Assembly (NCBI GenBank): GCA_050298055.1
Contig: JBNKTL010000037.1
Span: forward strand, 1 to 49,282
Source: Spirochaetota bacterium
GTDB lineage: Bacteria > Spirochaetota > UBA4802 > UBA5550
Length of the DNA: 49,282 nucleotides
Direction of reading: 5' to 3'
In this document: one piece after another, positions 1 through 49,282 of the stretch
Layout: every line of letters begins with the position of its first letter
Position numbering within the stretch: position 1 is the stretch's first letter
Notes under the pieces: generated by a model
The model's database searches: none
Told to the model about the DNA's origin: nothing
Seen by the model: the letters and a program-made list of their open reading frames with translations, nothing else
Translations under genes and position numbers: made by a program

Positions 1-1817
1 GCAGGCTGGGTAATATATGTTTCATTGATCAATTCTGAAGTTTTATCGGTTTTTCCTCCTCCTGGGAAAATAATATCACGAAGATCGACATCTATAAAAG
101 GCTTCAGGTATTCAGAACATTCATCAATAAGTTTCTGAAATATCTTTTCTTCTTTATAAAGACCGGAGCCCATGTTTACGTATTGTGCCCCCTGGCCGGG
201 AAACATGAAAGAGACAGGCCTGTTCACTATATCGGTTTTATTTATCGGTCTGTTTTCATTCAGGTTTTCTTCAAGTTGATCAATACAATCTTTATTTTCA
301 TGACAAATGATGAAATCTCTGTACATAAATTCCTTTCGGCCTGTTTTCAGTGTATAAGCCGCATCAGCTATGTTGATTTCCGGATTTATCCGGAGGTAAT
401 CCCTGAATGCGGTTTTTGACCCTGATAAAGAGTTATCGGTTTTACCGGAAAAAGTCAATATTTGCCATGGTCTTGTGGGCCCTGGACTATCCGACCGAAA
501 AGCTTCTTCAAGTATTGCATGGGCATTGGTGCCGCCAATACCAAAGGAGCTTACTCCTGCTCTTCTCGGGGTATTATCTGTTTCCCAGTCAATCAATTCG
601 GTATTAATATAAAACGGGCTCTCCATCAATTTCAATGCAGGGTTTGGTTTTTGAAAGTGTAAGAGGGGAGGGATTTTCTTTTTTTCCAGGCAGAGAGCAG
701 TTTTAATGAGTCCCGCAACTCCTGCTGCGGCGTCCATATGCCCGATGTTAGTTTTTACAGATCCGATTGCACAGTATCCTCGTTTTTCTGTTCCTGTACG
801 GAATACTTTTGTCAGGGCTGAAATCTCAATGGGGTCCCCAATGGGTGTCCCCGTGCCATGTGTTTCAATATAGGATATTGTTTCCGGGTGGACTTCAGCC
901 AGAGCCTGGGCCATTGCTATGACTTCTGCCTGGCCGTCAACACTGGGTGCGGTAAATCCCGCTTTTAATGAGCCGTCATTATTAATGGCACTGCTTCTAA
1001 TTACGGCATAGATATGGTCTCTCTCATTGAGAGCGTCTTCCAGCCTTTTAAGCACCACCACTCCCACACCCTCGCCAAAGACCGTTCCGGACGCTTCGGA
1101 ATCAAATGCTCTGCAATAGCCGTCGGGAGACAAAATGATCCCTTCCTTATGAAGATACCCGGTTTTTGGAGGGACTATAACAGTAGCGCCTCCACCCAGG
1201 GCCATATCACATTGATAGTTCAAAAGGCTCTGACACGCGAGATGTATGGAAACCAGTGAAGTAGAACATGCAGTCTGAATGTCAATACTCGGTCCCTTCA
1301 GGTCCAGCTTGAATGAAACCCTTGTTGTCAGATAATCCTTTTCATTTCCAATCATTGTGATAAAATCCCCAACGGTTTTTACTTGGGGGCTGTTGAGAAG
1401 GGCTTTGATCAGATAATTATTAATGCTGCACCCGCCAAAGACGCCAATTGATCCATCGTACTTTCCCGGGTCATATCCTGCATTTTCCAGGGCAAGCCAT
1501 GAGTGTTCGAGAAACAGCCGGTGCTGAGGGTCCATTATTTCCGCTTCCCGGGGAGTATAACCGAAAAAGTCAGCATCAAAAAGGCTGCTGTCTTCAAGAA
1601 CGGCGCTCATTTTCACATAGTTGGGATTCTGTATTAGATTTGGATCAATTCCAGCCGCAAGCAGCTCTTCATCACTGAAAGTCGTATATCCGTCTTTCCC
1701 ATTGATAAGATTTACCCAGAATTCATCAATATTTTCAGCTCCGGGGAACAATCCTGACATCCCGATTATGGCAATACTATTGTCCGGAATATTATTATTT
1801 TTATTGTAATCACTCAT
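1..1817 (-). CDS. Type I PKS, KS domain plus start of AT domain; truncated by the window edge
   Basis: Hand translation from ATG 1817: MSDYNK..SIAIIGMSGLFPGA, MDPQHRLFLE, DIQTACSTSL (catalytic Cys), ETHGTGTPIGDPIE, GSVKTNIGH, then the AT start FMFPGQGAQY. Not in the ORF track. Confidence 0.95.
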   Translation of the reverse strand, partial: MSDYNKNNNIPDNSIAIIGMSGLFPGAENIDEFWVNLINGKDGYTTFSDEELLAAGIDPNLIQNPNYVKMSAVLEDSSLFDADFFGYTPREAEIMDPQHRLFLEHSWLALENAGYDPGKYDGSIGVFGGCSINNYLIKALLNSPQVKTVGDFITMIGNEKDYLTTRVSFKLDLKGPSIDIQTACSTSLVSIHLACQSLLNYQCDMALGGGATVIVPPKTGYLHKEGIILSPDGYCRAFDSEASGTVFGEGVGVVVLKRLEDALNERDHIYAVIRSSAINNDGSLKAGFTAPSVDGQAEVIAMAQALAEVHPETISYIETHGTGTPIGDPIEISALTKVFRTGTEKRGYCAIGSVKTNIGHMDAAAGVAGLIKTALCLEKKKIPPLLHFQKPNPALKLMESPFYINTELIDWETDNTPRRAGVSSFGIGGTNAHAILEEAFRSDSPGPTRPWQILTFSGKTDNSLSGSKTAFRDYLRINPEINIADAAYTLKTGRKEFMYRDFIICHENKDCIDQLEENLNENRPINKTDIVNRPVSFMFPGQGAQYVNMGSGLYKEEKIFQKLIDECSEYLKPFIDVDLRDIIFPGGGKTDKTSELINETYITQP

Positions 1818-1844
1818 ATATGGCCTTTACATAGATTCCGGATA

Positions 1845-2879
1845 CTAATTATTATTTTTGCCCATATTTTCAAGACTTTCCTTCTCAATGTCAAGTGCGC
1901 TTATTATTGAATCAAGTTCTTCACGGGGTTGCCGATTGATTTTCCCAAGAGCTCCATCTCTTGTTAAATGCCCTTTTCTAATAAGATGGCTTAATTCAAG
2001 TTCATAGGGATTATATCCCAGTTTTTTTTCATGAACATAATTGTTGAAAATATTTAATCTGCAGTTGGACGAACATCCGTCCACATCGCCAGGTTCTTTC
2101 CAGCCAATTCTTTTCACGTTTTGAATAAGTTCATTTTCAGTTATCTCTTCAAGGCAGAGGAGGTTAATGTTATACGGATATGACTTTATACTCTTTAAAA
2201 CATCATCCGAAATCGACAGGTAATCATCAACCGAATCTCCCACATATTCTCTTAACCTGTCCATCTGTGATTTCCGGCTCTCCTGAAGAAAGCTGTAGTT
2301 GCTTTGGAAAATAATTGAATTCGCCGGTATTTGCCCCAGTGTAAATCCTGAGATGATAAAGGGGATCTTCTTTTCAAGTGCAATTTTTAAAGCGGAAAGA
2401 TTGACAATGGAGATACAGGAATTACATACGGATGATATCCTTTTCAGTGTCACCGGGCTGTATATTTCTTTTAACGCGCTTGCCCTGATAATGGATTTCA
2501 TGAATTTCGATGAGGGTTTATATGTTATATGGTCTACCCCAAGGTTATCAGTAATTCGTTTGATGTTTTCAAAAGCTGTGTGTGATAAAAAACCGTTGTC
2601 CAGAGTAAATGAAAGGACTTTAAGCCCGTATTTTTCAACGGCAAGTTTCAGGGTATAGGTGCTGTCTTTTCCACCGCTGTAACAGATAAGAGCATCGTAT
2701 CCTGATGTGTGGGATTTTCTCTCAAAAAGGTCCCGGACTTTATCCCGCGCATTCTTGATTGCACCGGTGTCAGTTCCCGCTATTATTTCATTTCTACAGA
2801 AATTGCAGACTCCATTCTCATCAAATTTAATACCGGGAAAAGCAGATGTCATTACGCATTGAGAACATCTTTTTGCCAT
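1845..2879 (-). CDS. PP-loop adenine-nucleotide alpha-hydrolase (ANH) family ATPase, N-acetyl-sugar amidotransferase/WbpG-like
   Basis: CSQC..CNFC N-terminus, YSGGKDS PP-loop, CNSC and CSSNC motifs. Alternative TTG start at 2888 overlaps the ACP stop. Confidence 0.75.
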   Translation of the reverse strand: MAKRCSQCVMTSAFPGIKFDENGVCNFCRNEIIAGTDTGAIKNARDKVRDLFERKSHTSGYDALICYSGGKDSTYTLKLAVEKYGLKVLSFTLDNGFLSHTAFENIKRITDNLGVDHITYKPSSKFMKSIIRASALKEIYSPVTLKRISSVCNSCISIVNLSALKIALEKKIPFIISGFTLGQIPANSIIFQSNYSFLQESRKSQMDRLREYVGDSVDDYLSISDDVLKSIKSYPYNINLLCLEEITENELIQNVKRIGWKEPGDVDGCSSNCRLNIFNNYVHEKKLGYNPYELELSHLIRKGHLTRDGALGKINRQPREELDSIISALDIEKESLENMGKNNN

Positions 2880-2884
2880 ATTGA

Positions 2885-3127
2885 TCAATTTCCCATCTCT
2901 CTTTTTATAAAATCAACAATCTTCAATACAGAACCAAAGTTGTCTCTGTTCATCTGGTCTTCATGTATTGCAATTGAAAATTCTTCTTCAATAAAACCGG
3001 CAATTTCTACCAGGCCGAAGGAGTCGATGATACCCTGGTCTATCATTGATTCATTTAAATTAATGTCTTCTGTCTCAACCATGAAGTTGAGGCAGATAAA
3101 TCCGAGAAGTTTATCCTGTATTTCCAT
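2885..3127 (-). CDS. Stand-alone acyl/aminoacyl carrier protein
   Basis: 80 aa, acidic, GIIDSFG phosphopantetheine site. Confidence 0.92.
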   Translation of the reverse strand: MEIQDKLLGFICLNFMVETEDINLNESMIDQGIIDSFGLVEIAGFIEEEFSIAIHEDQMNRDNFGSVLKIVDFIKREMGN

Positions 3128-3136
3128 TTCATCCTG

Positions 3137-5131
3137 TCAGTTATCAGTTGCTTGAGCGGAATAATCAATAATTTCGACATTTTTTGTACTGCTATTCAGA
3201 GTGTGAATCTGTGGATTATCAATCCAGTATTTTACAATCTGGGCAGAAAGTATAAAAGTTATGATCATATTATCACGGTATCCCACTTGCTCCGGAGTTT
3301 TATTTTTAAATTTGTGGAGAAGTCTTGCAACAAATTTTTCATTAAAAATTTCATATTTATTTATCATTTCCTTTGAGAGAAAATGTTCTGTATTTTTTGT
3401 AGGTTTCCCATTTCTGAAAAAAGACTTTAGGTCCGGAGCCTGGTAGGGGAGTTTCGGCCTGTTAATGATTGATCCCGGAATTTTATCTGCGAATGTTTTT
3501 TTCAGAAGATGCTTCTGTGAGAGACCATGAAGTTTAAATGAATCTTTATAATAGAATGTCTTTTCAACAATTCTGTGGTCCAGGAAAGGATAACGGCCCT
3601 CTACGCTGTGTGCCAGTGACATCCTGTCTCCCTGGGAAGAGAGGAGGTATCCGGAAAGGAGCGATTTCATTTCGAGAAACTGGTTTTTCTGCAGGAGAGT
3701 CCATGACGGGAAATTATCCGGGAGGGTCTTCCTGATTTTTTTCAGAAGTTCATCTTTGTCAAATTTAATTTTATGGTCTTTGTTTAAATAATTGGTAATT
3801 ATTTTATTGTTTCCTGTTCTGATATTAAGGCCGGTCAACTCATTGTCGAAGTCATCAACAAATCCTTCGTAATACATCCTGATAAAACCGGACCGTCGGC
3901 TTTCCCTGTAATGGCGAAGGTGTGGGTAAAGATTGCCAAGTATTTCATTGATCTTCTCTGATTCCGGATCTTTTCGCCAGAGGTCCAGCAGGACCAGTTC
4001 CTTAAAGGAATCATAACCGAAGAGAATTTCATCGGCAGCCTCCCCGGTCAGTACGACTTTAATCCCGTTTTCATGAACAGACCTTGAAAGAAGGTAGAGA
4101 GGAACAGGGGCAGTCCTGAAAACCGGCCGCTCCGTGTGATAAATGGCATTCATGAAATTACTGTCAATGAGATCATAATCGATTTTGATTTCATGGTGAT
4201 CGGAATTAATTGAGTTGACCATCTCTTTCTGGTATCGGGATTCGTCATAATCCCTGTCTTCGAATGCAATTGAAAAAGTTTTAAAACGCTCTCCCATAAT
4301 TTCTGAAGTCAGGTGAGTGGTAACCGATGAGTCTATCCCGCCGCTCAGATAGCATGCTACGGGAACATCACTTCTTAACCGCAGTCTTACTGAATCTTTG
4401 AGCAGTGTCCTAAACTCTTCGCACGCATCATCAAACCCGGAAGGTGAACTCCCATTGGATTCACCGATTTCATAATAACGGTGTTTTGCAGGATTTTCAC
4501 CGATTTTGTAAATTTCAAATGTTCCCGATGGAAGAATTCGTATATTCTCAAAAACAGTACTTTCATCAATTGTGTTCCATAAAAGGGCATGTTCATACAG
4601 GTTCTGAATATTAAAAGCCCGCTGGTAGTTTTCAATGAGATCGAATGCTTTTAACTCAGATGAGAAATAAAAGCGGTTGTTATGGTTCAAAATGTAGAGA
4701 GGTCGGATGCCATAGCGGTCCCGGGCTGCTATTAGTTTCTTCTCAATCCTGTCCCAGATGATGAGAGCAAACTGGCCATTAAATTTAGCGAAAGCATCGT
4801 ATCCGTAAACTTCAAATGATCTGAGAACAACTTCGGTGTCGCTGTTTGTTTTAAAAGCAACTCCCTTCTTTTCAAGTTCTTCACGAAGTTCGATGTAGTT
4901 ATAGACTTCCCCGTTATAAATGAGAACAAATCTCTCGGTCATCATTGGTTGATCACCGGTATTTAAGTCAAGGATTGAAAGCCGGGTATGGCCCAGCGCG
5001 ACATCACCAGATAGATAGATACCCCATCCGTCCGGACCGCGATGTGCCAGAGTAGAGACCATTTTTCTGATCTCACTTTTTCTGCTGTTTCGATCATCAT
5101 CCCTATAAAGTATTGCAGCAATCCCGCACAT
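3137..5131 (-). CDS. asnB: Asparagine synthetase (glutamine-hydrolysing)-like amidotransferase
   Basis: MCGI Ntn Cys, HRGPD, LSGGIDSS, LTGEAADE, DRMSLAHSVEGRYPFLD. Confidence 0.93.
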   Translation of the reverse strand: MCGIAAILYRDDDRNSRKSEIRKMVSTLAHRGPDGWGIYLSGDVALGHTRLSILDLNTGDQPMMTERFVLIYNGEVYNYIELREELEKKGVAFKTNSDTEVVLRSFEVYGYDAFAKFNGQFALIIWDRIEKKLIAARDRYGIRPLYILNHNNRFYFSSELKAFDLIENYQRAFNIQNLYEHALLWNTIDESTVFENIRILPSGTFEIYKIGENPAKHRYYEIGESNGSSPSGFDDACEEFRTLLKDSVRLRLRSDVPVACYLSGGIDSSVTTHLTSEIMGERFKTFSIAFEDRDYDESRYQKEMVNSINSDHHEIKIDYDLIDSNFMNAIYHTERPVFRTAPVPLYLLSRSVHENGIKVVLTGEAADEILFGYDSFKELVLLDLWRKDPESEKINEILGNLYPHLRHYRESRRSGFIRMYYEGFVDDFDNELTGLNIRTGNNKIITNYLNKDHKIKFDKDELLKKIRKTLPDNFPSWTLLQKNQFLEMKSLLSGYLLSSQGDRMSLAHSVEGRYPFLDHRIVEKTFYYKDSFKLHGLSQKHLLKKTFADKIPGSIINRPKLPYQAPDLKSFFRNGKPTKNTEHFLSKEMINKYEIFNEKFVARLLHKFKNKTPEQVGYRDNMIITFILSAQIVKYWIDNPQIHTLNSSTKNVEIIDYSAQATDN

Positions 5132-5132
5132 T

Positions 5133-8100
5133 TTATTCCTTTTTTCTTATGTCCATAAGTCTGCGTTTCTGCCCGTATGATTTTTTTTGTTTGTCAATTC
5201 TTTCAACTGTTTTTTGATCAATTGGAGAAGTATCATTCTTTTTCGTAAGATATTCTGCAAGAGTGTTTATTGTTGGATAGCGGAAAAGAAGAGTAATATC
5301 AACCTCTTCCCTCAGTGAAACAGACAGCATTCTTCGTACCTGGATCATAAGAATTGATGTCCCCCCCAGGTTAAAAAAGTTGTCATTAATACTTATTGCG
5401 TCTAAACTAAGAATATTCTCCCATGTGGAAGCAATAATTCTCTGAATATCGTTTTGAGGTTTAATTATCTCTTCATCAATCCGATTGCTGCGCCAGTCAG
5501 GTTCGGGGAGTTTCGATGTGTCCAGCTTTCCGTTATGGGATAATGGAAAAGCCTCCAGAAACATAAAAAAAGAAGGGACCATATATGCCGGTATTCTCTC
5601 ACTGAGGAATTGACGGATTTCATTAGGGTCTATCCTGTTTACTTCATTTGCAATGATATAAGCCACAAGACGTTTATCACTTGATGAATAATTTTTTGCG
5701 ACAACAGCAGATTTGATTATACCCGGGAAATTATCCAGCTGTGATTCAATCTCTCCCAGTTCAACACGGTGGCCCATTAGCTGTACCTGGCGGTCAGTCC
5801 GGCCGGCAAATTCAATATTTCCGTCATTCAACCAGCGTGCCAGGTCCCCGGTTTTATAGATAATACAGTCTTTTTCACCTCTCCTGAAAGGATTCGGGAG
5901 AAAACGTTCCCGGGTAAGATCTTCACGGTTTAAATATCCCCGCGCAAGCTGTCTTCCGCCGATATAGAGTTCTCCGTATACTCCGGGAGGGAGAGGATTC
6001 ATAGATGGATCAAGAATATACATATATGTATTGGCGATAGGTTTCCCGATAGGTACGGTTATTGTGCGGCTGTTTCTTTTACATTCATATGCAGTAACAT
6101 CAATCGATGCTTCCGTAGGCCCATAGAGATTATGGAGTCTTGATGAGAACAGTTTGAAAAATTTATTTTGTACTGAAACGGGAAGTTCTTCACCGCTGCA
6201 TATAACATCTCTCAGTGATGTACATTCTTTTGCGCCGGGTTCTTCGAGAAACTGATTCAGCATGGAGGGAACAAAATGTAATATTGTTATATTTTCATCT
6301 TTTATGATTTTTATAAGGTTTGAATTATCCCTGTGTGTACCGGGTTCTGCCATAACAAGGCTGGAGCCTGATATAAAAGGCAAAAAGAACTCCCATACTG
6401 ATACATCGAAACCGAATGGAGTCTTTTGGAGGATGCAGTCTTTTGGGGACAGTCCGTATTCATCTTTCATCCATAACAGACGGTTGCATATTCCCCTGTG
6501 TGTTATTTCAGCTCCTTTTGGTTGGCCGGTAGAACCTGAAGTATATATTACATAGGCAAGGTTGTCCTGTGTGGTTCTGCATTCAGGGTTTTCAGAATTC
6601 TTTATATTCTCAAGTTCATCAGAATTGACAGTTATTGTCTTAATATGACCCGCTTTATCGATTTTTGAAAGGTCATTTTTTAGATGCTCCTGGGTTAATA
6701 GAATGGGTATTTTGCTGTCCTCAATAAGATATTCAATGCGCTTTTGGGGAAGCGAGGGATCAAGAGGAAGGTAAGCACCGCCTGACTTCAATACTGCAAC
6801 GAGTGCAATTGCCATCTCAAGGGAACGTTCCATGTAGACCCCGATTATTGTTTCAGGGCCTGCTCCGCAGTCTATCAACTTGTGAGCAAGCCTGTTTGTC
6901 TTTTTGTTAAAATCGTCATATGACAGGCTTGTATTTTTAAATCGTACTGCTGTATTTTCCGGAGTTTTTTCAACCTGTTTTTCAATAAGCTGATGGAGGC
7001 AGATCATATCAGGATATGTCACATCGGTAGCGTTCCATTCACGTAGCAGTTTATCAAGATCGTTTTTATTCAGCAAGGGGAGGGCCGCGGCATTCTTTTC
7101 AGGATCGGACAGGGACGATTTAAGGAGAGTCAGGTATGAATTTGTGATCTGGATAATTGATTCTTCCTCAAACAGATCGGTATTATATTCAATATGTCCA
7201 TTAATTGAATTCTCAGATTCATACAATCGTAAGAAAATATCCAGCTGTGATCCATTACCCTCTATTGTTAAAGGTTTAATTTCAGTATTATCCAGGGTCA
7301 GAAACATAGGGGCTTCAAATGTAAATCCTGATTGAAAGAGTGGATTTAACCGCGCGTTTCTTTTATCCGGGAATACCTTGACGATAAATTCATAAGGAAC
7401 TTCCTGGTTCCTGTGTGCCTCCAGCATTCTTTGTCTGATCTGTTTCAGTATTGAATTGAATGATGGATTATTTGAAAAACTAACAGGTATCGGAAGGATG
7501 TTGACAAAACACCCCATAATACCCTTGTGTTTTTCCTCGCGTCTGTTTGTCAATGGAACGCCGATAATAATCTCTTCCTGACCGCAATACCTGTAGAGAA
7601 GCAAGGAATAAACAGAGAGAAGAACAAGAAAAATACTGGTCCTGTGAGTATTACAGAATTCTTTTAAATTACTGCAGAGCTGCTGATTAATATGAAAAGG
7701 ATGTGTTTTCCCATTGAGAGATGCGATCTGAGGGCGTATTTTATCCGCAGGAAATTCAAGGACACAGTTCTTCTTTTCTAATAGCTCCTTCCAGTATGAA
7801 AGCATGTTTTTGAACTTCTCGGAATCAAGAAAATTCAATTGCCATTCACAATAATCTCTGTACTGATAGGACGGTCCATTTGTGGTGAGATCTTTGTTAG
7901 CAAGTAACTCATTATATATACAACCCAATTCTTGAGAAAACAATTCCTTTGAAGTAAGATCAATCAGGATATGATGAATAACCAGAGATAAGATAAACAG
8001 CTTTTCGTCCAGTTTAAAAATCCTGATCCGAAATAAGGGCCAGTTACTCAAATCAAATTGAAATGATGTTTCCGATTTCAGAATTTGCTCAATGGCTGGA

Positions 8101-8399
8101 TCTCTTTTTTCCGGAAAAATATTGCTTAAGTCTTCAACGGGTATACACAGCTGTTTTGAATCCAGGATTTTCTGTTTAAGTTCGTCATTATAATGCGTAA
8201 AGATTGTACGGAATATTTCATGTCTTTTAATCATCTCATTGATACTTCTTACAAAGATATCAGGATTGAAATTACCGGAAATTTTAAAAAATGAAGAGAT
8301 ATTGTAAGCTGATGATTCCGGATGTAACTGGTTTATGAGCCAGAATTGTCGCTGGATTATCGAAGCCGGATATATTTTTTTATCGTTGAGTTCATTCAT
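5133..8399 (-). CDS. NRPS module C-A-T
   Basis: C domain HHILID; A domain YTSGSTGQPKG, FDVSVWE, NLYGPTE, YKTGDL, NGKLD; PCP FFNLGGTS. Confidence 0.96.
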   Translation of the reverse strand: MNELNDKKIYPASIIQRQFWLINQLHPESSAYNISSFFKISGNFNPDIFVRSINEMIKRHEIFRTIFTHYNDELKQKILDSKQLCIPVEDLSNIFPEKRDPAIEQILKSETSFQFDLSNWPLFRIRIFKLDEKLFILSLVIHHILIDLTSKELFSQELGCIYNELLANKDLTTNGPSYQYRDYCEWQLNFLDSEKFKNMLSYWKELLEKKNCVLEFPADKIRPQIASLNGKTHPFHINQQLCSNLKEFCNTHRTSIFLVLLSVYSLLLYRYCGQEEIIIGVPLTNRREEKHKGIMGCFVNILPIPVSFSNNPSFNSILKQIRQRMLEAHRNQEVPYEFIVKVFPDKRNARLNPLFQSGFTFEAPMFLTLDNTEIKPLTIEGNGSQLDIFLRLYESENSINGHIEYNTDLFEEESIIQITNSYLTLLKSSLSDPEKNAAALPLLNKNDLDKLLREWNATDVTYPDMICLHQLIEKQVEKTPENTAVRFKNTSLSYDDFNKKTNRLAHKLIDCGAGPETIIGVYMERSLEMAIALVAVLKSGGAYLPLDPSLPQKRIEYLIEDSKIPILLTQEHLKNDLSKIDKAGHIKTITVNSDELENIKNSENPECRTTQDNLAYVIYTSGSTGQPKGAEITHRGICNRLLWMKDEYGLSPKDCILQKTPFGFDVSVWEFFLPFISGSSLVMAEPGTHRDNSNLIKIIKDENITILHFVPSMLNQFLEEPGAKECTSLRDVICSGEELPVSVQNKFFKLFSSRLHNLYGPTEASIDVTAYECKRNSRTITVPIGKPIANTYMYILDPSMNPLPPGVYGELYIGGRQLARGYLNREDLTRERFLPNPFRRGEKDCIIYKTGDLARWLNDGNIEFAGRTDRQVQLMGHRVELGEIESQLDNFPGIIKSAVVAKNYSSSDKRLVAYIIANEVNRIDPNEIRQFLSERIPAYMVPSFFMFLEAFPLSHNGKLDTSKLPEPDWRSNRIDEEIIKPQNDIQRIIASTWENILSLDAISINDNFFNLGGTSILMIQVRRMLSVSLREEVDITLLFRYPTINTLAEYLTKKNDTSPIDQKTVERIDKQKKSYGQKRRLMDIRKKE

Positions 8400-8560
8400 A
8401 GGTTATTCTTATATTGCATAATAAATATACAGATTCGCATTATGTGTTTAAAAAAAGAATGATATTTGAAAAAAAAACATTATTTATATAAAAATTTGGT
8501 GTAAAATTATCCGATTAGTGTATTATATGTCAATAAATCTATGAATAATGGGAAATAAAT

Positions 8561-8902
8561 ATGGATTATAAAATTCAAAATCGTAACGGCATCATGCTGA
8601 TCAATCCTTTTGGTGATATGGACCAGTTTTTTAATTCAGGGAAAAACAATGATATTGTTAACAATATTATGGAAAATCCAGACTCCCATCTCATTATAGA
8701 CTTTTCCGACTGCATTTCAATAAACAGTTCGAGTGTCAAAATGCTTTATAAATTAATCAACAAATATAATGATAATGATAAAGAGATTGCACTCTGCAAT
8801 GTTAATACCGAGGTGGAGGATATCTTTAAAATCGCAGACCTGATAGATAAAGTCAGCATTTATAAATCAGAAAAGGAAGCAATTGGTTCTTTTGAAAATT
8901 AA
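8561..8902 (+). CDS. STAS domain anti-sigma-factor antagonist
   Basis: 113 aa with IIDFSDCISINSSS and LCNVN..VEDIFKI. Confidence 0.85.
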   Translation: MDYKIQNRNGIMLINPFGDMDQFFNSGKNNDIVNNIMENPDSHLIIDFSDCISINSSSVKMLYKLINKYNDNDKEIALCNVNTEVEDIFKIADLIDKVSIYKSEKEAIGSFEN

Positions 8903-8916
8903 TCTCATTATAATGA

Positions 8917-10386
8917 TTATCTTCCTTCCGCACCAATAACAACTTTTAATGTTTTGAATAATATCAGAAAGTCCATCTTTAGTGACCAGTTGTCAATATA
9001 TTTCAAATCAAGTTCCATCCACTGCCTGAAACTCAAATCATTTCTTTTTGGGGCAATCTGCCACAGGCAGGTAATTCCCGGCTTCATTGAAAGACGCCTC
9101 CTCTGCCAGATATCATATTGTTCCACTTCTTCCGGAATGGGGGGTCTTGGCCCCACCAGGCTCATCTCTCCTTTGAAAACATTTAAGAGCTGGGGTAGTT
9201 CGTCAAGACTTGTTTTTCTCAGTATTGTCCCGATAAAGGGAATAATCCGGGGGTCCTTTTTGATTTTAAATGCCGGACCGTCGGCCTCATTAAGTGCCTG
9301 AAGTTCCTTTAGTTTAGCTTCGGCATCTTTTACCATGGTCCTGAATTTATAACAGAAGAAGTTCCTCCCATTGAGTCCCAGTCGTTCCTGTTTGAAAAAG
9401 ATAGGTCCCTTTGAACTCATTTTTATCAGGATCATGATCAGGATAAAAAATGGTGAAATTAAGAGGAGTATTATCCCCGATAATGCTATATCAAACATGT
9501 TTTTAATAAGAAGATCCCTGTGCTTTGAACTTGTTGTGGAAAGCAGCATTGTGGGTATGCCGCAAAAATTGTCAAACATCATGGTTGCGATATTCGGCTG
9601 ATAGACCATGGCCTGAACATGCCATTCAGGAATGATTCGTACTTTTACGCCTATCAGTTCGATAAGCACCAGGTAAGAATCCACAGACTCTATCTGCCTC
9701 AGGGGCATTGCAAAGACAATCTCATCAACTACATGATTCAGCAGTATATTTTTGAGGTCATCCACTGTTCCTATGACCTCCACATCATTTTCAACAACAG
9801 TTCCAACTTTATCCTTATCAGCTTCCAGGCACCCGATGATCTTAATATCCGATTGGGATGAATATATATTTTTGATTACATTCTTTGCCCTTTTTTTACT
9901 CCCTATAATAATTACGTTGTAGATGTAATGCTCATTTTGTCTGAATGTTTTCCAGATTTTAAACACGACAAGGTGTGAAAAAAGTATAAGAAAGAGATTG
10001 AAAATATAGAATATCCCGATTAAGATCCTGCTTATATTTGAAATATTAAAAAGATAGAGGGAAGTGATAAGGATTATCATGCCGATGCTCACAGACTTGG
10101 TGACATTCCAGAGAATGTGCCTGAAATCCTTATTGAAGTCAAAATATGCCCAGTAAACTTCAAATAATCTGAAGACAATATACCAGACTATTATTATTGC
10201 CAGGAGTACGATATAATAATTTGGTGATTCGGTCAATCCGCCATAAGGGTGAGGAAGAAGGTATTTTTTAGTAAAATAAGCCCCCACAAAAGAGACAACT
10301 GTCAGACTAATATCTATAAAAGTATGGAGCTGTATAATCAGGGCTTTTTTCCTGAATATCTGTGATGTAAGAATTTTGTCAGGCAA
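8917..10386 (-). CDS. Polyprenyl-phosphate glycosylphosphotransferase (WcaJ-like priming sugar transferase)
   Basis: N-terminal TM helices, a central Rossmann-like domain, KFRTM, DPR, SLDELPQLLNV, MSLVGPRP, KPGIT. TTG start with GGAGG RBS. Confidence 0.93.
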   Translation of the reverse strand: MPDKILTSQIFRKKALIIQLHTFIDISLTVVSFVGAYFTKKYLLPHPYGGLTESPNYYIVLLAIIIVWYIVFRLFEVYWAYFDFNKDFRHILWNVTKSVSIGMIILITSLYLFNISNISRILIGIFYIFNLFLILFSHLVVFKIWKTFRQNEHYIYNVIIIGSKKRAKNVIKNIYSSQSDIKIIGCLEADKDKVGTVVENDVEVIGTVDDLKNILLNHVVDEIVFAMPLRQIESVDSYLVLIELIGVKVRIIPEWHVQAMVYQPNIATMMFDNFCGIPTMLLSTTSSKHRDLLIKNMFDIALSGIILLLISPFFILIMILIKMSSKGPIFFKQERLGLNGRNFFCYKFRTMVKDAEAKLKELQALNEADGPAFKIKKDPRIIPFIGTILRKTSLDELPQLLNVFKGEMSLVGPRPPIPEEVEQYDIWQRRRLSMKPGITCLWQIAPKRNDLSFRQWMELDLKYIDNWSLKMDFLILFKTLKVVIGAEGR

Positions 10387-10511
10387 TGTAATTCCTCCAA
10401 CAAAATAATCTAATATTCAAAAGTAAAAAAATTTTAGGCGAATTTATAACCTGCTGGACTTGCTTGCTTATTCCTTGAGTTTAAAAATAAAGTATCCTCA
10501 GGAATTACAAC

Positions 10512-10540
10512 CTTATAACATTAATCAGAATTTTTGTCAA
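10512..10540 (-). promoter_or_regulatory. sigma70-type promoter for the sugar transferase
   Basis: Minus strand TTGACA-17 bp-TATAAG with a TGn extension. Confidence 0.65.
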
Positions 10541-10555
10541 GTTTTTAAAGTGTCA

Positions 10556-10606
10556 TTCATTACACTTTATGTAGCGTTCATTACATTCTCTGTAGCATTC
10601 ATTACA
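10556..10606. promoter_or_regulatory. Three 9-bp direct repeats at 21-bp period; putative regulator site
   Basis: TTCATTACA at 10556, 10577 and 10598. Confidence 0.6.
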
Positions 10607-10733
10607 TCGGTGGAAAAAATAATCTTTTTTGCTTGCAAATTTCTTAATTTTACTAGAAGTTTGTATATTATTTTTCACCTGTCCTGTTTTTATAACGAAT
10701 ATTGTTTAAAAATAATTTTATATAAAAAATAAC

Positions 10734-11987
10734 ATGAAAAAAATTGTACTATTTTTGTTTTCTTTCTTTTATATTATAACCGGATGCAGTACCGGGACAA
10801 TGAAATCGTCATCATCAATCAATAAGAAGTTTGCCCAGGCGGTACTCTCAGATAACCTGGAACTTGCAAAAGAATTAATAAAAAAAGGGGCAGATATTAA
10901 CATAAGGGGGAACAGAAACAGGACGCTTCTCCACATAGCTGCAGGGTCAAACAAACACGGCTTAACATTATTGCTTATTAATAACGGGGCTGATGTTAAT
11001 GCCCGGGATTCCAACGGAGATAGCCCCCTTCACATGGCAGCATTAAATCTCGATATGGAGATAATAAAACTCCTTGTAGAAGAAGGGGCGGATATTAATA
11101 TCAGAAATCGATTTGGAGAAATCCCGCTCTATCATATCATTACATCACCGCTGCACAAAAACGGAATTGTCTCTCTGAAAAGCTCACAGGATGATATCCC
11201 CTCAATATTTCCTAACAGGGGTTCCATTACATCATATTTCGGCTGGAGGAGGTCCCTGTGGCACAAAGGAAACGATTTTCACCTGGGAATTGATATTGCC
11301 GCTCCTCCGGGTACTGAAGTCAGGGCCACAGCACAGGGGATTATTGTGAAAGCGGGCATGAACAAAGGTTATGGGAACTATGTTAAAATTAAACATAGTT
11401 CCGGATTTTCAACCCTCTATGCTCACCTGAAAAAAATTATAACATTCCAGGGATGCAGTGTAAAGAAGGGGGAGGTCATTGGACTGGTGGGCAGTACAGG
11501 TAATGCAACCGGCCCCCACTGCCATTATGAGATCAGGGACTGTGGGGCAATTGTCAACCCGTATCCCTACCTGCATGGCAAAACCCTGGATGAGATCAAC
11601 AGGGAAGCTGTTTATGAAATGACTGCTCTTTTTATTCAAAAAGGTGTGGATTTAAACTACAGAACAGAGTTGGAAAGAACACTTTTGCATGAGGCAGCGG
11701 TAAAGGATTATAAACTTGCGGAATTGCTGGTTAAAAAGGGCGCAGATATAAATAGGAAGGATTATAAAGGGAGAACACCCCTTCATGAGGCTGTCAGGGC
11801 AAACAGGATTAAAATAGCTGTTCTGTTATTACAAAAAGGTGCCGAGGTCAATTCCAGAACCTCTGCAAAGTTCAAAGATCTTAATTCAATTGTCTATCCT
11901 GAAAAATGTACACCATTGAAAATTGCCAGCTTATCCGGATTTTCCCGTATGGTGCATGTCCTTAAAAAATTTGGCGCCAGGGAGTAG
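10734..11987 (+). CDS. Lipoprotein with ankyrin repeats and an internal M23 peptidase domain
   Basis: Lipobox ITGC; ankyrin TLLH/SPLH/TPLH..GADVN repeats on both sides; M23 HLGID and TGPHCHYE motifs. Confidence 0.88.
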   Translation: MKKIVLFLFSFFYIITGCSTGTMKSSSSINKKFAQAVLSDNLELAKELIKKGADINIRGNRNRTLLHIAAGSNKHGLTLLLINNGADVNARDSNGDSPLHMAALNLDMEIIKLLVEEGADINIRNRFGEIPLYHIITSPLHKNGIVSLKSSQDDIPSIFPNRGSITSYFGWRRSLWHKGNDFHLGIDIAAPPGTEVRATAQGIIVKAGMNKGYGNYVKIKHSSGFSTLYAHLKKIITFQGCSVKKGEVIGLVGSTGNATGPHCHYEIRDCGAIVNPYPYLHGKTLDEINREAVYEMTALFIQKGVDLNYRTELERTLLHEAAVKDYKLAELLVKKGADINRKDYKGRTPLHEAVRANRIKIAVLLLQKGAEVNSRTSAKFKDLNSIVYPEKCTPLKIASLSGFSRMVHVLKKFGARE

Positions 11988-11990
11988 AGG

Positions 11991-12185
11991 AAATCAGTTC
12001 CAAGTTTCGTGTTCCGGGTTCCGAGTTGAAGAGTGCTGCCACGAGAAGTCAGGTAACATAATAATCTGTTTTTTCATAAATAGTTGCGTTTCACTTGCCG
12101 GGACAAGGAATGCTAAACTGATACCTGTTCGGTGTTTGTTCTTAAAATAAGTCGGAACACGGAACTCGAAACACGAAACTGATTT
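11991..12185. repeat. 37-bp imperfect inverted repeat built from 7-mers (GTTYCRW-like)
   Basis: Arms 11991-12027 and 12149-12185, 31/37 match by hand alignment. Confidence 0.75.
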
Positions 12186-12610
12186 TATAACGTTCCCAGT
12201 AAGAAAACCATAACAAACAGGGCAACAGTTTCTATTACTCCTACGACCATAATATAGTTTCCAAAACCTTTTCCCGTCTCAGCTAATGCATCAGATCCGC
12301 TTGCTCCTGCTTTCCCCTGGAAAAGGGCAGATAAACCGATAGCCATTCCACCGAGAAGGCCAACAGCCAGTTTTATTCCGGGATCAGCAGAAGAGTCCTT
12401 GATGGCATTCATAAGAATCATACCGTAAATTGTCTGTGAAAGGGGTGCTCCCACAAAAGCTACAAGAAGGAATGGCGCAGGTCTGTTCTGAACAAAACAT
12501 TTTTTCCATGCGCCGATAGCAGCCATTCCGGCAGTACCGGTTCCCAGTGCAGATCCGAAGGCCCCGAATGCCAATGCTGCTGCGAAACCGAATTTGGTGA
12601 GAAGTTCCAT
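12185..12610 (-). CDS. atpK: V-type ATP synthase subunit K
   Basis: Duplicated proteolipid with GAPLSQTIY and GVIETVALF; last gene of the operon. Confidence 0.93.
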   Translation of the reverse strand: MELLTKFGFAAALAFGAFGSALGTGTAGMAAIGAWKKCFVQNRPAPFLLVAFVGAPLSQTIYGMILMNAIKDSSADPGIKLAVGLLGGMAIGLSALFQGKAGASGSDALAETGKGFGNYIMVVGVIETVALFVMVFLLGTL

Positions 12611-12651
12611 AGTTATTATCTCCTTAGATACTTATTGAGTTTATTAATTTT

Positions 12652-12750
12652 TACTACTTGGATTTAGTTTAAATATTCATAGTGATAAAAATATAAATTA
12701 TATTTCCCTGCCGCCTTCAGGGGCGGAGAAATATCAGATATGTTTTTTAA
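12652..12750. repeat. Degenerate copy of the MITE-like repeat with GC hairpin
   Basis: ccctgccgcc-ttcag-gggcggagaaatatcagatatgtttttt resembles 44897-44940. Confidence 0.5.
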
Positions 12751-12783
12751 AATAAAATATATCATACACCGGTTATAAGAGTA

Positions 12784-14583
12784 TTAATTTTTTTTAAATG
12801 GTTTATATGAAAACCCTGACCATTCCATGCTCAGGTGTCCCGAAAACTCGAGCATGTTAAGCCTGACACCGTGCACAATCAGAGACATGCAACCTAAAAT
12901 GATATTTAACCCGTGACCGAAAAAAAGAATAAAAGCGCTTCCCAGTATGGCAACAACTCCTGATCCGAGACCTGCAGCCATTGCATTAAAACTCTTTGCA
13001 ACCTCCAGGGTCGCGAGGCCCACCGCAAAAAGTCTCACATAAGAGACAATATCCGAGAAAAACCCGATACTTCCCAGGGAAATGAGGATAAGGTTTGAAA
13101 GACCGTTGACGATCCCCTTTATAAAATTTCCTTCCTGTTCTGAGAATATTATCACGGCTCCCAGGCCCCCGAGAAGTATATGCAAAGCGTACGGATGGGA
13201 GGGAAACTTCAGGACCAGGGCCCTTATGAGAAGATAGAGTCCCCAGAGAACTCCAAGCCAGCCGATTTCCGCGTATGCTTTCAATGAGGGAAACAGCCTG
13301 ATAAAATTGAGAAGGTGAGCAACACTCAGGTGTACGGCGCCGATAATGAAGCAGATATGCATGATAAACTTATCAACATTCCCCTGGGCCAGTGATTTGA
13401 AGCTGGCAATCTGAGGTACAAGCATCCAGGAAACGGCCGGATGTGTGGCAAATGATTCCACTCCGAACCAGTTCCCTGACATCCCGCCCCAGGCGATCGT
13501 TGTTATACTTGTTACAAAAAGGAGAAGGAACGGCTCAAAAGGGACCTTTTTGAATTTGATCCTGGAGAATATTGTTATTGCAAGGAATATCAAACCGTAA
13601 CCCGCGTCCCCGATTATCATCGCCCAGAAAACACTGAAGAAGAGGAGGAACCACATACTGATGTCAAATTCCTTATATCCGGGTATGGTCCCCAGGAGCC
13701 CGAAAACAGGTTTGATGGCGTTGATCCACCGGGGATTTTCCACAAGCGTGGGAACATTGTCATCATCGGTGGGATCGCTGATCATAACACCCCAGCCGTT
13801 ATCTGCCGCGGTTTTCTTTATTTTGCCGTCAAGACGGGCAGGGGCAAAACCTGTTATAAAGGAGATGCGTTCTTCATTGTTCATGCTGTTTACGGCAGTT
13901 TCAAATTCAATGAGCTCATCCAGCTGTTTGAGACCTGAATTGAGGAGGTCCTTCTTATCAGTTAAGGCTTTTATATCGTTATCAACAATTTCCCGTTCTT
14001 TCTTCTTCTCTGCCAGTACCCGGTTTAAATCTGAAAGTGATGTTTCCGGGAGACTGATTTCATCAAAGGGAAGTTCTTCGAATCCCTCTGTAAAAACTGC
14101 CGCAAGTTTCGTGGTCACTTTTGTCTTTTCAATTGTAAAAATTTTGACATTTTCAGGGAATTGCGCAAGTTGTTCTTTGGTGACTTCATAAAGCCTTATA
14201 TCGACTCCCTTCTCTCTTAATTGATCAATATCATTTCTGTTGAAATCACCCCATGATGAAAGCCTGTCAATTTCCCTTTCGTAGTGATGGATATCATCTG
14301 TCAGTGTGAAGTGCTTCTGGCATTCCCCGTCAATTTTTTCAGCAACGAGAAGTGCGGATTCAAGACCTGTTGTTTTATCCTGCTCTAAACTCTCTTCACT
14401 TTCGGGAAGAAGGGAGATTGCCTTTGATAAAAGGGCCTTTTTGGCCTGCAGTTCACCCAGTTTTTCATTTAATTCGCTTTCGGTTTCCAGGTGAACAACA
14501 CCCAGGTCCCTGAGCGTGTCCAGTGACTGCTGGATCTGGGATGTGAGTACAACCAGGGATATCTTCTTCATTTTTACAATCAT
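12784..14583 (-). CDS. atpI: V-type ATP synthase subunit I
   Basis: MIVKMKK start, GDAGYG, SDIVSYVRLFAVGLA, VHGVRLNMLEF. Confidence 0.95.
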   Translation of the reverse strand: MIVKMKKISLVVLTSQIQQSLDTLRDLGVVHLETESELNEKLGELQAKKALLSKAISLLPESEESLEQDKTTGLESALLVAEKIDGECQKHFTLTDDIHHYEREIDRLSSWGDFNRNDIDQLREKGVDIRLYEVTKEQLAQFPENVKIFTIEKTKVTTKLAAVFTEGFEELPFDEISLPETSLSDLNRVLAEKKKEREIVDNDIKALTDKKDLLNSGLKQLDELIEFETAVNSMNNEERISFITGFAPARLDGKIKKTAADNGWGVMISDPTDDDNVPTLVENPRWINAIKPVFGLLGTIPGYKEFDISMWFLLFFSVFWAMIIGDAGYGLIFLAITIFSRIKFKKVPFEPFLLLFVTSITTIAWGGMSGNWFGVESFATHPAVSWMLVPQIASFKSLAQGNVDKFIMHICFIIGAVHLSVAHLLNFIRLFPSLKAYAEIGWLGVLWGLYLLIRALVLKFPSHPYALHILLGGLGAVIIFSEQEGNFIKGIVNGLSNLILISLGSIGFFSDIVSYVRLFAVGLATLEVAKSFNAMAAGLGSGVVAILGSAFILFFGHGLNIILGCMSLIVHGVRLNMLEFSGHLSMEWSGFSYKPFKKN

Positions 14584-14586
14584 AGT

Positions 14587-15183
14587 CTATTGAACCTTAA
14601 CAATCTTATTCTTTGATATCTTTCCTCTTACAACAGCAGCTGTCTGCTGGTCGCCAAGAAAAATCTGAATGACCCTGATGTTATGCTTTGCTTCCGGGAT
14701 CTTCACTTTTTCAAAGAGGTTGACCCTCTGGGAAGTGACCCGGAGTTCTTCCCTGAGGAGTTCTTTCTGCTTTTCAAGAACCTTCATCTCTGCGAGAAGT
14801 TCATAAATTTTCATCAGTTCAATAACAGCCCTGTCAATCCAGAGTGGCGTGGTAAAAAGATCGTATTTCACCTCTTCGAATTCAACACCCTTGAAAAGTG
14901 GAATGTCAATACCTGCAACATTTCCCTGTTCCAGTGAGAGAGAAGACATTTTAACATATTCTTCAATTCTGACATCTTCTCCGAAAACATCAACCCAGTG
15001 AGAGATACTTTCCCGTATCCTGCCCAGTTCATTTTCCTTTTCATGATGGGCGTGTTCAACCTTCTGTATCTCCATCTGGAGCTGCTGTTTCTTCAGAATC
15101 AGCGTGGGGAGATACCTGTTGAATCTCTTCAGGTCGTCCTTCTGTTTTTTGAGTTCATTTTTTGTTAACTTTATTTTAGCCAT
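14587..15183 (-). CDS. atpD: V-type ATP synthase subunit D
   Basis: LTKNELK..YLPTL.LKK, TSQRVNLFEKVKIP. Confidence 0.95.
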   Translation of the reverse strand: MAKIKLTKNELKKQKDDLKRFNRYLPTLILKKQQLQMEIQKVEHAHHEKENELGRIRESISHWVDVFGEDVRIEEYVKMSSLSLEQGNVAGIDIPLFKGVEFEEVKYDLFTTPLWIDRAVIELMKIYELLAEMKVLEKQKELLREELRVTSQRVNLFEKVKIPEAKHNIRVIQIFLGDQQTAAVVRGKISKNKIVKVQ

Positions 15184-15204
15184 AGTAATAGTCTGTCGCT
15201 GTCC

Positions 15205-16509
15205 TTAGTTTTCATTTTTTCCCGGCCAGAATTTTTCCAGGAGACCTGTCCTGAGTCCCGTCTCTTCCGGTGTAAAACACTCCGCAAGAATATTCCACCC
15301 CTTGTCAAGGGCCTGTTCCAGGGGAATATTCACACTGAGGGCCATAAGTTCTTCCTCGAACATAACACCGTATTTAAGGAGCTTGTCGTCCCAATCGGAC
15401 ATTCGAAATCCCATTGCCTTCTTTTCAAGGGTCTCCTTGTAGGACGCGTAAAGTTTGATCATCCCGTCCATGAGGGCCCGGTGATCTTCACGTGTCTTGT
15501 CATTAACAAGCTGCTTGAGCCGCGAAAGGGAACCGAAGGGTTCAATCCTTCCGTTCTTAAGATAGAACTGTCCTTCGGTGATATACCCTGTATTATCAGG
15601 GACCGGATGGGTAACATCATCACCCGGCATTGTGGTAACAGCAAGAATTGTGATAGACCCGGCTCCTTCGAAGTCAACAGCTTTCTCGTATCGTGAGGCA
15701 AGCTGGCTGTAAAGGTCTCCCGGATAACCCCTGTTTGAAGGGACCTGTTCCATGGTAATGGCAATCTCCTTCATGGAATCCGAAAAGTTGGTCATATCGG
15801 TAAGGAGGACAAGGACCCTGCTTCCGCTAAGGGCGAATTTCTCCGCGACCGCAAGTGAGATATCCGGAACCATGAGACATTCAACCACGGGGTCAGCCGC
15901 TGTGTGAACAAAGAATATGGACCTGCTGAGTGAACCGCCTTCCTCAAGAGTTTCTCTGAAGAAGAGATAGTCGTCGTACTTGAGACCCATACCGCCGATA
16001 ATAATGATGTCAACTTCCGCCTGCATGGCTATTCGCGCAAGGAGTTCATTATAGGGTTCACCGGAAACAGAGAATATGGGAAGTTTCTGTGATTCTACCA
16101 GTGTGTTAAAGAGATCGATCATGGGAACGCCTGTCCGTACCATGTTACGGGGAATAATCCTTTTTGACGGGTTGACCGAAGGTCCCGCAATTTCGATGAG
16201 GTTCTCTTCCAGAGGGGACCCCGAATCTCTCGGTTCTCCCCGTCCGTTGAATATTCTTCCCAGAAGGTTATCCGAGAACGATACCTGCATGGGATGTCCG
16301 AGAAATCTCACCTCGTCACCGGTGGATACACCCCGGCCTCCCGAGAAGACCTGGAGAGAAACCCTGTCGTTGTTGAGCCTGATGACCTCGGCCAGAGACT
16401 TCCCGTGGGCTGATGTTATCTCGGCAAGCTCACCGTATTTGATATTATCAGCATGGACTGTAATAACGTTACCTGATATTTCTTCAATTCTACTGTATAT
16501 CTTTCGCAT
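15205..16509 (-). CDS. atpB: V-type ATP synthase subunit B
   Basis: [32 protein letters not shown]. Confidence 0.96.
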
Positions 16510-16545
16510 TTTTTGCCTCTAAAATTTCTTTGATAATTATATGGT

Positions 16546-18315
16546 TCAGCCGAACTGCCTGTTAAACTTTTCATCAATATCCTGTCCGGAATCACTTCTT
16601 TTTCCCGTGATCATCTCATTGATATCCTTTTCAAGGGACTTAAACTCGTCTGACTGGAATTCTGCTCCGTTCCAGTCGAGGAACTTCTGCCTCAGCTGGT
16701 TGAAGAATGTCCGTGAATGATCTTTGTCGGAGAGGTCGTAATTAGACAGGATTATTTTCAGTATCTGGTCGAAAACATATTCCTGTCTCTCTGCCGATGC
16801 CGCCACGTCAACCGGGTCGAAGGCGTTCTGCTGCAGATAAACAGCATCAAAGAATTCACTCTTTAAGTAGTTGATATAATCCTCGAGGCTTGTTCCCTCT
16901 TCACCCACAACCTTCATCATCTGACCGATCTCATCACCTCTGAAGAGAACGCTTCTGATATAATCGGTTTTTCTCGGATCGATGACCCCTTTGTATTTAC
17001 TCCAGCTTTCAAGGGGGTGGATGGCAGGATAGCGGCGGGCGTCAGATCTTTCCCGTGAGAGGCCATGGAAAGCCCCCACAACCTTCAGAGTTGCCTGGGT
17101 GACCGGTTCTTCGAAGTTTCCTCCAGCGGGGCTTACGGTCCCACCGATGGTAACCGAACCGATCTCTCCATCCTTCAGCCGGACAATACCGGCCCTTTCA
17201 TAGAAGGTCGCGATGACTGATTCGAGATAAGCGGGAAAGGCCTCTTCGCCGGGGATCTCTTCAAGACGTCCCGACATTTCACGCATGGCCTGTGCCCAGC
17301 GCGAAGTGGAGTCTGCCAGGAGAAGGGCGTTGAGCCCCATCTGCCTGTAATATTCCGCAAGGGTTACAGCTGTATAAACAGATGCCTCCCTTGCCGCGAC
17401 CGGCATTGAGCTTGTATTACAGATAATGATTGTCCTCTCCATAAGAGACTTCCCGGTTTTCGGGTCGGTAAGCTCGGGAAACTCCTTCAGGGTTTCAACA
17501 ACCTCACCTGCACGTTCACCGCAGGCGGCAATAATAACGATATCAACATCCGCGTAACGGCTTGTAAGCTGCTGCAGAACTGTTTTCCCCGCACCGAAAG
17601 GTCCCGGAATGCAGAAGGTCCCCCCCTGGTTAACCGGGAAGAGCGTGTCGATGATTCTGCTCTGTGTGACGAGAGGATCAACCGGTTTCAATCTCTCTTC
17701 GTAAACGTCAATGGCCTTCTTGACCGGCCAGAAGAAAGTCATAGTAAGAGGATAACTGTTTCCCCGTGAGTCTTCAATTTCGGCAATTTTATCATCAATT
17801 GTATATTCGCCCTGAGAAACAATGCTTTTTATTGTGTATGTTTCATACATATGAAAAGGGACCATTACCCTGTGGGTAAAAATACCCTCGGGAACTGTTC
17901 CAAGGGTATCCCCTCGTGCAACAGTATCGCCGGTTTTCGCAACGGGGGTGAACTTCCACTTTCTCTCCCTGTTGAGAGCCTGCAGGTAAACACCCCTGTC
18001 CAGGAAAAACCCGCACTGTTCCGCAAGCTGGGGCAGGGGATTCTGAAGACCGTCATAGATCTCACCGAGAAGTCCCGGTCCAAGTTCCACCGAAAGCAGG
18101 TCATCGGAGAATTCTACCGTATCACCGACACCGATCCCCTTGGTTATTTCAAAAACCTGCATCTCGGCCATTTTTCCTCTTATTCGAATAACCTCTGATT
18201 TGAGTTTCTTTTCACCCACAACAACATAGGCAACCTCGTTCAGGGAAACGTCTCCCTCAAACTCAACGGCTACCATGTTACCGTTTACACCGACTACCTT
18301 ACCAACGTTTGACAT
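16546..18315 (-). CDS. atpA: V-type ATP synthase subunit A
   Basis: GPFGAGKT Walker A, CGERAGE, ADSTSRWAQA, PGEEAFPAYL. Confidence 0.97.
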   Translation of the reverse strand: MSNVGKVVGVNGNMVAVEFEGDVSLNEVAYVVVGEKKLKSEVIRIRGKMAEMQVFEITKGIGVGDTVEFSDDLLSVELGPGLLGEIYDGLQNPLPQLAEQCGFFLDRGVYLQALNRERKWKFTPVAKTGDTVARGDTLGTVPEGIFTHRVMVPFHMYETYTIKSIVSQGEYTIDDKIAEIEDSRGNSYPLTMTFFWPVKKAIDVYEERLKPVDPLVTQSRIIDTLFPVNQGGTFCIPGPFGAGKTVLQQLTSRYADVDIVIIAACGERAGEVVETLKEFPELTDPKTGKSLMERTIIICNTSSMPVAAREASVYTAVTLAEYYRQMGLNALLLADSTSRWAQAMREMSGRLEEIPGEEAFPAYLESVIATFYERAGIVRLKDGEIGSVTIGGTVSPAGGNFEEPVTQATLKVVGAFHGLSRERSDARRYPAIHPLESWSKYKGVIDPRKTDYIRSVLFRGDEIGQMMKVVGEEGTSLEDYINYLKSEFFDAVYLQQNAFDPVDVAASAERQEYVFDQILKIILSNYDLSDKDHSRTFFNQLRQKFLDWNGAEFQSDEFKSLEKDINEMITGKRSDSGQDIDEKFNRQFG

Positions 18316-18330
18316 TTGATTCCTCTCCAG

Positions 18331-18903
18331 TTATTGTATCACAGGGGACTCTTCTTCGAATGTGGAAAAGTCCTCTTTTGAGATATTTTCAATTATTTCA
18401 TTAAATTTTTCGGTTCCTCTTTCTTTGTTGAAAGATTTTTTCCTCGTCAGGATCTGGAGTTTTAGATAGTAAATGATCAGTTTTTCCAGATCGAAATAGT
18501 GTCCAAGCTCCAGGTCATCAAGATAAGACCATCTCTCCCAGTTGAGTATATCTTCAGCAATAAGGGGAGATTCATGTTCAAAAGCTTCCCGGGTAACATG
18601 ATCACCGGATAAAAGTTCCGGGGTATCAGCAAGAAACTCTTCTGCGTCGACTTTTAACTTTTTTGCCCTCAGCTTAACAAGCTTGTTTCTCAGGTTTTTT
18701 TCCCAGGCGTACCAGGAATCGAGAATGCTGTTTCCGGTTTTCTTCTTCGTGAGGTCATCAATAATTGAAGATTTAATTATTTCCAGGTCCTTCCCGCTGA
18801 TATTCTCCTGGCAGGTTATCAGAAAATCATCAATCTTCGGAGCATTTTCCATCTCATAGCTCAGATGGGGAAGAGAAGCTACGGTAAAATAGTAATGAGA
18901 CAC
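18331..18903 (-). CDS. DUF2764 family protein (V-ATPase subunit C-like)
   Basis: YYFTVASLP N-terminus; lies between subunits E and A. Confidence 0.85.
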   Translation of the reverse strand: MSHYYFTVASLPHLSYEMENAPKIDDFLITCQENISGKDLEIIKSSIIDDLTKKKTGNSILDSWYAWEKNLRNKLVKLRAKKLKVDAEEFLADTPELLSGDHVTREAFEHESPLIAEDILNWERWSYLDDLELGHYFDLEKLIIYYLKLQILTRKKSFNKERGTEKFNEIIENISKEDFSTFEEESPVIQ

Positions 18904-18909
18904 TTTTAA

Positions 18910-19521
18910 TTACTCCCCTTTTGATTCTGATATGATCTGAGAGAGGACCGGATTCAGATGCTGTATGAGATTTTCTGCAATACCTTCATCGGTAAAATCG
19001 TAATATGAATCTCCCCCCTTTTCGGAAATGCGGAAACCGGCCTTGATTCCTGAATGAGGTTTGATCTCTACTCCCCCTTTGAGTTCGGATGAGAGCTTTC
19101 CAAGAAGCGCCTTTTCAAGCTTTTTCGCATCATCAGGTGAAAGGAGAAGGTCAATTCCCCTGTCTGAGACAGAGTCCCAGCCGCTGAGTATTTTGGGAAT
19201 AATATCCTTAAGGACTTCTTCTGACATCGCGTTGCTTGTTTCATTTTTGATAATCGAGTCAAAAAGTTTTGTGAGGGTGCTTTTAATGTTCAGTATAAGG
19301 TCCCGGCCCGCCTGCCTGACGGCCTCTTTGCCGGCATTTTCAAACTGTGCTGCCTCTGCCTTTGCCTTTGATATGATATCTTCGGCTTCCTTTTTAGCCC
19401 TGTTGATGATCTCGGCTGATTTGTGCTCAGCATCATCAAGTATCTGCTTTGCTTTTGCATCAGCTTCGCCGACACCTTCTGTTTTAATTTTATCAATAAG
19501 CTCTTTTAATTGGACGTCCAT
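18910..19521 (-). CDS. atpE: V-type ATP synthase subunit E
   Basis: LIDKIKTEGV coiled coil, GFRI..YDFTDE; first gene of the operon. Confidence 0.9.
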   Translation of the reverse strand: MDVQLKELIDKIKTEGVGEADAKAKQILDDAEHKSAEIINRAKKEAEDIISKAKAEAAQFENAGKEAVRQAGRDLILNIKSTLTKLFDSIIKNETSNAMSEEVLKDIIPKILSGWDSVSDRGIDLLLSPDDAKKLEKALLGKLSSELKGGVEIKPHSGIKAGFRISEKGGDSYYDFTDEGIAENLIQHLNPVLSQIISESKGE

Positions 19522-19991
19522 CTTCTCCTCTTTTGGTAAATGAATTTATAAAGTATTTTTTCTTAAAATCCAAACGATACTTTTTACGCTCCTGTCCGGC
19601 AGCCTGGCCAAAGTTACTCTCATAATTGTCAATGATGAGTATTTTGATACAGAGCCGGATAGTTACCTTCTAATTTAATTATTTTAATGATTTTTATACT
19701 TATTGCAATTTATTTTTTTTTATATAACATAGTGAAGATATTTATTGATAATATACCCATGAATCACCGACACCTTAGATTTGAAGATATATTAATCAAT
19801 AAAAAAATGAATTTTATTTTAATTAATTTGACAAAAAAACCTATTTTAAAAAAATTGTTAGAATGGGAACAAATTGGCGCCTTTAGGGATTTGCTCTGAT
19901 TGCAAATATAATTTTTATGAGAATTATTTTACAGAAAGAAAAAGAATAACATCTGCAAATTTTAAAACTGCCAGATCATTACCGGACCTTT

Positions 19992-20576
19992 ATGAATCTC
20001 GATAAACATGTGAAATTATTTAACAGGATTGCTCCCGTATACAAATGGTTTTTTAACTACCAGGTAAAATCGTATACCCGTATTATAAAAAACCAGGCAG
20101 AGTATCTTGATAAATACAGAGGGGGGCGAATCCTGGATATGGGCTGCGGGACCGGAGCATTCATGCAGGCATTGAAAAACGAAGGATTTCAGGTAACAGG
20201 TATTGATATTTCATTCTCTATGCTGAAACAGGCCCTGAAATCGGAGCTAAGCTGTGTCACGGGAAATGCCGCGGGATACCTCCCTTTTAAAGATAATTCC
20301 TTTGATCTCGTAATTGCTTCATATGTTGTCCATGGTATTGATGCCCGCTTAAGACAGTTGCTTTTCCGGGAAGCATCCCGGGTGTCCAGCGGAATTGTCC
20401 TTTTTCATGATTATAACGGTAAGAGGAACTTTTTTACAGATTTTATCGAATGGATGGAGGGCGGTGATTACTTTAATTTTATCAAGCATGGGGCAGATGA
20501 AATGGAGGAGTTCTTCTCTACGGTTAATATTATCAGCATAGCACCCCAGTTTTCATGGTATATCTGTACTCCTTAA
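19992..20576 (+). CDS. Class I SAM-dependent methyltransferase
   Basis: ILDMGCGTG, GIDIS, LPFKDNSFDLV. Confidence 0.9.
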   Translation: MNLDKHVKLFNRIAPVYKWFFNYQVKSYTRIIKNQAEYLDKYRGGRILDMGCGTGAFMQALKNEGFQVTGIDISFSMLKQALKSELSCVTGNAAGYLPFKDNSFDLVIASYVVHGIDARLRQLLFREASRVSSGIVLFHDYNGKRNFFTDFIEWMEGGDYFNFIKHGADEMEEFFSTVNIISIAPQFSWYICTP

Positions 20577-20621
20577 AACGGTTTCGTGGCAACTTACTTC
20601 ATCTTTGTGACAATTTAAATT

Positions 20622-21233
20622 ATGAATCCCGGTATTGATATAAATTATTATCAGGAACTTGCCGTGATGGAACCTGCTCCGGTCTGCAGAAGAACTTTAT
20701 GCGGCTACCACAGAGTAAAACAGTGCTATATGATTCCTGCATGGGGAACAGTATTCGAAGTATATCCGGAATCTGCAAAAATAATCGACACCTCCGGAAA
20801 GAAGGTAAGCAGGAATGCAGGATTGTCAATACTCTTTTATCTTCTCAGAGGAAAAGAATCACTGACTATTGGTGAGTGGATTACGGAAAAAGACATTCCC
20901 GGGGGAGTGACGTTTTTTACCGGGCCCCATGCCATTCCATCCGGTCTTGTGGCAGAAAAAGTTAAGAATAACCTGGACCTCTTTATAAGGGCATGTAAAG
21001 AGCTCGGTGGTGAAGCGGGAGATATGGGTGATGCCTCCTGTGTATTCAGGATACTCCCAAGAATTCCGGTTGCTGTTATCTACTGGTTGGGAGATGAGGA
21101 GTTTAAACCGGAAACAAAACTGCTCTTCGACAGGAGTATAAGCGAGCACCTGCCCCTGGATATTATTTATGCTCTCTCATATGAACTCCTGCAGAGAATT
21201 TCGGAAATTTCCAAAAACAGAGATGAGTCTTAA
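20622..21233 (+). CDS. DUF3786-like protein
   Basis: GGVTFF, GDAS, LPRIPV..W.GDEEF..LLFD. Confidence 0.8.
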   Translation: MNPGIDINYYQELAVMEPAPVCRRTLCGYHRVKQCYMIPAWGTVFEVYPESAKIIDTSGKKVSRNAGLSILFYLLRGKESLTIGEWITEKDIPGGVTFFTGPHAIPSGLVAEKVKNNLDLFIRACKELGGEAGDMGDASCVFRILPRIPVAVIYWLGDEEFKPETKLLFDRSISEHLPLDIIYALSYELLQRISEISKNRDES

Positions 21234-21510
21234 AGCAGGATATTTAATAATCAATTTTTATCTTGATGGGTGCGGTTCCCTGAAAGAGAAGCGGAAGCGG
21301 ATATCGGGCCTTCGGCAAAAGCTGGGCAACAGCCCGAATATTGCGGTTTGTGAAAGTGATTTTATGGATGAGCATAAAAGGTCACAGTGGTCTTTTGTTG
21401 CAGTTTCAAATGAGAGGAAGGTAGTCGGTAATCTCCTTGATTCAATTGAAAGCAGAATTGAGGAGATGGTTGATGCCCGGGTGATCGATGTTCATCGGGA
21501 GATCGTTTAA
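21223..21510 (+). CDS. DUF503 (YlxP) family protein
   Basis: SLKEKR..NIAVCESD; ATG 21223 overlaps the upstream gene end. Confidence 0.85.
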   Translation: MSLKAGYLIINFYLDGCGSLKEKRKRISGLRQKLGNSPNIAVCESDFMDEHKRSQWSFVAVSNERKVVGNLLDSIESRIEEMVDARVIDVHREIV

Positions 21511-21688
21511 GATATCCTATTCGGATGGCCATGGGTTCATTTATCCATTTCCAGGTTTTTTATCCTTCTTCATCCTGACAATCCTGTCCATAATCTTTTC
21601 GATATTTTAATTTGACAAAATGGAAACAATAATGTAAGAGTGTTTTAGCCTGTTAAGTGAGGATCATATAACCGAAGAGAGGTGAGTC

Positions 21689-22870
21689 ATGACAATAGCA
21701 ATTATTTCGGATACTCACATCGGAGATTCCGCATCTCGTCTTGTTGATAAAAAAGGTATTTTTTCCCAAAAATTACCCGCTTACGGGAAATTGAAAAAAG
21801 GAATTCTTGAGTTTACAAATGGCAGTCCCCTGAAGTACCTCGTTCTTAACGGGGACGTCATGGATTTTTCCATTAATTCAATTGATCAATCAATATCCAT
21901 TGCCCAGCCTTTTTTTAAACAGATAAGCAGGGACAAACTCACGGAACATATTATCTATATTCCGGGAAATCACGATAAACAGGTCTGGGACGGAATCCAG
22001 TGGGACACCAGTATAATCGGCAATCTGTCAGAATATTATCTGCCGAAACCTTTTAAAAGAATTCAGCCTGTCCATATACCTGCAAAAGGTGATATAAAAC
22101 TGGAAGGAATAAAAAAGGACAAAAAAGGCAAATACGGCAATCTCTTTTTAAAAGGTCTTTTTGGTGATCCGGACAATAATCCCACGATCATTCTGGCATA
22201 TCCGAATTTATATATTGAGAGAAAGGACAATCCGACAATTATTGTCACTCACGGGCACATGTTTGAAACAGCATGGGTCCTCCTCTCGGACCTGTTTCAC
22301 GGTGTTTCCGGTTTACCTGATGAAATCGGTCTGAAAGAACTTGAAGAGTGGAATGTCCCCATAACTTCAATGATCTGCACAGGTGTGGGAAGCGGGGGAG
22401 ATGTATCCCGGTTATTCTATAAGATACAACGTCAATTATATGAAAAAAACACAAAACTTCTTTCTCGCACACTGGACAGGGTCTTGCCGAGACTTAAGAA
22501 TGAATTTGGTTTTCCCTGGTATAAAAAAATTCTTATACCCGACTGGCTCATTAAAAAAATAATCATTTCAACCGCGTCAAAAACTGAGGATCCCCGTTCA
22601 TTGGAAAAATATTTTGATTTCGATAAGAAAAAGGTTGAGCATTTTAAGAACTTTTTCAGGGCAACAAAAAACGAACTGAAAAGACTGAAACTTCCCGATT
22701 CAAATACAATTATTTTTGGTCACACGCATTATCCCTATTCCGCCCGGGAACCCTATTCTCCGAAGATTTTACCTGAATTGACATTTTATAATACCGGGGG
22801 CTGGCTGAAGGAGAGTAAAGCGGAAGTCTTTTTAATGGATGATAAAAGATTTACAAGCTTTTCCGTGTAA
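21689..22870 (+). CDS. Calcineurin-like metallophosphoesterase
   Basis: SDTH, NGDVMD, GNHD, HGH, GHTH, NTGGW; GAGGTG RBS. Confidence 0.88.
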   Translation: MTIAIISDTHIGDSASRLVDKKGIFSQKLPAYGKLKKGILEFTNGSPLKYLVLNGDVMDFSINSIDQSISIAQPFFKQISRDKLTEHIIYIPGNHDKQVWDGIQWDTSIIGNLSEYYLPKPFKRIQPVHIPAKGDIKLEGIKKDKKGKYGNLFLKGLFGDPDNNPTIILAYPNLYIERKDNPTIIVTHGHMFETAWVLLSDLFHGVSGLPDEIGLKELEEWNVPITSMICTGVGSGGDVSRLFYKIQRQLYEKNTKLLSRTLDRVLPRLKNEFGFPWYKKILIPDWLIKKIIISTASKTEDPRSLEKYFDFDKKKVEHFKNFFRATKNELKRLKLPDSNTIIFGHTHYPYSAREPYSPKILPELTFYNTGGWLKESKAEVFLMDDKRFTSFSV

Positions 22871-22909
22871 AAGTTGAATGCTCTTTGAGTAAAAGCACCG
22901 GTTTTTTCA

Positions 22910-23359
22910 CTAACTGATATCAGGCATCAATGCCCACTTGATGACCCAGTCATTATCCACAACATCCAGGCAGACAATCCCTCCGTTCTGGAACTTGAAG
23001 ACCCTTTTCTCCGGTGATCCCGTTACAAGAAATGAGGCAAACCTTTCCATAAAGGGGAGGTGACCCACAACCATAGTATTGGCCCCGGTATCTGCTTTGA
23101 AGAGGCTTACGTCATCATTCGGTTTAAGCCCCTCTGATTGGGACACTCCTTCGGGAGGCAACAGCTTCTGCGCAAAAATCTCCGCAGTCTGGAGTGCCCT
23201 GAGTTTGCCGCTGTGAATGATCCTGTCCACTCTTATGCCATATCCCGCAGCCACTTCTGCTATTCTCTTAACGTCGGCAGTTCCCTCCCCGGTTAGGGGC
23301 CTTTCGGGATCAACATCCTCCGGCAGACATTTCCCGTGCTGGACAAGATAGAGTGACAT
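22910..23359 (-). CDS. sixA: Phosphohistidine phosphatase SixA
   Basis: LYLVQHG, RPLT, HSGKLRA, VVGHLP. Confidence 0.88.
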   Translation of the reverse strand: MSLYLVQHGKCLPEDVDPERPLTGEGTADVKRIAEVAAGYGIRVDRIIHSGKLRALQTAEIFAQKLLPPEGVSQSEGLKPNDDVSLFKADTGANTMVVGHLPFMERFASFLVTGSPEKRVFKFQNGGIVCLDVVDNDWVIKWALMPDIS

Positions 23360-23378
23360 GATGACCTCCTTTTAATAT

Positions 23379-23424
23379 AGTTCCGAGTTTAAAGTTTCGA
23401 GTTCCAAGTTCCAAGTTCCAAGTT
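23379..23424. repeat. Tandem 7-mer run (AGTTYCR)
   Basis: agttccg agtttaa agtttcg agttcca agttcca agttcca agtt; same family as 11991-12185. Confidence 0.7.
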
Positions 23425-23624
23425 GAAGATTGTAAATCCAATTCAGTAATAAATACTTAAATTATAATAAGCCATATAGAACTTCTGTCAATAGATAATC
23501 AGATTTTTTACATTACGAAATCATGTTTTGGAATAAATACTGATCAGATTATAAAGTGAAGCGTAACTTTCAGTTGACACTGATACTCTCATCTGGAACA
23601 TATCATTGAGGAAATAAAAAGCTT

Positions 23625-24866
23625 ATGGAAGTCATACAGATAATAATACTCACTGCACTCCTGGTTGAATTTGTTTCTCAGGCGGTTGCCGATTCCCTGA
23701 ACATGAAAAATATATCTGAAAATATTCCCCCTGAATTTCAGGGTGTCTATGACGGTGAAAAATATAAAAAATCCCAGGAATACCTTATTGCCGGTACAAA
23801 GTTTGGGCTTGTGCAGTCGCTCTTTGGCCTGACAGTCATTCTTCTCTTCTGGTTTGGGAAAGGTTTTCAGTATGTTGACAGTTTAATCAGGGGATTTGAA
23901 TTGACTCCGCTTCTCTCGGGGCTTGTCTATATCGGTTTACTTCTGCTTTTAAAAACGATTATATCACTTCCCTTCAGTCTCTATTCAACGTTTGTCATAG
24001 AGGAGAAGTTCGGCTTTAACAGGACAACACTTTCCCTCTTTCTGTTTGATCTGCTCAAGGGGCTGCTCATCGGCCTGGTAATCGGTATCCCTCTTGTCTC
24101 AGGGATACTTCTCTTCTTTCAATATGCCGGTGAAATGGCATGGTTTTACTGCTGGATAGCCACAACGGTTTTTATCATTGCCATCCAGTATATCTTTCCG
24201 ACCTTTATTATGCCTCTCTTTAACAGGTTTGATCCAATTGAGGAGGGGGAGCTTAAGGATTCAATATTTGCATACGCCCGGTCAATCGACTTCAATTTTG
24301 ACAATATCTATGTAATGGATGGATCAAAGAGATCGAGTAAGTCTAACGCGTTTTTTTCAGGTCTTGGAAAGAGCCGGAGGATTGTTCTCTTCGATACGCT
24401 TATTAATCAACACACTGTACCGGAACTGGTTGCCGTACTGGCGCATGAGATGGGCCACTACAAGAAGAAGCATATACAGAAGGGAATTTTTGTGGGGGTT
24501 GTGCAGATGGGTGTTATCTTCTTCATCATGTCGTTTTTCATTTCATACAGAGGGCTCTTTGACGCATTTTATATGGAGGAGATGTCGATTTATGCGGGGC
24601 TTGTTTTTTTCGGCATGCTCTATTCTCCCCTGGGGTTTATTCTGGAGATTGCCATGCATGCTTTTTCCAGAAAGAACGAATATGAAGCTGACCGGTTTGC
24701 AGTAGAAACGTCCGGACGGGGTGAGGCAATGATCAACGCCCTGAAAAAACTCTCGGTGAACAATCTTTCCAATCTCATACCGCACCCTGTCTATGTTTTT
24801 CTTAACTATTCACACCCTCCTGTGCTGGAGAGGATCAATCGTATCCGCCGTCTTGGGGTATCCTGA
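23625..24866 (+). CDS. M48 family (Ste24-like) membrane metallopeptidase
   Basis: DGSKRS, NAFF.G, AHEMGH, EYEAD, YSHPP. Confidence 0.95.
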   Translation: MEVIQIIILTALLVEFVSQAVADSLNMKNISENIPPEFQGVYDGEKYKKSQEYLIAGTKFGLVQSLFGLTVILLFWFGKGFQYVDSLIRGFELTPLLSGLVYIGLLLLLKTIISLPFSLYSTFVIEEKFGFNRTTLSLFLFDLLKGLLIGLVIGIPLVSGILLFFQYAGEMAWFYCWIATTVFIIAIQYIFPTFIMPLFNRFDPIEEGELKDSIFAYARSIDFNFDNIYVMDGSKRSSKSNAFFSGLGKSRRIVLFDTLINQHTVPELVAVLAHEMGHYKKKHIQKGIFVGVVQMGVIFFIMSFFISYRGLFDAFYMEEMSIYAGLVFFGMLYSPLGFILEIAMHAFSRKNEYEADRFAVETSGRGEAMINALKKLSVNNLSNLIPHPVYVFLNYSHPPVLERINRIRRLGVS

Positions 24867-24888
24867 TTCTCAATACCGGGAATTATCA

Positions 24889-25129
24889 ATTTGCCACAGA
24901 GGCATAGAGGCAGAGAAGAGGAAGGAAAGAAAAGAAGAAAAAGTTTCACACAAAGCTTACAGATCACACGAAGGAAGAGCTTATTAATGTTATGTTTTTA
25001 ATTTTAAATGTTAAATTATAAACCTGTTTTTAATCACATTCCCTATAACTTTAAACTTTTTCTATCTTAGCGGTTTAGAATACTTCAATGACCTCTGTGT
25101 CTCTGTGTCTCTGTGCCTCTGTGGCAAAT
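24889..25129. repeat. Inverted repeat of 8-mer (CACAGAGR) arms between convergent genes
   Basis: atttgccacagaggca.. at 24889 and ..tgcctctgtggcaaat ending 25129. Confidence 0.75.
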
Positions 25130-25140
25130 CTTAAGAGTAT

Positions 25141-25944
25141 TCAGGAAACAAGTTTTTTCCCCAGTCTCCTCACTGAGAGGTATCCGAAGAGTGCGATAAA
25201 GATTATGATATACGCGGCATCAAGGAAAAGAGAGGGAGTGAAGCTGGCGAAGCAGAGTGCCCTGATAATGTTGGTTGAATGGGTCAGGGGGAAGAACTCT
25301 GCCGCTATCTGCAGGTAAGAAGGAAGGCTTTCAAGGGGAAACACTATTCCCGAGAAAAAGTACATGGGTGTGAGAAGCCCGGTAAAGTAGAAGTTAAAAT
25401 GGTTGATGGTTGAAACAAAAGAGGTCACATAGAGTGAAAAAGCGGCAAACATGAGACCTGTGAAGAAACCGGCAACGGGAGCAAAGAGAGCCAGGGGGGA
25501 ATCTATCAATCCGAAGACCGATACAACAAAGAGTACCGCCCCTGAAAAGAAAAAGCTCTTGGTCCCCGCGAAAAGCATCTCTCCCACAAGGAGATCATTG
25601 ACCGTAATTGAAGAGGAGAGCATTCCGTCATAGACCTTATCAAACTCCAGCCTGATAAAAGTCCCGAAGGTACACTCAAAGGCGGCGGTGAACATGGCCG
25701 ACGGAACTATGATTCCCGCGGCAAGAAACTTCACATAAGAAACTCCCTCTATGAGCCCCACATAGTGACCCAGCCCCAGGCCCACACCGGCCAGGAAGAA
25801 GAGAGGTTCCACGAAGGGGGGAAACCCGTTGCTGATAATATGCCGGGTGTAGACCCTGTAATGCCTGAACCAGACGCTGAATATCCGGGAAACAGGGGAT
25901 GGGGGCCTTGATTCCAGAAGTGCGGTTATCCTGTTGTCAGTCAT
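25141..25944 (-). CDS. ABC-2 transporter permease (NodJ-like)
   Basis: About six hydrophobic segments, FFSGIVFP, PLTH. Confidence 0.88.
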   Translation of the reverse strand: MTDNRITALLESRPPSPVSRIFSVWFRHYRVYTRHIISNGFPPFVEPLFFLAGVGLGLGHYVGLIEGVSYVKFLAAGIIVPSAMFTAAFECTFGTFIRLEFDKVYDGMLSSSITVNDLLVGEMLFAGTKSFFFSGAVLFVVSVFGLIDSPLALFAPVAGFFTGLMFAAFSLYVTSFVSTINHFNFYFTGLLTPMYFFSGIVFPLESLPSYLQIAAEFFPLTHSTNIIRALCFASFTPSLFLDAAYIIIFIALFGYLSVRRLGKKLVS

Positions 25945-26854
25945 TGAGGTTCCGTCCTGTCACCTTGAGAAACAGGTCTTCCAGGTTCGATTGTCTCAGG
26001 TAGTATTCCCCTGTTTCCATTTTTTTTGATACACGGTTTAATGCGTTCAGGTTTTCAGAATAGAGGAGGGCCCTGCTGTCGGTATTTTCCGATCTTATGT
26101 CGCCGGAGAAATTTATCCCTTTCATGCTTTCAAGGTTAAAAACTTCAAGTACATAGGGCTCAATGTTGTTTTCAATAAGTTTTATGGGCTTTCCTTCAAG
26201 GACCTTCTCCCCGGAATACATGATGGAGAGCCTGTCGCAGAGCTGAAAGGCTTCCTCCATATAGTGGGTTGTCAGGAGCACCGTGACCCCCTCCTTTTTC
26301 AGCGCTCTCACCCTGTCCCAGATGATATGCCTCACCTGGGGATCAAGGCCGGTTGTGGGTTCATCAAGAATGAGGAGTTTCGGTGAATTAATCAGGGACC
26401 TTGCGATGGAGAGCCTGCGTTTCATTCCGCCGGAGAGTTGCCGTATTTTCGCGTCTTTCTTTTCATTAAGGTCCATGAAATTGAGAAGGTATTCAATTCG
26501 GGGCAGTGACACCTTTTTCGGCATGCCGTAGAACCGGGAGTAGATAAGCAGGTTCTGGATGACACTCAGTTCCACGTCGAGGTTGTCCTCCTGCTGGACA
26601 ATACCGGAAAGATATTTTATCTCAAGTTCGTTTTTAAGGGGATTATATCCGAAGACATTGATCCTGCACCGGCAGTCTCTGTCCATGAGTGTTTTGCCGT
26701 AGAGCATCTTCATCATTGTGGTTTTTCCGGCGCCGTTTGGTCCAAGGAGCCCGTAACACTCTCCGCTCTTTACGGAAAAGCTGAGATTGTTCACGGCCCT
26801 GACCTTTTTATAGGTTTTGGACGCATTCTCTACTGTTATTGCGGTTTCTTTCAT
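25937..26854 (-). CDS. ABC transporter ATP-binding protein (NodI-like)
   Basis: GPNGAGKT, LSGGMKRR, LDEPTTGLDPQ, TTHYMEEA. ATG 26854 preferred to TTG 26893. Confidence 0.92.
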   Translation of the reverse strand: MKETAITVENASKTYKKVRAVNNLSFSVKSGECYGLLGPNGAGKTTMMKMLYGKTLMDRDCRCRINVFGYNPLKNELEIKYLSGIVQQEDNLDVELSVIQNLLIYSRFYGMPKKVSLPRIEYLLNFMDLNEKKDAKIRQLSGGMKRRLSIARSLINSPKLLILDEPTTGLDPQVRHIIWDRVRALKKEGVTVLLTTHYMEEAFQLCDRLSIMYSGEKVLEGKPIKLIENNIEPYVLEVFNLESMKGINFSGDIRSENTDSRALLYSENLNALNRVSKKMETGEYYLRQSNLEDLFLKVTGRNLND

Positions 26855-26911
26855 TGTGGTAATGGAGTAATTATTTTTGCCGGGTAGAGTCAAGTAATAA
26901 ATGGAACTTTA

Positions 26912-27565
26912 TTAACCCGGGATTTCCATTCCGAGCTTCTCCATGACTTTCTTTATGTCCTCCCAGACATCCTTGCGGAGCGGGCTCTTGTCCCCGCCGT
27001 TTCTCAATAGATAGCTGGGGTGATAGGTGGGCATAACGGGAACTCCTTCAAATTCTCCCCAGTTCCCTCTCATCTTTGTGATCCCTGTAGTGGTATTGAG
27101 AAGGTACTTTGTGGACGGATTTCCCAGTGTAACAATTACAGAGGGTCGTATTATCTCAATCTGCTTAAGAAGGTAGGGGGTGCACGATTCAACCTCATCA
27201 GGTTCAGGGGGGCGGTCTTTTAAAAATTTCAGATCTACGGTAGGTCTGCATTTAACAATGTTTGCTATGTAGACCTGGGACCGCGGTATCCCGATCCCTT
27301 TTTCGATTATCCGCGTCAGGAGTTCACCCGCCCTTCCCACAAAGGGACGTCCCTGGAGGTCCTCCTGTTTACCCGGTCCCTCACCGATAAACATGATATC
27401 CGCACCGGGATTTCCCTCTCCGAACACAACCCGGGTCCGTGTGGTGCAGAGCTTGCACCTTTTGCACTGCAACGCCTCTTCTTCAAGGGCGCCGAGTATT
27501 TCAGTCTGAAAATTGTCCATTTCCCAATTTTTCTCACTTAAATGCTGATTCTTTAAATAATCCAT
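26912..27565 (-). CDS. Family 4 uracil-DNA glycosylase
   Basis: CKRCKLC, GEGPG, GRPFVG, KCRP, TYHPSY. Confidence 0.93.
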   Translation of the reverse strand: MDYLKNQHLSEKNWEMDNFQTEILGALEEEALQCKRCKLCTTRTRVVFGEGNPGADIMFIGEGPGKQEDLQGRPFVGRAGELLTRIIEKGIGIPRSQVYIANIVKCRPTVDLKFLKDRPPEPDEVESCTPYLLKQIEIIRPSVIVTLGNPSTKYLLNTTTGITKMRGNWGEFEGVPVMPTYHPSYLLRNGGDKSPLRKDVWEDIKKVMEKLGMEIPG

Positions 27566-27736
27566 GCTGAGGTCAAGAAAATTTATTCGTTGATAGTTTA
27601 TTTAAAACAAAGAGGTGGTCCTTAAGCCACACGCAAAAATTCGTTCTTTAGATCAATATTTTCACTTTTTTTCAATACAATTCACTTGACAAAAACCATA
27701 TTTAGTATCTTATTTAGACTAAAAAAGAGGCATTTT

Positions 27737-28015
27737 ATGAAAATCAAAGAAGACATACGCTCTATTTCATACATAAAAGCAAATGCGGCAAATATACTTC
27801 AACAAGTAAATAAAACGCATCGTCCTGTCTATATCACTCAAAATGGTGAAGCAAAGGCAGTTTTACTGGATGCTGAAACTTATGAAACAATGAATTCGAC
27901 TATTGGCTTATTAAAACTTTTATCACAAGGTGAAAAAAATATTAAAGAAAGCAAATACTCAGATCATGATGATTTTTTTGATTCTTTAGAAAAAAAAATC
28001 GATAAAATGGATTAA
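27737..28015 (+). CDS. Phd/YefM antitoxin
   Basis: SISYIKANA..PVYITQNGEAKAVL; AAGAGG RBS before ATG 27737. Confidence 0.9.
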   Translation: MKIKEDIRSISYIKANAANILQQVNKTHRPVYITQNGEAKAVLLDAETYETMNSTIGLLKLLSQGEKNIKESKYSDHDDFFDSLEKKIDKMD

Positions 28016-28017
28016 AG

Positions 28018-28359
28018 ATGTCCATAAAAAAATACAAACTCAGATGGACAGAAATAGCCCAAAACGATTTGACCGGCATAATCGAATACATTGCAGAAGA
28101 CAACAAGACAAATGCTAAAAATATTCTTCAAAAGATCAGAAAAAAAGCAGATGATTTAAAGACTTTCCCATACAGAGGTAAAATACCTCAAGAATTGAAA
28201 TACCATAATATTGAACAATATAGAGAAATAATATATGATCCATGGAGAATTTTCTATATAATAGAATATGATTCTGTGTACGTTGTTTCAGTCATTGATG
28301 GTCGTCGAAATGTAGAAGATATCTTATTAAATAGATTCATAAATGAAAAAAGTAATTGA
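28018..28359 (+). CDS. RelE/ParE toxin
   Basis: W...AQNDL..I.EYIA, L.TFPYRG, YREI..WRIFY, IDGRR. Confidence 0.9.
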   Translation: MSIKKYKLRWTEIAQNDLTGIIEYIAEDNKTNAKNILQKIRKKADDLKTFPYRGKIPQELKYHNIEQYREIIYDPWRIFYIIEYDSVYVVSVIDGRRNVEDILLNRFINEKSN

Positions 28360-28458
28360 TTGCGCAACTTCATTAAAAATTTTCTTAGTTTTTAAATGGC
28401 CCCACGCCCCTTAGGAAAACGTTAGCTGTATAATTAGACCCACAGCATTAAAATCCAA

Positions 28459-28487
28459 TTGACTCACATGATCTTTTTAAGTATAAA
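28459..28487 (+). promoter_or_regulatory. sigma70-type promoter
   Basis: TTGACT-17 bp-TATAAA. Confidence 0.5.
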
Positions 28488-28505
28488 TAGTTATCAGGAC
28501 TGAAA

Positions 28506-29171
28506 ATGATACATTATTTTAAAAGAACCCTTCTCTGTTTAATACCGGTCTCACTGGCAGTTATCCTTATTTTTGATATGAAGGCACTCTCCCAGCAAGA
28601 GAACAGTGTCTCTGGGAAAGAAGAGGTCTACATCCTTTCAATCCTCAATGAACTGATAAAAATCCGTGTAAAGGATGGAATTGCCGTAACTCATGACAAG
28701 GGTGAAAATCAATGGTTTGCAGTATACGATAAAAAAACCGGACACCCCCTTGTTTTCCTTCATCCTACCAGGTTATCCAAAATGGATGCCATCAGGAATC
28801 AGCAGAACTATATCACCCGAATGATGAAAAGGCCGGGTGGAAAAGAATTGAAAAAGGAGCAGAAGAACCTCGGGGGATTAAGGAGTACCGTTTTCTTTAC
28901 AAGAAAGAGTTATAAAAACGGGAGAAAAAGTCCCTGGCGGCCTTCTGAAGTTTTCACCTCATGCGGATACAGGGTATTGCTCAGAACAAACCACATTGAC
29001 AGACAGCGATTCAAAATTATTCAAATCGCCGCTGATCTTAACCGTATCGCCCTGAAAAGAGGGCTGGATAAATGGGCCGGTCATGAGGAATACCCAAAAT
29101 ACTTTGAGGAGGATATCGCAGAAGGGAGCGATGCTGACCTGAACAAGCAGATGGAAGGACTCTTCAGGTAG
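28506..29171 (+). CDS. Hypothetical protein, probably exported
   Basis: 221-aa ORF with N-terminal hydrophobic segment, AGGA RBS and an upstream promoter. Confidence 0.65.
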   Translation: MIHYFKRTLLCLIPVSLAVILIFDMKALSQQENSVSGKEEVYILSILNELIKIRVKDGIAVTHDKGENQWFAVYDKKTGHPLVFLHPTRLSKMDAIRNQQNYITRMMKRPGGKELKKEQKNLGGLRSTVFFTRKSYKNGRKSPWRPSEVFTSCGYRVLLRTNHIDRQRFKIIQIAADLNRIALKRGLDKWAGHEEYPKYFEEDIAEGSDADLNKQMEGLFR

Positions 29172-29484
29172 ATTTCGGATAGATCATCTCCTCATTGAAC
29201 CATACGGAAACCTTCAGGCATGACTGGCAGAGGGCGGTGGAGAGGACATCTATATTCGTTCTGTTAAGGTCCCTGATCAGGGTTTTTTCAAGTTCTGTTA
29301 TCTCTTTGAGTTTTTCATTATAGAACCCGTCTCCCCATTTATAGTGGCACCAGAGATGTTGAGTGTTTTCACCGCAGTGGGGGCAGTTGATATAGCTTTT
29401 ACTTACGACTTTATCCTTTTTGTCCATCTGGCCTGCATATTCCGGAGATTTATTATTTTGAGAAAAATCAATATTCCCAGTCAC
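29164..29484 (-). CDS. Small zinc-ribbon protein
   Basis: CPHC..CQSC..SVW..MIYP; AAGGA RBS before a GTG start. Confidence 0.55.
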   Translation of the reverse strand: MTGNIDFSQNNKSPEYAGQMDKKDKVVSKSYINCPHCGENTQHLWCHYKWGDGFYNEKLKEITELEKTLIRDLNRTNIDVLSTALCQSCLKVSVWFNEEMIYPKST

Positions 29485-29638
29485 TGTCCTTTTGAAAAAG
29501 GAAAATATATTTACTGGTGATGCACACAGAGTTATTAAATGCTAAATTTTGTATGTTGAATGTTAAATTATGTGCAAATACCTCATTAATCAATTGATTT
29601 TTCAATAAATATAATTTAAGTTAGGTTGAGTTAATATA

Positions 29639-30313
29639 ATGAATGAATATCTTGAACCTACATACTATATAGACTCCGATTCAAAAGCGGTAAAGGGGTT
29701 CGTTGAAAAGAATACGAGTCCCGGAGAGAGTGAGAAGGAGAAGGGAATAAAGCTTTTTTACGCGGTACGGGACATGATCAGGTACAATCCCTATACAATG
29801 ACATTTGATAAAAGTAAGTATAAGGGAAGTTATCTTCTCGGAGTCAGTGAAGGTTTCTGTATCCAGAAGGCTATTCTTCTGGCTGCGGCCGTACGGTGCG
29901 CCGGAATTCCTTCACGGCTGAACTTTGCCATTGTCATTAATCACCTGACAACTGAACGCCTCTCAAAACTTTTGAAAACGGACCTCTTTGTTTTCCACGG
30001 ATCAACGGAAATCTCTTTAAACGGCAGGTGGGTAAAGGTTACCCCGGCCTTTAATCTTTCTCTTTGTGAAAAATTTGGAGTGCATCCTCTTGACTTTGAC
30101 GGAGCCAACGATTCTCTCTTTCATCCTTTTGACAGGGAAGGAAACAAGCATATGGAGTATGTCCATGATTATGGTTCCTTTGCCGATTTTCCTTTTGAAA
30201 TGATGATCGCTGAATTCAAAAAACACTACCCGCACCTTATGAAAATACATGAACATGATATTAATGAAGGCGATTTTGAATCTGAAGCAAGCAGGGAAAG
30301 CGGGAGAGACTAG
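29639..30313 (+). CDS. Transglutaminase-like protein
   Basis: VRD.IRYNPY, GFCIQKA, GIPSRL, FHG..E, WVK.TPAFN. Confidence 0.9.
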   Translation: MNEYLEPTYYIDSDSKAVKGFVEKNTSPGESEKEKGIKLFYAVRDMIRYNPYTMTFDKSKYKGSYLLGVSEGFCIQKAILLAAAVRCAGIPSRLNFAIVINHLTTERLSKLLKTDLFVFHGSTEISLNGRWVKVTPAFNLSLCEKFGVHPLDFDGANDSLFHPFDREGNKHMEYVHDYGSFADFPFEMMIAEFKKHYPHLMKIHEHDINEGDFESEASRESGRD

Positions 30314-30339
30314 GCAGAAGGCGTTACCGGTATGCTGTT

Positions 30340-31089
30340 ATGTACAGAGTCGGGGTTTCCTTTCATGGTGATTTAAATTTCTTTCTTGCAGGGAAAAACA
30401 GGAAGAGAGGGGGAGAGGTTTTTTTCAGGGGAAGACGTTCTGTGAAGGACCTCATTGAATCTCTGGGAGTACCCCATGTTGAGGTGGACGGCATATTTGT
30501 AAACGGGGCCCCTGTTGACTTCAGGTACGTTGTGGCGGACAACGACAGGATAGAGGTTTTTCCCGATATATCAATTTCCGGCCGAAAAAAAACCATAAAA
30601 CTGAAACAGGAAACTGACTGTTCCACCCGGTTTCTCCTGGATGTGCACCTGAAGAAGCTGGCATCCAGGATGAGGCTTCTGGGGCTTGACACGGATTTCT
30701 CTGAAAACAGAAATGACAGGGAGCTTGCGTTAATATCCTCCTCCCTTAACAAAATGGTACTCACCAGGGACAGGCAGCTTTTAATGCATAAAAATGTTTT
30801 ATCGGGAATGTATGTCATGAGCACGGGAACGGAGAACCAGATCAGAGAGGTCCTTGAGAGGCTTGACCTTTGGGAGTGCTGCAGGCCCTTTACCCGGTGT
30901 ATCAGCTGTAACGGAAATCTTGCTGAAATTCATGATGAGTCTCTTATAAAAGAGAGAGTTCCCCCGGGTGTGAGGGAATGGTGCACAAAGTATCATGCCT
31001 GCAGTTCCTGCATGAATATATACTGGGAGGGGAGTCATTTCAACAGGCTGAAAAAAATTGTCTGGGAAATATTGGGCGGCAGGAGATAA
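30340..31089 (+). CDS. Mut7-C RNase with N-terminal ubiquitin-like domain
   Basis: VKDLIESLGVPHVEV, LDVHL..L, LTRD, RCISCNG..CSSC..YWEGSH. Confidence 0.9.
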   Translation: MYRVGVSFHGDLNFFLAGKNRKRGGEVFFRGRRSVKDLIESLGVPHVEVDGIFVNGAPVDFRYVVADNDRIEVFPDISISGRKKTIKLKQETDCSTRFLLDVHLKKLASRMRLLGLDTDFSENRNDRELALISSSLNKMVLTRDRQLLMHKNVLSGMYVMSTGTENQIREVLERLDLWECCRPFTRCISCNGNLAEIHDESLIKERVPPGVREWCTKYHACSSCMNIYWEGSHFNRLKKIVWEILGGRR

Positions 31090-31096
31090 AAGTTAT

Positions 31097-31125
31097 TTGA
31101 CGTGTATAAAAAAGTGCTTTATAAA
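31097..31125 (+). promoter_or_regulatory. sigma70-type promoter
   Basis: TTGACG-17 bp-TATAAA upstream of the diguanylate cyclase. Confidence 0.5.
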
Positions 31126-31183
31126 TAATCTGAATGCTGAGTAACAGAGTGTAATGGTCAATTTTCTTTAAAAGGCACTTTTG

Positions 31184-32098
31184 ATGGATGAAAAGAGAAA
31201 TACTGTTCTCATTGTTGATGATAACCAGGTAAATATCAGTTTTCTCGAAAAAATATTATTTAAAAGCGGCTATGAAACTTTAAGTGCCAGGGGCGGCAGG
31301 GAAGCCCTTGAGGTCATTGATAAAAGCAAACCGGATCTGATACTTCTTGATGTGATGATGCCGGGAATGGACGGCTTTGAAGTCTGTGAAAAAGTGAAAT
31401 CTTCCCCTGATACAGATGATGTTCCGGTTATTTTTTTAACGGCAAAAACAGAGACGGAGGCCCTTGTAAGGGGGTTTGATGTGGGGGCCGCGGACTACAT
31501 AACAAAACCCTTCCAGAGGGCGGAACTTCTTGCCCGGGTCAGGACCCACATTACTATGAAAGAAATGCAGAGGGAACTTCTCAGGCAGAACGTTCTTCTC
31601 GCCAAACTTGCCAGGACAGACCCTCTTACCGGGGTCAATAACAGGAGATATTTTATTGAAGCCCTTGAACGGGAGTTTGCGCGCTCCCTGAGGTATGAGA
31701 ATCCTCTCTCCCTTATGATTATTGATGCCGACCATTTTAAATCGATCAACGATCTCTACGGTCATGATACAGGGGACGGGGTTCTGAAAGCCCTGTGTGA
31801 TGCGGGTAACACTGTTTTCAGAAAAACAGATATCTTTGCCAGGATAGGCGGTGAAGAATTTGGCGTAATACTCCCCTATGCCGATCAGACAAAAGGTGTT
31901 GAGATTGCAGAGAGATTTCTCAGGAGGATAGGGGAACTCACTGTTAAATCCGAGAAGGGAGATGTTAACTTCACTGTGAGTATTGGAGTTGCTTCGGTTG
32001 ATGAACTGACAACAAAAATGGAAAAACTTATGAAAAAAGCCGACAAGGCACTCTATCTTGCCAAAGAGAACGGCAAAAACAGAATTGAAGTCTTCTGA
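31184..32098 (+). CDS. Response-regulator diguanylate cyclase (REC-GGDEF)
   Basis: VDD, LLDVMMP, KPF; DPLTG, RKTD I-site, GGEEF. Confidence 0.95.
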   Translation: MDEKRNTVLIVDDNQVNISFLEKILFKSGYETLSARGGREALEVIDKSKPDLILLDVMMPGMDGFEVCEKVKSSPDTDDVPVIFLTAKTETEALVRGFDVGAADYITKPFQRAELLARVRTHITMKEMQRELLRQNVLLAKLARTDPLTGVNNRRYFIEALEREFARSLRYENPLSLMIIDADHFKSINDLYGHDTGDGVLKALCDAGNTVFRKTDIFARIGGEEFGVILPYADQTKGVEIAERFLRRIGELTVKSEKGDVNFTVSIGVASVDELTTKMEKLMKKADKALYLAKENGKNRIEVF

Positions 32099-32668
32099 TC
32101 AGAGCCCCAGTTGATCACTTATACCCTGCATTGCCCCAAGTGATATTTCAGCAAATTCATTAAGGGGTATCCCGATGGTTTCACATTCCCGTATGATCTC
32201 CCTGCTCACAGATGCAGCAAAGGCCTTCTCCTTCATTCTCCTGGTTATGGATTTCGGTTTAACGCTTGCAAGCTTTTTGTCTGGATAAACAAGGGCCGTT
32301 GCAATGATCAAGCCTGTTATTGTTTCCCCGGCTGCCAGTGCGTGATGAAAAACGCTTTCCCTCTTTTTGTCATGGGCCTGTTCGTTATGTCTTACAATTG
32401 CATCGACTATCTCCGGATCAACGCCCTTCCGGGTAAGAATTTTTTCTGTTTCCAGAACATGCCTCTCCAGGTCTGCGTCTGTTAATTCAACATCCAGATC
32501 GTGGAGAAGCCCGGCAAGTCCCCATTTATCCGCATCCTCACCCAGCTTCCCGGCAAGCGCTCTCATGACAGCCTCCGATGCGTAACAGTGTTTCAGGAGG
32601 TTCTCATTCCTGATATTGTTCTTTAAAAGTTCTAATGCTTCTTCCCGGCTGATTCCATATCCTGACAT
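32099..32668 (-). CDS. HD-domain hydrolase
   Basis: LLKHC, GLLHDLD, RMKEKAFA; AGGAG RBS before ATG 32668. Confidence 0.88.
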   Translation of the reverse strand: MSGYGISREEALELLKNNIRNENLLKHCYASEAVMRALAGKLGEDADKWGLAGLLHDLDVELTDADLERHVLETEKILTRKGVDPEIVDAIVRHNEQAHDKKRESVFHHALAAGETITGLIIATALVYPDKKLASVKPKSITRRMKEKAFAASVSREIIRECETIGIPLNEFAEISLGAMQGISDQLGL

Positions 32669-32716
32669 TGTCTTCTCCTGGCTAATCATTTAAATACGAT
32701 TAAAAAGATGTGTAAG

Positions 32717-32810
32717 AAGGGGGATAGGGAGATACAGAGGGGATGGGGGGATGTGATAAGTATTTTTCTTTTCTTTATCTCCCTATCTTCTCCATCACCA
32801 TATCTCCTTT
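32717..32810. repeat. Purine/pyrimidine 8-mer inverted repeat
   Basis: gggggatagggagata.. versus ..tatctccctatcttctcc. Confidence 0.55.
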
Positions 32811-32994
32811 TCTTACACTCTTTTTCTTTCTCCATTTGCGCCTTGGCGGTTCAAAAATCTTCTCTTATCATTTTAAAAAATAAAATTAACACGCAAATAA
32901 TAGTTGCAGCCAGTTCCATTGCAAGAAAAAAAGTTTGAAGCTGCTCTCCATGAGAATTAAATTGAGAGTAGAAGATATATAAAGGACTTTATTT

Positions 32995-33597
32995 ATGGAT
33001 GATGATAGTGTTAAAGATATTCTCCCGGCATTACGGGTGATTTCGTTTCTCCCCTTTTTACTGTTTTTCGGATCTCTTCTCTACTTTCTTTTTGCCGGCT
33101 CTGAAGATAATATTTCTCATAACAGCGCTGTGACCGGGTATCATTTGACCGGATCAGGACATGAAAGATTATCAGCAAGGAAGATCGGGGGATTCAGGAT
33201 AACTGCATACTGTTCAGGAAAATGCTGCAACGGCAGATGGCATGGGCAGACTGCTCTGGGCAGGAGTATGAGCTATTATATGAAGAAAAAAATTAAGATT
33301 GCAGCGGTAGACCCGGAGATTATACCTCTGGGGACATGGCTGAAATATGGCGCAAAGTATTACCTTGCGGCGGATACCGGGAGTTATATCAAGGGAAGAA
33401 GGGTCGATTTGCTTTTAAATGACCATGGATCAACCGTAGAATTTGGTATAAAGCATGATCAGACTATTGAGGTTATAGCAGATGAGAGGGTGATGAGCCG
33501 GCTCTTAAGGTTTTTTTATGAACCGGGCATATTTGAAATCTCTTACCTGGCTGACCACCCCTTCGTTTACAGGGGTATCAAGGAGAATGTTCATTGA
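32995..33597 (+). CDS. Membrane-anchored 3D-domain protein
   Basis: TAYC, AVDPEIIPLGT, ADTGSYIKG.RVDL. Confidence 0.88.
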   Translation: MDDDSVKDILPALRVISFLPFLLFFGSLLYFLFAGSEDNISHNSAVTGYHLTGSGHERLSARKIGGFRITAYCSGKCCNGRWHGQTALGRSMSYYMKKKIKIAAVDPEIIPLGTWLKYGAKYYLAADTGSYIKGRRVDLLLNDHGSTVEFGIKHDQTIEVIADERVMSRLLRFFYEPGIFEISYLADHPFVYRGIKENVH

Positions 33598-33945
33598 TCT
33601 GTTGAAGTGGTGTTCATCATTGAACGGTTCAAGTTTGTAATCCTTCTCCCACTCTATCTTAACTTTGAAAAGCCTGTTGATATTACTGCTCAGTCCTCTT
33701 TTCAATGATGTTATCCAGGACCGGGTATCCTTCTTGTAGAGTTCTGACAGTGAAAAGAGCATGTGCAGTGCTCCCGGCATAAGGCAGTAGCAGTAGAGTT
33801 CAATTTCACTTCCCCTTTGACTTCTGTTTCCCAGTTCTCTGAGGACCTCTTCGGCGATTTTCTGGGAACTGAAATCGTGTTCCCTGTTGCGGATGCCGAT
33901 GACAGCAAAGTAAACATCTTTAACCGTGTATTCTCTTTTTTTCAT
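33505..33945 (-). CDS. Degenerate Y1/RAYT transposase homologue
   Basis: YF...IRNR, LYCYCLMPGALH, WEKDY, TPVNEGVV..DFKY line up with RAYT motifs, but catalytic residues differ. Confidence 0.7.
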   Translation of the reverse strand: MKKREYTVKDVYFAVIGIRNREHDFSSQKIAEEVLRELGNRSQRGSEIELYCYCLMPGALHMLFSLSELYKKDTRSWITSLKRGLSSNINRLFKVKIEWEKDYKLEPFNDEHHFNRSMNILLDTPVNEGVVSQVRDFKYARFIKKP

Positions 33946-34050
33946 CTTCTGTTTTTAACCTAAAGTTTATGGATAAGGGAGTATAATTTCCGATAATTAT
34001 AGTGTCATTATCTTTACTTAATTGCAAAATAGTACTGAATTGTTTAATAG

Positions 34051-34140
34051 GAGCTACTCAGCTATATGGATAGAATAAATTCAATTAAAAAAATATCAAC
34101 AGTAACTACTCAGTTTATACATAGCTGAGTAGTTACTGTT
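34051..34140. repeat. Short copy of the MITE-like repeat with 16-bp perfect stem
   Basis: aacagtaactactcag (34098-34113) and ctgagtagttactgtt (34125-34140); 34051-34100 aligns with 44840-44892. Confidence 0.7.
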
Positions 34141-34203
34141 TAACAATAGTATCGATGGATGCAAAATATTAAAAAAAACAATAACTGAAAGTGAGTCGTT
34201 TTT

Positions 34204-34941
34204 ATGAAAAAGATCATTGTTATCATATTAATCCTGGGATCGGCAGCTGTATCATATTTTTATAGCAGTGAAATTTACAGGTTTCACATGAAGACCTGGT
34301 ATACTCTCTTTAAAGGTAACGACTACAAAGGCATGATGAAAAGAGCCAATGAGATGTATAAAAATAATGAATATAAAAAACTTCATGATTTTCTGAAAGT
34401 TATTATCCTTATCTATAATGACAGGCCCGAAGCTGTACGACTCATGGGAATGAATATGATCAAGCTTGGTAACAGGAAAAGAGGCATTGAGGTAATAGTC
34501 TCCTCTTTAAATGGCCGAAACATTGACAAGCGGATTATAAGGGAGACTGTTGTTGAACTCTACAGGCAGAAACTCTATGGTGATATTATTGATGTTGTGG
34601 ATAAGAACCTGCGCGGTGATGATTATCTGGTAGAATTTTATTACGGGGTCTCCCTTTTCCACATGAAAATGTACGAGAGAGCTATTACAGTTTTAAAAAG
34701 ATCCGCAGCATCGGGAAAAGGAAAATTTACTGCCGGGTTGAAATCTGATCTCTATTATTATATAGCTCTGTCCCATGAGAGCTCGGGAAGGCTTGAAGAA
34801 GCGTTGAAAAACCTTAACAGGGCAGACAAACTATCGCGTTCCGGGAAAAGGACCGGTGAAGCACTGGTAAGGATATATAGAAAGCTGGGTGATTATCGAA
34901 ATGCGGAAAAGCGCCTCAGGACTCAGAGGCGGCTCTATTGA
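34204..34941 (+). CDS. Membrane-anchored TPR protein
   Basis: N-terminal TM; FYYGVSLF..Y.RA and YYIALSH..G..EEA helical repeats. Confidence 0.8.
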   Translation: MKKIIVIILILGSAAVSYFYSSEIYRFHMKTWYTLFKGNDYKGMMKRANEMYKNNEYKKLHDFLKVIILIYNDRPEAVRLMGMNMIKLGNRKRGIEVIVSSLNGRNIDKRIIRETVVELYRQKLYGDIIDVVDKNLRGDDYLVEFYYGVSLFHMKMYERAITVLKRSAASGKGKFTAGLKSDLYYYIALSHESSGRLEEALKNLNRADKLSRSGKRTGEALVRIYRKLGDYRNAEKRLRTQRRLY

Positions 34942-35990
34942 TTTTTTTTCAGTTTTAATTTTTCCAGGGGACGTGACATTCTTTTGATTATTTCACCGGA
35001 AACATCATTAATACTCTTCCCCTTAATATGAGACTGCATCCAGATGAGATCATTATTTTTAAGGTCTATTGATCTTACCCATGCTTCTTTCCCCCCTTTC
35101 CTGAATCCAACGATAAGAAGATAATCAAGAGTATTTCCATAAACAGAATTGAGCCTGCTGATAACGTTGGTTTTTGTGTCAAGGTAGTCGTAATCATACT
35201 TGAGATAGATGTTTTTCATCTTCTCGACTTTCTTTTTATGGGCGGGACCGGCCCAGGATCCAAAGGGGAATTTTATGGTTCTGTAGTCGGTAATATAGTC
35301 ATATGTATTATCATTGCTGCTGATGTACATGAATCTATTGATCATTTTATTATCGATATTATTACTGAGCTGGTTCCCCTGAAAATGAACGAGGCGGTAT
35401 CCTTTTTCCAGTAATGTTATATAGAACTCGTTTAAATCGGAACCGGAGATGTTGGTCAAGACTGCAAGGTTTGAGCCTTTCTGAATAACACGTCTCCTGT
35501 ATATCTTCTCCCTGTCCATATAGTTGATCAGTATCTGGGTAATCCGGTCAACCAGTTTGAAAATCTCTGTCTCCATTTTTCCGATGTTTGTAAATGTAAA
35601 GATATGATGAGATTTCTTCATATAGAGGTTAAGAATAATTTTTATCCTGTTTTCAGGAAGGGGGGTAAATGAACCGTAGATAAAAATATCAGAGCCGATT
35701 TTATCAACAAGCTTCTTCAATTCATACGGGTGGTATTCCTTTTTTAATGCGAGTTTATTTTTGGAAAGTTTTTCGTTGATCGCATGGGGTTTTACAACGT
35801 CCACATCAAATATATTACTGATAGAGCTGGCAAATGAATTGGGGAAAATGGTTTCAAGATAGTTGTAATTTCTTTCATCGGAATTATTGGCAAGATAGCC
35901 AAAGGCTATCCTGCTTTTACCTGCAGCGTCTGCCGCAAAAAAAAATGATATAATGATGAAAAAAAGAAGTAATGTTGAAGTCTTTCTCAT
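34935..35990 (-). CDS. Hypothetical exported protein
   Basis: 351 aa, signal peptide ending ADA; coupled to the upstream gene. Confidence 0.75.
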   Translation of the reverse strand: MRKTSTLLLFFIIISFFFAADAAGKSRIAFGYLANNSDERNYNYLETIFPNSFASSISNIFDVDVVKPHAINEKLSKNKLALKKEYHPYELKKLVDKIGSDIFIYGSFTPLPENRIKIILNLYMKKSHHIFTFTNIGKMETEIFKLVDRITQILINYMDREKIYRRRVIQKGSNLAVLTNISGSDLNEFYITLLEKGYRLVHFQGNQLSNNIDNKMINRFMYISSNDNTYDYITDYRTIKFPFGSWAGPAHKKKVEKMKNIYLKYDYDYLDTKTNVISRLNSVYGNTLDYLLIVGFRKGGKEAWVRSIDLKNNDLIWMQSHIKGKSINDVSGEIIKRMSRPLEKLKLKKNQ

Positions 35991-36562
35991 TACCTTTTTG
36001 ACATGCTCTGAATAAAGTGGTCTGTTACTGTTTCAATATTATCAATCTCTGATGTGGGATAGTTCTCAATCCAGATAAGCTGATAGCTGTTAAGGTCTAT
36101 TGCGCGCCCCCAGCTTATGTGAGACCAATCTTTCAGATCAAGAAGGACAATGTACTGGACTCTCCATTTTGTCTTCAGTTCGTTGATGATCTCGGCTTTG
36201 TTCACTTCGAAGTTATATATATGAAGTTTGTAGATATTATTGATTGTTCTCTCCATGGAAATGATTGAGTCTTTTGCCCTGCTCTTATATGAGACCTTTT
36301 TTAAATCCTTAATATCAAAAACATCTTCTAATGAATAAAAGTCTGATGCGTTAACGGCCATAACTTCATATCCCTTTGCCATAAACCTGCCTAATATGGC
36401 ATTTTTAACAGAATTTTTTCCATCAATTATTACCGCTATCCTTGCACCGGGCAGTACAGGTTTTTGTATGAATCTGATATTCTTTTTATTACTGCAGGAA
36501 ATTATTGATATGGTCAGGATGAGAGAAAGTGAAAAAATAACTTTAAAACCGGGTTGCTTCAT
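35990..36562 (-). CDS. Putative lipoprotein
   Basis: Lipobox IISC; GGAGG RBS. Confidence 0.75.
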   Translation of the reverse strand: MKQPGFKVIFSLSLILTISIISCSNKKNIRFIQKPVLPGARIAVIIDGKNSVKNAILGRFMAKGYEVMAVNASDFYSLEDVFDIKDLKKVSYKSRAKDSIISMERTINNIYKLHIYNFEVNKAEIINELKTKWRVQYIVLLDLKDWSHISWGRAIDLNSYQLIWIENYPTSEIDNIETVTDHFIQSMSKR

Positions 36563-36600
36563 TTAGTCCCTCCGGGATTAATTAGAATTAAAATTACAAC

Positions 36601-36627
36601 AGCAGATACTTTTCCCGTATCTGCTGC
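36601..36627. terminator. Hairpin, probable terminator
   Basis: agcagatac-ttttccc-gtatctgct downstream of the 36660-37367 gene. Confidence 0.5.
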
Positions 36628-36659
36628 TTATTTATCGATACAATGAGGATAATGTCAAA

Positions 36660-37367
36660 CTATTTTTTTTCGGTTTTCGCCCCTTCTTTTTTTTCAGTAT
36701 TGGCCTCTTCCTTCTTCTCAGGTTGTTTTTTTTCTTCTTCTTCAGATATTCGTTTCTGATAATTTTTAAATCCTTCCTTGTTGATCTTGCTTTCGGCTAT
36801 GAGGCCCATGAGGTACTCGTTTGATTTTATTTTAAACTTCTGCAGTGTGAGGTATCTCCGTATCTGCATGTCAGCTTCGTTTATGGGTACACCCCTGAAC
36901 CTGCTCATGTTCTTTTTGTGAAAATCGTCTATCTCTGTCTGAGTGACAGATACCTCATCTTTTAAAGCGTTGGTAAGGTAGTATTGTCCAACAAGCTGAA
37001 GTTTAGAAATCTCTATAATGGTGTTGAGCTCTTCCTTGTCAAGCTTCGGATCGTTCATGGCTTTTTTAAAGAGGAGTTTCTGGGCTACAAAGTGGTCAAG
37101 AAAATTGCTCTTAATGAGGGTCTGCCTGTATTCCGGTCTCAATGTTGATGGGTTTGCCGCAAGCTTGTCCACATCTTTATCTGAAGCCAGGTTAAGGGCG
37201 AGTTTATTCTGTGTGTAGTAGTACCTGTTAAATTCATCTATTGTTACGACTTCATCATCAATTTTAACTGCCCATTCACCCGATTTCCCTCCTTTACTGT
37301 CACAGGAAAGAAAAAGAATTGATGAAGCAGCAACGGTTAATGCGAGAATTACTTTAATTGATTTCAT
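36660..37367 (-). CDS. SurA-N-like lipoprotein (LipL31-like)
   Basis: Lipobox FLSC, AVKIDDEVVT..EF, LLFKKA; directly downstream of mfd. Confidence 0.7.
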   Translation of the reverse strand: MKSIKVILALTVAASSILFLSCDSKGGKSGEWAVKIDDEVVTIDEFNRYYYTQNKLALNLASDKDVDKLAANPSTLRPEYRQTLIKSNFLDHFVAQKLLFKKAMNDPKLDKEELNTIIEISKLQLVGQYYLTNALKDEVSVTQTEIDDFHKKNMSRFRGVPINEADMQIRRYLTLQKFKIKSNEYLMGLIAESKINKEGFKNYQKRISEEEEKKQPEKKEEANTEKKEGAKTEKK

Positions 37368-37418
37368 GGTTCGTTCCTTTTTATAGTCTTCACGTTTTTT
37401 GAATGGAAAAGCTAGCAG

Positions 37419-40400
37419 TTAAGATATTTGTTGCAACCATTTTTTTAGTTCAACCAGCTTTTTTTCAACAGTATCTGATTTTGGGGCAAAACAGAGTTTT
37501 TCACTGTCGTCAGGGTCCAGGGATATCCTTTTATCAGATTCTATGGCCATGACTATCTTTTCCGGTTCAATGAGTGAATCGCCGGTGATCTTCAGCTTCA
37601 AACAGGAAGAATCCTCAATGATCTCAGATATCTGCATTAATGACGCCATTGTCCTTATCTCTTCAAGCTGTATCAGTACTTCCACCTTTGGCGGGGGCAT
37701 CCCAAACCTGTCGATCAACTCGCTTTTTAAATTGACGATCTCTTCAAGGCTCTGGCACGATTCAAACCTTTTGTAGAATTCAATCTTCTGTTTCTCGTCG
37801 GCAATATAGGTATCGGGAATGTAGAAATCGGTATTGATAAAGACCGGTGTCCGGTAAAAGTCTGGTGTTTTCTCGCCGGAGAGCCGTTTCACGGCATCTT
37901 CAAGCATCTGGCAGTAGAGTTCAAAGCCCACCTCCATAATGCTGCCCGATTGCTCCTTGCCGAGAATGTTTCCCGCGCCCCTTATCTCCAGGTCCTTCAT
38001 AGCTATTTTAAAACCGCTGCCCAGCTCAGAATACTCGGAGATGACCTGCAGTCTCTTCTGCGCCTCCTCTGTGAGGGAGATATGTTTCGGATAGAAGAGG
38101 TAGGCATACGCTTTCCTCACTGATCTTCCAACGCGTCCCTTGAGCTGGTAGAGCTGCGAAAGGCCCAGGGTCTCGGCCCTGTTTATTATGATGGTGTTTA
38201 CATTGGGGATGTCGAGGCCCGATTCGATTATTGTGGTAGCAACCAGTACATGGTACTTTCTGTTCAGAAAGTCCATCATCACATCCTCAAGTTCATGTTC
38301 GTTCATCTGCCCGTGGCCCACACAGAAAGTCGCCTCCGGGACAAGTTTTCTCAGCATGGTTGTTACCGCTTCAATGGTTTCCACCCTGTTATGAACAAAG
38401 AATATCTGCCCGTCCCGCTGGATTTCATTCAGTATTGCGTTCCTGAGAATGTCGGGATTTTCTTCGAGCACATAGGTGTTGATGGCCTGCCTGTTTTCCG
38501 GGGGGGTTGAAATAATGGAAAGGTCCCGCATCCCGGACATTGACATGTGCAGTGTCCGGGGAATAGGGGTTGCCGTCATTGTCATTACATCAACCAGGGA
38601 GCGGTACTGCTTCAGTTTCTCCTTGTGTTTTACGCCGAATTTCTGTTCCTCGTCAATGATAAGAAGTCCCAGGTTTTTAAACAGGGCCTTGCCCATGATC
38701 AGGGCATGTGTTCCTATAATGATATCTATTTTCCCTTCCTTCAGTTTCTCCTTGATCCTGTTTATCTCCCCCCGGGTCCTGAACCGGGATATCATCTCGA
38801 TTTCTATGGGATAGCCGGAGAAGCGGTTCCTGAAGGTGTTGTAATGCTGCATGGCCAGAACGGTTGTGGGGACCAAAAGGGCAACCTGCATCCCGGCCAT
38901 GACTGATTTAAACGAAGCCCTGATGGCAACCTCGGTTTTCCCAAAACCCACATCTCCGCATATGAGCCTGTCCATGGGCCTGTCGCTCTCCATGTCGTCC
39001 TTGACGTCCTCAATGGCGGTTATCTGGTCCGGTGTCTCCTCGTATTCGAACCGGGCCTCAAATTCCTCCTGCCACTCTGTATCGGGCGGGTGCCTGAACC
39101 CCTTCAGGGAACTCCGCCTGGAATAAATCTTGAGAAGGTCCCGGGCTATCTCTTCCACGGACTCCTCGACGCGGCTCTTTATCCTGTTCCACGCGGACTT
39201 TTTCCCCAGGTGGTCTATCCGCGGTTTCCTTCCCTCCATGCCGATATATTTCTGTACAAGAGTGATCTTATCCAGTGAGATGTAGAGCCTGTCTCCGTCA
39301 GCATATTCTATGTTCAGGAAGTCCCTCTCCACGCCCCCCGCGGTCATCCTCTCTATTCCCCTGAAGATCCCGATACCGTGGTTAATGTGTACCACGTACT
39401 CTCCCACTTCCAGGTCCAGAAAGGACTCTATGGGCCGTGACCTGTCCTTTTTGAATTTTCGTTTTTTCCGGTAACTCTTTCCGAATATCTCATGGTCTGT
39501 TATGAGAAGTGTCCTGATTTCCCGGATCTCCATACCTTCCCTGAGAGGGGTAATGAGGATATTAAGCCCGCTTCCTTCATCTATGGCTTCAAAGTCCGAT
39601 GACGGGTCAAAGCTGTTAAGGAGGTCAAAGAGCCTCCTGGCCTGTCCCTCGAAACCTGTAGTCACCATCACATCCCATCCCTCTGCTTCCCTGCGGGAAA
39701 TCTCCTCTCTCACATCATTTATCCTTCCGCCGAAGCTGGGGATGCTCCTGATGTTCCATCTCAGGGAATCGGGAGAGGAGGTGAAGGTGTTGAGTTTCAG
39801 GGCGGACTTCTCCGCCCTGTGAAACTCTTCGGGGTCGATGAGTTCATGGGGAGGCAGGCAGAGCGTCTTCTTTCTCCGTTTCGTATAATACTCACTGAAT
39901 GTTCTTTCAACCAGGTTTTTCCGGGTGAGGAGTTCCTCCGTATTGAGCATGATGACCTTTGAGTTTTCGCTCATAAACGACAGGATAGTGCCCGGATTAA
40001 TGACCAGGGGGAAGAGGTCCTCGACCCCTTTTATAAGGGTAGATGAGTTTCCCGTATCTTCGTTTTCAATAAGACGGGAGGTCATTTCGTCGGGGAATTC
40101 CCTTCCTTTCTCAATTTCTTTTCTAATTATATCAGCAAACTTTTTTCTCTCCTTTTCGAAGAGGAGGAGCTCCCTCTCGGGATAGATAGTTATGGATTCA
40201 AGCCGTGAATGAGAGATCTGGCTGTTGAGGTCGAACTCCCTTATCTCCTCAAGGGTATCGCCAAAGAAGTCAAGCCTTACGGGATTTTCCCCGGACGGCG
40301 GAAAGAGGTCCAGGATTCCCCCTTTAAGGGCAAAGTGCCCGTAACCTTCAACTCTCCTCTCTCGTGAGTATCCGTAAGAAACCAGCATTTCCCCCAGGTC

Positions 40401-40850
40401 ATCAAAAGGATACTCCTCATCTACTGCCAGTTCAATTCCCTTTCTGAGAAAGAAATCGCTGGCAGGGAGTTTCCTGATGAGGGCCTCTACGGTGGTAACA
40501 ATCACTGCGGGTTCACCGCTGAGGATCCTGTAGATTGCCGTGATCCTTTCCCTCTCCACGCTGGTGGGTATTGAGACAAATTCGTAGGGAATGGTTTCCC
40601 AGGGGGGAAACCTGAATATCTCCTCCGCCCTGAGAAAGGATGAGAGGTCCAGGAAGAACTCCTGCATCCGGGATGAACTGTCTGCTACCACAAGGTACTG
40701 TCCCGGCTGGGCGAGAAAAATTGATGAAACAAGAAGGGGATACGACGCAGGTGAGATCCCTTCCACTTCTTTCGCGAACTCGCCGGGACCGGTCAGTTCC
40801 CTGAACTCGTCGGTTTCACTATATTTTTTTGCCAGGGGATTCAGTATCAT
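37419..40850 (-). CDS. mfd: Transcription-repair coupling factor
   Basis: VVHINHGIG, ETPDQ, GDVGFGKTEVA, DEEQKFGV, TATPIPRT, QLKGRVGR, DLEIRGAG. Confidence 0.97.
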   Translation of the reverse strand: MILNPLAKKYSETDEFRELTGPGEFAKEVEGISPASYPLLVSSIFLAQPGQYLVVADSSSRMQEFFLDLSSFLRAEEIFRFPPWETIPYEFVSIPTSVERERITAIYRILSGEPAVIVTTVEALIRKLPASDFFLRKGIELAVDEEYPFDDLGEMLVSYGYSRERRVEGYGHFALKGGILDLFPPSGENPVRLDFFGDTLEEIREFDLNSQISHSRLESITIYPERELLLFEKERKKFADIIRKEIEKGREFPDEMTSRLIENEDTGNSSTLIKGVEDLFPLVINPGTILSFMSENSKVIMLNTEELLTRKNLVERTFSEYYTKRRKKTLCLPPHELIDPEEFHRAEKSALKLNTFTSSPDSLRWNIRSIPSFGGRINDVREEISRREAEGWDVMVTTGFEGQARRLFDLLNSFDPSSDFEAIDEGSGLNILITPLREGMEIREIRTLLITDHEIFGKSYRKKRKFKKDRSRPIESFLDLEVGEYVVHINHGIGIFRGIERMTAGGVERDFLNIEYADGDRLYISLDKITLVQKYIGMEGRKPRIDHLGKKSAWNRIKSRVEESVEEIARDLLKIYSRRSSLKGFRHPPDTEWQEEFEARFEYEETPDQITAIEDVKDDMESDRPMDRLICGDVGFGKTEVAIRASFKSVMAGMQVALLVPTTVLAMQHYNTFRNRFSGYPIEIEMISRFRTRGEINRIKEKLKEGKIDIIIGTHALIMGKALFKNLGLLIIDEEQKFGVKHKEKLKQYRSLVDVMTMTATPIPRTLHMSMSGMRDLSIISTPPENRQAINTYVLEENPDILRNAILNEIQRDGQIFFVHNRVETIEAVTTMLRKLVPEATFCVGHGQMNEHELEDVMMDFLNRKYHVLVATTIIESGLDIPNVNTIIINRAETLGLSQLYQLKGRVGRSVRKAYAYLFYPKHISLTEEAQKRLQVISEYSELGSGFKIAMKDLEIRGAGNILGKEQSGSIMEVGFELYCQMLEDAVKRLSGEKTPDFYRTPVFINTDFYIPDTYIADEKQKIEFYKRFESCQSLEEIVNLKSELIDRFGMPPPKVEVLIQLEEIRTMASLMQISEIIEDSSCLKLKITGDSLIEPEKIVMAIESDKRISLDPDDSEKLCFAPKSDTVEKKLVELKKWLQQIS

Positions 40851-40937
40851 GATTCAGCTTCTTGAACGGGAATAGTACTGTTTTATTTTAATTTCATGAG
40901 TTTTTTTTCAAGAAAATAATTTGGAATTTTAGTTTCT

Positions 40938-41120
40938 TTATACTGTTTTTTTGAGTAAGGCTGTTGTTCCCCGGGGCAGAGTTTCCTTCATTGCGTTATC
41001 CAGGGCTTTTCTGATTACATCTTCTTCACCGTTTCCTGATGCGGCCCCATAATCAGTAATATTTCCGCTGATTGCCGCACGGAGAGCCGTCTCAAGCCGC
41101 TGAGAACTCTTTGAAATGAG
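40938..41120 (-). pseudogene. Fragment of a DUF89/ARMT1-like phosphatase
   Basis: Hand translation LISKSSQRLETALRAAISGNITDYGA..; in-frame stops upstream and no start codon. Confidence 0.55.
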
Positions 41121-41178
41121 CTAAAGTTCAAAAAGTCCTTTTGTTTCTCATAAAAAAGTTGAATTATCTTCAAAGCTC

Positions 41179-42003
41179 ATGAATAATTGCCGGAAGAAAA
41201 ACGACAAAATGAGATTCCAGTTAAATATAAAAAAAAGATCTTTCAGGGGATTGAAAGGAAAGGCCATCCTTCTCTGCCTGCTACTGGGAACTTATGGCTT
41301 TGCGGAAACAGGCAGTGATGCCGGGATCTTTAAAAGGATACTCAAAAACAACGCCGGAATAAAAACAGTTGATGCCTCTATTGAACAGCTGACAATCAGG
41401 GGAGAAGAGGCGCCTCGTCGCAGCAGGGGGAGGTTCCGGGCGGGAAGGGGAGGGAGGTTCAGGATCGACTATACGGGTCCCGAAGAACAGCTGGTGATCT
41501 ACAACGGCAGGGACCTCAGGTGGTATTTCAGAAAGGAGAACCTTCTCTATATCTACCCGGGCAGGGGGCCGGGGAAGCTCCTCTCCTCTGCACCGCTTGA
41601 GAAGTACAGGAAAGAGATAAACGGGAGATTCAGTATAAAGTATATGGGAAGCAGATTTTTTTGGCTTTTCAGGATGGTAGATCTTTACAGGCTCAGGGAA
41701 AAGAAAAGGGGAATGGATATTTTTCTCTGGATTGATTCATCCCGGGGTGTTCTCCTGAAGAGAGTTTTAAAGGACAGAAAAGGTGTTGAGTATATGAAGG
41801 AGGAATTTCGGAATTACCGGAAGGTATCCGGTCTCTCTTTTCCCGGAAGTGTGGAGGTGATGGTGAGAACCGGTGAGGGGATAACCACCAGTATTACACG
41901 GTACACCGATGTTGTGATTAACAATGTCTTCGATAATAAACTGTTTAACATGGCCGTTCCCCCGGGAACAACAAAAAAAATCATCAATGAGTATGAGAGG
42001 TAA
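41179..42003 (+). CDS. LolA-like lipoprotein carrier/sorting protein
   Basis: RFRIDYTGPEEQLVIYNG, LWID..G, N..FD..LF..P. The true start may be downstream (e.g. 41209). Confidence 0.75.
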   Translation: MNNCRKKNDKMRFQLNIKKRSFRGLKGKAILLCLLLGTYGFAETGSDAGIFKRILKNNAGIKTVDASIEQLTIRGEEAPRRSRGRFRAGRGGRFRIDYTGPEEQLVIYNGRDLRWYFRKENLLYIYPGRGPGKLLSSAPLEKYRKEINGRFSIKYMGSRFFWLFRMVDLYRLREKKRGMDIFLWIDSSRGVLLKRVLKDRKGVEYMKEEFRNYRKVSGLSFPGSVEVMVRTGEGITTSITRYTDVVINNVFDNKLFNMAVPPGTTKKIINEYER

Positions 42004-42011
42004 AGAGCGAG

Positions 42012-43421
42012 GTGAGAAACACTATTGTCATTTTTTTGAAAATAATTATCATTATTGCGGCATTCTGCTTCCCCCTCCATGCCTTTGAAGTCAGGTCTGT
42101 TGTTATAAAGGGAAAAACCGTGGACCTTGATCTTTCCCCGGTAACCGGGATTAAAGATGAAGACCTCTCGGAAAAAAAAATAAAACTCCTCGGCGCACAG
42201 GTGGTGAACATCTACCACAGCTATGGCTATACTGCCGCAGTTATTGAGAAATCTGTTCTCAGAAAGGATGGGGTCCTCGAGATTTACCTGAACGAGGGGA
42301 GAATCGAAGGGATCAGTATCCGGGGAGTTGAGGGTGAGACCGGGGAGGAGGTCAGGGCATTTCTGGAGCCGGAGATGGGGAAGGTATTCAACGAGGGAAG
42401 TATCAGGAGGAGGATAAGATCAATCAGGAGCCTGCTGGATCTGGGCAGGATATCAATAGATCCCAAACGTTCCCCTGAAGGAAATGTCATACTTCTGGTC
42501 AATGCCGGCAGGAGGAAAGGAAGTTTTTACGGCAGGGTGGGTGCCGATATGATATACGGGGTCTCGCCCGCTATTGGCTACTGGTACCCCGGTAAGGGCT
42601 ATACTTTTGATATACAGGCTGTTGCCGGGATAAAAGACGGAGAAGCCAGGAGACTGGAAGGTCTTCTGGAGTATCTGGGCAGGAGTGATTCCGGCGGGCC
42701 GGGACTTCTTTTCGCTCTCAACGGGGGGAGACGGATCGAACGATGGGAATCCCGTGATCTGGAATATTACAGGGAGAGGGGATCAGTAGAGGCCGGTGCA
42801 AATATATTCTGCGGTCCGTTGAACATAAGGAGTTACATCGGGTTTAACTATGAGAGGCTTGAAGATTATCCGGACAGCGATTTGCTCATGGAGCCTTCAT
42901 TTACCCTTGAATTGATACAGAGCAGCTATTCCCGTGTATTGAATAAGCGGGAGGCGGTTTATACGGGAATAAAAGGGACAGGGGGGTGGGAGAGCATTAA
43001 TAACAGGTATTTTTTCAGCGGATCGTTTCACGGTGTCTATCCCTTCTTTATCTTCTCCTCCCTGAGGCTGGTACCCCGTTTTCTGGTGTCCTACATATCA
43101 TCGGATGAACGCTGCCTCTGGAGCTATGTCTTTGATAATAATATGATGGGAATTTTCGATGACTATACGGCCTCAAAGTGGAAGAACGTTGCGGGCCTTG
43201 ACGCGGAATATGAAATATCCAGGTCACAGGTTTTTATCGGGCCCTTTATCAATTCAGCATATTTCATTAATGAGGAGGATGAGTGGGATAAAAAAACCGG
43301 AACAGGGATAAAGGCTATTGTGCATTATGGATCGCTCAGATTTAAAATCATTTATGGATGGGATATTGACGAAAGTGCGGGGGAAGGCGGAATATACTTT
43401 ATTATTGAGGGGAGATTCTAG
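42012..43421 (+). CDS. POTRA plus beta-barrel outer-membrane protein (Omp85-like)
   Basis: Signal peptide LHA, YHSYGY..LEIYLNEGRI POTRA pattern, C-terminal IYFIIEGRF. Confidence 0.7.
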   Translation: MRNTIVIFLKIIIIIAAFCFPLHAFEVRSVVIKGKTVDLDLSPVTGIKDEDLSEKKIKLLGAQVVNIYHSYGYTAAVIEKSVLRKDGVLEIYLNEGRIEGISIRGVEGETGEEVRAFLEPEMGKVFNEGSIRRRIRSIRSLLDLGRISIDPKRSPEGNVILLVNAGRRKGSFYGRVGADMIYGVSPAIGYWYPGKGYTFDIQAVAGIKDGEARRLEGLLEYLGRSDSGGPGLLFALNGGRRIERWESRDLEYYRERGSVEAGANIFCGPLNIRSYIGFNYERLEDYPDSDLLMEPSFTLELIQSSYSRVLNKREAVYTGIKGTGGWESINNRYFFSGSFHGVYPFFIFSSLRLVPRFLVSYISSDERCLWSYVFDNNMMGIFDDYTASKWKNVAGLDAEYEISRSQVFIGPFINSAYFINEEDEWDKKTGTGIKAIVHYGSLRFKIIYGWDIDESAGEGGIYFIIEGRF

Positions 43422-43518
43422 CACTTCGACTGCGTGATCATGATTTGTGGGCTGCTGGAATATCCAACTCGTAAGGGAATCTTATTGGTGCGAAATCACG
43501 CGGGCTCAGCACAAGGAG

Positions 43519-44391
43519 CTATTTGAGGTTTTCCGGGTCGGTTATATACTCTTCTACAATGGGGATTTCCTCCAGGATCCTGTTGATATCATCTTTTGTG
43601 GTTTCTATTGATATTTCAGCATCATGGAATGCCTGTCGTTCAAGTGACGAGAGGTGCTGCATGCTTTCCAGATCTTTTGATGACATGAAATTTATTAAAT
43701 TGTCAACAAATGTGTTGAGCAAAGTATACACTTCCCTGATGGACTGGTTCATTTCATACAGGTAAATGAATTTCATTGCTTTTTCGGTATTTTCCGCGAA
43801 CCAGTCGATGACCTCACGCCCTTTCTTGTCCATTTTTGCCTGGTAGTGAGTTATTGACCGGGGATAGTTAGTAAGCTCTTTCTTGTAATTCTCGATTTTT
43901 TCAAATTTTTGTATACCGTCTATCTCGATGTTCCTGAAAATATCGTCAAGTTCAATACTGTCTGCCTTGTTCTCCTTGGGGAAGACATTAGAATTGACAA
44001 GGTTTTTTATGACTCCCTTAAGCCTTTCCCCGTGAGTATGCATCAGTGCGAGGGTGTCATCGATGAAGATTTCAGGATCGTACGCGTGTTCATCATCTTC
44101 CGATATATCCGTGCCAAAATCGTTGAGGCTTGAAATGGATATCTCATCAAGGGGTTTCCGTGATTCGCTTATCTTCTTCTGGATAACCTGCTGCTGGATA
44201 GCTGAGGCATCTTCGTTATGTGTCCTCATGAGTTTAATAATGTCAACTTTTTTCGTCAGCCTGTTGTACTTCAGGCCAAAGAGGTTTCCCTTTTTGTCAA
44301 CATACCTGTTGTTGAGATCGTATATGGACACCTTTGCCGTATTAATATCCGACACATCATTAATTCTGATAATGCGGGCTTTCTGTTTCAA
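43519..44391 (-). CDS. Hypothetical protein
   Basis: 290-aa ORF 3 bp downstream of the PilZ gene; TTG start. Confidence 0.75.
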   Translation of the reverse strand: MKQKARIIRINDVSDINTAKVSIYDLNNRYVDKKGNLFGLKYNRLTKKVDIIKLMRTHNEDASAIQQQVIQKKISESRKPLDEISISSLNDFGTDISEDDEHAYDPEIFIDDTLALMHTHGERLKGVIKNLVNSNVFPKENKADSIELDDIFRNIEIDGIQKFEKIENYKKELTNYPRSITHYQAKMDKKGREVIDWFAENTEKAMKFIYLYEMNQSIREVYTLLNTFVDNLINFMSSKDLESMQHLSSLERQAFHDAEISIETTKDDINRILEEIPIVEEYITDPENLK

Positions 44392-44394
44392 ATT

Positions 44395-44772
44395 TTACAA
44401 CTCATCCCGGGAAAAGGACTCAAGTGGCTCATCAAATTGCACTGCTATATAGGTCTCGCCCTTGGCCTGGTGGACCGCGAAGCGTTGGGCAACCTCAGAA
44501 GGATTGTTTTCCAGCATCCCTGTCCGTATTATCCTCCCCATCACGGAGTAATTGTTCTCCCGTGTCTTAAAATATACACAGATAGGATGGCCGGCGGCAA
44601 CCCTGCTGTCAGAAACGATAAAAACTCCGCCGGAACTGATATCAATAATATATCCGCTCCCCTTTTCGGGAACAGTGATGTTGGTATCTATGTCATCGGG
44701 ATTCCCCTCGTAAAAATCAAAATCTGTTTTTATTTTACATGAGTATCTCGGATATCGTCTCTTCTCGTTCAT
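44395..44772 (-). CDS. PilZ domain protein
   Basis: RRYPR and DISSGG c-di-GMP-binding motifs. Confidence 0.88.
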   Translation of the reverse strand: MNEKRRYPRYSCKIKTDFDFYEGNPDDIDTNITVPEKGSGYIIDISSGGVFIVSDSRVAAGHPICVYFKTRENNYSVMGRIIRTGMLENNPSEVAQRFAVHQAKGETYIAVQFDEPLESFSRDEL

Positions 44773-44833
44773 TCGCTCTCCCGGTCCAGCTGAAAACAGA
44801 AATTTACACAGCTGTAATTTTGGATTAAGTTAC

Positions 44834-44986
44834 TTAAATGTAAATACTCAGTTATATAGCTAAAATAAATATATTATTGAAAATATTAACAATATATCCC
44901 CGCCGCCTTGGGCGGCGGGGATATATCAGCTATGTTTTTTTTATAAATATGACTGTTCTTATGCATAGCTGAGTCGTTACATTTAA
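44834..44986. mobile_element. MITE-like element with 22-bp terminal inverted repeats and internal GC hairpin
   Basis: ttaaatgtaaatactcagttat / atagctgagtcgttacatttaa; internal atatatccccgccgcc-ttg-ggcggcggggatatat. Confidence 0.65.
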
Positions 44987-45112
44987 ATTATTATTTTTAT
45001 TCGGAATAATGTCAAGTCTTGTTTAAACGGGTAATTAAATTTGTTGACGAAATTGGCAAAAGAGAAAATAAGGAAAAGCATAAACTGTAAATCATAAAGA
45101 ACACTAATGAAG

Positions 45113-45190
45113 CCCCCCCTAACCCCCTGAGGGGGCATAAGAGAGTTTATGCAATAAAATCTTACGCCCCCTCAGGGGGGATGGGGGGAT
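45113..45190. repeat. GC-rich inverted repeat upstream of pyrG
   Basis: cccccctaaccccctgagggggc..gccccctcaggggggatgggggg. Confidence 0.65.
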
Positions 45191-45211
45191 TAAATAATCA
45201 GGAATAGTTAA

Positions 45212-46852
45212 ATGAAAAACCAGAAGGTCAACTACATATTTGTTACCGGGGGTGTCTGCTCGTCCCTGGGAAAGGGGATCTCCATAGCGTCTCTGGGGCT
45301 TCTCCTTGAGGGTCACGGATATAAAATATCCATTATAAAAATGGACCCCTATATCAATATCGATCCCGGTACCATGAGTCCCTATCAGCATGGGGAGGTC
45401 TATGTAACCGAGGACGGCGCCGAGACAGACCTGGACCTCGGCTATTACGAGAGGTTTACCAATGCCCGGCTCTCACAGAAAAACTCGGTCTCAACGGGGC
45501 AGATATACAATACGGTGATACAGAGAGAGAGAAGGGGAGACTACCTGGGGCGTACGGTCCAGGTCATTCCGCATATAACAAATGAAATTAAAAAGCGGAT
45601 ATTTGACGTTGCTACCGATGAGGACCTCGATTTTGTTCTTGTTGAGATCGGCGGGACCGTGGGCGATATGGAATCTGTCCCCTTCCTGGAAGCAATACGG
45701 CAGATACGGCAGGAACTGGGCTACAGGAGGGTCATGAATATCCATCTCACCCTGGTGCCCACAATAAGCGCCGCGGGGGAGCTCAAGACCAAGCCCACAC
45801 AGCATTCCGTAAAGGAACTTATGGAGCTGGGGATACTTCCCGACATGCTCCTCTGCAGGGTCTCTACCGGTCTCTCCGACGAGATGAAGAGCAAAATAGC
45901 ACTCTTCTGCAATGTTTCGGAGAGGAACGTGGTTGCAGCGGAAGACATACAGGGCTCCATCTACGAGATACCCTATATGCTTCACAAAAACAGGTTTGAC
46001 GAAATCGTCCTTGAGCACTTCGGCCTTGAAAAAAAGCAGCTCAGGCTTCCCAAGTGGGACAGGTTCATTAAGGCCGTGCGGAATCCAAAACGGAAGGTGA
46101 AGATCGCCGTTGTGGGGAAGTATACCAGCCTCCAGGACGCCTACAGGTCCCTCTATGAGGCGCTGATTCACGGCGCCGTGGCAAATGATGCGGAGATTGA
46201 GATTGAGAGGATCGAGTCGGATAAAATTGTTCTGGGGAAGAAATCCAACGTCAGGTCGGTATTGAAAGATGCCGACGGGGTCCTGGTACCGGGAGGTTTC
46301 GGCGACAGGGGGATCGAAGGGAAGGTTGAGGCCGTAAGCTATGCCAGGAAGGAGAAGGTCCCCTTCTTCGGGATCTGCCTGGGACTTCACTGCGCGGTCA
46401 TTGAGTTCGGCCGCAATGTATGCGGGATGGAGCAGGCGAATTCCACCGAGTTCAACCCCCAGGCAGAACACCCGGTGATCTCCCTCCTGGAGGAGCAGGA
46501 GATCATCTTCGACAAAGGGGGCACCATGAGGCTGGGAGCTTACAGGTGCGACCTCAGGGAGGGGAGCAAAATACGGGATATCTACGGAAAGGCCTCCATC
46601 ATGGAGAGGCACAGGCACCGGTTCGAGTTTACCATGAAGTACCGTGATATCTACCGGGAGAAGGGGATGGTCTTCGGGGGGATCCACCCTGAGACCGACC
46701 TCGTGGAGACCATTGAGCTTCCGGACCACCCCTGGTTTATTGCCACCCAGTACCACCCGGAATTCAAGTCACGGCCCACGGACCCCCATCCCCTGTTTAA
46801 GGATTTTATACGGGCCTCGTTGGAAAACGGGAAAAAGAAACGACGTCAATAG
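45212..46852 (+). CDS. pyrG: CTP synthase
   Basis: TGGVCSSLGKG, MSPYQHGEV, KTKPTQHSV, GICLG, ERHRHR, QYHPEF. Confidence 0.98.
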   Translation: MKNQKVNYIFVTGGVCSSLGKGISIASLGLLLEGHGYKISIIKMDPYINIDPGTMSPYQHGEVYVTEDGAETDLDLGYYERFTNARLSQKNSVSTGQIYNTVIQRERRGDYLGRTVQVIPHITNEIKKRIFDVATDEDLDFVLVEIGGTVGDMESVPFLEAIRQIRQELGYRRVMNIHLTLVPTISAAGELKTKPTQHSVKELMELGILPDMLLCRVSTGLSDEMKSKIALFCNVSERNVVAAEDIQGSIYEIPYMLHKNRFDEIVLEHFGLEKKQLRLPKWDRFIKAVRNPKRKVKIAVVGKYTSLQDAYRSLYEALIHGAVANDAEIEIERIESDKIVLGKKSNVRSVLKDADGVLVPGGFGDRGIEGKVEAVSYARKEKVPFFGICLGLHCAVIEFGRNVCGMEQANSTEFNPQAEHPVISLLEEQEIIFDKGGTMRLGAYRCDLREGSKIRDIYGKASIMERHRHRFEFTMKYRDIYREKGMVFGGIHPETDLVETIELPDHPWFIATQYHPEFKSRPTDPHPLFKDFIRASLENGKKKRRQ

Positions 46853-46907
46853 GCGCGACGACGATTTCCAATAGGCGCGACGACGTCGTCGCGCCAATTG
46901 GAAATCG
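46847..46907. repeat. REP palindrome plus half copy, downstream of the RAYT gene
   Basis: cgatttccaat-a-ggcgcgacgac|gtcgtcgcgcc-a-attggaaatcg (46862-46907); caataggcgcgacgacg duplicated at 46847. Confidence 0.85.
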
Positions 46908-46913
46908 GGAAAA

Positions 46914-47408
46914 TTATCCCCACGAATCATCCGCAAAGCACCATCTGTTTTCATCAAGATTATGTTTTATCCATTGACGTTCAATATAACAGATTACTCT
47001 TTGAAATTCATTTTTATTAAATATGATGCGGTTATAAAACGATTTTTGCCATTGAAATGGCGGGATTTCACCAAGATTCTTCACGTTGTTTTTATATTTG
47101 ATGCCGTTAAGGCTTTTCCCAATAAGTTTATTGGCATTTCTTGAAAAATTTTCCTTCAGCGATTTCATTACCTGGGAATAATTTGATCCCGCCCCGGGGA
47201 GAAACAACAGGTGTACATGATCCGGATTTATTTTATATCCATACAGAATAAAATTATAGATACTCCTGCAATAACCCAGATCCATTAAAAATAATTCACA
47301 TAAAAGATCGTTATTAAAATAGGGGTATCTATCATGTGTAACTGTTGTAATAAAACTGGGAGCGCCGTCAACGTAGAATCTTTTAGGTGTGTTTCTGTGT
47401 AATTTCAT
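46914..47408 (-). mobile_element. REP-associated tyrosine transposase (RAYT, Y1 HUH)
   Basis: FITTVTHDRYPYF, NPDHVHLL (HUH), WQKSFY, CYIERQ; flanked by palindromes; ATG 47408. Confidence 0.88.
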
Positions 47409-47473
47409 ATAAATATATACGATTGGGAAGGGGGAAATATAAAAAAAATTTATCATGGTGCGAAAAAAAATAT

Positions 47474-47540
47474 CCCCCGCATAGGCGCCACGACGACGTG
47501 GCGCCTATGCGGGAAATGGACGTGGCGCTTATGCGGGGGA
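47474..47540. repeat. REP palindrome plus half copy, upstream of the RAYT gene
   Basis: cccgcataggcgccacg-acga-cgtggcgcctatgcggg (47476-47513), then gacgtggcgcttatgcggggg. Confidence 0.85.
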
Positions 47541-47550
47541 AACGACATAA

Positions 47551-47581
47551 AAAAAACGCCGGTAAAATACCGGCGTTTTTT
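47551..47581. terminator. Intrinsic terminator for the FadL-like gene (symmetric)
   Basis: aaaaaacgccggta-aaa-taccggcgtttttt. Confidence 0.8.
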
Positions 47582-47648
47582 CGTCTAATATCTATGTGCA
47601 AACCGTAAAGAGGTGATTCATCAGATCTTTACGAATGTCACCATGTTT

Positions 47649-48890
47649 TTACAGAGGAAGCCTGTAGTTTACGCCAACAGCGATAAGGTAACAGACCTTT
47701 GTATATGTATTACCTGTAGCATCAGGATGTTTTGATTCAGGTGATTCAATATAAAAGGTCCTTGAAAAAGCGGCGTTAACATCAAGCTCCTCTGAAGCGG
47801 AGAATTTACAACCGAGACCAACTGAGTGTGTATCAAGGTTAAAGCCAAGGTCGTTAAGTGTATCTTCATTGGCGGCTGTATTGGAATAGAGATAACCCAG
47901 GCTTAAAAGAAGTGTGGGTGTTACCTTGTACTCTGCGAAAACCCCAACCTCCCAGCTGTTGTCAAAGTATTTCTCTCCGCCGTCCCAGTCTGCCTGTTTC
48001 TCGAAGTAGTAGGTGAAGTCTGCTCCGACATTGAGTTCAGGAGTAGCGGAGAATACGGCTCCCAGGCCAAGCACTGCGGGTAAATTATGTTGTACTTTTT
48101 CACCATCAGCAAACATGCCAAAATCATCCTTTGAAGTATCATTTTCAAGCTCTATGGATGTTTCGGTTTCATACCTCATTCCGATGTTAATCCCTTCAAG
48201 AGCTATGTTAAGGCCGATAATACCACCGAATCCCATACCGGTTTGTTTAGCATCAAGTTCATATGTTGTCGCTACACCGGGATTAAAATTAAGTTCAGCT
48301 TTGTATGAAGTATCAACATACAATCCTCTGACTCCCAGTGCTATGCTGAACATAGGGTTTACCTCAAATGTGCCGCCCATTGTTAAAGCATAGTACACCT
48401 GTGAAACTTCAGCAGATGAACCGTCATATGTGCCAAATCCCATAGTCCCATCATACCATTGATCATGGAGCGACGGAAGACCGTCCTTAAAGTTAACGCT
48501 TCCGCCACCTGCAGGTATTGTAAAGGAAAGAAACCCCGCCCAGTTGTCCTGCCTGTAGACAAAGTAGGCATTGGGCAGAAGATAGACAGGCTCTTCAGAT
48601 TTATACTCTTTTTTGGCTCCCTCAGACACAGAAGTATCATTTGTGTTGATTGTCCAGTCGTAGATGAAGAGGGACTGGTTGCTGATGTTCATGCTCAGTC
48701 CCGGCTTCAGCTTGGTAAGTCCCGCGGGATTGTAGTATGCGATATCAGCCGCATCTGTTGCGCCGTTTCGGTTCATAGTCCTTATGTATTCCGCGCTCAT
48801 GTTGCTGTTATTGTCAACCCCTCCCGCGAAGAGATCCGTGCCGGTGACAAGAATTGCTGCAGCGGCAAAAAGTAGTAACACTTTCTTCAT
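47649..48890 (-). CDS. OmpP1/FadL family outer-membrane transporter
   Basis: Signal peptide, DAADIAYYNPAGL hatch motif, amphipathic strands; AGGAGG RBS. Confidence 0.88.
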   Translation of the reverse strand: MKKVLLLFAAAAILVTGTDLFAGGVDNNSNMSAEYIRTMNRNGATDAADIAYYNPAGLTKLKPGLSMNISNQSLFIYDWTINTNDTSVSEGAKKEYKSEEPVYLLPNAYFVYRQDNWAGFLSFTIPAGGGSVNFKDGLPSLHDQWYDGTMGFGTYDGSSAEVSQVYYALTMGGTFEVNPMFSIALGVRGLYVDTSYKAELNFNPGVATTYELDAKQTGMGFGGIIGLNIALEGINIGMRYETETSIELENDTSKDDFGMFADGEKVQHNLPAVLGLGAVFSATPELNVGADFTYYFEKQADWDGGEKYFDNSWEVGVFAEYKVTPTLLLSLGYLYSNTAANEDTLNDLGFNLDTHSVGLGCKFSASEELDVNAAFSRTFYIESPESKHPDATGNTYTKVCYLIAVGVNYRLPL

Positions 48891-49209
48891 TTAAAATCCT
48901 CCTGAATTTTGAAGTTTTATATTTTAAGACTCCGCAAAGTGCGGTTTACTCCCTTCTTTATATATCTCTCTCTCTTGCAGGTACAGTAGTCTCTTAATTC
49001 AATTGTTCTTAATAGTACATACTAATTTTTTATGAATGTCAATAGATTAATAAATATTAATAAATAGGGGTATCCAATATATTATTAAAGAAAATGTAAT
49101 ACAGGGACCCATTTATTTCTAACCAATTTCTGATTAATCATAAATTGAAAGATCCAGTCAATTTAAGCCCCCCCGTAAATCCCCCGGAGGAGGAGCCCCC
49201 TAAATCCCC

Positions 49210-49282
49210 TGTATAGACCGGGTAGATGGGTAACAGTTGTTCGGACACATAGGTAACATATATATTTGGTATATCATTTCAC
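49210..49282. mobile_element. Probable end of an IS481-family element
   Basis: Starts TGT, with repeated ATRGGTAACA boxes (gatgggtaaca, cataggtaaca). Confidence 0.5.

Follow-up and report, generated by a model that had tools for sequence, protein, structure and literature searches.

Enzymes of the WbuX/WbpG type catalyze amidations in which an activated amide oxygen is displaced by ammonia, and in glutarimide pathways an AsnB-like enzyme paired with an acyl carrier protein (ACP) makes an amidated starter unit. Nitrile formation on a bacterial carrier protein is represented by one partly characterized example, the AMDH insert, which acts on a carrier-bound primary amide: the AMDH of CysH, a dark brown protein, dehydrates carrier-bound Asn to the nitrile in vitro with a mass shift of –18 Da (PMC7966384). 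Carrier-dependent thioamidation likewise has one example, CtaC, which acts on secondary amides of poly-β-alanine in a pathway described without an AsnB enzyme (PMC6772006). QueC/ToyM, ArtA/NitB, and PesC are ATP-dependent nitrile synthetases which adenylate an amide and subsequently eliminate it to the nitrile; the account covering these enzymes describes none of them as working on an ACP, and CalN, considered here as a possible PP-loop enzyme, is described there as kinase-derived instead (PMC13060819). OxyD-type AsnB amidotransferases supply a malonamate starter (PMC7749508).

The window, a stretch of 49,282 nucleotides from a Spirochaetota bacterium, begins with a run of minus-strand genes in the order NRPS, AsnB, ACP, adenine-nucleotide alpha-hydrolase (ANH), and PKS, separated by gaps of 1, 9, 5, and 27 nt. 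The first gene (5133..8399) codes for a C-A-T module of 1088 aa with the C-domain motif HHxxxDL and an A-domain code read as DVWHISLID, which we take to be Ser-type. The three tightly coupled genes that the initial annotation placed between NRPS and PKS are all present: an AsnB-like glutamine-dependent amide synthetase of 664 aa (3137..5131), a free-standing carrier protein of 80 aa (2885..3127), and a stand-alone ANH (1845..2879) of 344 aa from its ATG, or 347 aa from an alternative TTG at 2888. AsnB scores 453 bits on TIGR01536, above the cut-off of 267, has retained Cys1 and the PP-loop SGGIDS, and carries the clade motif SSQGDR. The carrier passes the Pfam PP-binding cut-off (26.7 vs. 20.8) and contains GIIDS, with the phosphopantetheine Ser36 at 3020–3022; D35 and S36 are invariant in 37 of 37 sequences, and its top NCBIfam match, AmcB of the cispentacin pathway, lies below the cut-off. 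The type I PKS gene (3..1817), with a KS whose Cys-His-His residues are intact and the start of an AT, is truncated at the contig end. Its full-length homologues are KS-AT-ACP-TE proteins; a search of the assembly's contigs did not recover the missing part (AT end, ACP, TE), and the contigs of the sequencing run from which the assembly may stem likewise start at window position 1. Most of positions 1–9000 is covered by contigs of a second sample, which comes from the same study and hence is not fully independent; these contigs show single-letter differences and no insertions or deletions, indicating that the reading frames are not assembly artefacts. A promoter scan gave a good consensus site at 8533–8506, upstream of the NRPS gene, among many other candidate sites.

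The asnB-ACP-ANH arrangement, for which the initial annotation suggested a synteny search, turned out to be conserved. The carrier gene lies directly upstream of the ANH gene in 54 of 58 homologous loci with sufficient flanking sequence, and an AsnB gene is nearby in 41 of 42, both counts including near-duplicates; in 13 of the latter AsnB is encoded on the opposite strand, with carrier and ANH still together. Since this arrangement recurs in dozens of loci, it is far beyond chance. Among loci of at least 8 kb, NRPS genes occur in 22 of 26 and KS genes in 19 of 26. The three-gene cassette is kept in many unrelated bacteria, and the five-gene cluster family is scattered across several phyla; the clade to which the ANH belongs (family A) was found in 2 of 401 genomes of the window's phylum and in none of 401 genomes of the phylum of the genome carrying locus L001. 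Elsewhere in the cluster family the NRPS modules would take Gly or Ser+Gly instead of Ser. A carrier-loading enzyme is not conserved in the family A cassettes examined and so does not belong to the conserved set of genes. One lineage (L035, L037, L040) has genes for a FabD-like AT and acetyl-CoA carboxylase on the flanks of the cluster.

The initial annotation related the ANH to the ANH-like SGGKD inserts of similar size in CysH and AlbIV. This relationship holds, as the protein is a full-length homologue of the same size, but it does not fall inside the AMDH clade: ANH belongs to a stand-alone clade of its own (family A, support 99/99), apart from WbuX and from the AMDH inserts (100/100), in a tree which was built without CtaC, CysH, and AlbIV themselves and in which the published motifs of Suppl. 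Fig. 10 served to delimit the AMDH clade. Sequence identities are 27–33% to AMDH inserts vs. 21–25% to WbuX-type proteins, and by sequence the AMDH clade is the nearest characterized relative, within a superfamily that switches chemistry freely at 30% identity. Of 151 NRPS-embedded relatives, mostly related flavobacterial proteins, 147 reside within A domains whose codes we assigned as presumably Asn-type (136) or Gln-type (11), which suggests primary amides as the substrates of the clade; in the cassette, AsnB would supply the amide. A one-protein scan of genome contigs found only two AMDH-type NRPS loci. A sister stand-alone clade likewise retains the carrier, in 13 of 14 loci; of its 14 genomes, 12 yielded a cognate AsnB and two did not.

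ANH resembles the AMDH of CysH/AlbIV (PMC7966384) in its size of 38 kDa, the Zn-finger start (CxxC...CxxC), and the motifs SGGKDS (at 2661–2678), CxxC, GxxxGQ, and WxxPxD...S[ST]NC. It differs in being free-standing and accompanied by AsnB and a free carrier, whereas AMDH, about 30% identical, forms an insert within an A domain that loads Asn; moreover, the AMDH core motifs GLSRGQFFETRL and DTGRSTNC are replaced by GFTLGQIP and DVDGCSSNC. The best 120 listed homologues are all 327–362 aa long. Among the 10 Cys residues of the 344-aa protein, Cys152 (2424–2426), Cys155 (2415–2417), and Cys273 (2061–2063) are, together with D72, invariant in 116 of 116 homologues, and C152, C155, G182-Q183, W260, P263, S270, N272, C273, and N276 are invariant across all stand-alone and inserted groups sampled. 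A three-cysteine Fe-S-type motif is common to ANH, AMDH, and CtaC, as compared with CtaC, CysH, and AlbIV through printed motifs, and is missing from the six WbuX proteins sampled. ANH is probably an Fe-S protein, with a predicted three-Cys cluster and Zn finger. Among solved structures, the N-acetyl sugar amidotransferase 8WEX comes closest in fold (Z 23.8, rmsd 4.3, 324 aligned residues, 19% identity); the matches below it, TtuA, NcsA, LarE, YcfA, ArtA, NadE, and others, are tied at Z ~11–12, and nitrile and sulfur enzymes are indistinguishable among them. ArtA (Z 12.1) is only 8–9% identical, and QueC/ToyM, ArtA/NitB, and PesC represent other subfamilies. Predicting a complex of ANH and carrier with Fe-S cluster and ATP gave a median of 0.22, with the mark at 0.32, and was given no weight in either direction.

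Taken together, the cassette probably converts a small acid on the carrier to an amide and then most likely to a nitrile, less likely to a thioamide, which would be passed to the peptide-polyketide line. What was observed are the genes present, their conservation and co-occurrence, the motifs, the fold, and the position in the tree; the chemistry itself is predicted. The specific reading in which a carrier-bound acid, perhaps malonyl, is converted to the amide and further to a nitrile starter has, in our estimate, a little less than an even chance. The free carrier would first take up a dicarboxylic acyl group, the simplest being malonyl, delivered by the PKS AT or by FabD in trans; malonyl as cargo is a guess based on the one lineage mentioned above. 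By the chemistry of its family, AsnB would then adenylate the free carboxylate and transfer glutamine nitrogen to it, in the manner of OxyD in malonamate starter formation. As judged from context, OxyD/glutarimide-type systems resemble the cassette in having an AsnB-like enzyme next to a carrier and an amidated starter, whereas they are not known to go beyond the amide or to have an ANH partner; the acceptor of the cassette would be an NRPS C domain. The probable Fe-S protein ANH may activate the primary amide with ATP and eliminate it to the nitrile, like the AMDH of CysH. From the domain order, the C domain would couple the starter (cyanoacetyl in the case of a malonyl cargo) to Ser, and in other clusters to Gly or Ser+Gly. 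One malonate would be added by the PKS, and the TE would release the product or transfer it, perhaps to a surface polysaccharide in some lineages. Points counted for the nitrile are the synteny with carrier and AsnB, the proximity to AMDH, the Asn/Gln modules, the sister clade, the FabD-like AT in the flank, the lack of sulfur-relay or HisH/HisF genes, and the absence of CtaC's SSGC form from the best profile matches; counted against it are the position outside the AMDH clade, the three-cysteine motif, the family member among the BLAST hits of CtaC, the precedent of PesC, the two sister-clade genomes in which a cognate AsnB was not found, the guessed malonyl cargo, and the non-conserved loader. 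With regard to the initial annotation, its logic of amide formation followed by nitrile formation stands as the best reading, whereas the amide rearrangement it also considered would require an aspartyl-type cargo, a loader for which was not found.

The initial annotation overlooked both the CtaC-type three-cysteine motif and the possibility of a thioamide, despite a family member in a published table of CtaC homologues. An ANH acting as a CtaC-type thioamide synthetase would, as a [4Fe-4S] enzyme, adenylate an amide oxygen and swap it for sulfur; the target would be either the primary amide that AsnB makes on the free carrier or a peptide bond on the NRPS carrier. Like ANH, CtaC is a stand-alone AANH with a PP-loop Asp-Ser, the three-Cys spacing, and a free carrier gene alongside, and it needs a free carrier-bound substrate (PMC6772006); D72, S73, C152, C155, and C273 of ANH match D77, S78, C154, C157, and C284 of CtaC in spacing, as deduced from printed and primer-derived CtaC motifs. 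The three-Cys motif is familiar mainly from enzymes that insert sulfur, and the fold matches include TtuA, NcsA, LarE, and YcfA, albeit tied with ArtA, NadE, and others. WP_095366310.1, listed as a CtaC homologue from an NRPS/PKS cluster in Table S5 of Dunbar 2019, falls within family A and shares a 90% cluster with a 57%-identical homologue of our ANH, so that thioamide formation is a live alternative; that table, however, is a top-100 list from a BLAST search with CtaC, and these members were not tested there. On the other hand, AMDH dehydrates without added sulfide using the same three cysteines, the closthioamide pathway has been described without the AsnB that is nearly obligatory here, and ANH has SSNC, as AMDH does, vs. 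SSGC of CtaC, a third-Cys motif absent from the best 150 profile matches. Sulfur-relay or HisH/HisF genes were not detected in the window or among the neighboring ORFs scanned, but the absence of a sulfur-supply gene says little since the closthioamide cluster also lacks one. We consider the thioamide unlikely on balance.

Several other roles are conceivable: ANH might rearrange an Asn-type cargo to iso-Asn, it might load the carrier, or AsnB might make the nitrile and ANH catalyze another step. AMDH is also an aminomutase, a loader is not conserved in family A, and the carrier resembles DltC/AmcB-type carriers which take amino or dicarboxylic acids. The AsnB-like enzyme PesC makes a nitrile unaided (preprint, PMC13060819), and a shift of –18 Da could thus arise from AsnB alone. 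However, the cluster NRPS modules read contain no Asp-coded A domain, a separate acyl-AMP ligase adjoins ANH in 10 of 14 sister-clade loci, and the inserted copies reside within A domains, which perform the loading themselves. As a group, these roles appear quite unlikely.

The formation of an amidine on the carrier, in which the oxygen of an amide activated by ANH would be displaced by ammonia (free NH3 or NH3 released by the AsnB glutaminase) in WbuX-like chemistry on a non-sugar substrate, seems very unlikely to us. It is consistent with 8WEX as the closest fold, with the glutaminase domain in the adjoining gene, and with WbuX (TIGR03573), which shares the overall fold and N-terminal finger, being the best HMM match of ANH at 158.6 bits. 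Nevertheless, AMDH inserts score equally on that model (147.6), and WbuX/WbpG proteins differ from ANH by the missing Cys triad in the six sampled, by their HisH/HisF or fused glutaminase partners (hisH/hisF genes adjoin three of the four above-cut-off WbuX-type controls), and by having no carrier.

It is highly improbable that ANH is a WbpG/WbuX-type enzyme for nucleotide sugars or polysaccharide and that AsnB alone uses the carrier. Of the 26 long loci, 9 do have polysaccharide genes within the flanks examined (OafA-type acyltransferase in 6, Wza/Wzc-type in 3), and such genes also lie next to the window cluster, where a gene for an exopolysaccharide polyprenyl glycosylphosphotransferase (8917..10386, minus strand; TIGR03025, 393 > 296 bits) is separated from the downstream NRPS gene by a single gene for a STAS protein. 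However, none were found in the flanks examined of the other 17, the ANH stays below the TIGR03573 cut-off (158.6 vs. 203.2; family members 147 and 140) which all four annotated single-domain WbuX-type controls pass (213–339), neither tree places it in the WbuX group, and the carrier remains joined to the ANH operon even where AsnB has moved. The grouping with WbpG/WbuX enzymes that the initial annotation named as its alternative was thus not observed, and a carrier-linked unit is favored.

The cassette marks a conserved five-gene cluster family for which neither a description nor a product was found in the literature searched, which covered few subscription journals. As a small soluble three-protein system with the motifs of both AMDH and CtaC, it makes the choice between nitrile and thioamide directly testable, and the finding may correct the published guess that family A members make thioamides. 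In the broadest version, which we regard as tentative and on the whole doubtful, AsnB, carrier, and ANH would form a portable module providing a small NRPS-PKS line, sometimes polysaccharide-decorating, with an Fe-S-dependent cyanoacetyl starter on a free carrier. If this is true, AMDH, family A, and CtaC would constitute one three-cysteine Fe-S branch, which would explain the brown color of CysH, and the outcome, nitrile, iso-amide, or thioamide, would be set by the substrate amide.

In the window, the cassette belongs to a head-to-tail run of genes on the minus strand that begins with an NRPS module of C-A-T organization (5133–8399) and ends, downstream of the ANH gene, with a PKS truncated within its AT domain by the contig end. 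As the initial annotation had described, three closely spaced genes lie between NRPS and PKS. They encode an intact AsnB (3137–5131), which scores above the TIGR01536 cut-off and retains Cys1, an 80-aa carrier (2885–3127) with Ser36 in a GIIDS motif, and the 344-aa PP-loop ANH (1845–2879) with SGGKDS and ten cysteines. Another sample from this study gave contigs that match most of the region with zero insertions or deletions. A search of the assembly did not turn up the remaining part of the PKS, so the window shows only part of the cluster. Elsewhere, the window encodes a 417-aa protein with an M23 peptidase domain between ankyrin repeats (10734–11987) and a complete V-type ATP synthase operon (K, I, D, B, A, DUF2764, E; 12185–19521), whose best models, presumably spirochaete/chlamydia-type, suggest the host lineage.

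At least 120 free-standing ANH homologues were found at 55–63% identity, with a single one at 86%, under source names from Spirochaetota, Bacteroidota, gammaproteobacteria and myxobacteria. The clade of these stand-alone proteins, family A, is patchily distributed, occurring in 2 of 401 genomes from the window's phylum (its own counted) and in 0 of 401 genomes of a second phylum. Scanning metagenome contigs with a 116-sequence alignment yielded 66 loci, from which neighbour profiles were built. The asnB-ACP-ANH synteny, for which a search had been suggested, is conserved: a carrier lies directly upstream of the ANH gene in 54 of the 58 loci whose flank is 300 nt or longer (missing in L026, L028, L041 and L089), and AsnB is present in 41 of the 42 loci whose flank reaches 1 kb or more, 28 times within the gene run and 13 times on the other strand (missing in L028). 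The 26 loci of at least 8 kb contain AsnB (26), an NRPS C domain (22), KS (19), an alpha/beta hydrolase with a hydrophobic N-terminus (13), a methyltransferase (8), an OafA-type acyltransferase (6) and a PPTase (6). Because near-duplicates are included (e.g., L035/L037/L040, L050/L053/L059/L081, L054/L057/L078), these counts reflect conservation, not independent events. Full-length PKS homologues of the cluster family have the order KS-AT-ACP-TE, and the NRPS A-domain codes are mostly DVW or DIL, which we take to be Ser-type and Gly-type, respectively; several clusters have both. The C domains of the window NRPS and its homologues mostly carry HHxxxDL instead of the usual HHxxxDG. The triad can stand alone, since the divergent locus L088 (45%) has all three genes but neither NRPS nor PKS in the adjacent 7.5 kb (upstream) and 9.9 kb (downstream). 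This minimal version (L088:5352–10995) also includes a small nucleotide-kinase-like ATPase and an MFS transporter.

When longer proteins were searched for, NRPS modules were retrieved whose A domain contains the entire domain as an insert (AMDH; 30–35% identity), and these copies have the core motifs that Gross et al. 2021 (PMC7966384) give for CysH and homologous proteins. Trees were calculated with FastTree (140 rows) and with IQ-TREE without a mixture model (43 rows), after removal of fragments and rows lacking the PP-loop pattern and random thinning of the inserted copies. In both, family A forms its own clade (99/99), the inserts a separate one (100/100), and the WbuX-type sugar amidotransferases fall outside; support for the deeper branches is weak, and both programs issued long-branch warnings for the WbuX rows. 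C152, C155, C273, G182-Q183, W260, P263, S270, N272 and N276 are invariant in family A (19/19), its sister stand-alone clade B (5/5) and the insert groups (15/15 and 16/16). The kinship proposed with the AlbIV and CysH inserts thus holds for homology and shared residues, but not for membership in the insert clade.

Among 151 inserted copies with readable A-domain codes, most of them related flavobacterial proteins, 136 have a DLTK.GE-type code, which we take to specify Asn, 11 a DAQD-type code, presumably Gln, and 4 others. CysH is reported to prefer Asn (PMC7966384). The inserted enzymes would thus receive a ready-made primary carboxamide, judging from these codes. Stand-alone enzymes are instead accompanied by an enzyme for amide synthesis. 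In family A this is AsnB; of the 14 clade B loci, 7 have a cognate AsnB next to them and 5 of the 7 others have it elsewhere in the genome (62–71% identity), whereas it was not found in 2 of the 14 genomes, nor in 2 relatives lacking the ANH. AsnB and carriers also accompany a related ANH in a Bacillus plasmid cluster. This complementarity is our main argument that the ANH substrate would be a primary amide on a carrier; among amides, only primary ones can be dehydrated to a nitrile.

Clade B (L018:14764–19860, L020, L021, L023, L024, L118–L125, L127) combines ANH, carrier, an exosortase-type acyl-AMP ligase and AsnB, often with a NadE-like gene; 13 of 401 genomes from the window's phylum contain it, and one (G034) has both cassettes side by side. 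The Bacillus cluster (L093:10840–24933, B. thuringiensis plasmid NZ_CP009349.1, with like matches on further Bacillus plasmids) encodes an esterase, ACP, the ANH (33%), two adenylate-forming enzymes, two more carriers, KS, thioesterase, dehydratase, a KS-like partner, ketoreductase, AsnB, PPTase and a radical SAM protein, presumably resembling the cispentacin type II PKS-like set plus an amide/nitrile pair. Flavobacterial C-A(AMDH)-T genes with Asn-type codes are common (P0121–P0240); one AMDH NRPS gene (L001:782–14388) lies with carrier, glycosyltransferase, Wza/Wzc and OafA acyltransferase genes, hinting at cyanoalanine or iso-Asn decoration of a capsule. A second insert group (P0162, P0361, P0411 and relatives) includes the 11 Gln-type domains, candidates for gamma-cyano-aminobutyrate formation; no description of it was found in the accessible text of Gross et al. 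(PMC7966384).

In the proposed route, the carrier would be loaded by an enzyme that is not conserved among the loci whose neighbours were read. The cargo of the carrier may be malonyl, given the FabD-like and carboxylase genes of one lineage and the malonamate precedent of OxyD (PMC7749508). AsnB, given its intact motifs and family chemistry, would amidate the cargo, the ANH would activate the amide with ATP as expected of its superfamily, and the product would pass to Ser and then one polyketide extension, following the domain order. We favour a nitrile as the outcome, tentatively and at slightly below even probability. An AsnB-like enzyme alone has been described to take a carboxylate to the nitrile (preprint PMC13060819).

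Formation of a thioamide, which the initial annotation had omitted, is unlikely but deserves weight. The thioamide synthetase of closthioamide biosynthesis, CtaC, belongs to the Fe-S AANH proteins and acts on a free carrier, and the spacing of its essential residues D77, S78, C154, C157 and C284 matches the window ANH (Dunbar et al. 2019, PMC6772006). In Table S5 of that paper, WP_095366310.1 appears among the CtaC homologues as one from an NRPS/PKS cluster; this protein shares a 90% cluster with the homologue P0079, itself 57% identical to the window ANH, and family A is therefore already in print among candidate thioamide synthetases. However, the closthioamide pathway as described lacks AsnB and modifies secondary amides (PMC6772006). 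The third cysteine of CtaC lies in SSGC (translated from published primers), whereas the window ANH and AMDH have S[ST]NC, and SSGC does not occur in any of the 150 best matches that the family profile gave among 1.8 billion representatives, which weakly suggests that AMDH is nearer to the ANH than CtaC is. CysH is described as dark brown, yet no CxxCxxxC motif was found in it (Gross et al., PMC7966384); a CtaC-type Cys triad in AMDH could explain the colour. Sulfur-relay or HisH/HisF genes were not found among the scanned neighbours, in a partly crude motif scan leaving out some short or doubtful ORFs; the closthioamide cluster likewise lacks sulfur genes (PMC6772006).

Compared with the favoured nitrile, some other role of the ANH is quite improbable, and an amidine product slightly more so. 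The predicted model (pLDDT 92) has the sugar amidotransferase 8WEX as its clear top match (Z 23.8, 19% identity), with ArtA, LarE, NcsA, TtuA, NadE and YcfA tied at Z 11–12. For a sugar substrate speak polysaccharide genes flanking 9 of the 26 long loci and also present in the window; the available flanks of the other 17 have none. The ANH scores 158.6 bits against the WbuX cut-off of 203.2, close to an AMDH-type insert (147.6), versus 213–339 for four annotated WbuX-type proteins. None of six WbuX-type rows has equivalents of C152, C155 and C273; two are glutaminase fusions, the one scored falling below the cut-off. Since the triad is absent there and these enzymes lie outside family A, the grouping with WbpG-type enzymes that had been named as refutation was not found, and a sugar substrate is very improbable. 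A fusion of a class II glutaminase with a WbuX-like domain (L025:638–2683, G000:C19), encoded in the same genome within a polysaccharide locus with another AsnB, is the sugar-type counterpart of the ANH.

Each part of the cassette has a known relative, and family A is in a published homologue list; no paper describing the AsnB–carrier–ANH module or its product was found in the open-access literature, and subscription papers may change this. The cassette is both real and conserved, and it represents an uncharacterised variant among systems for carrier-dependent amide activation.
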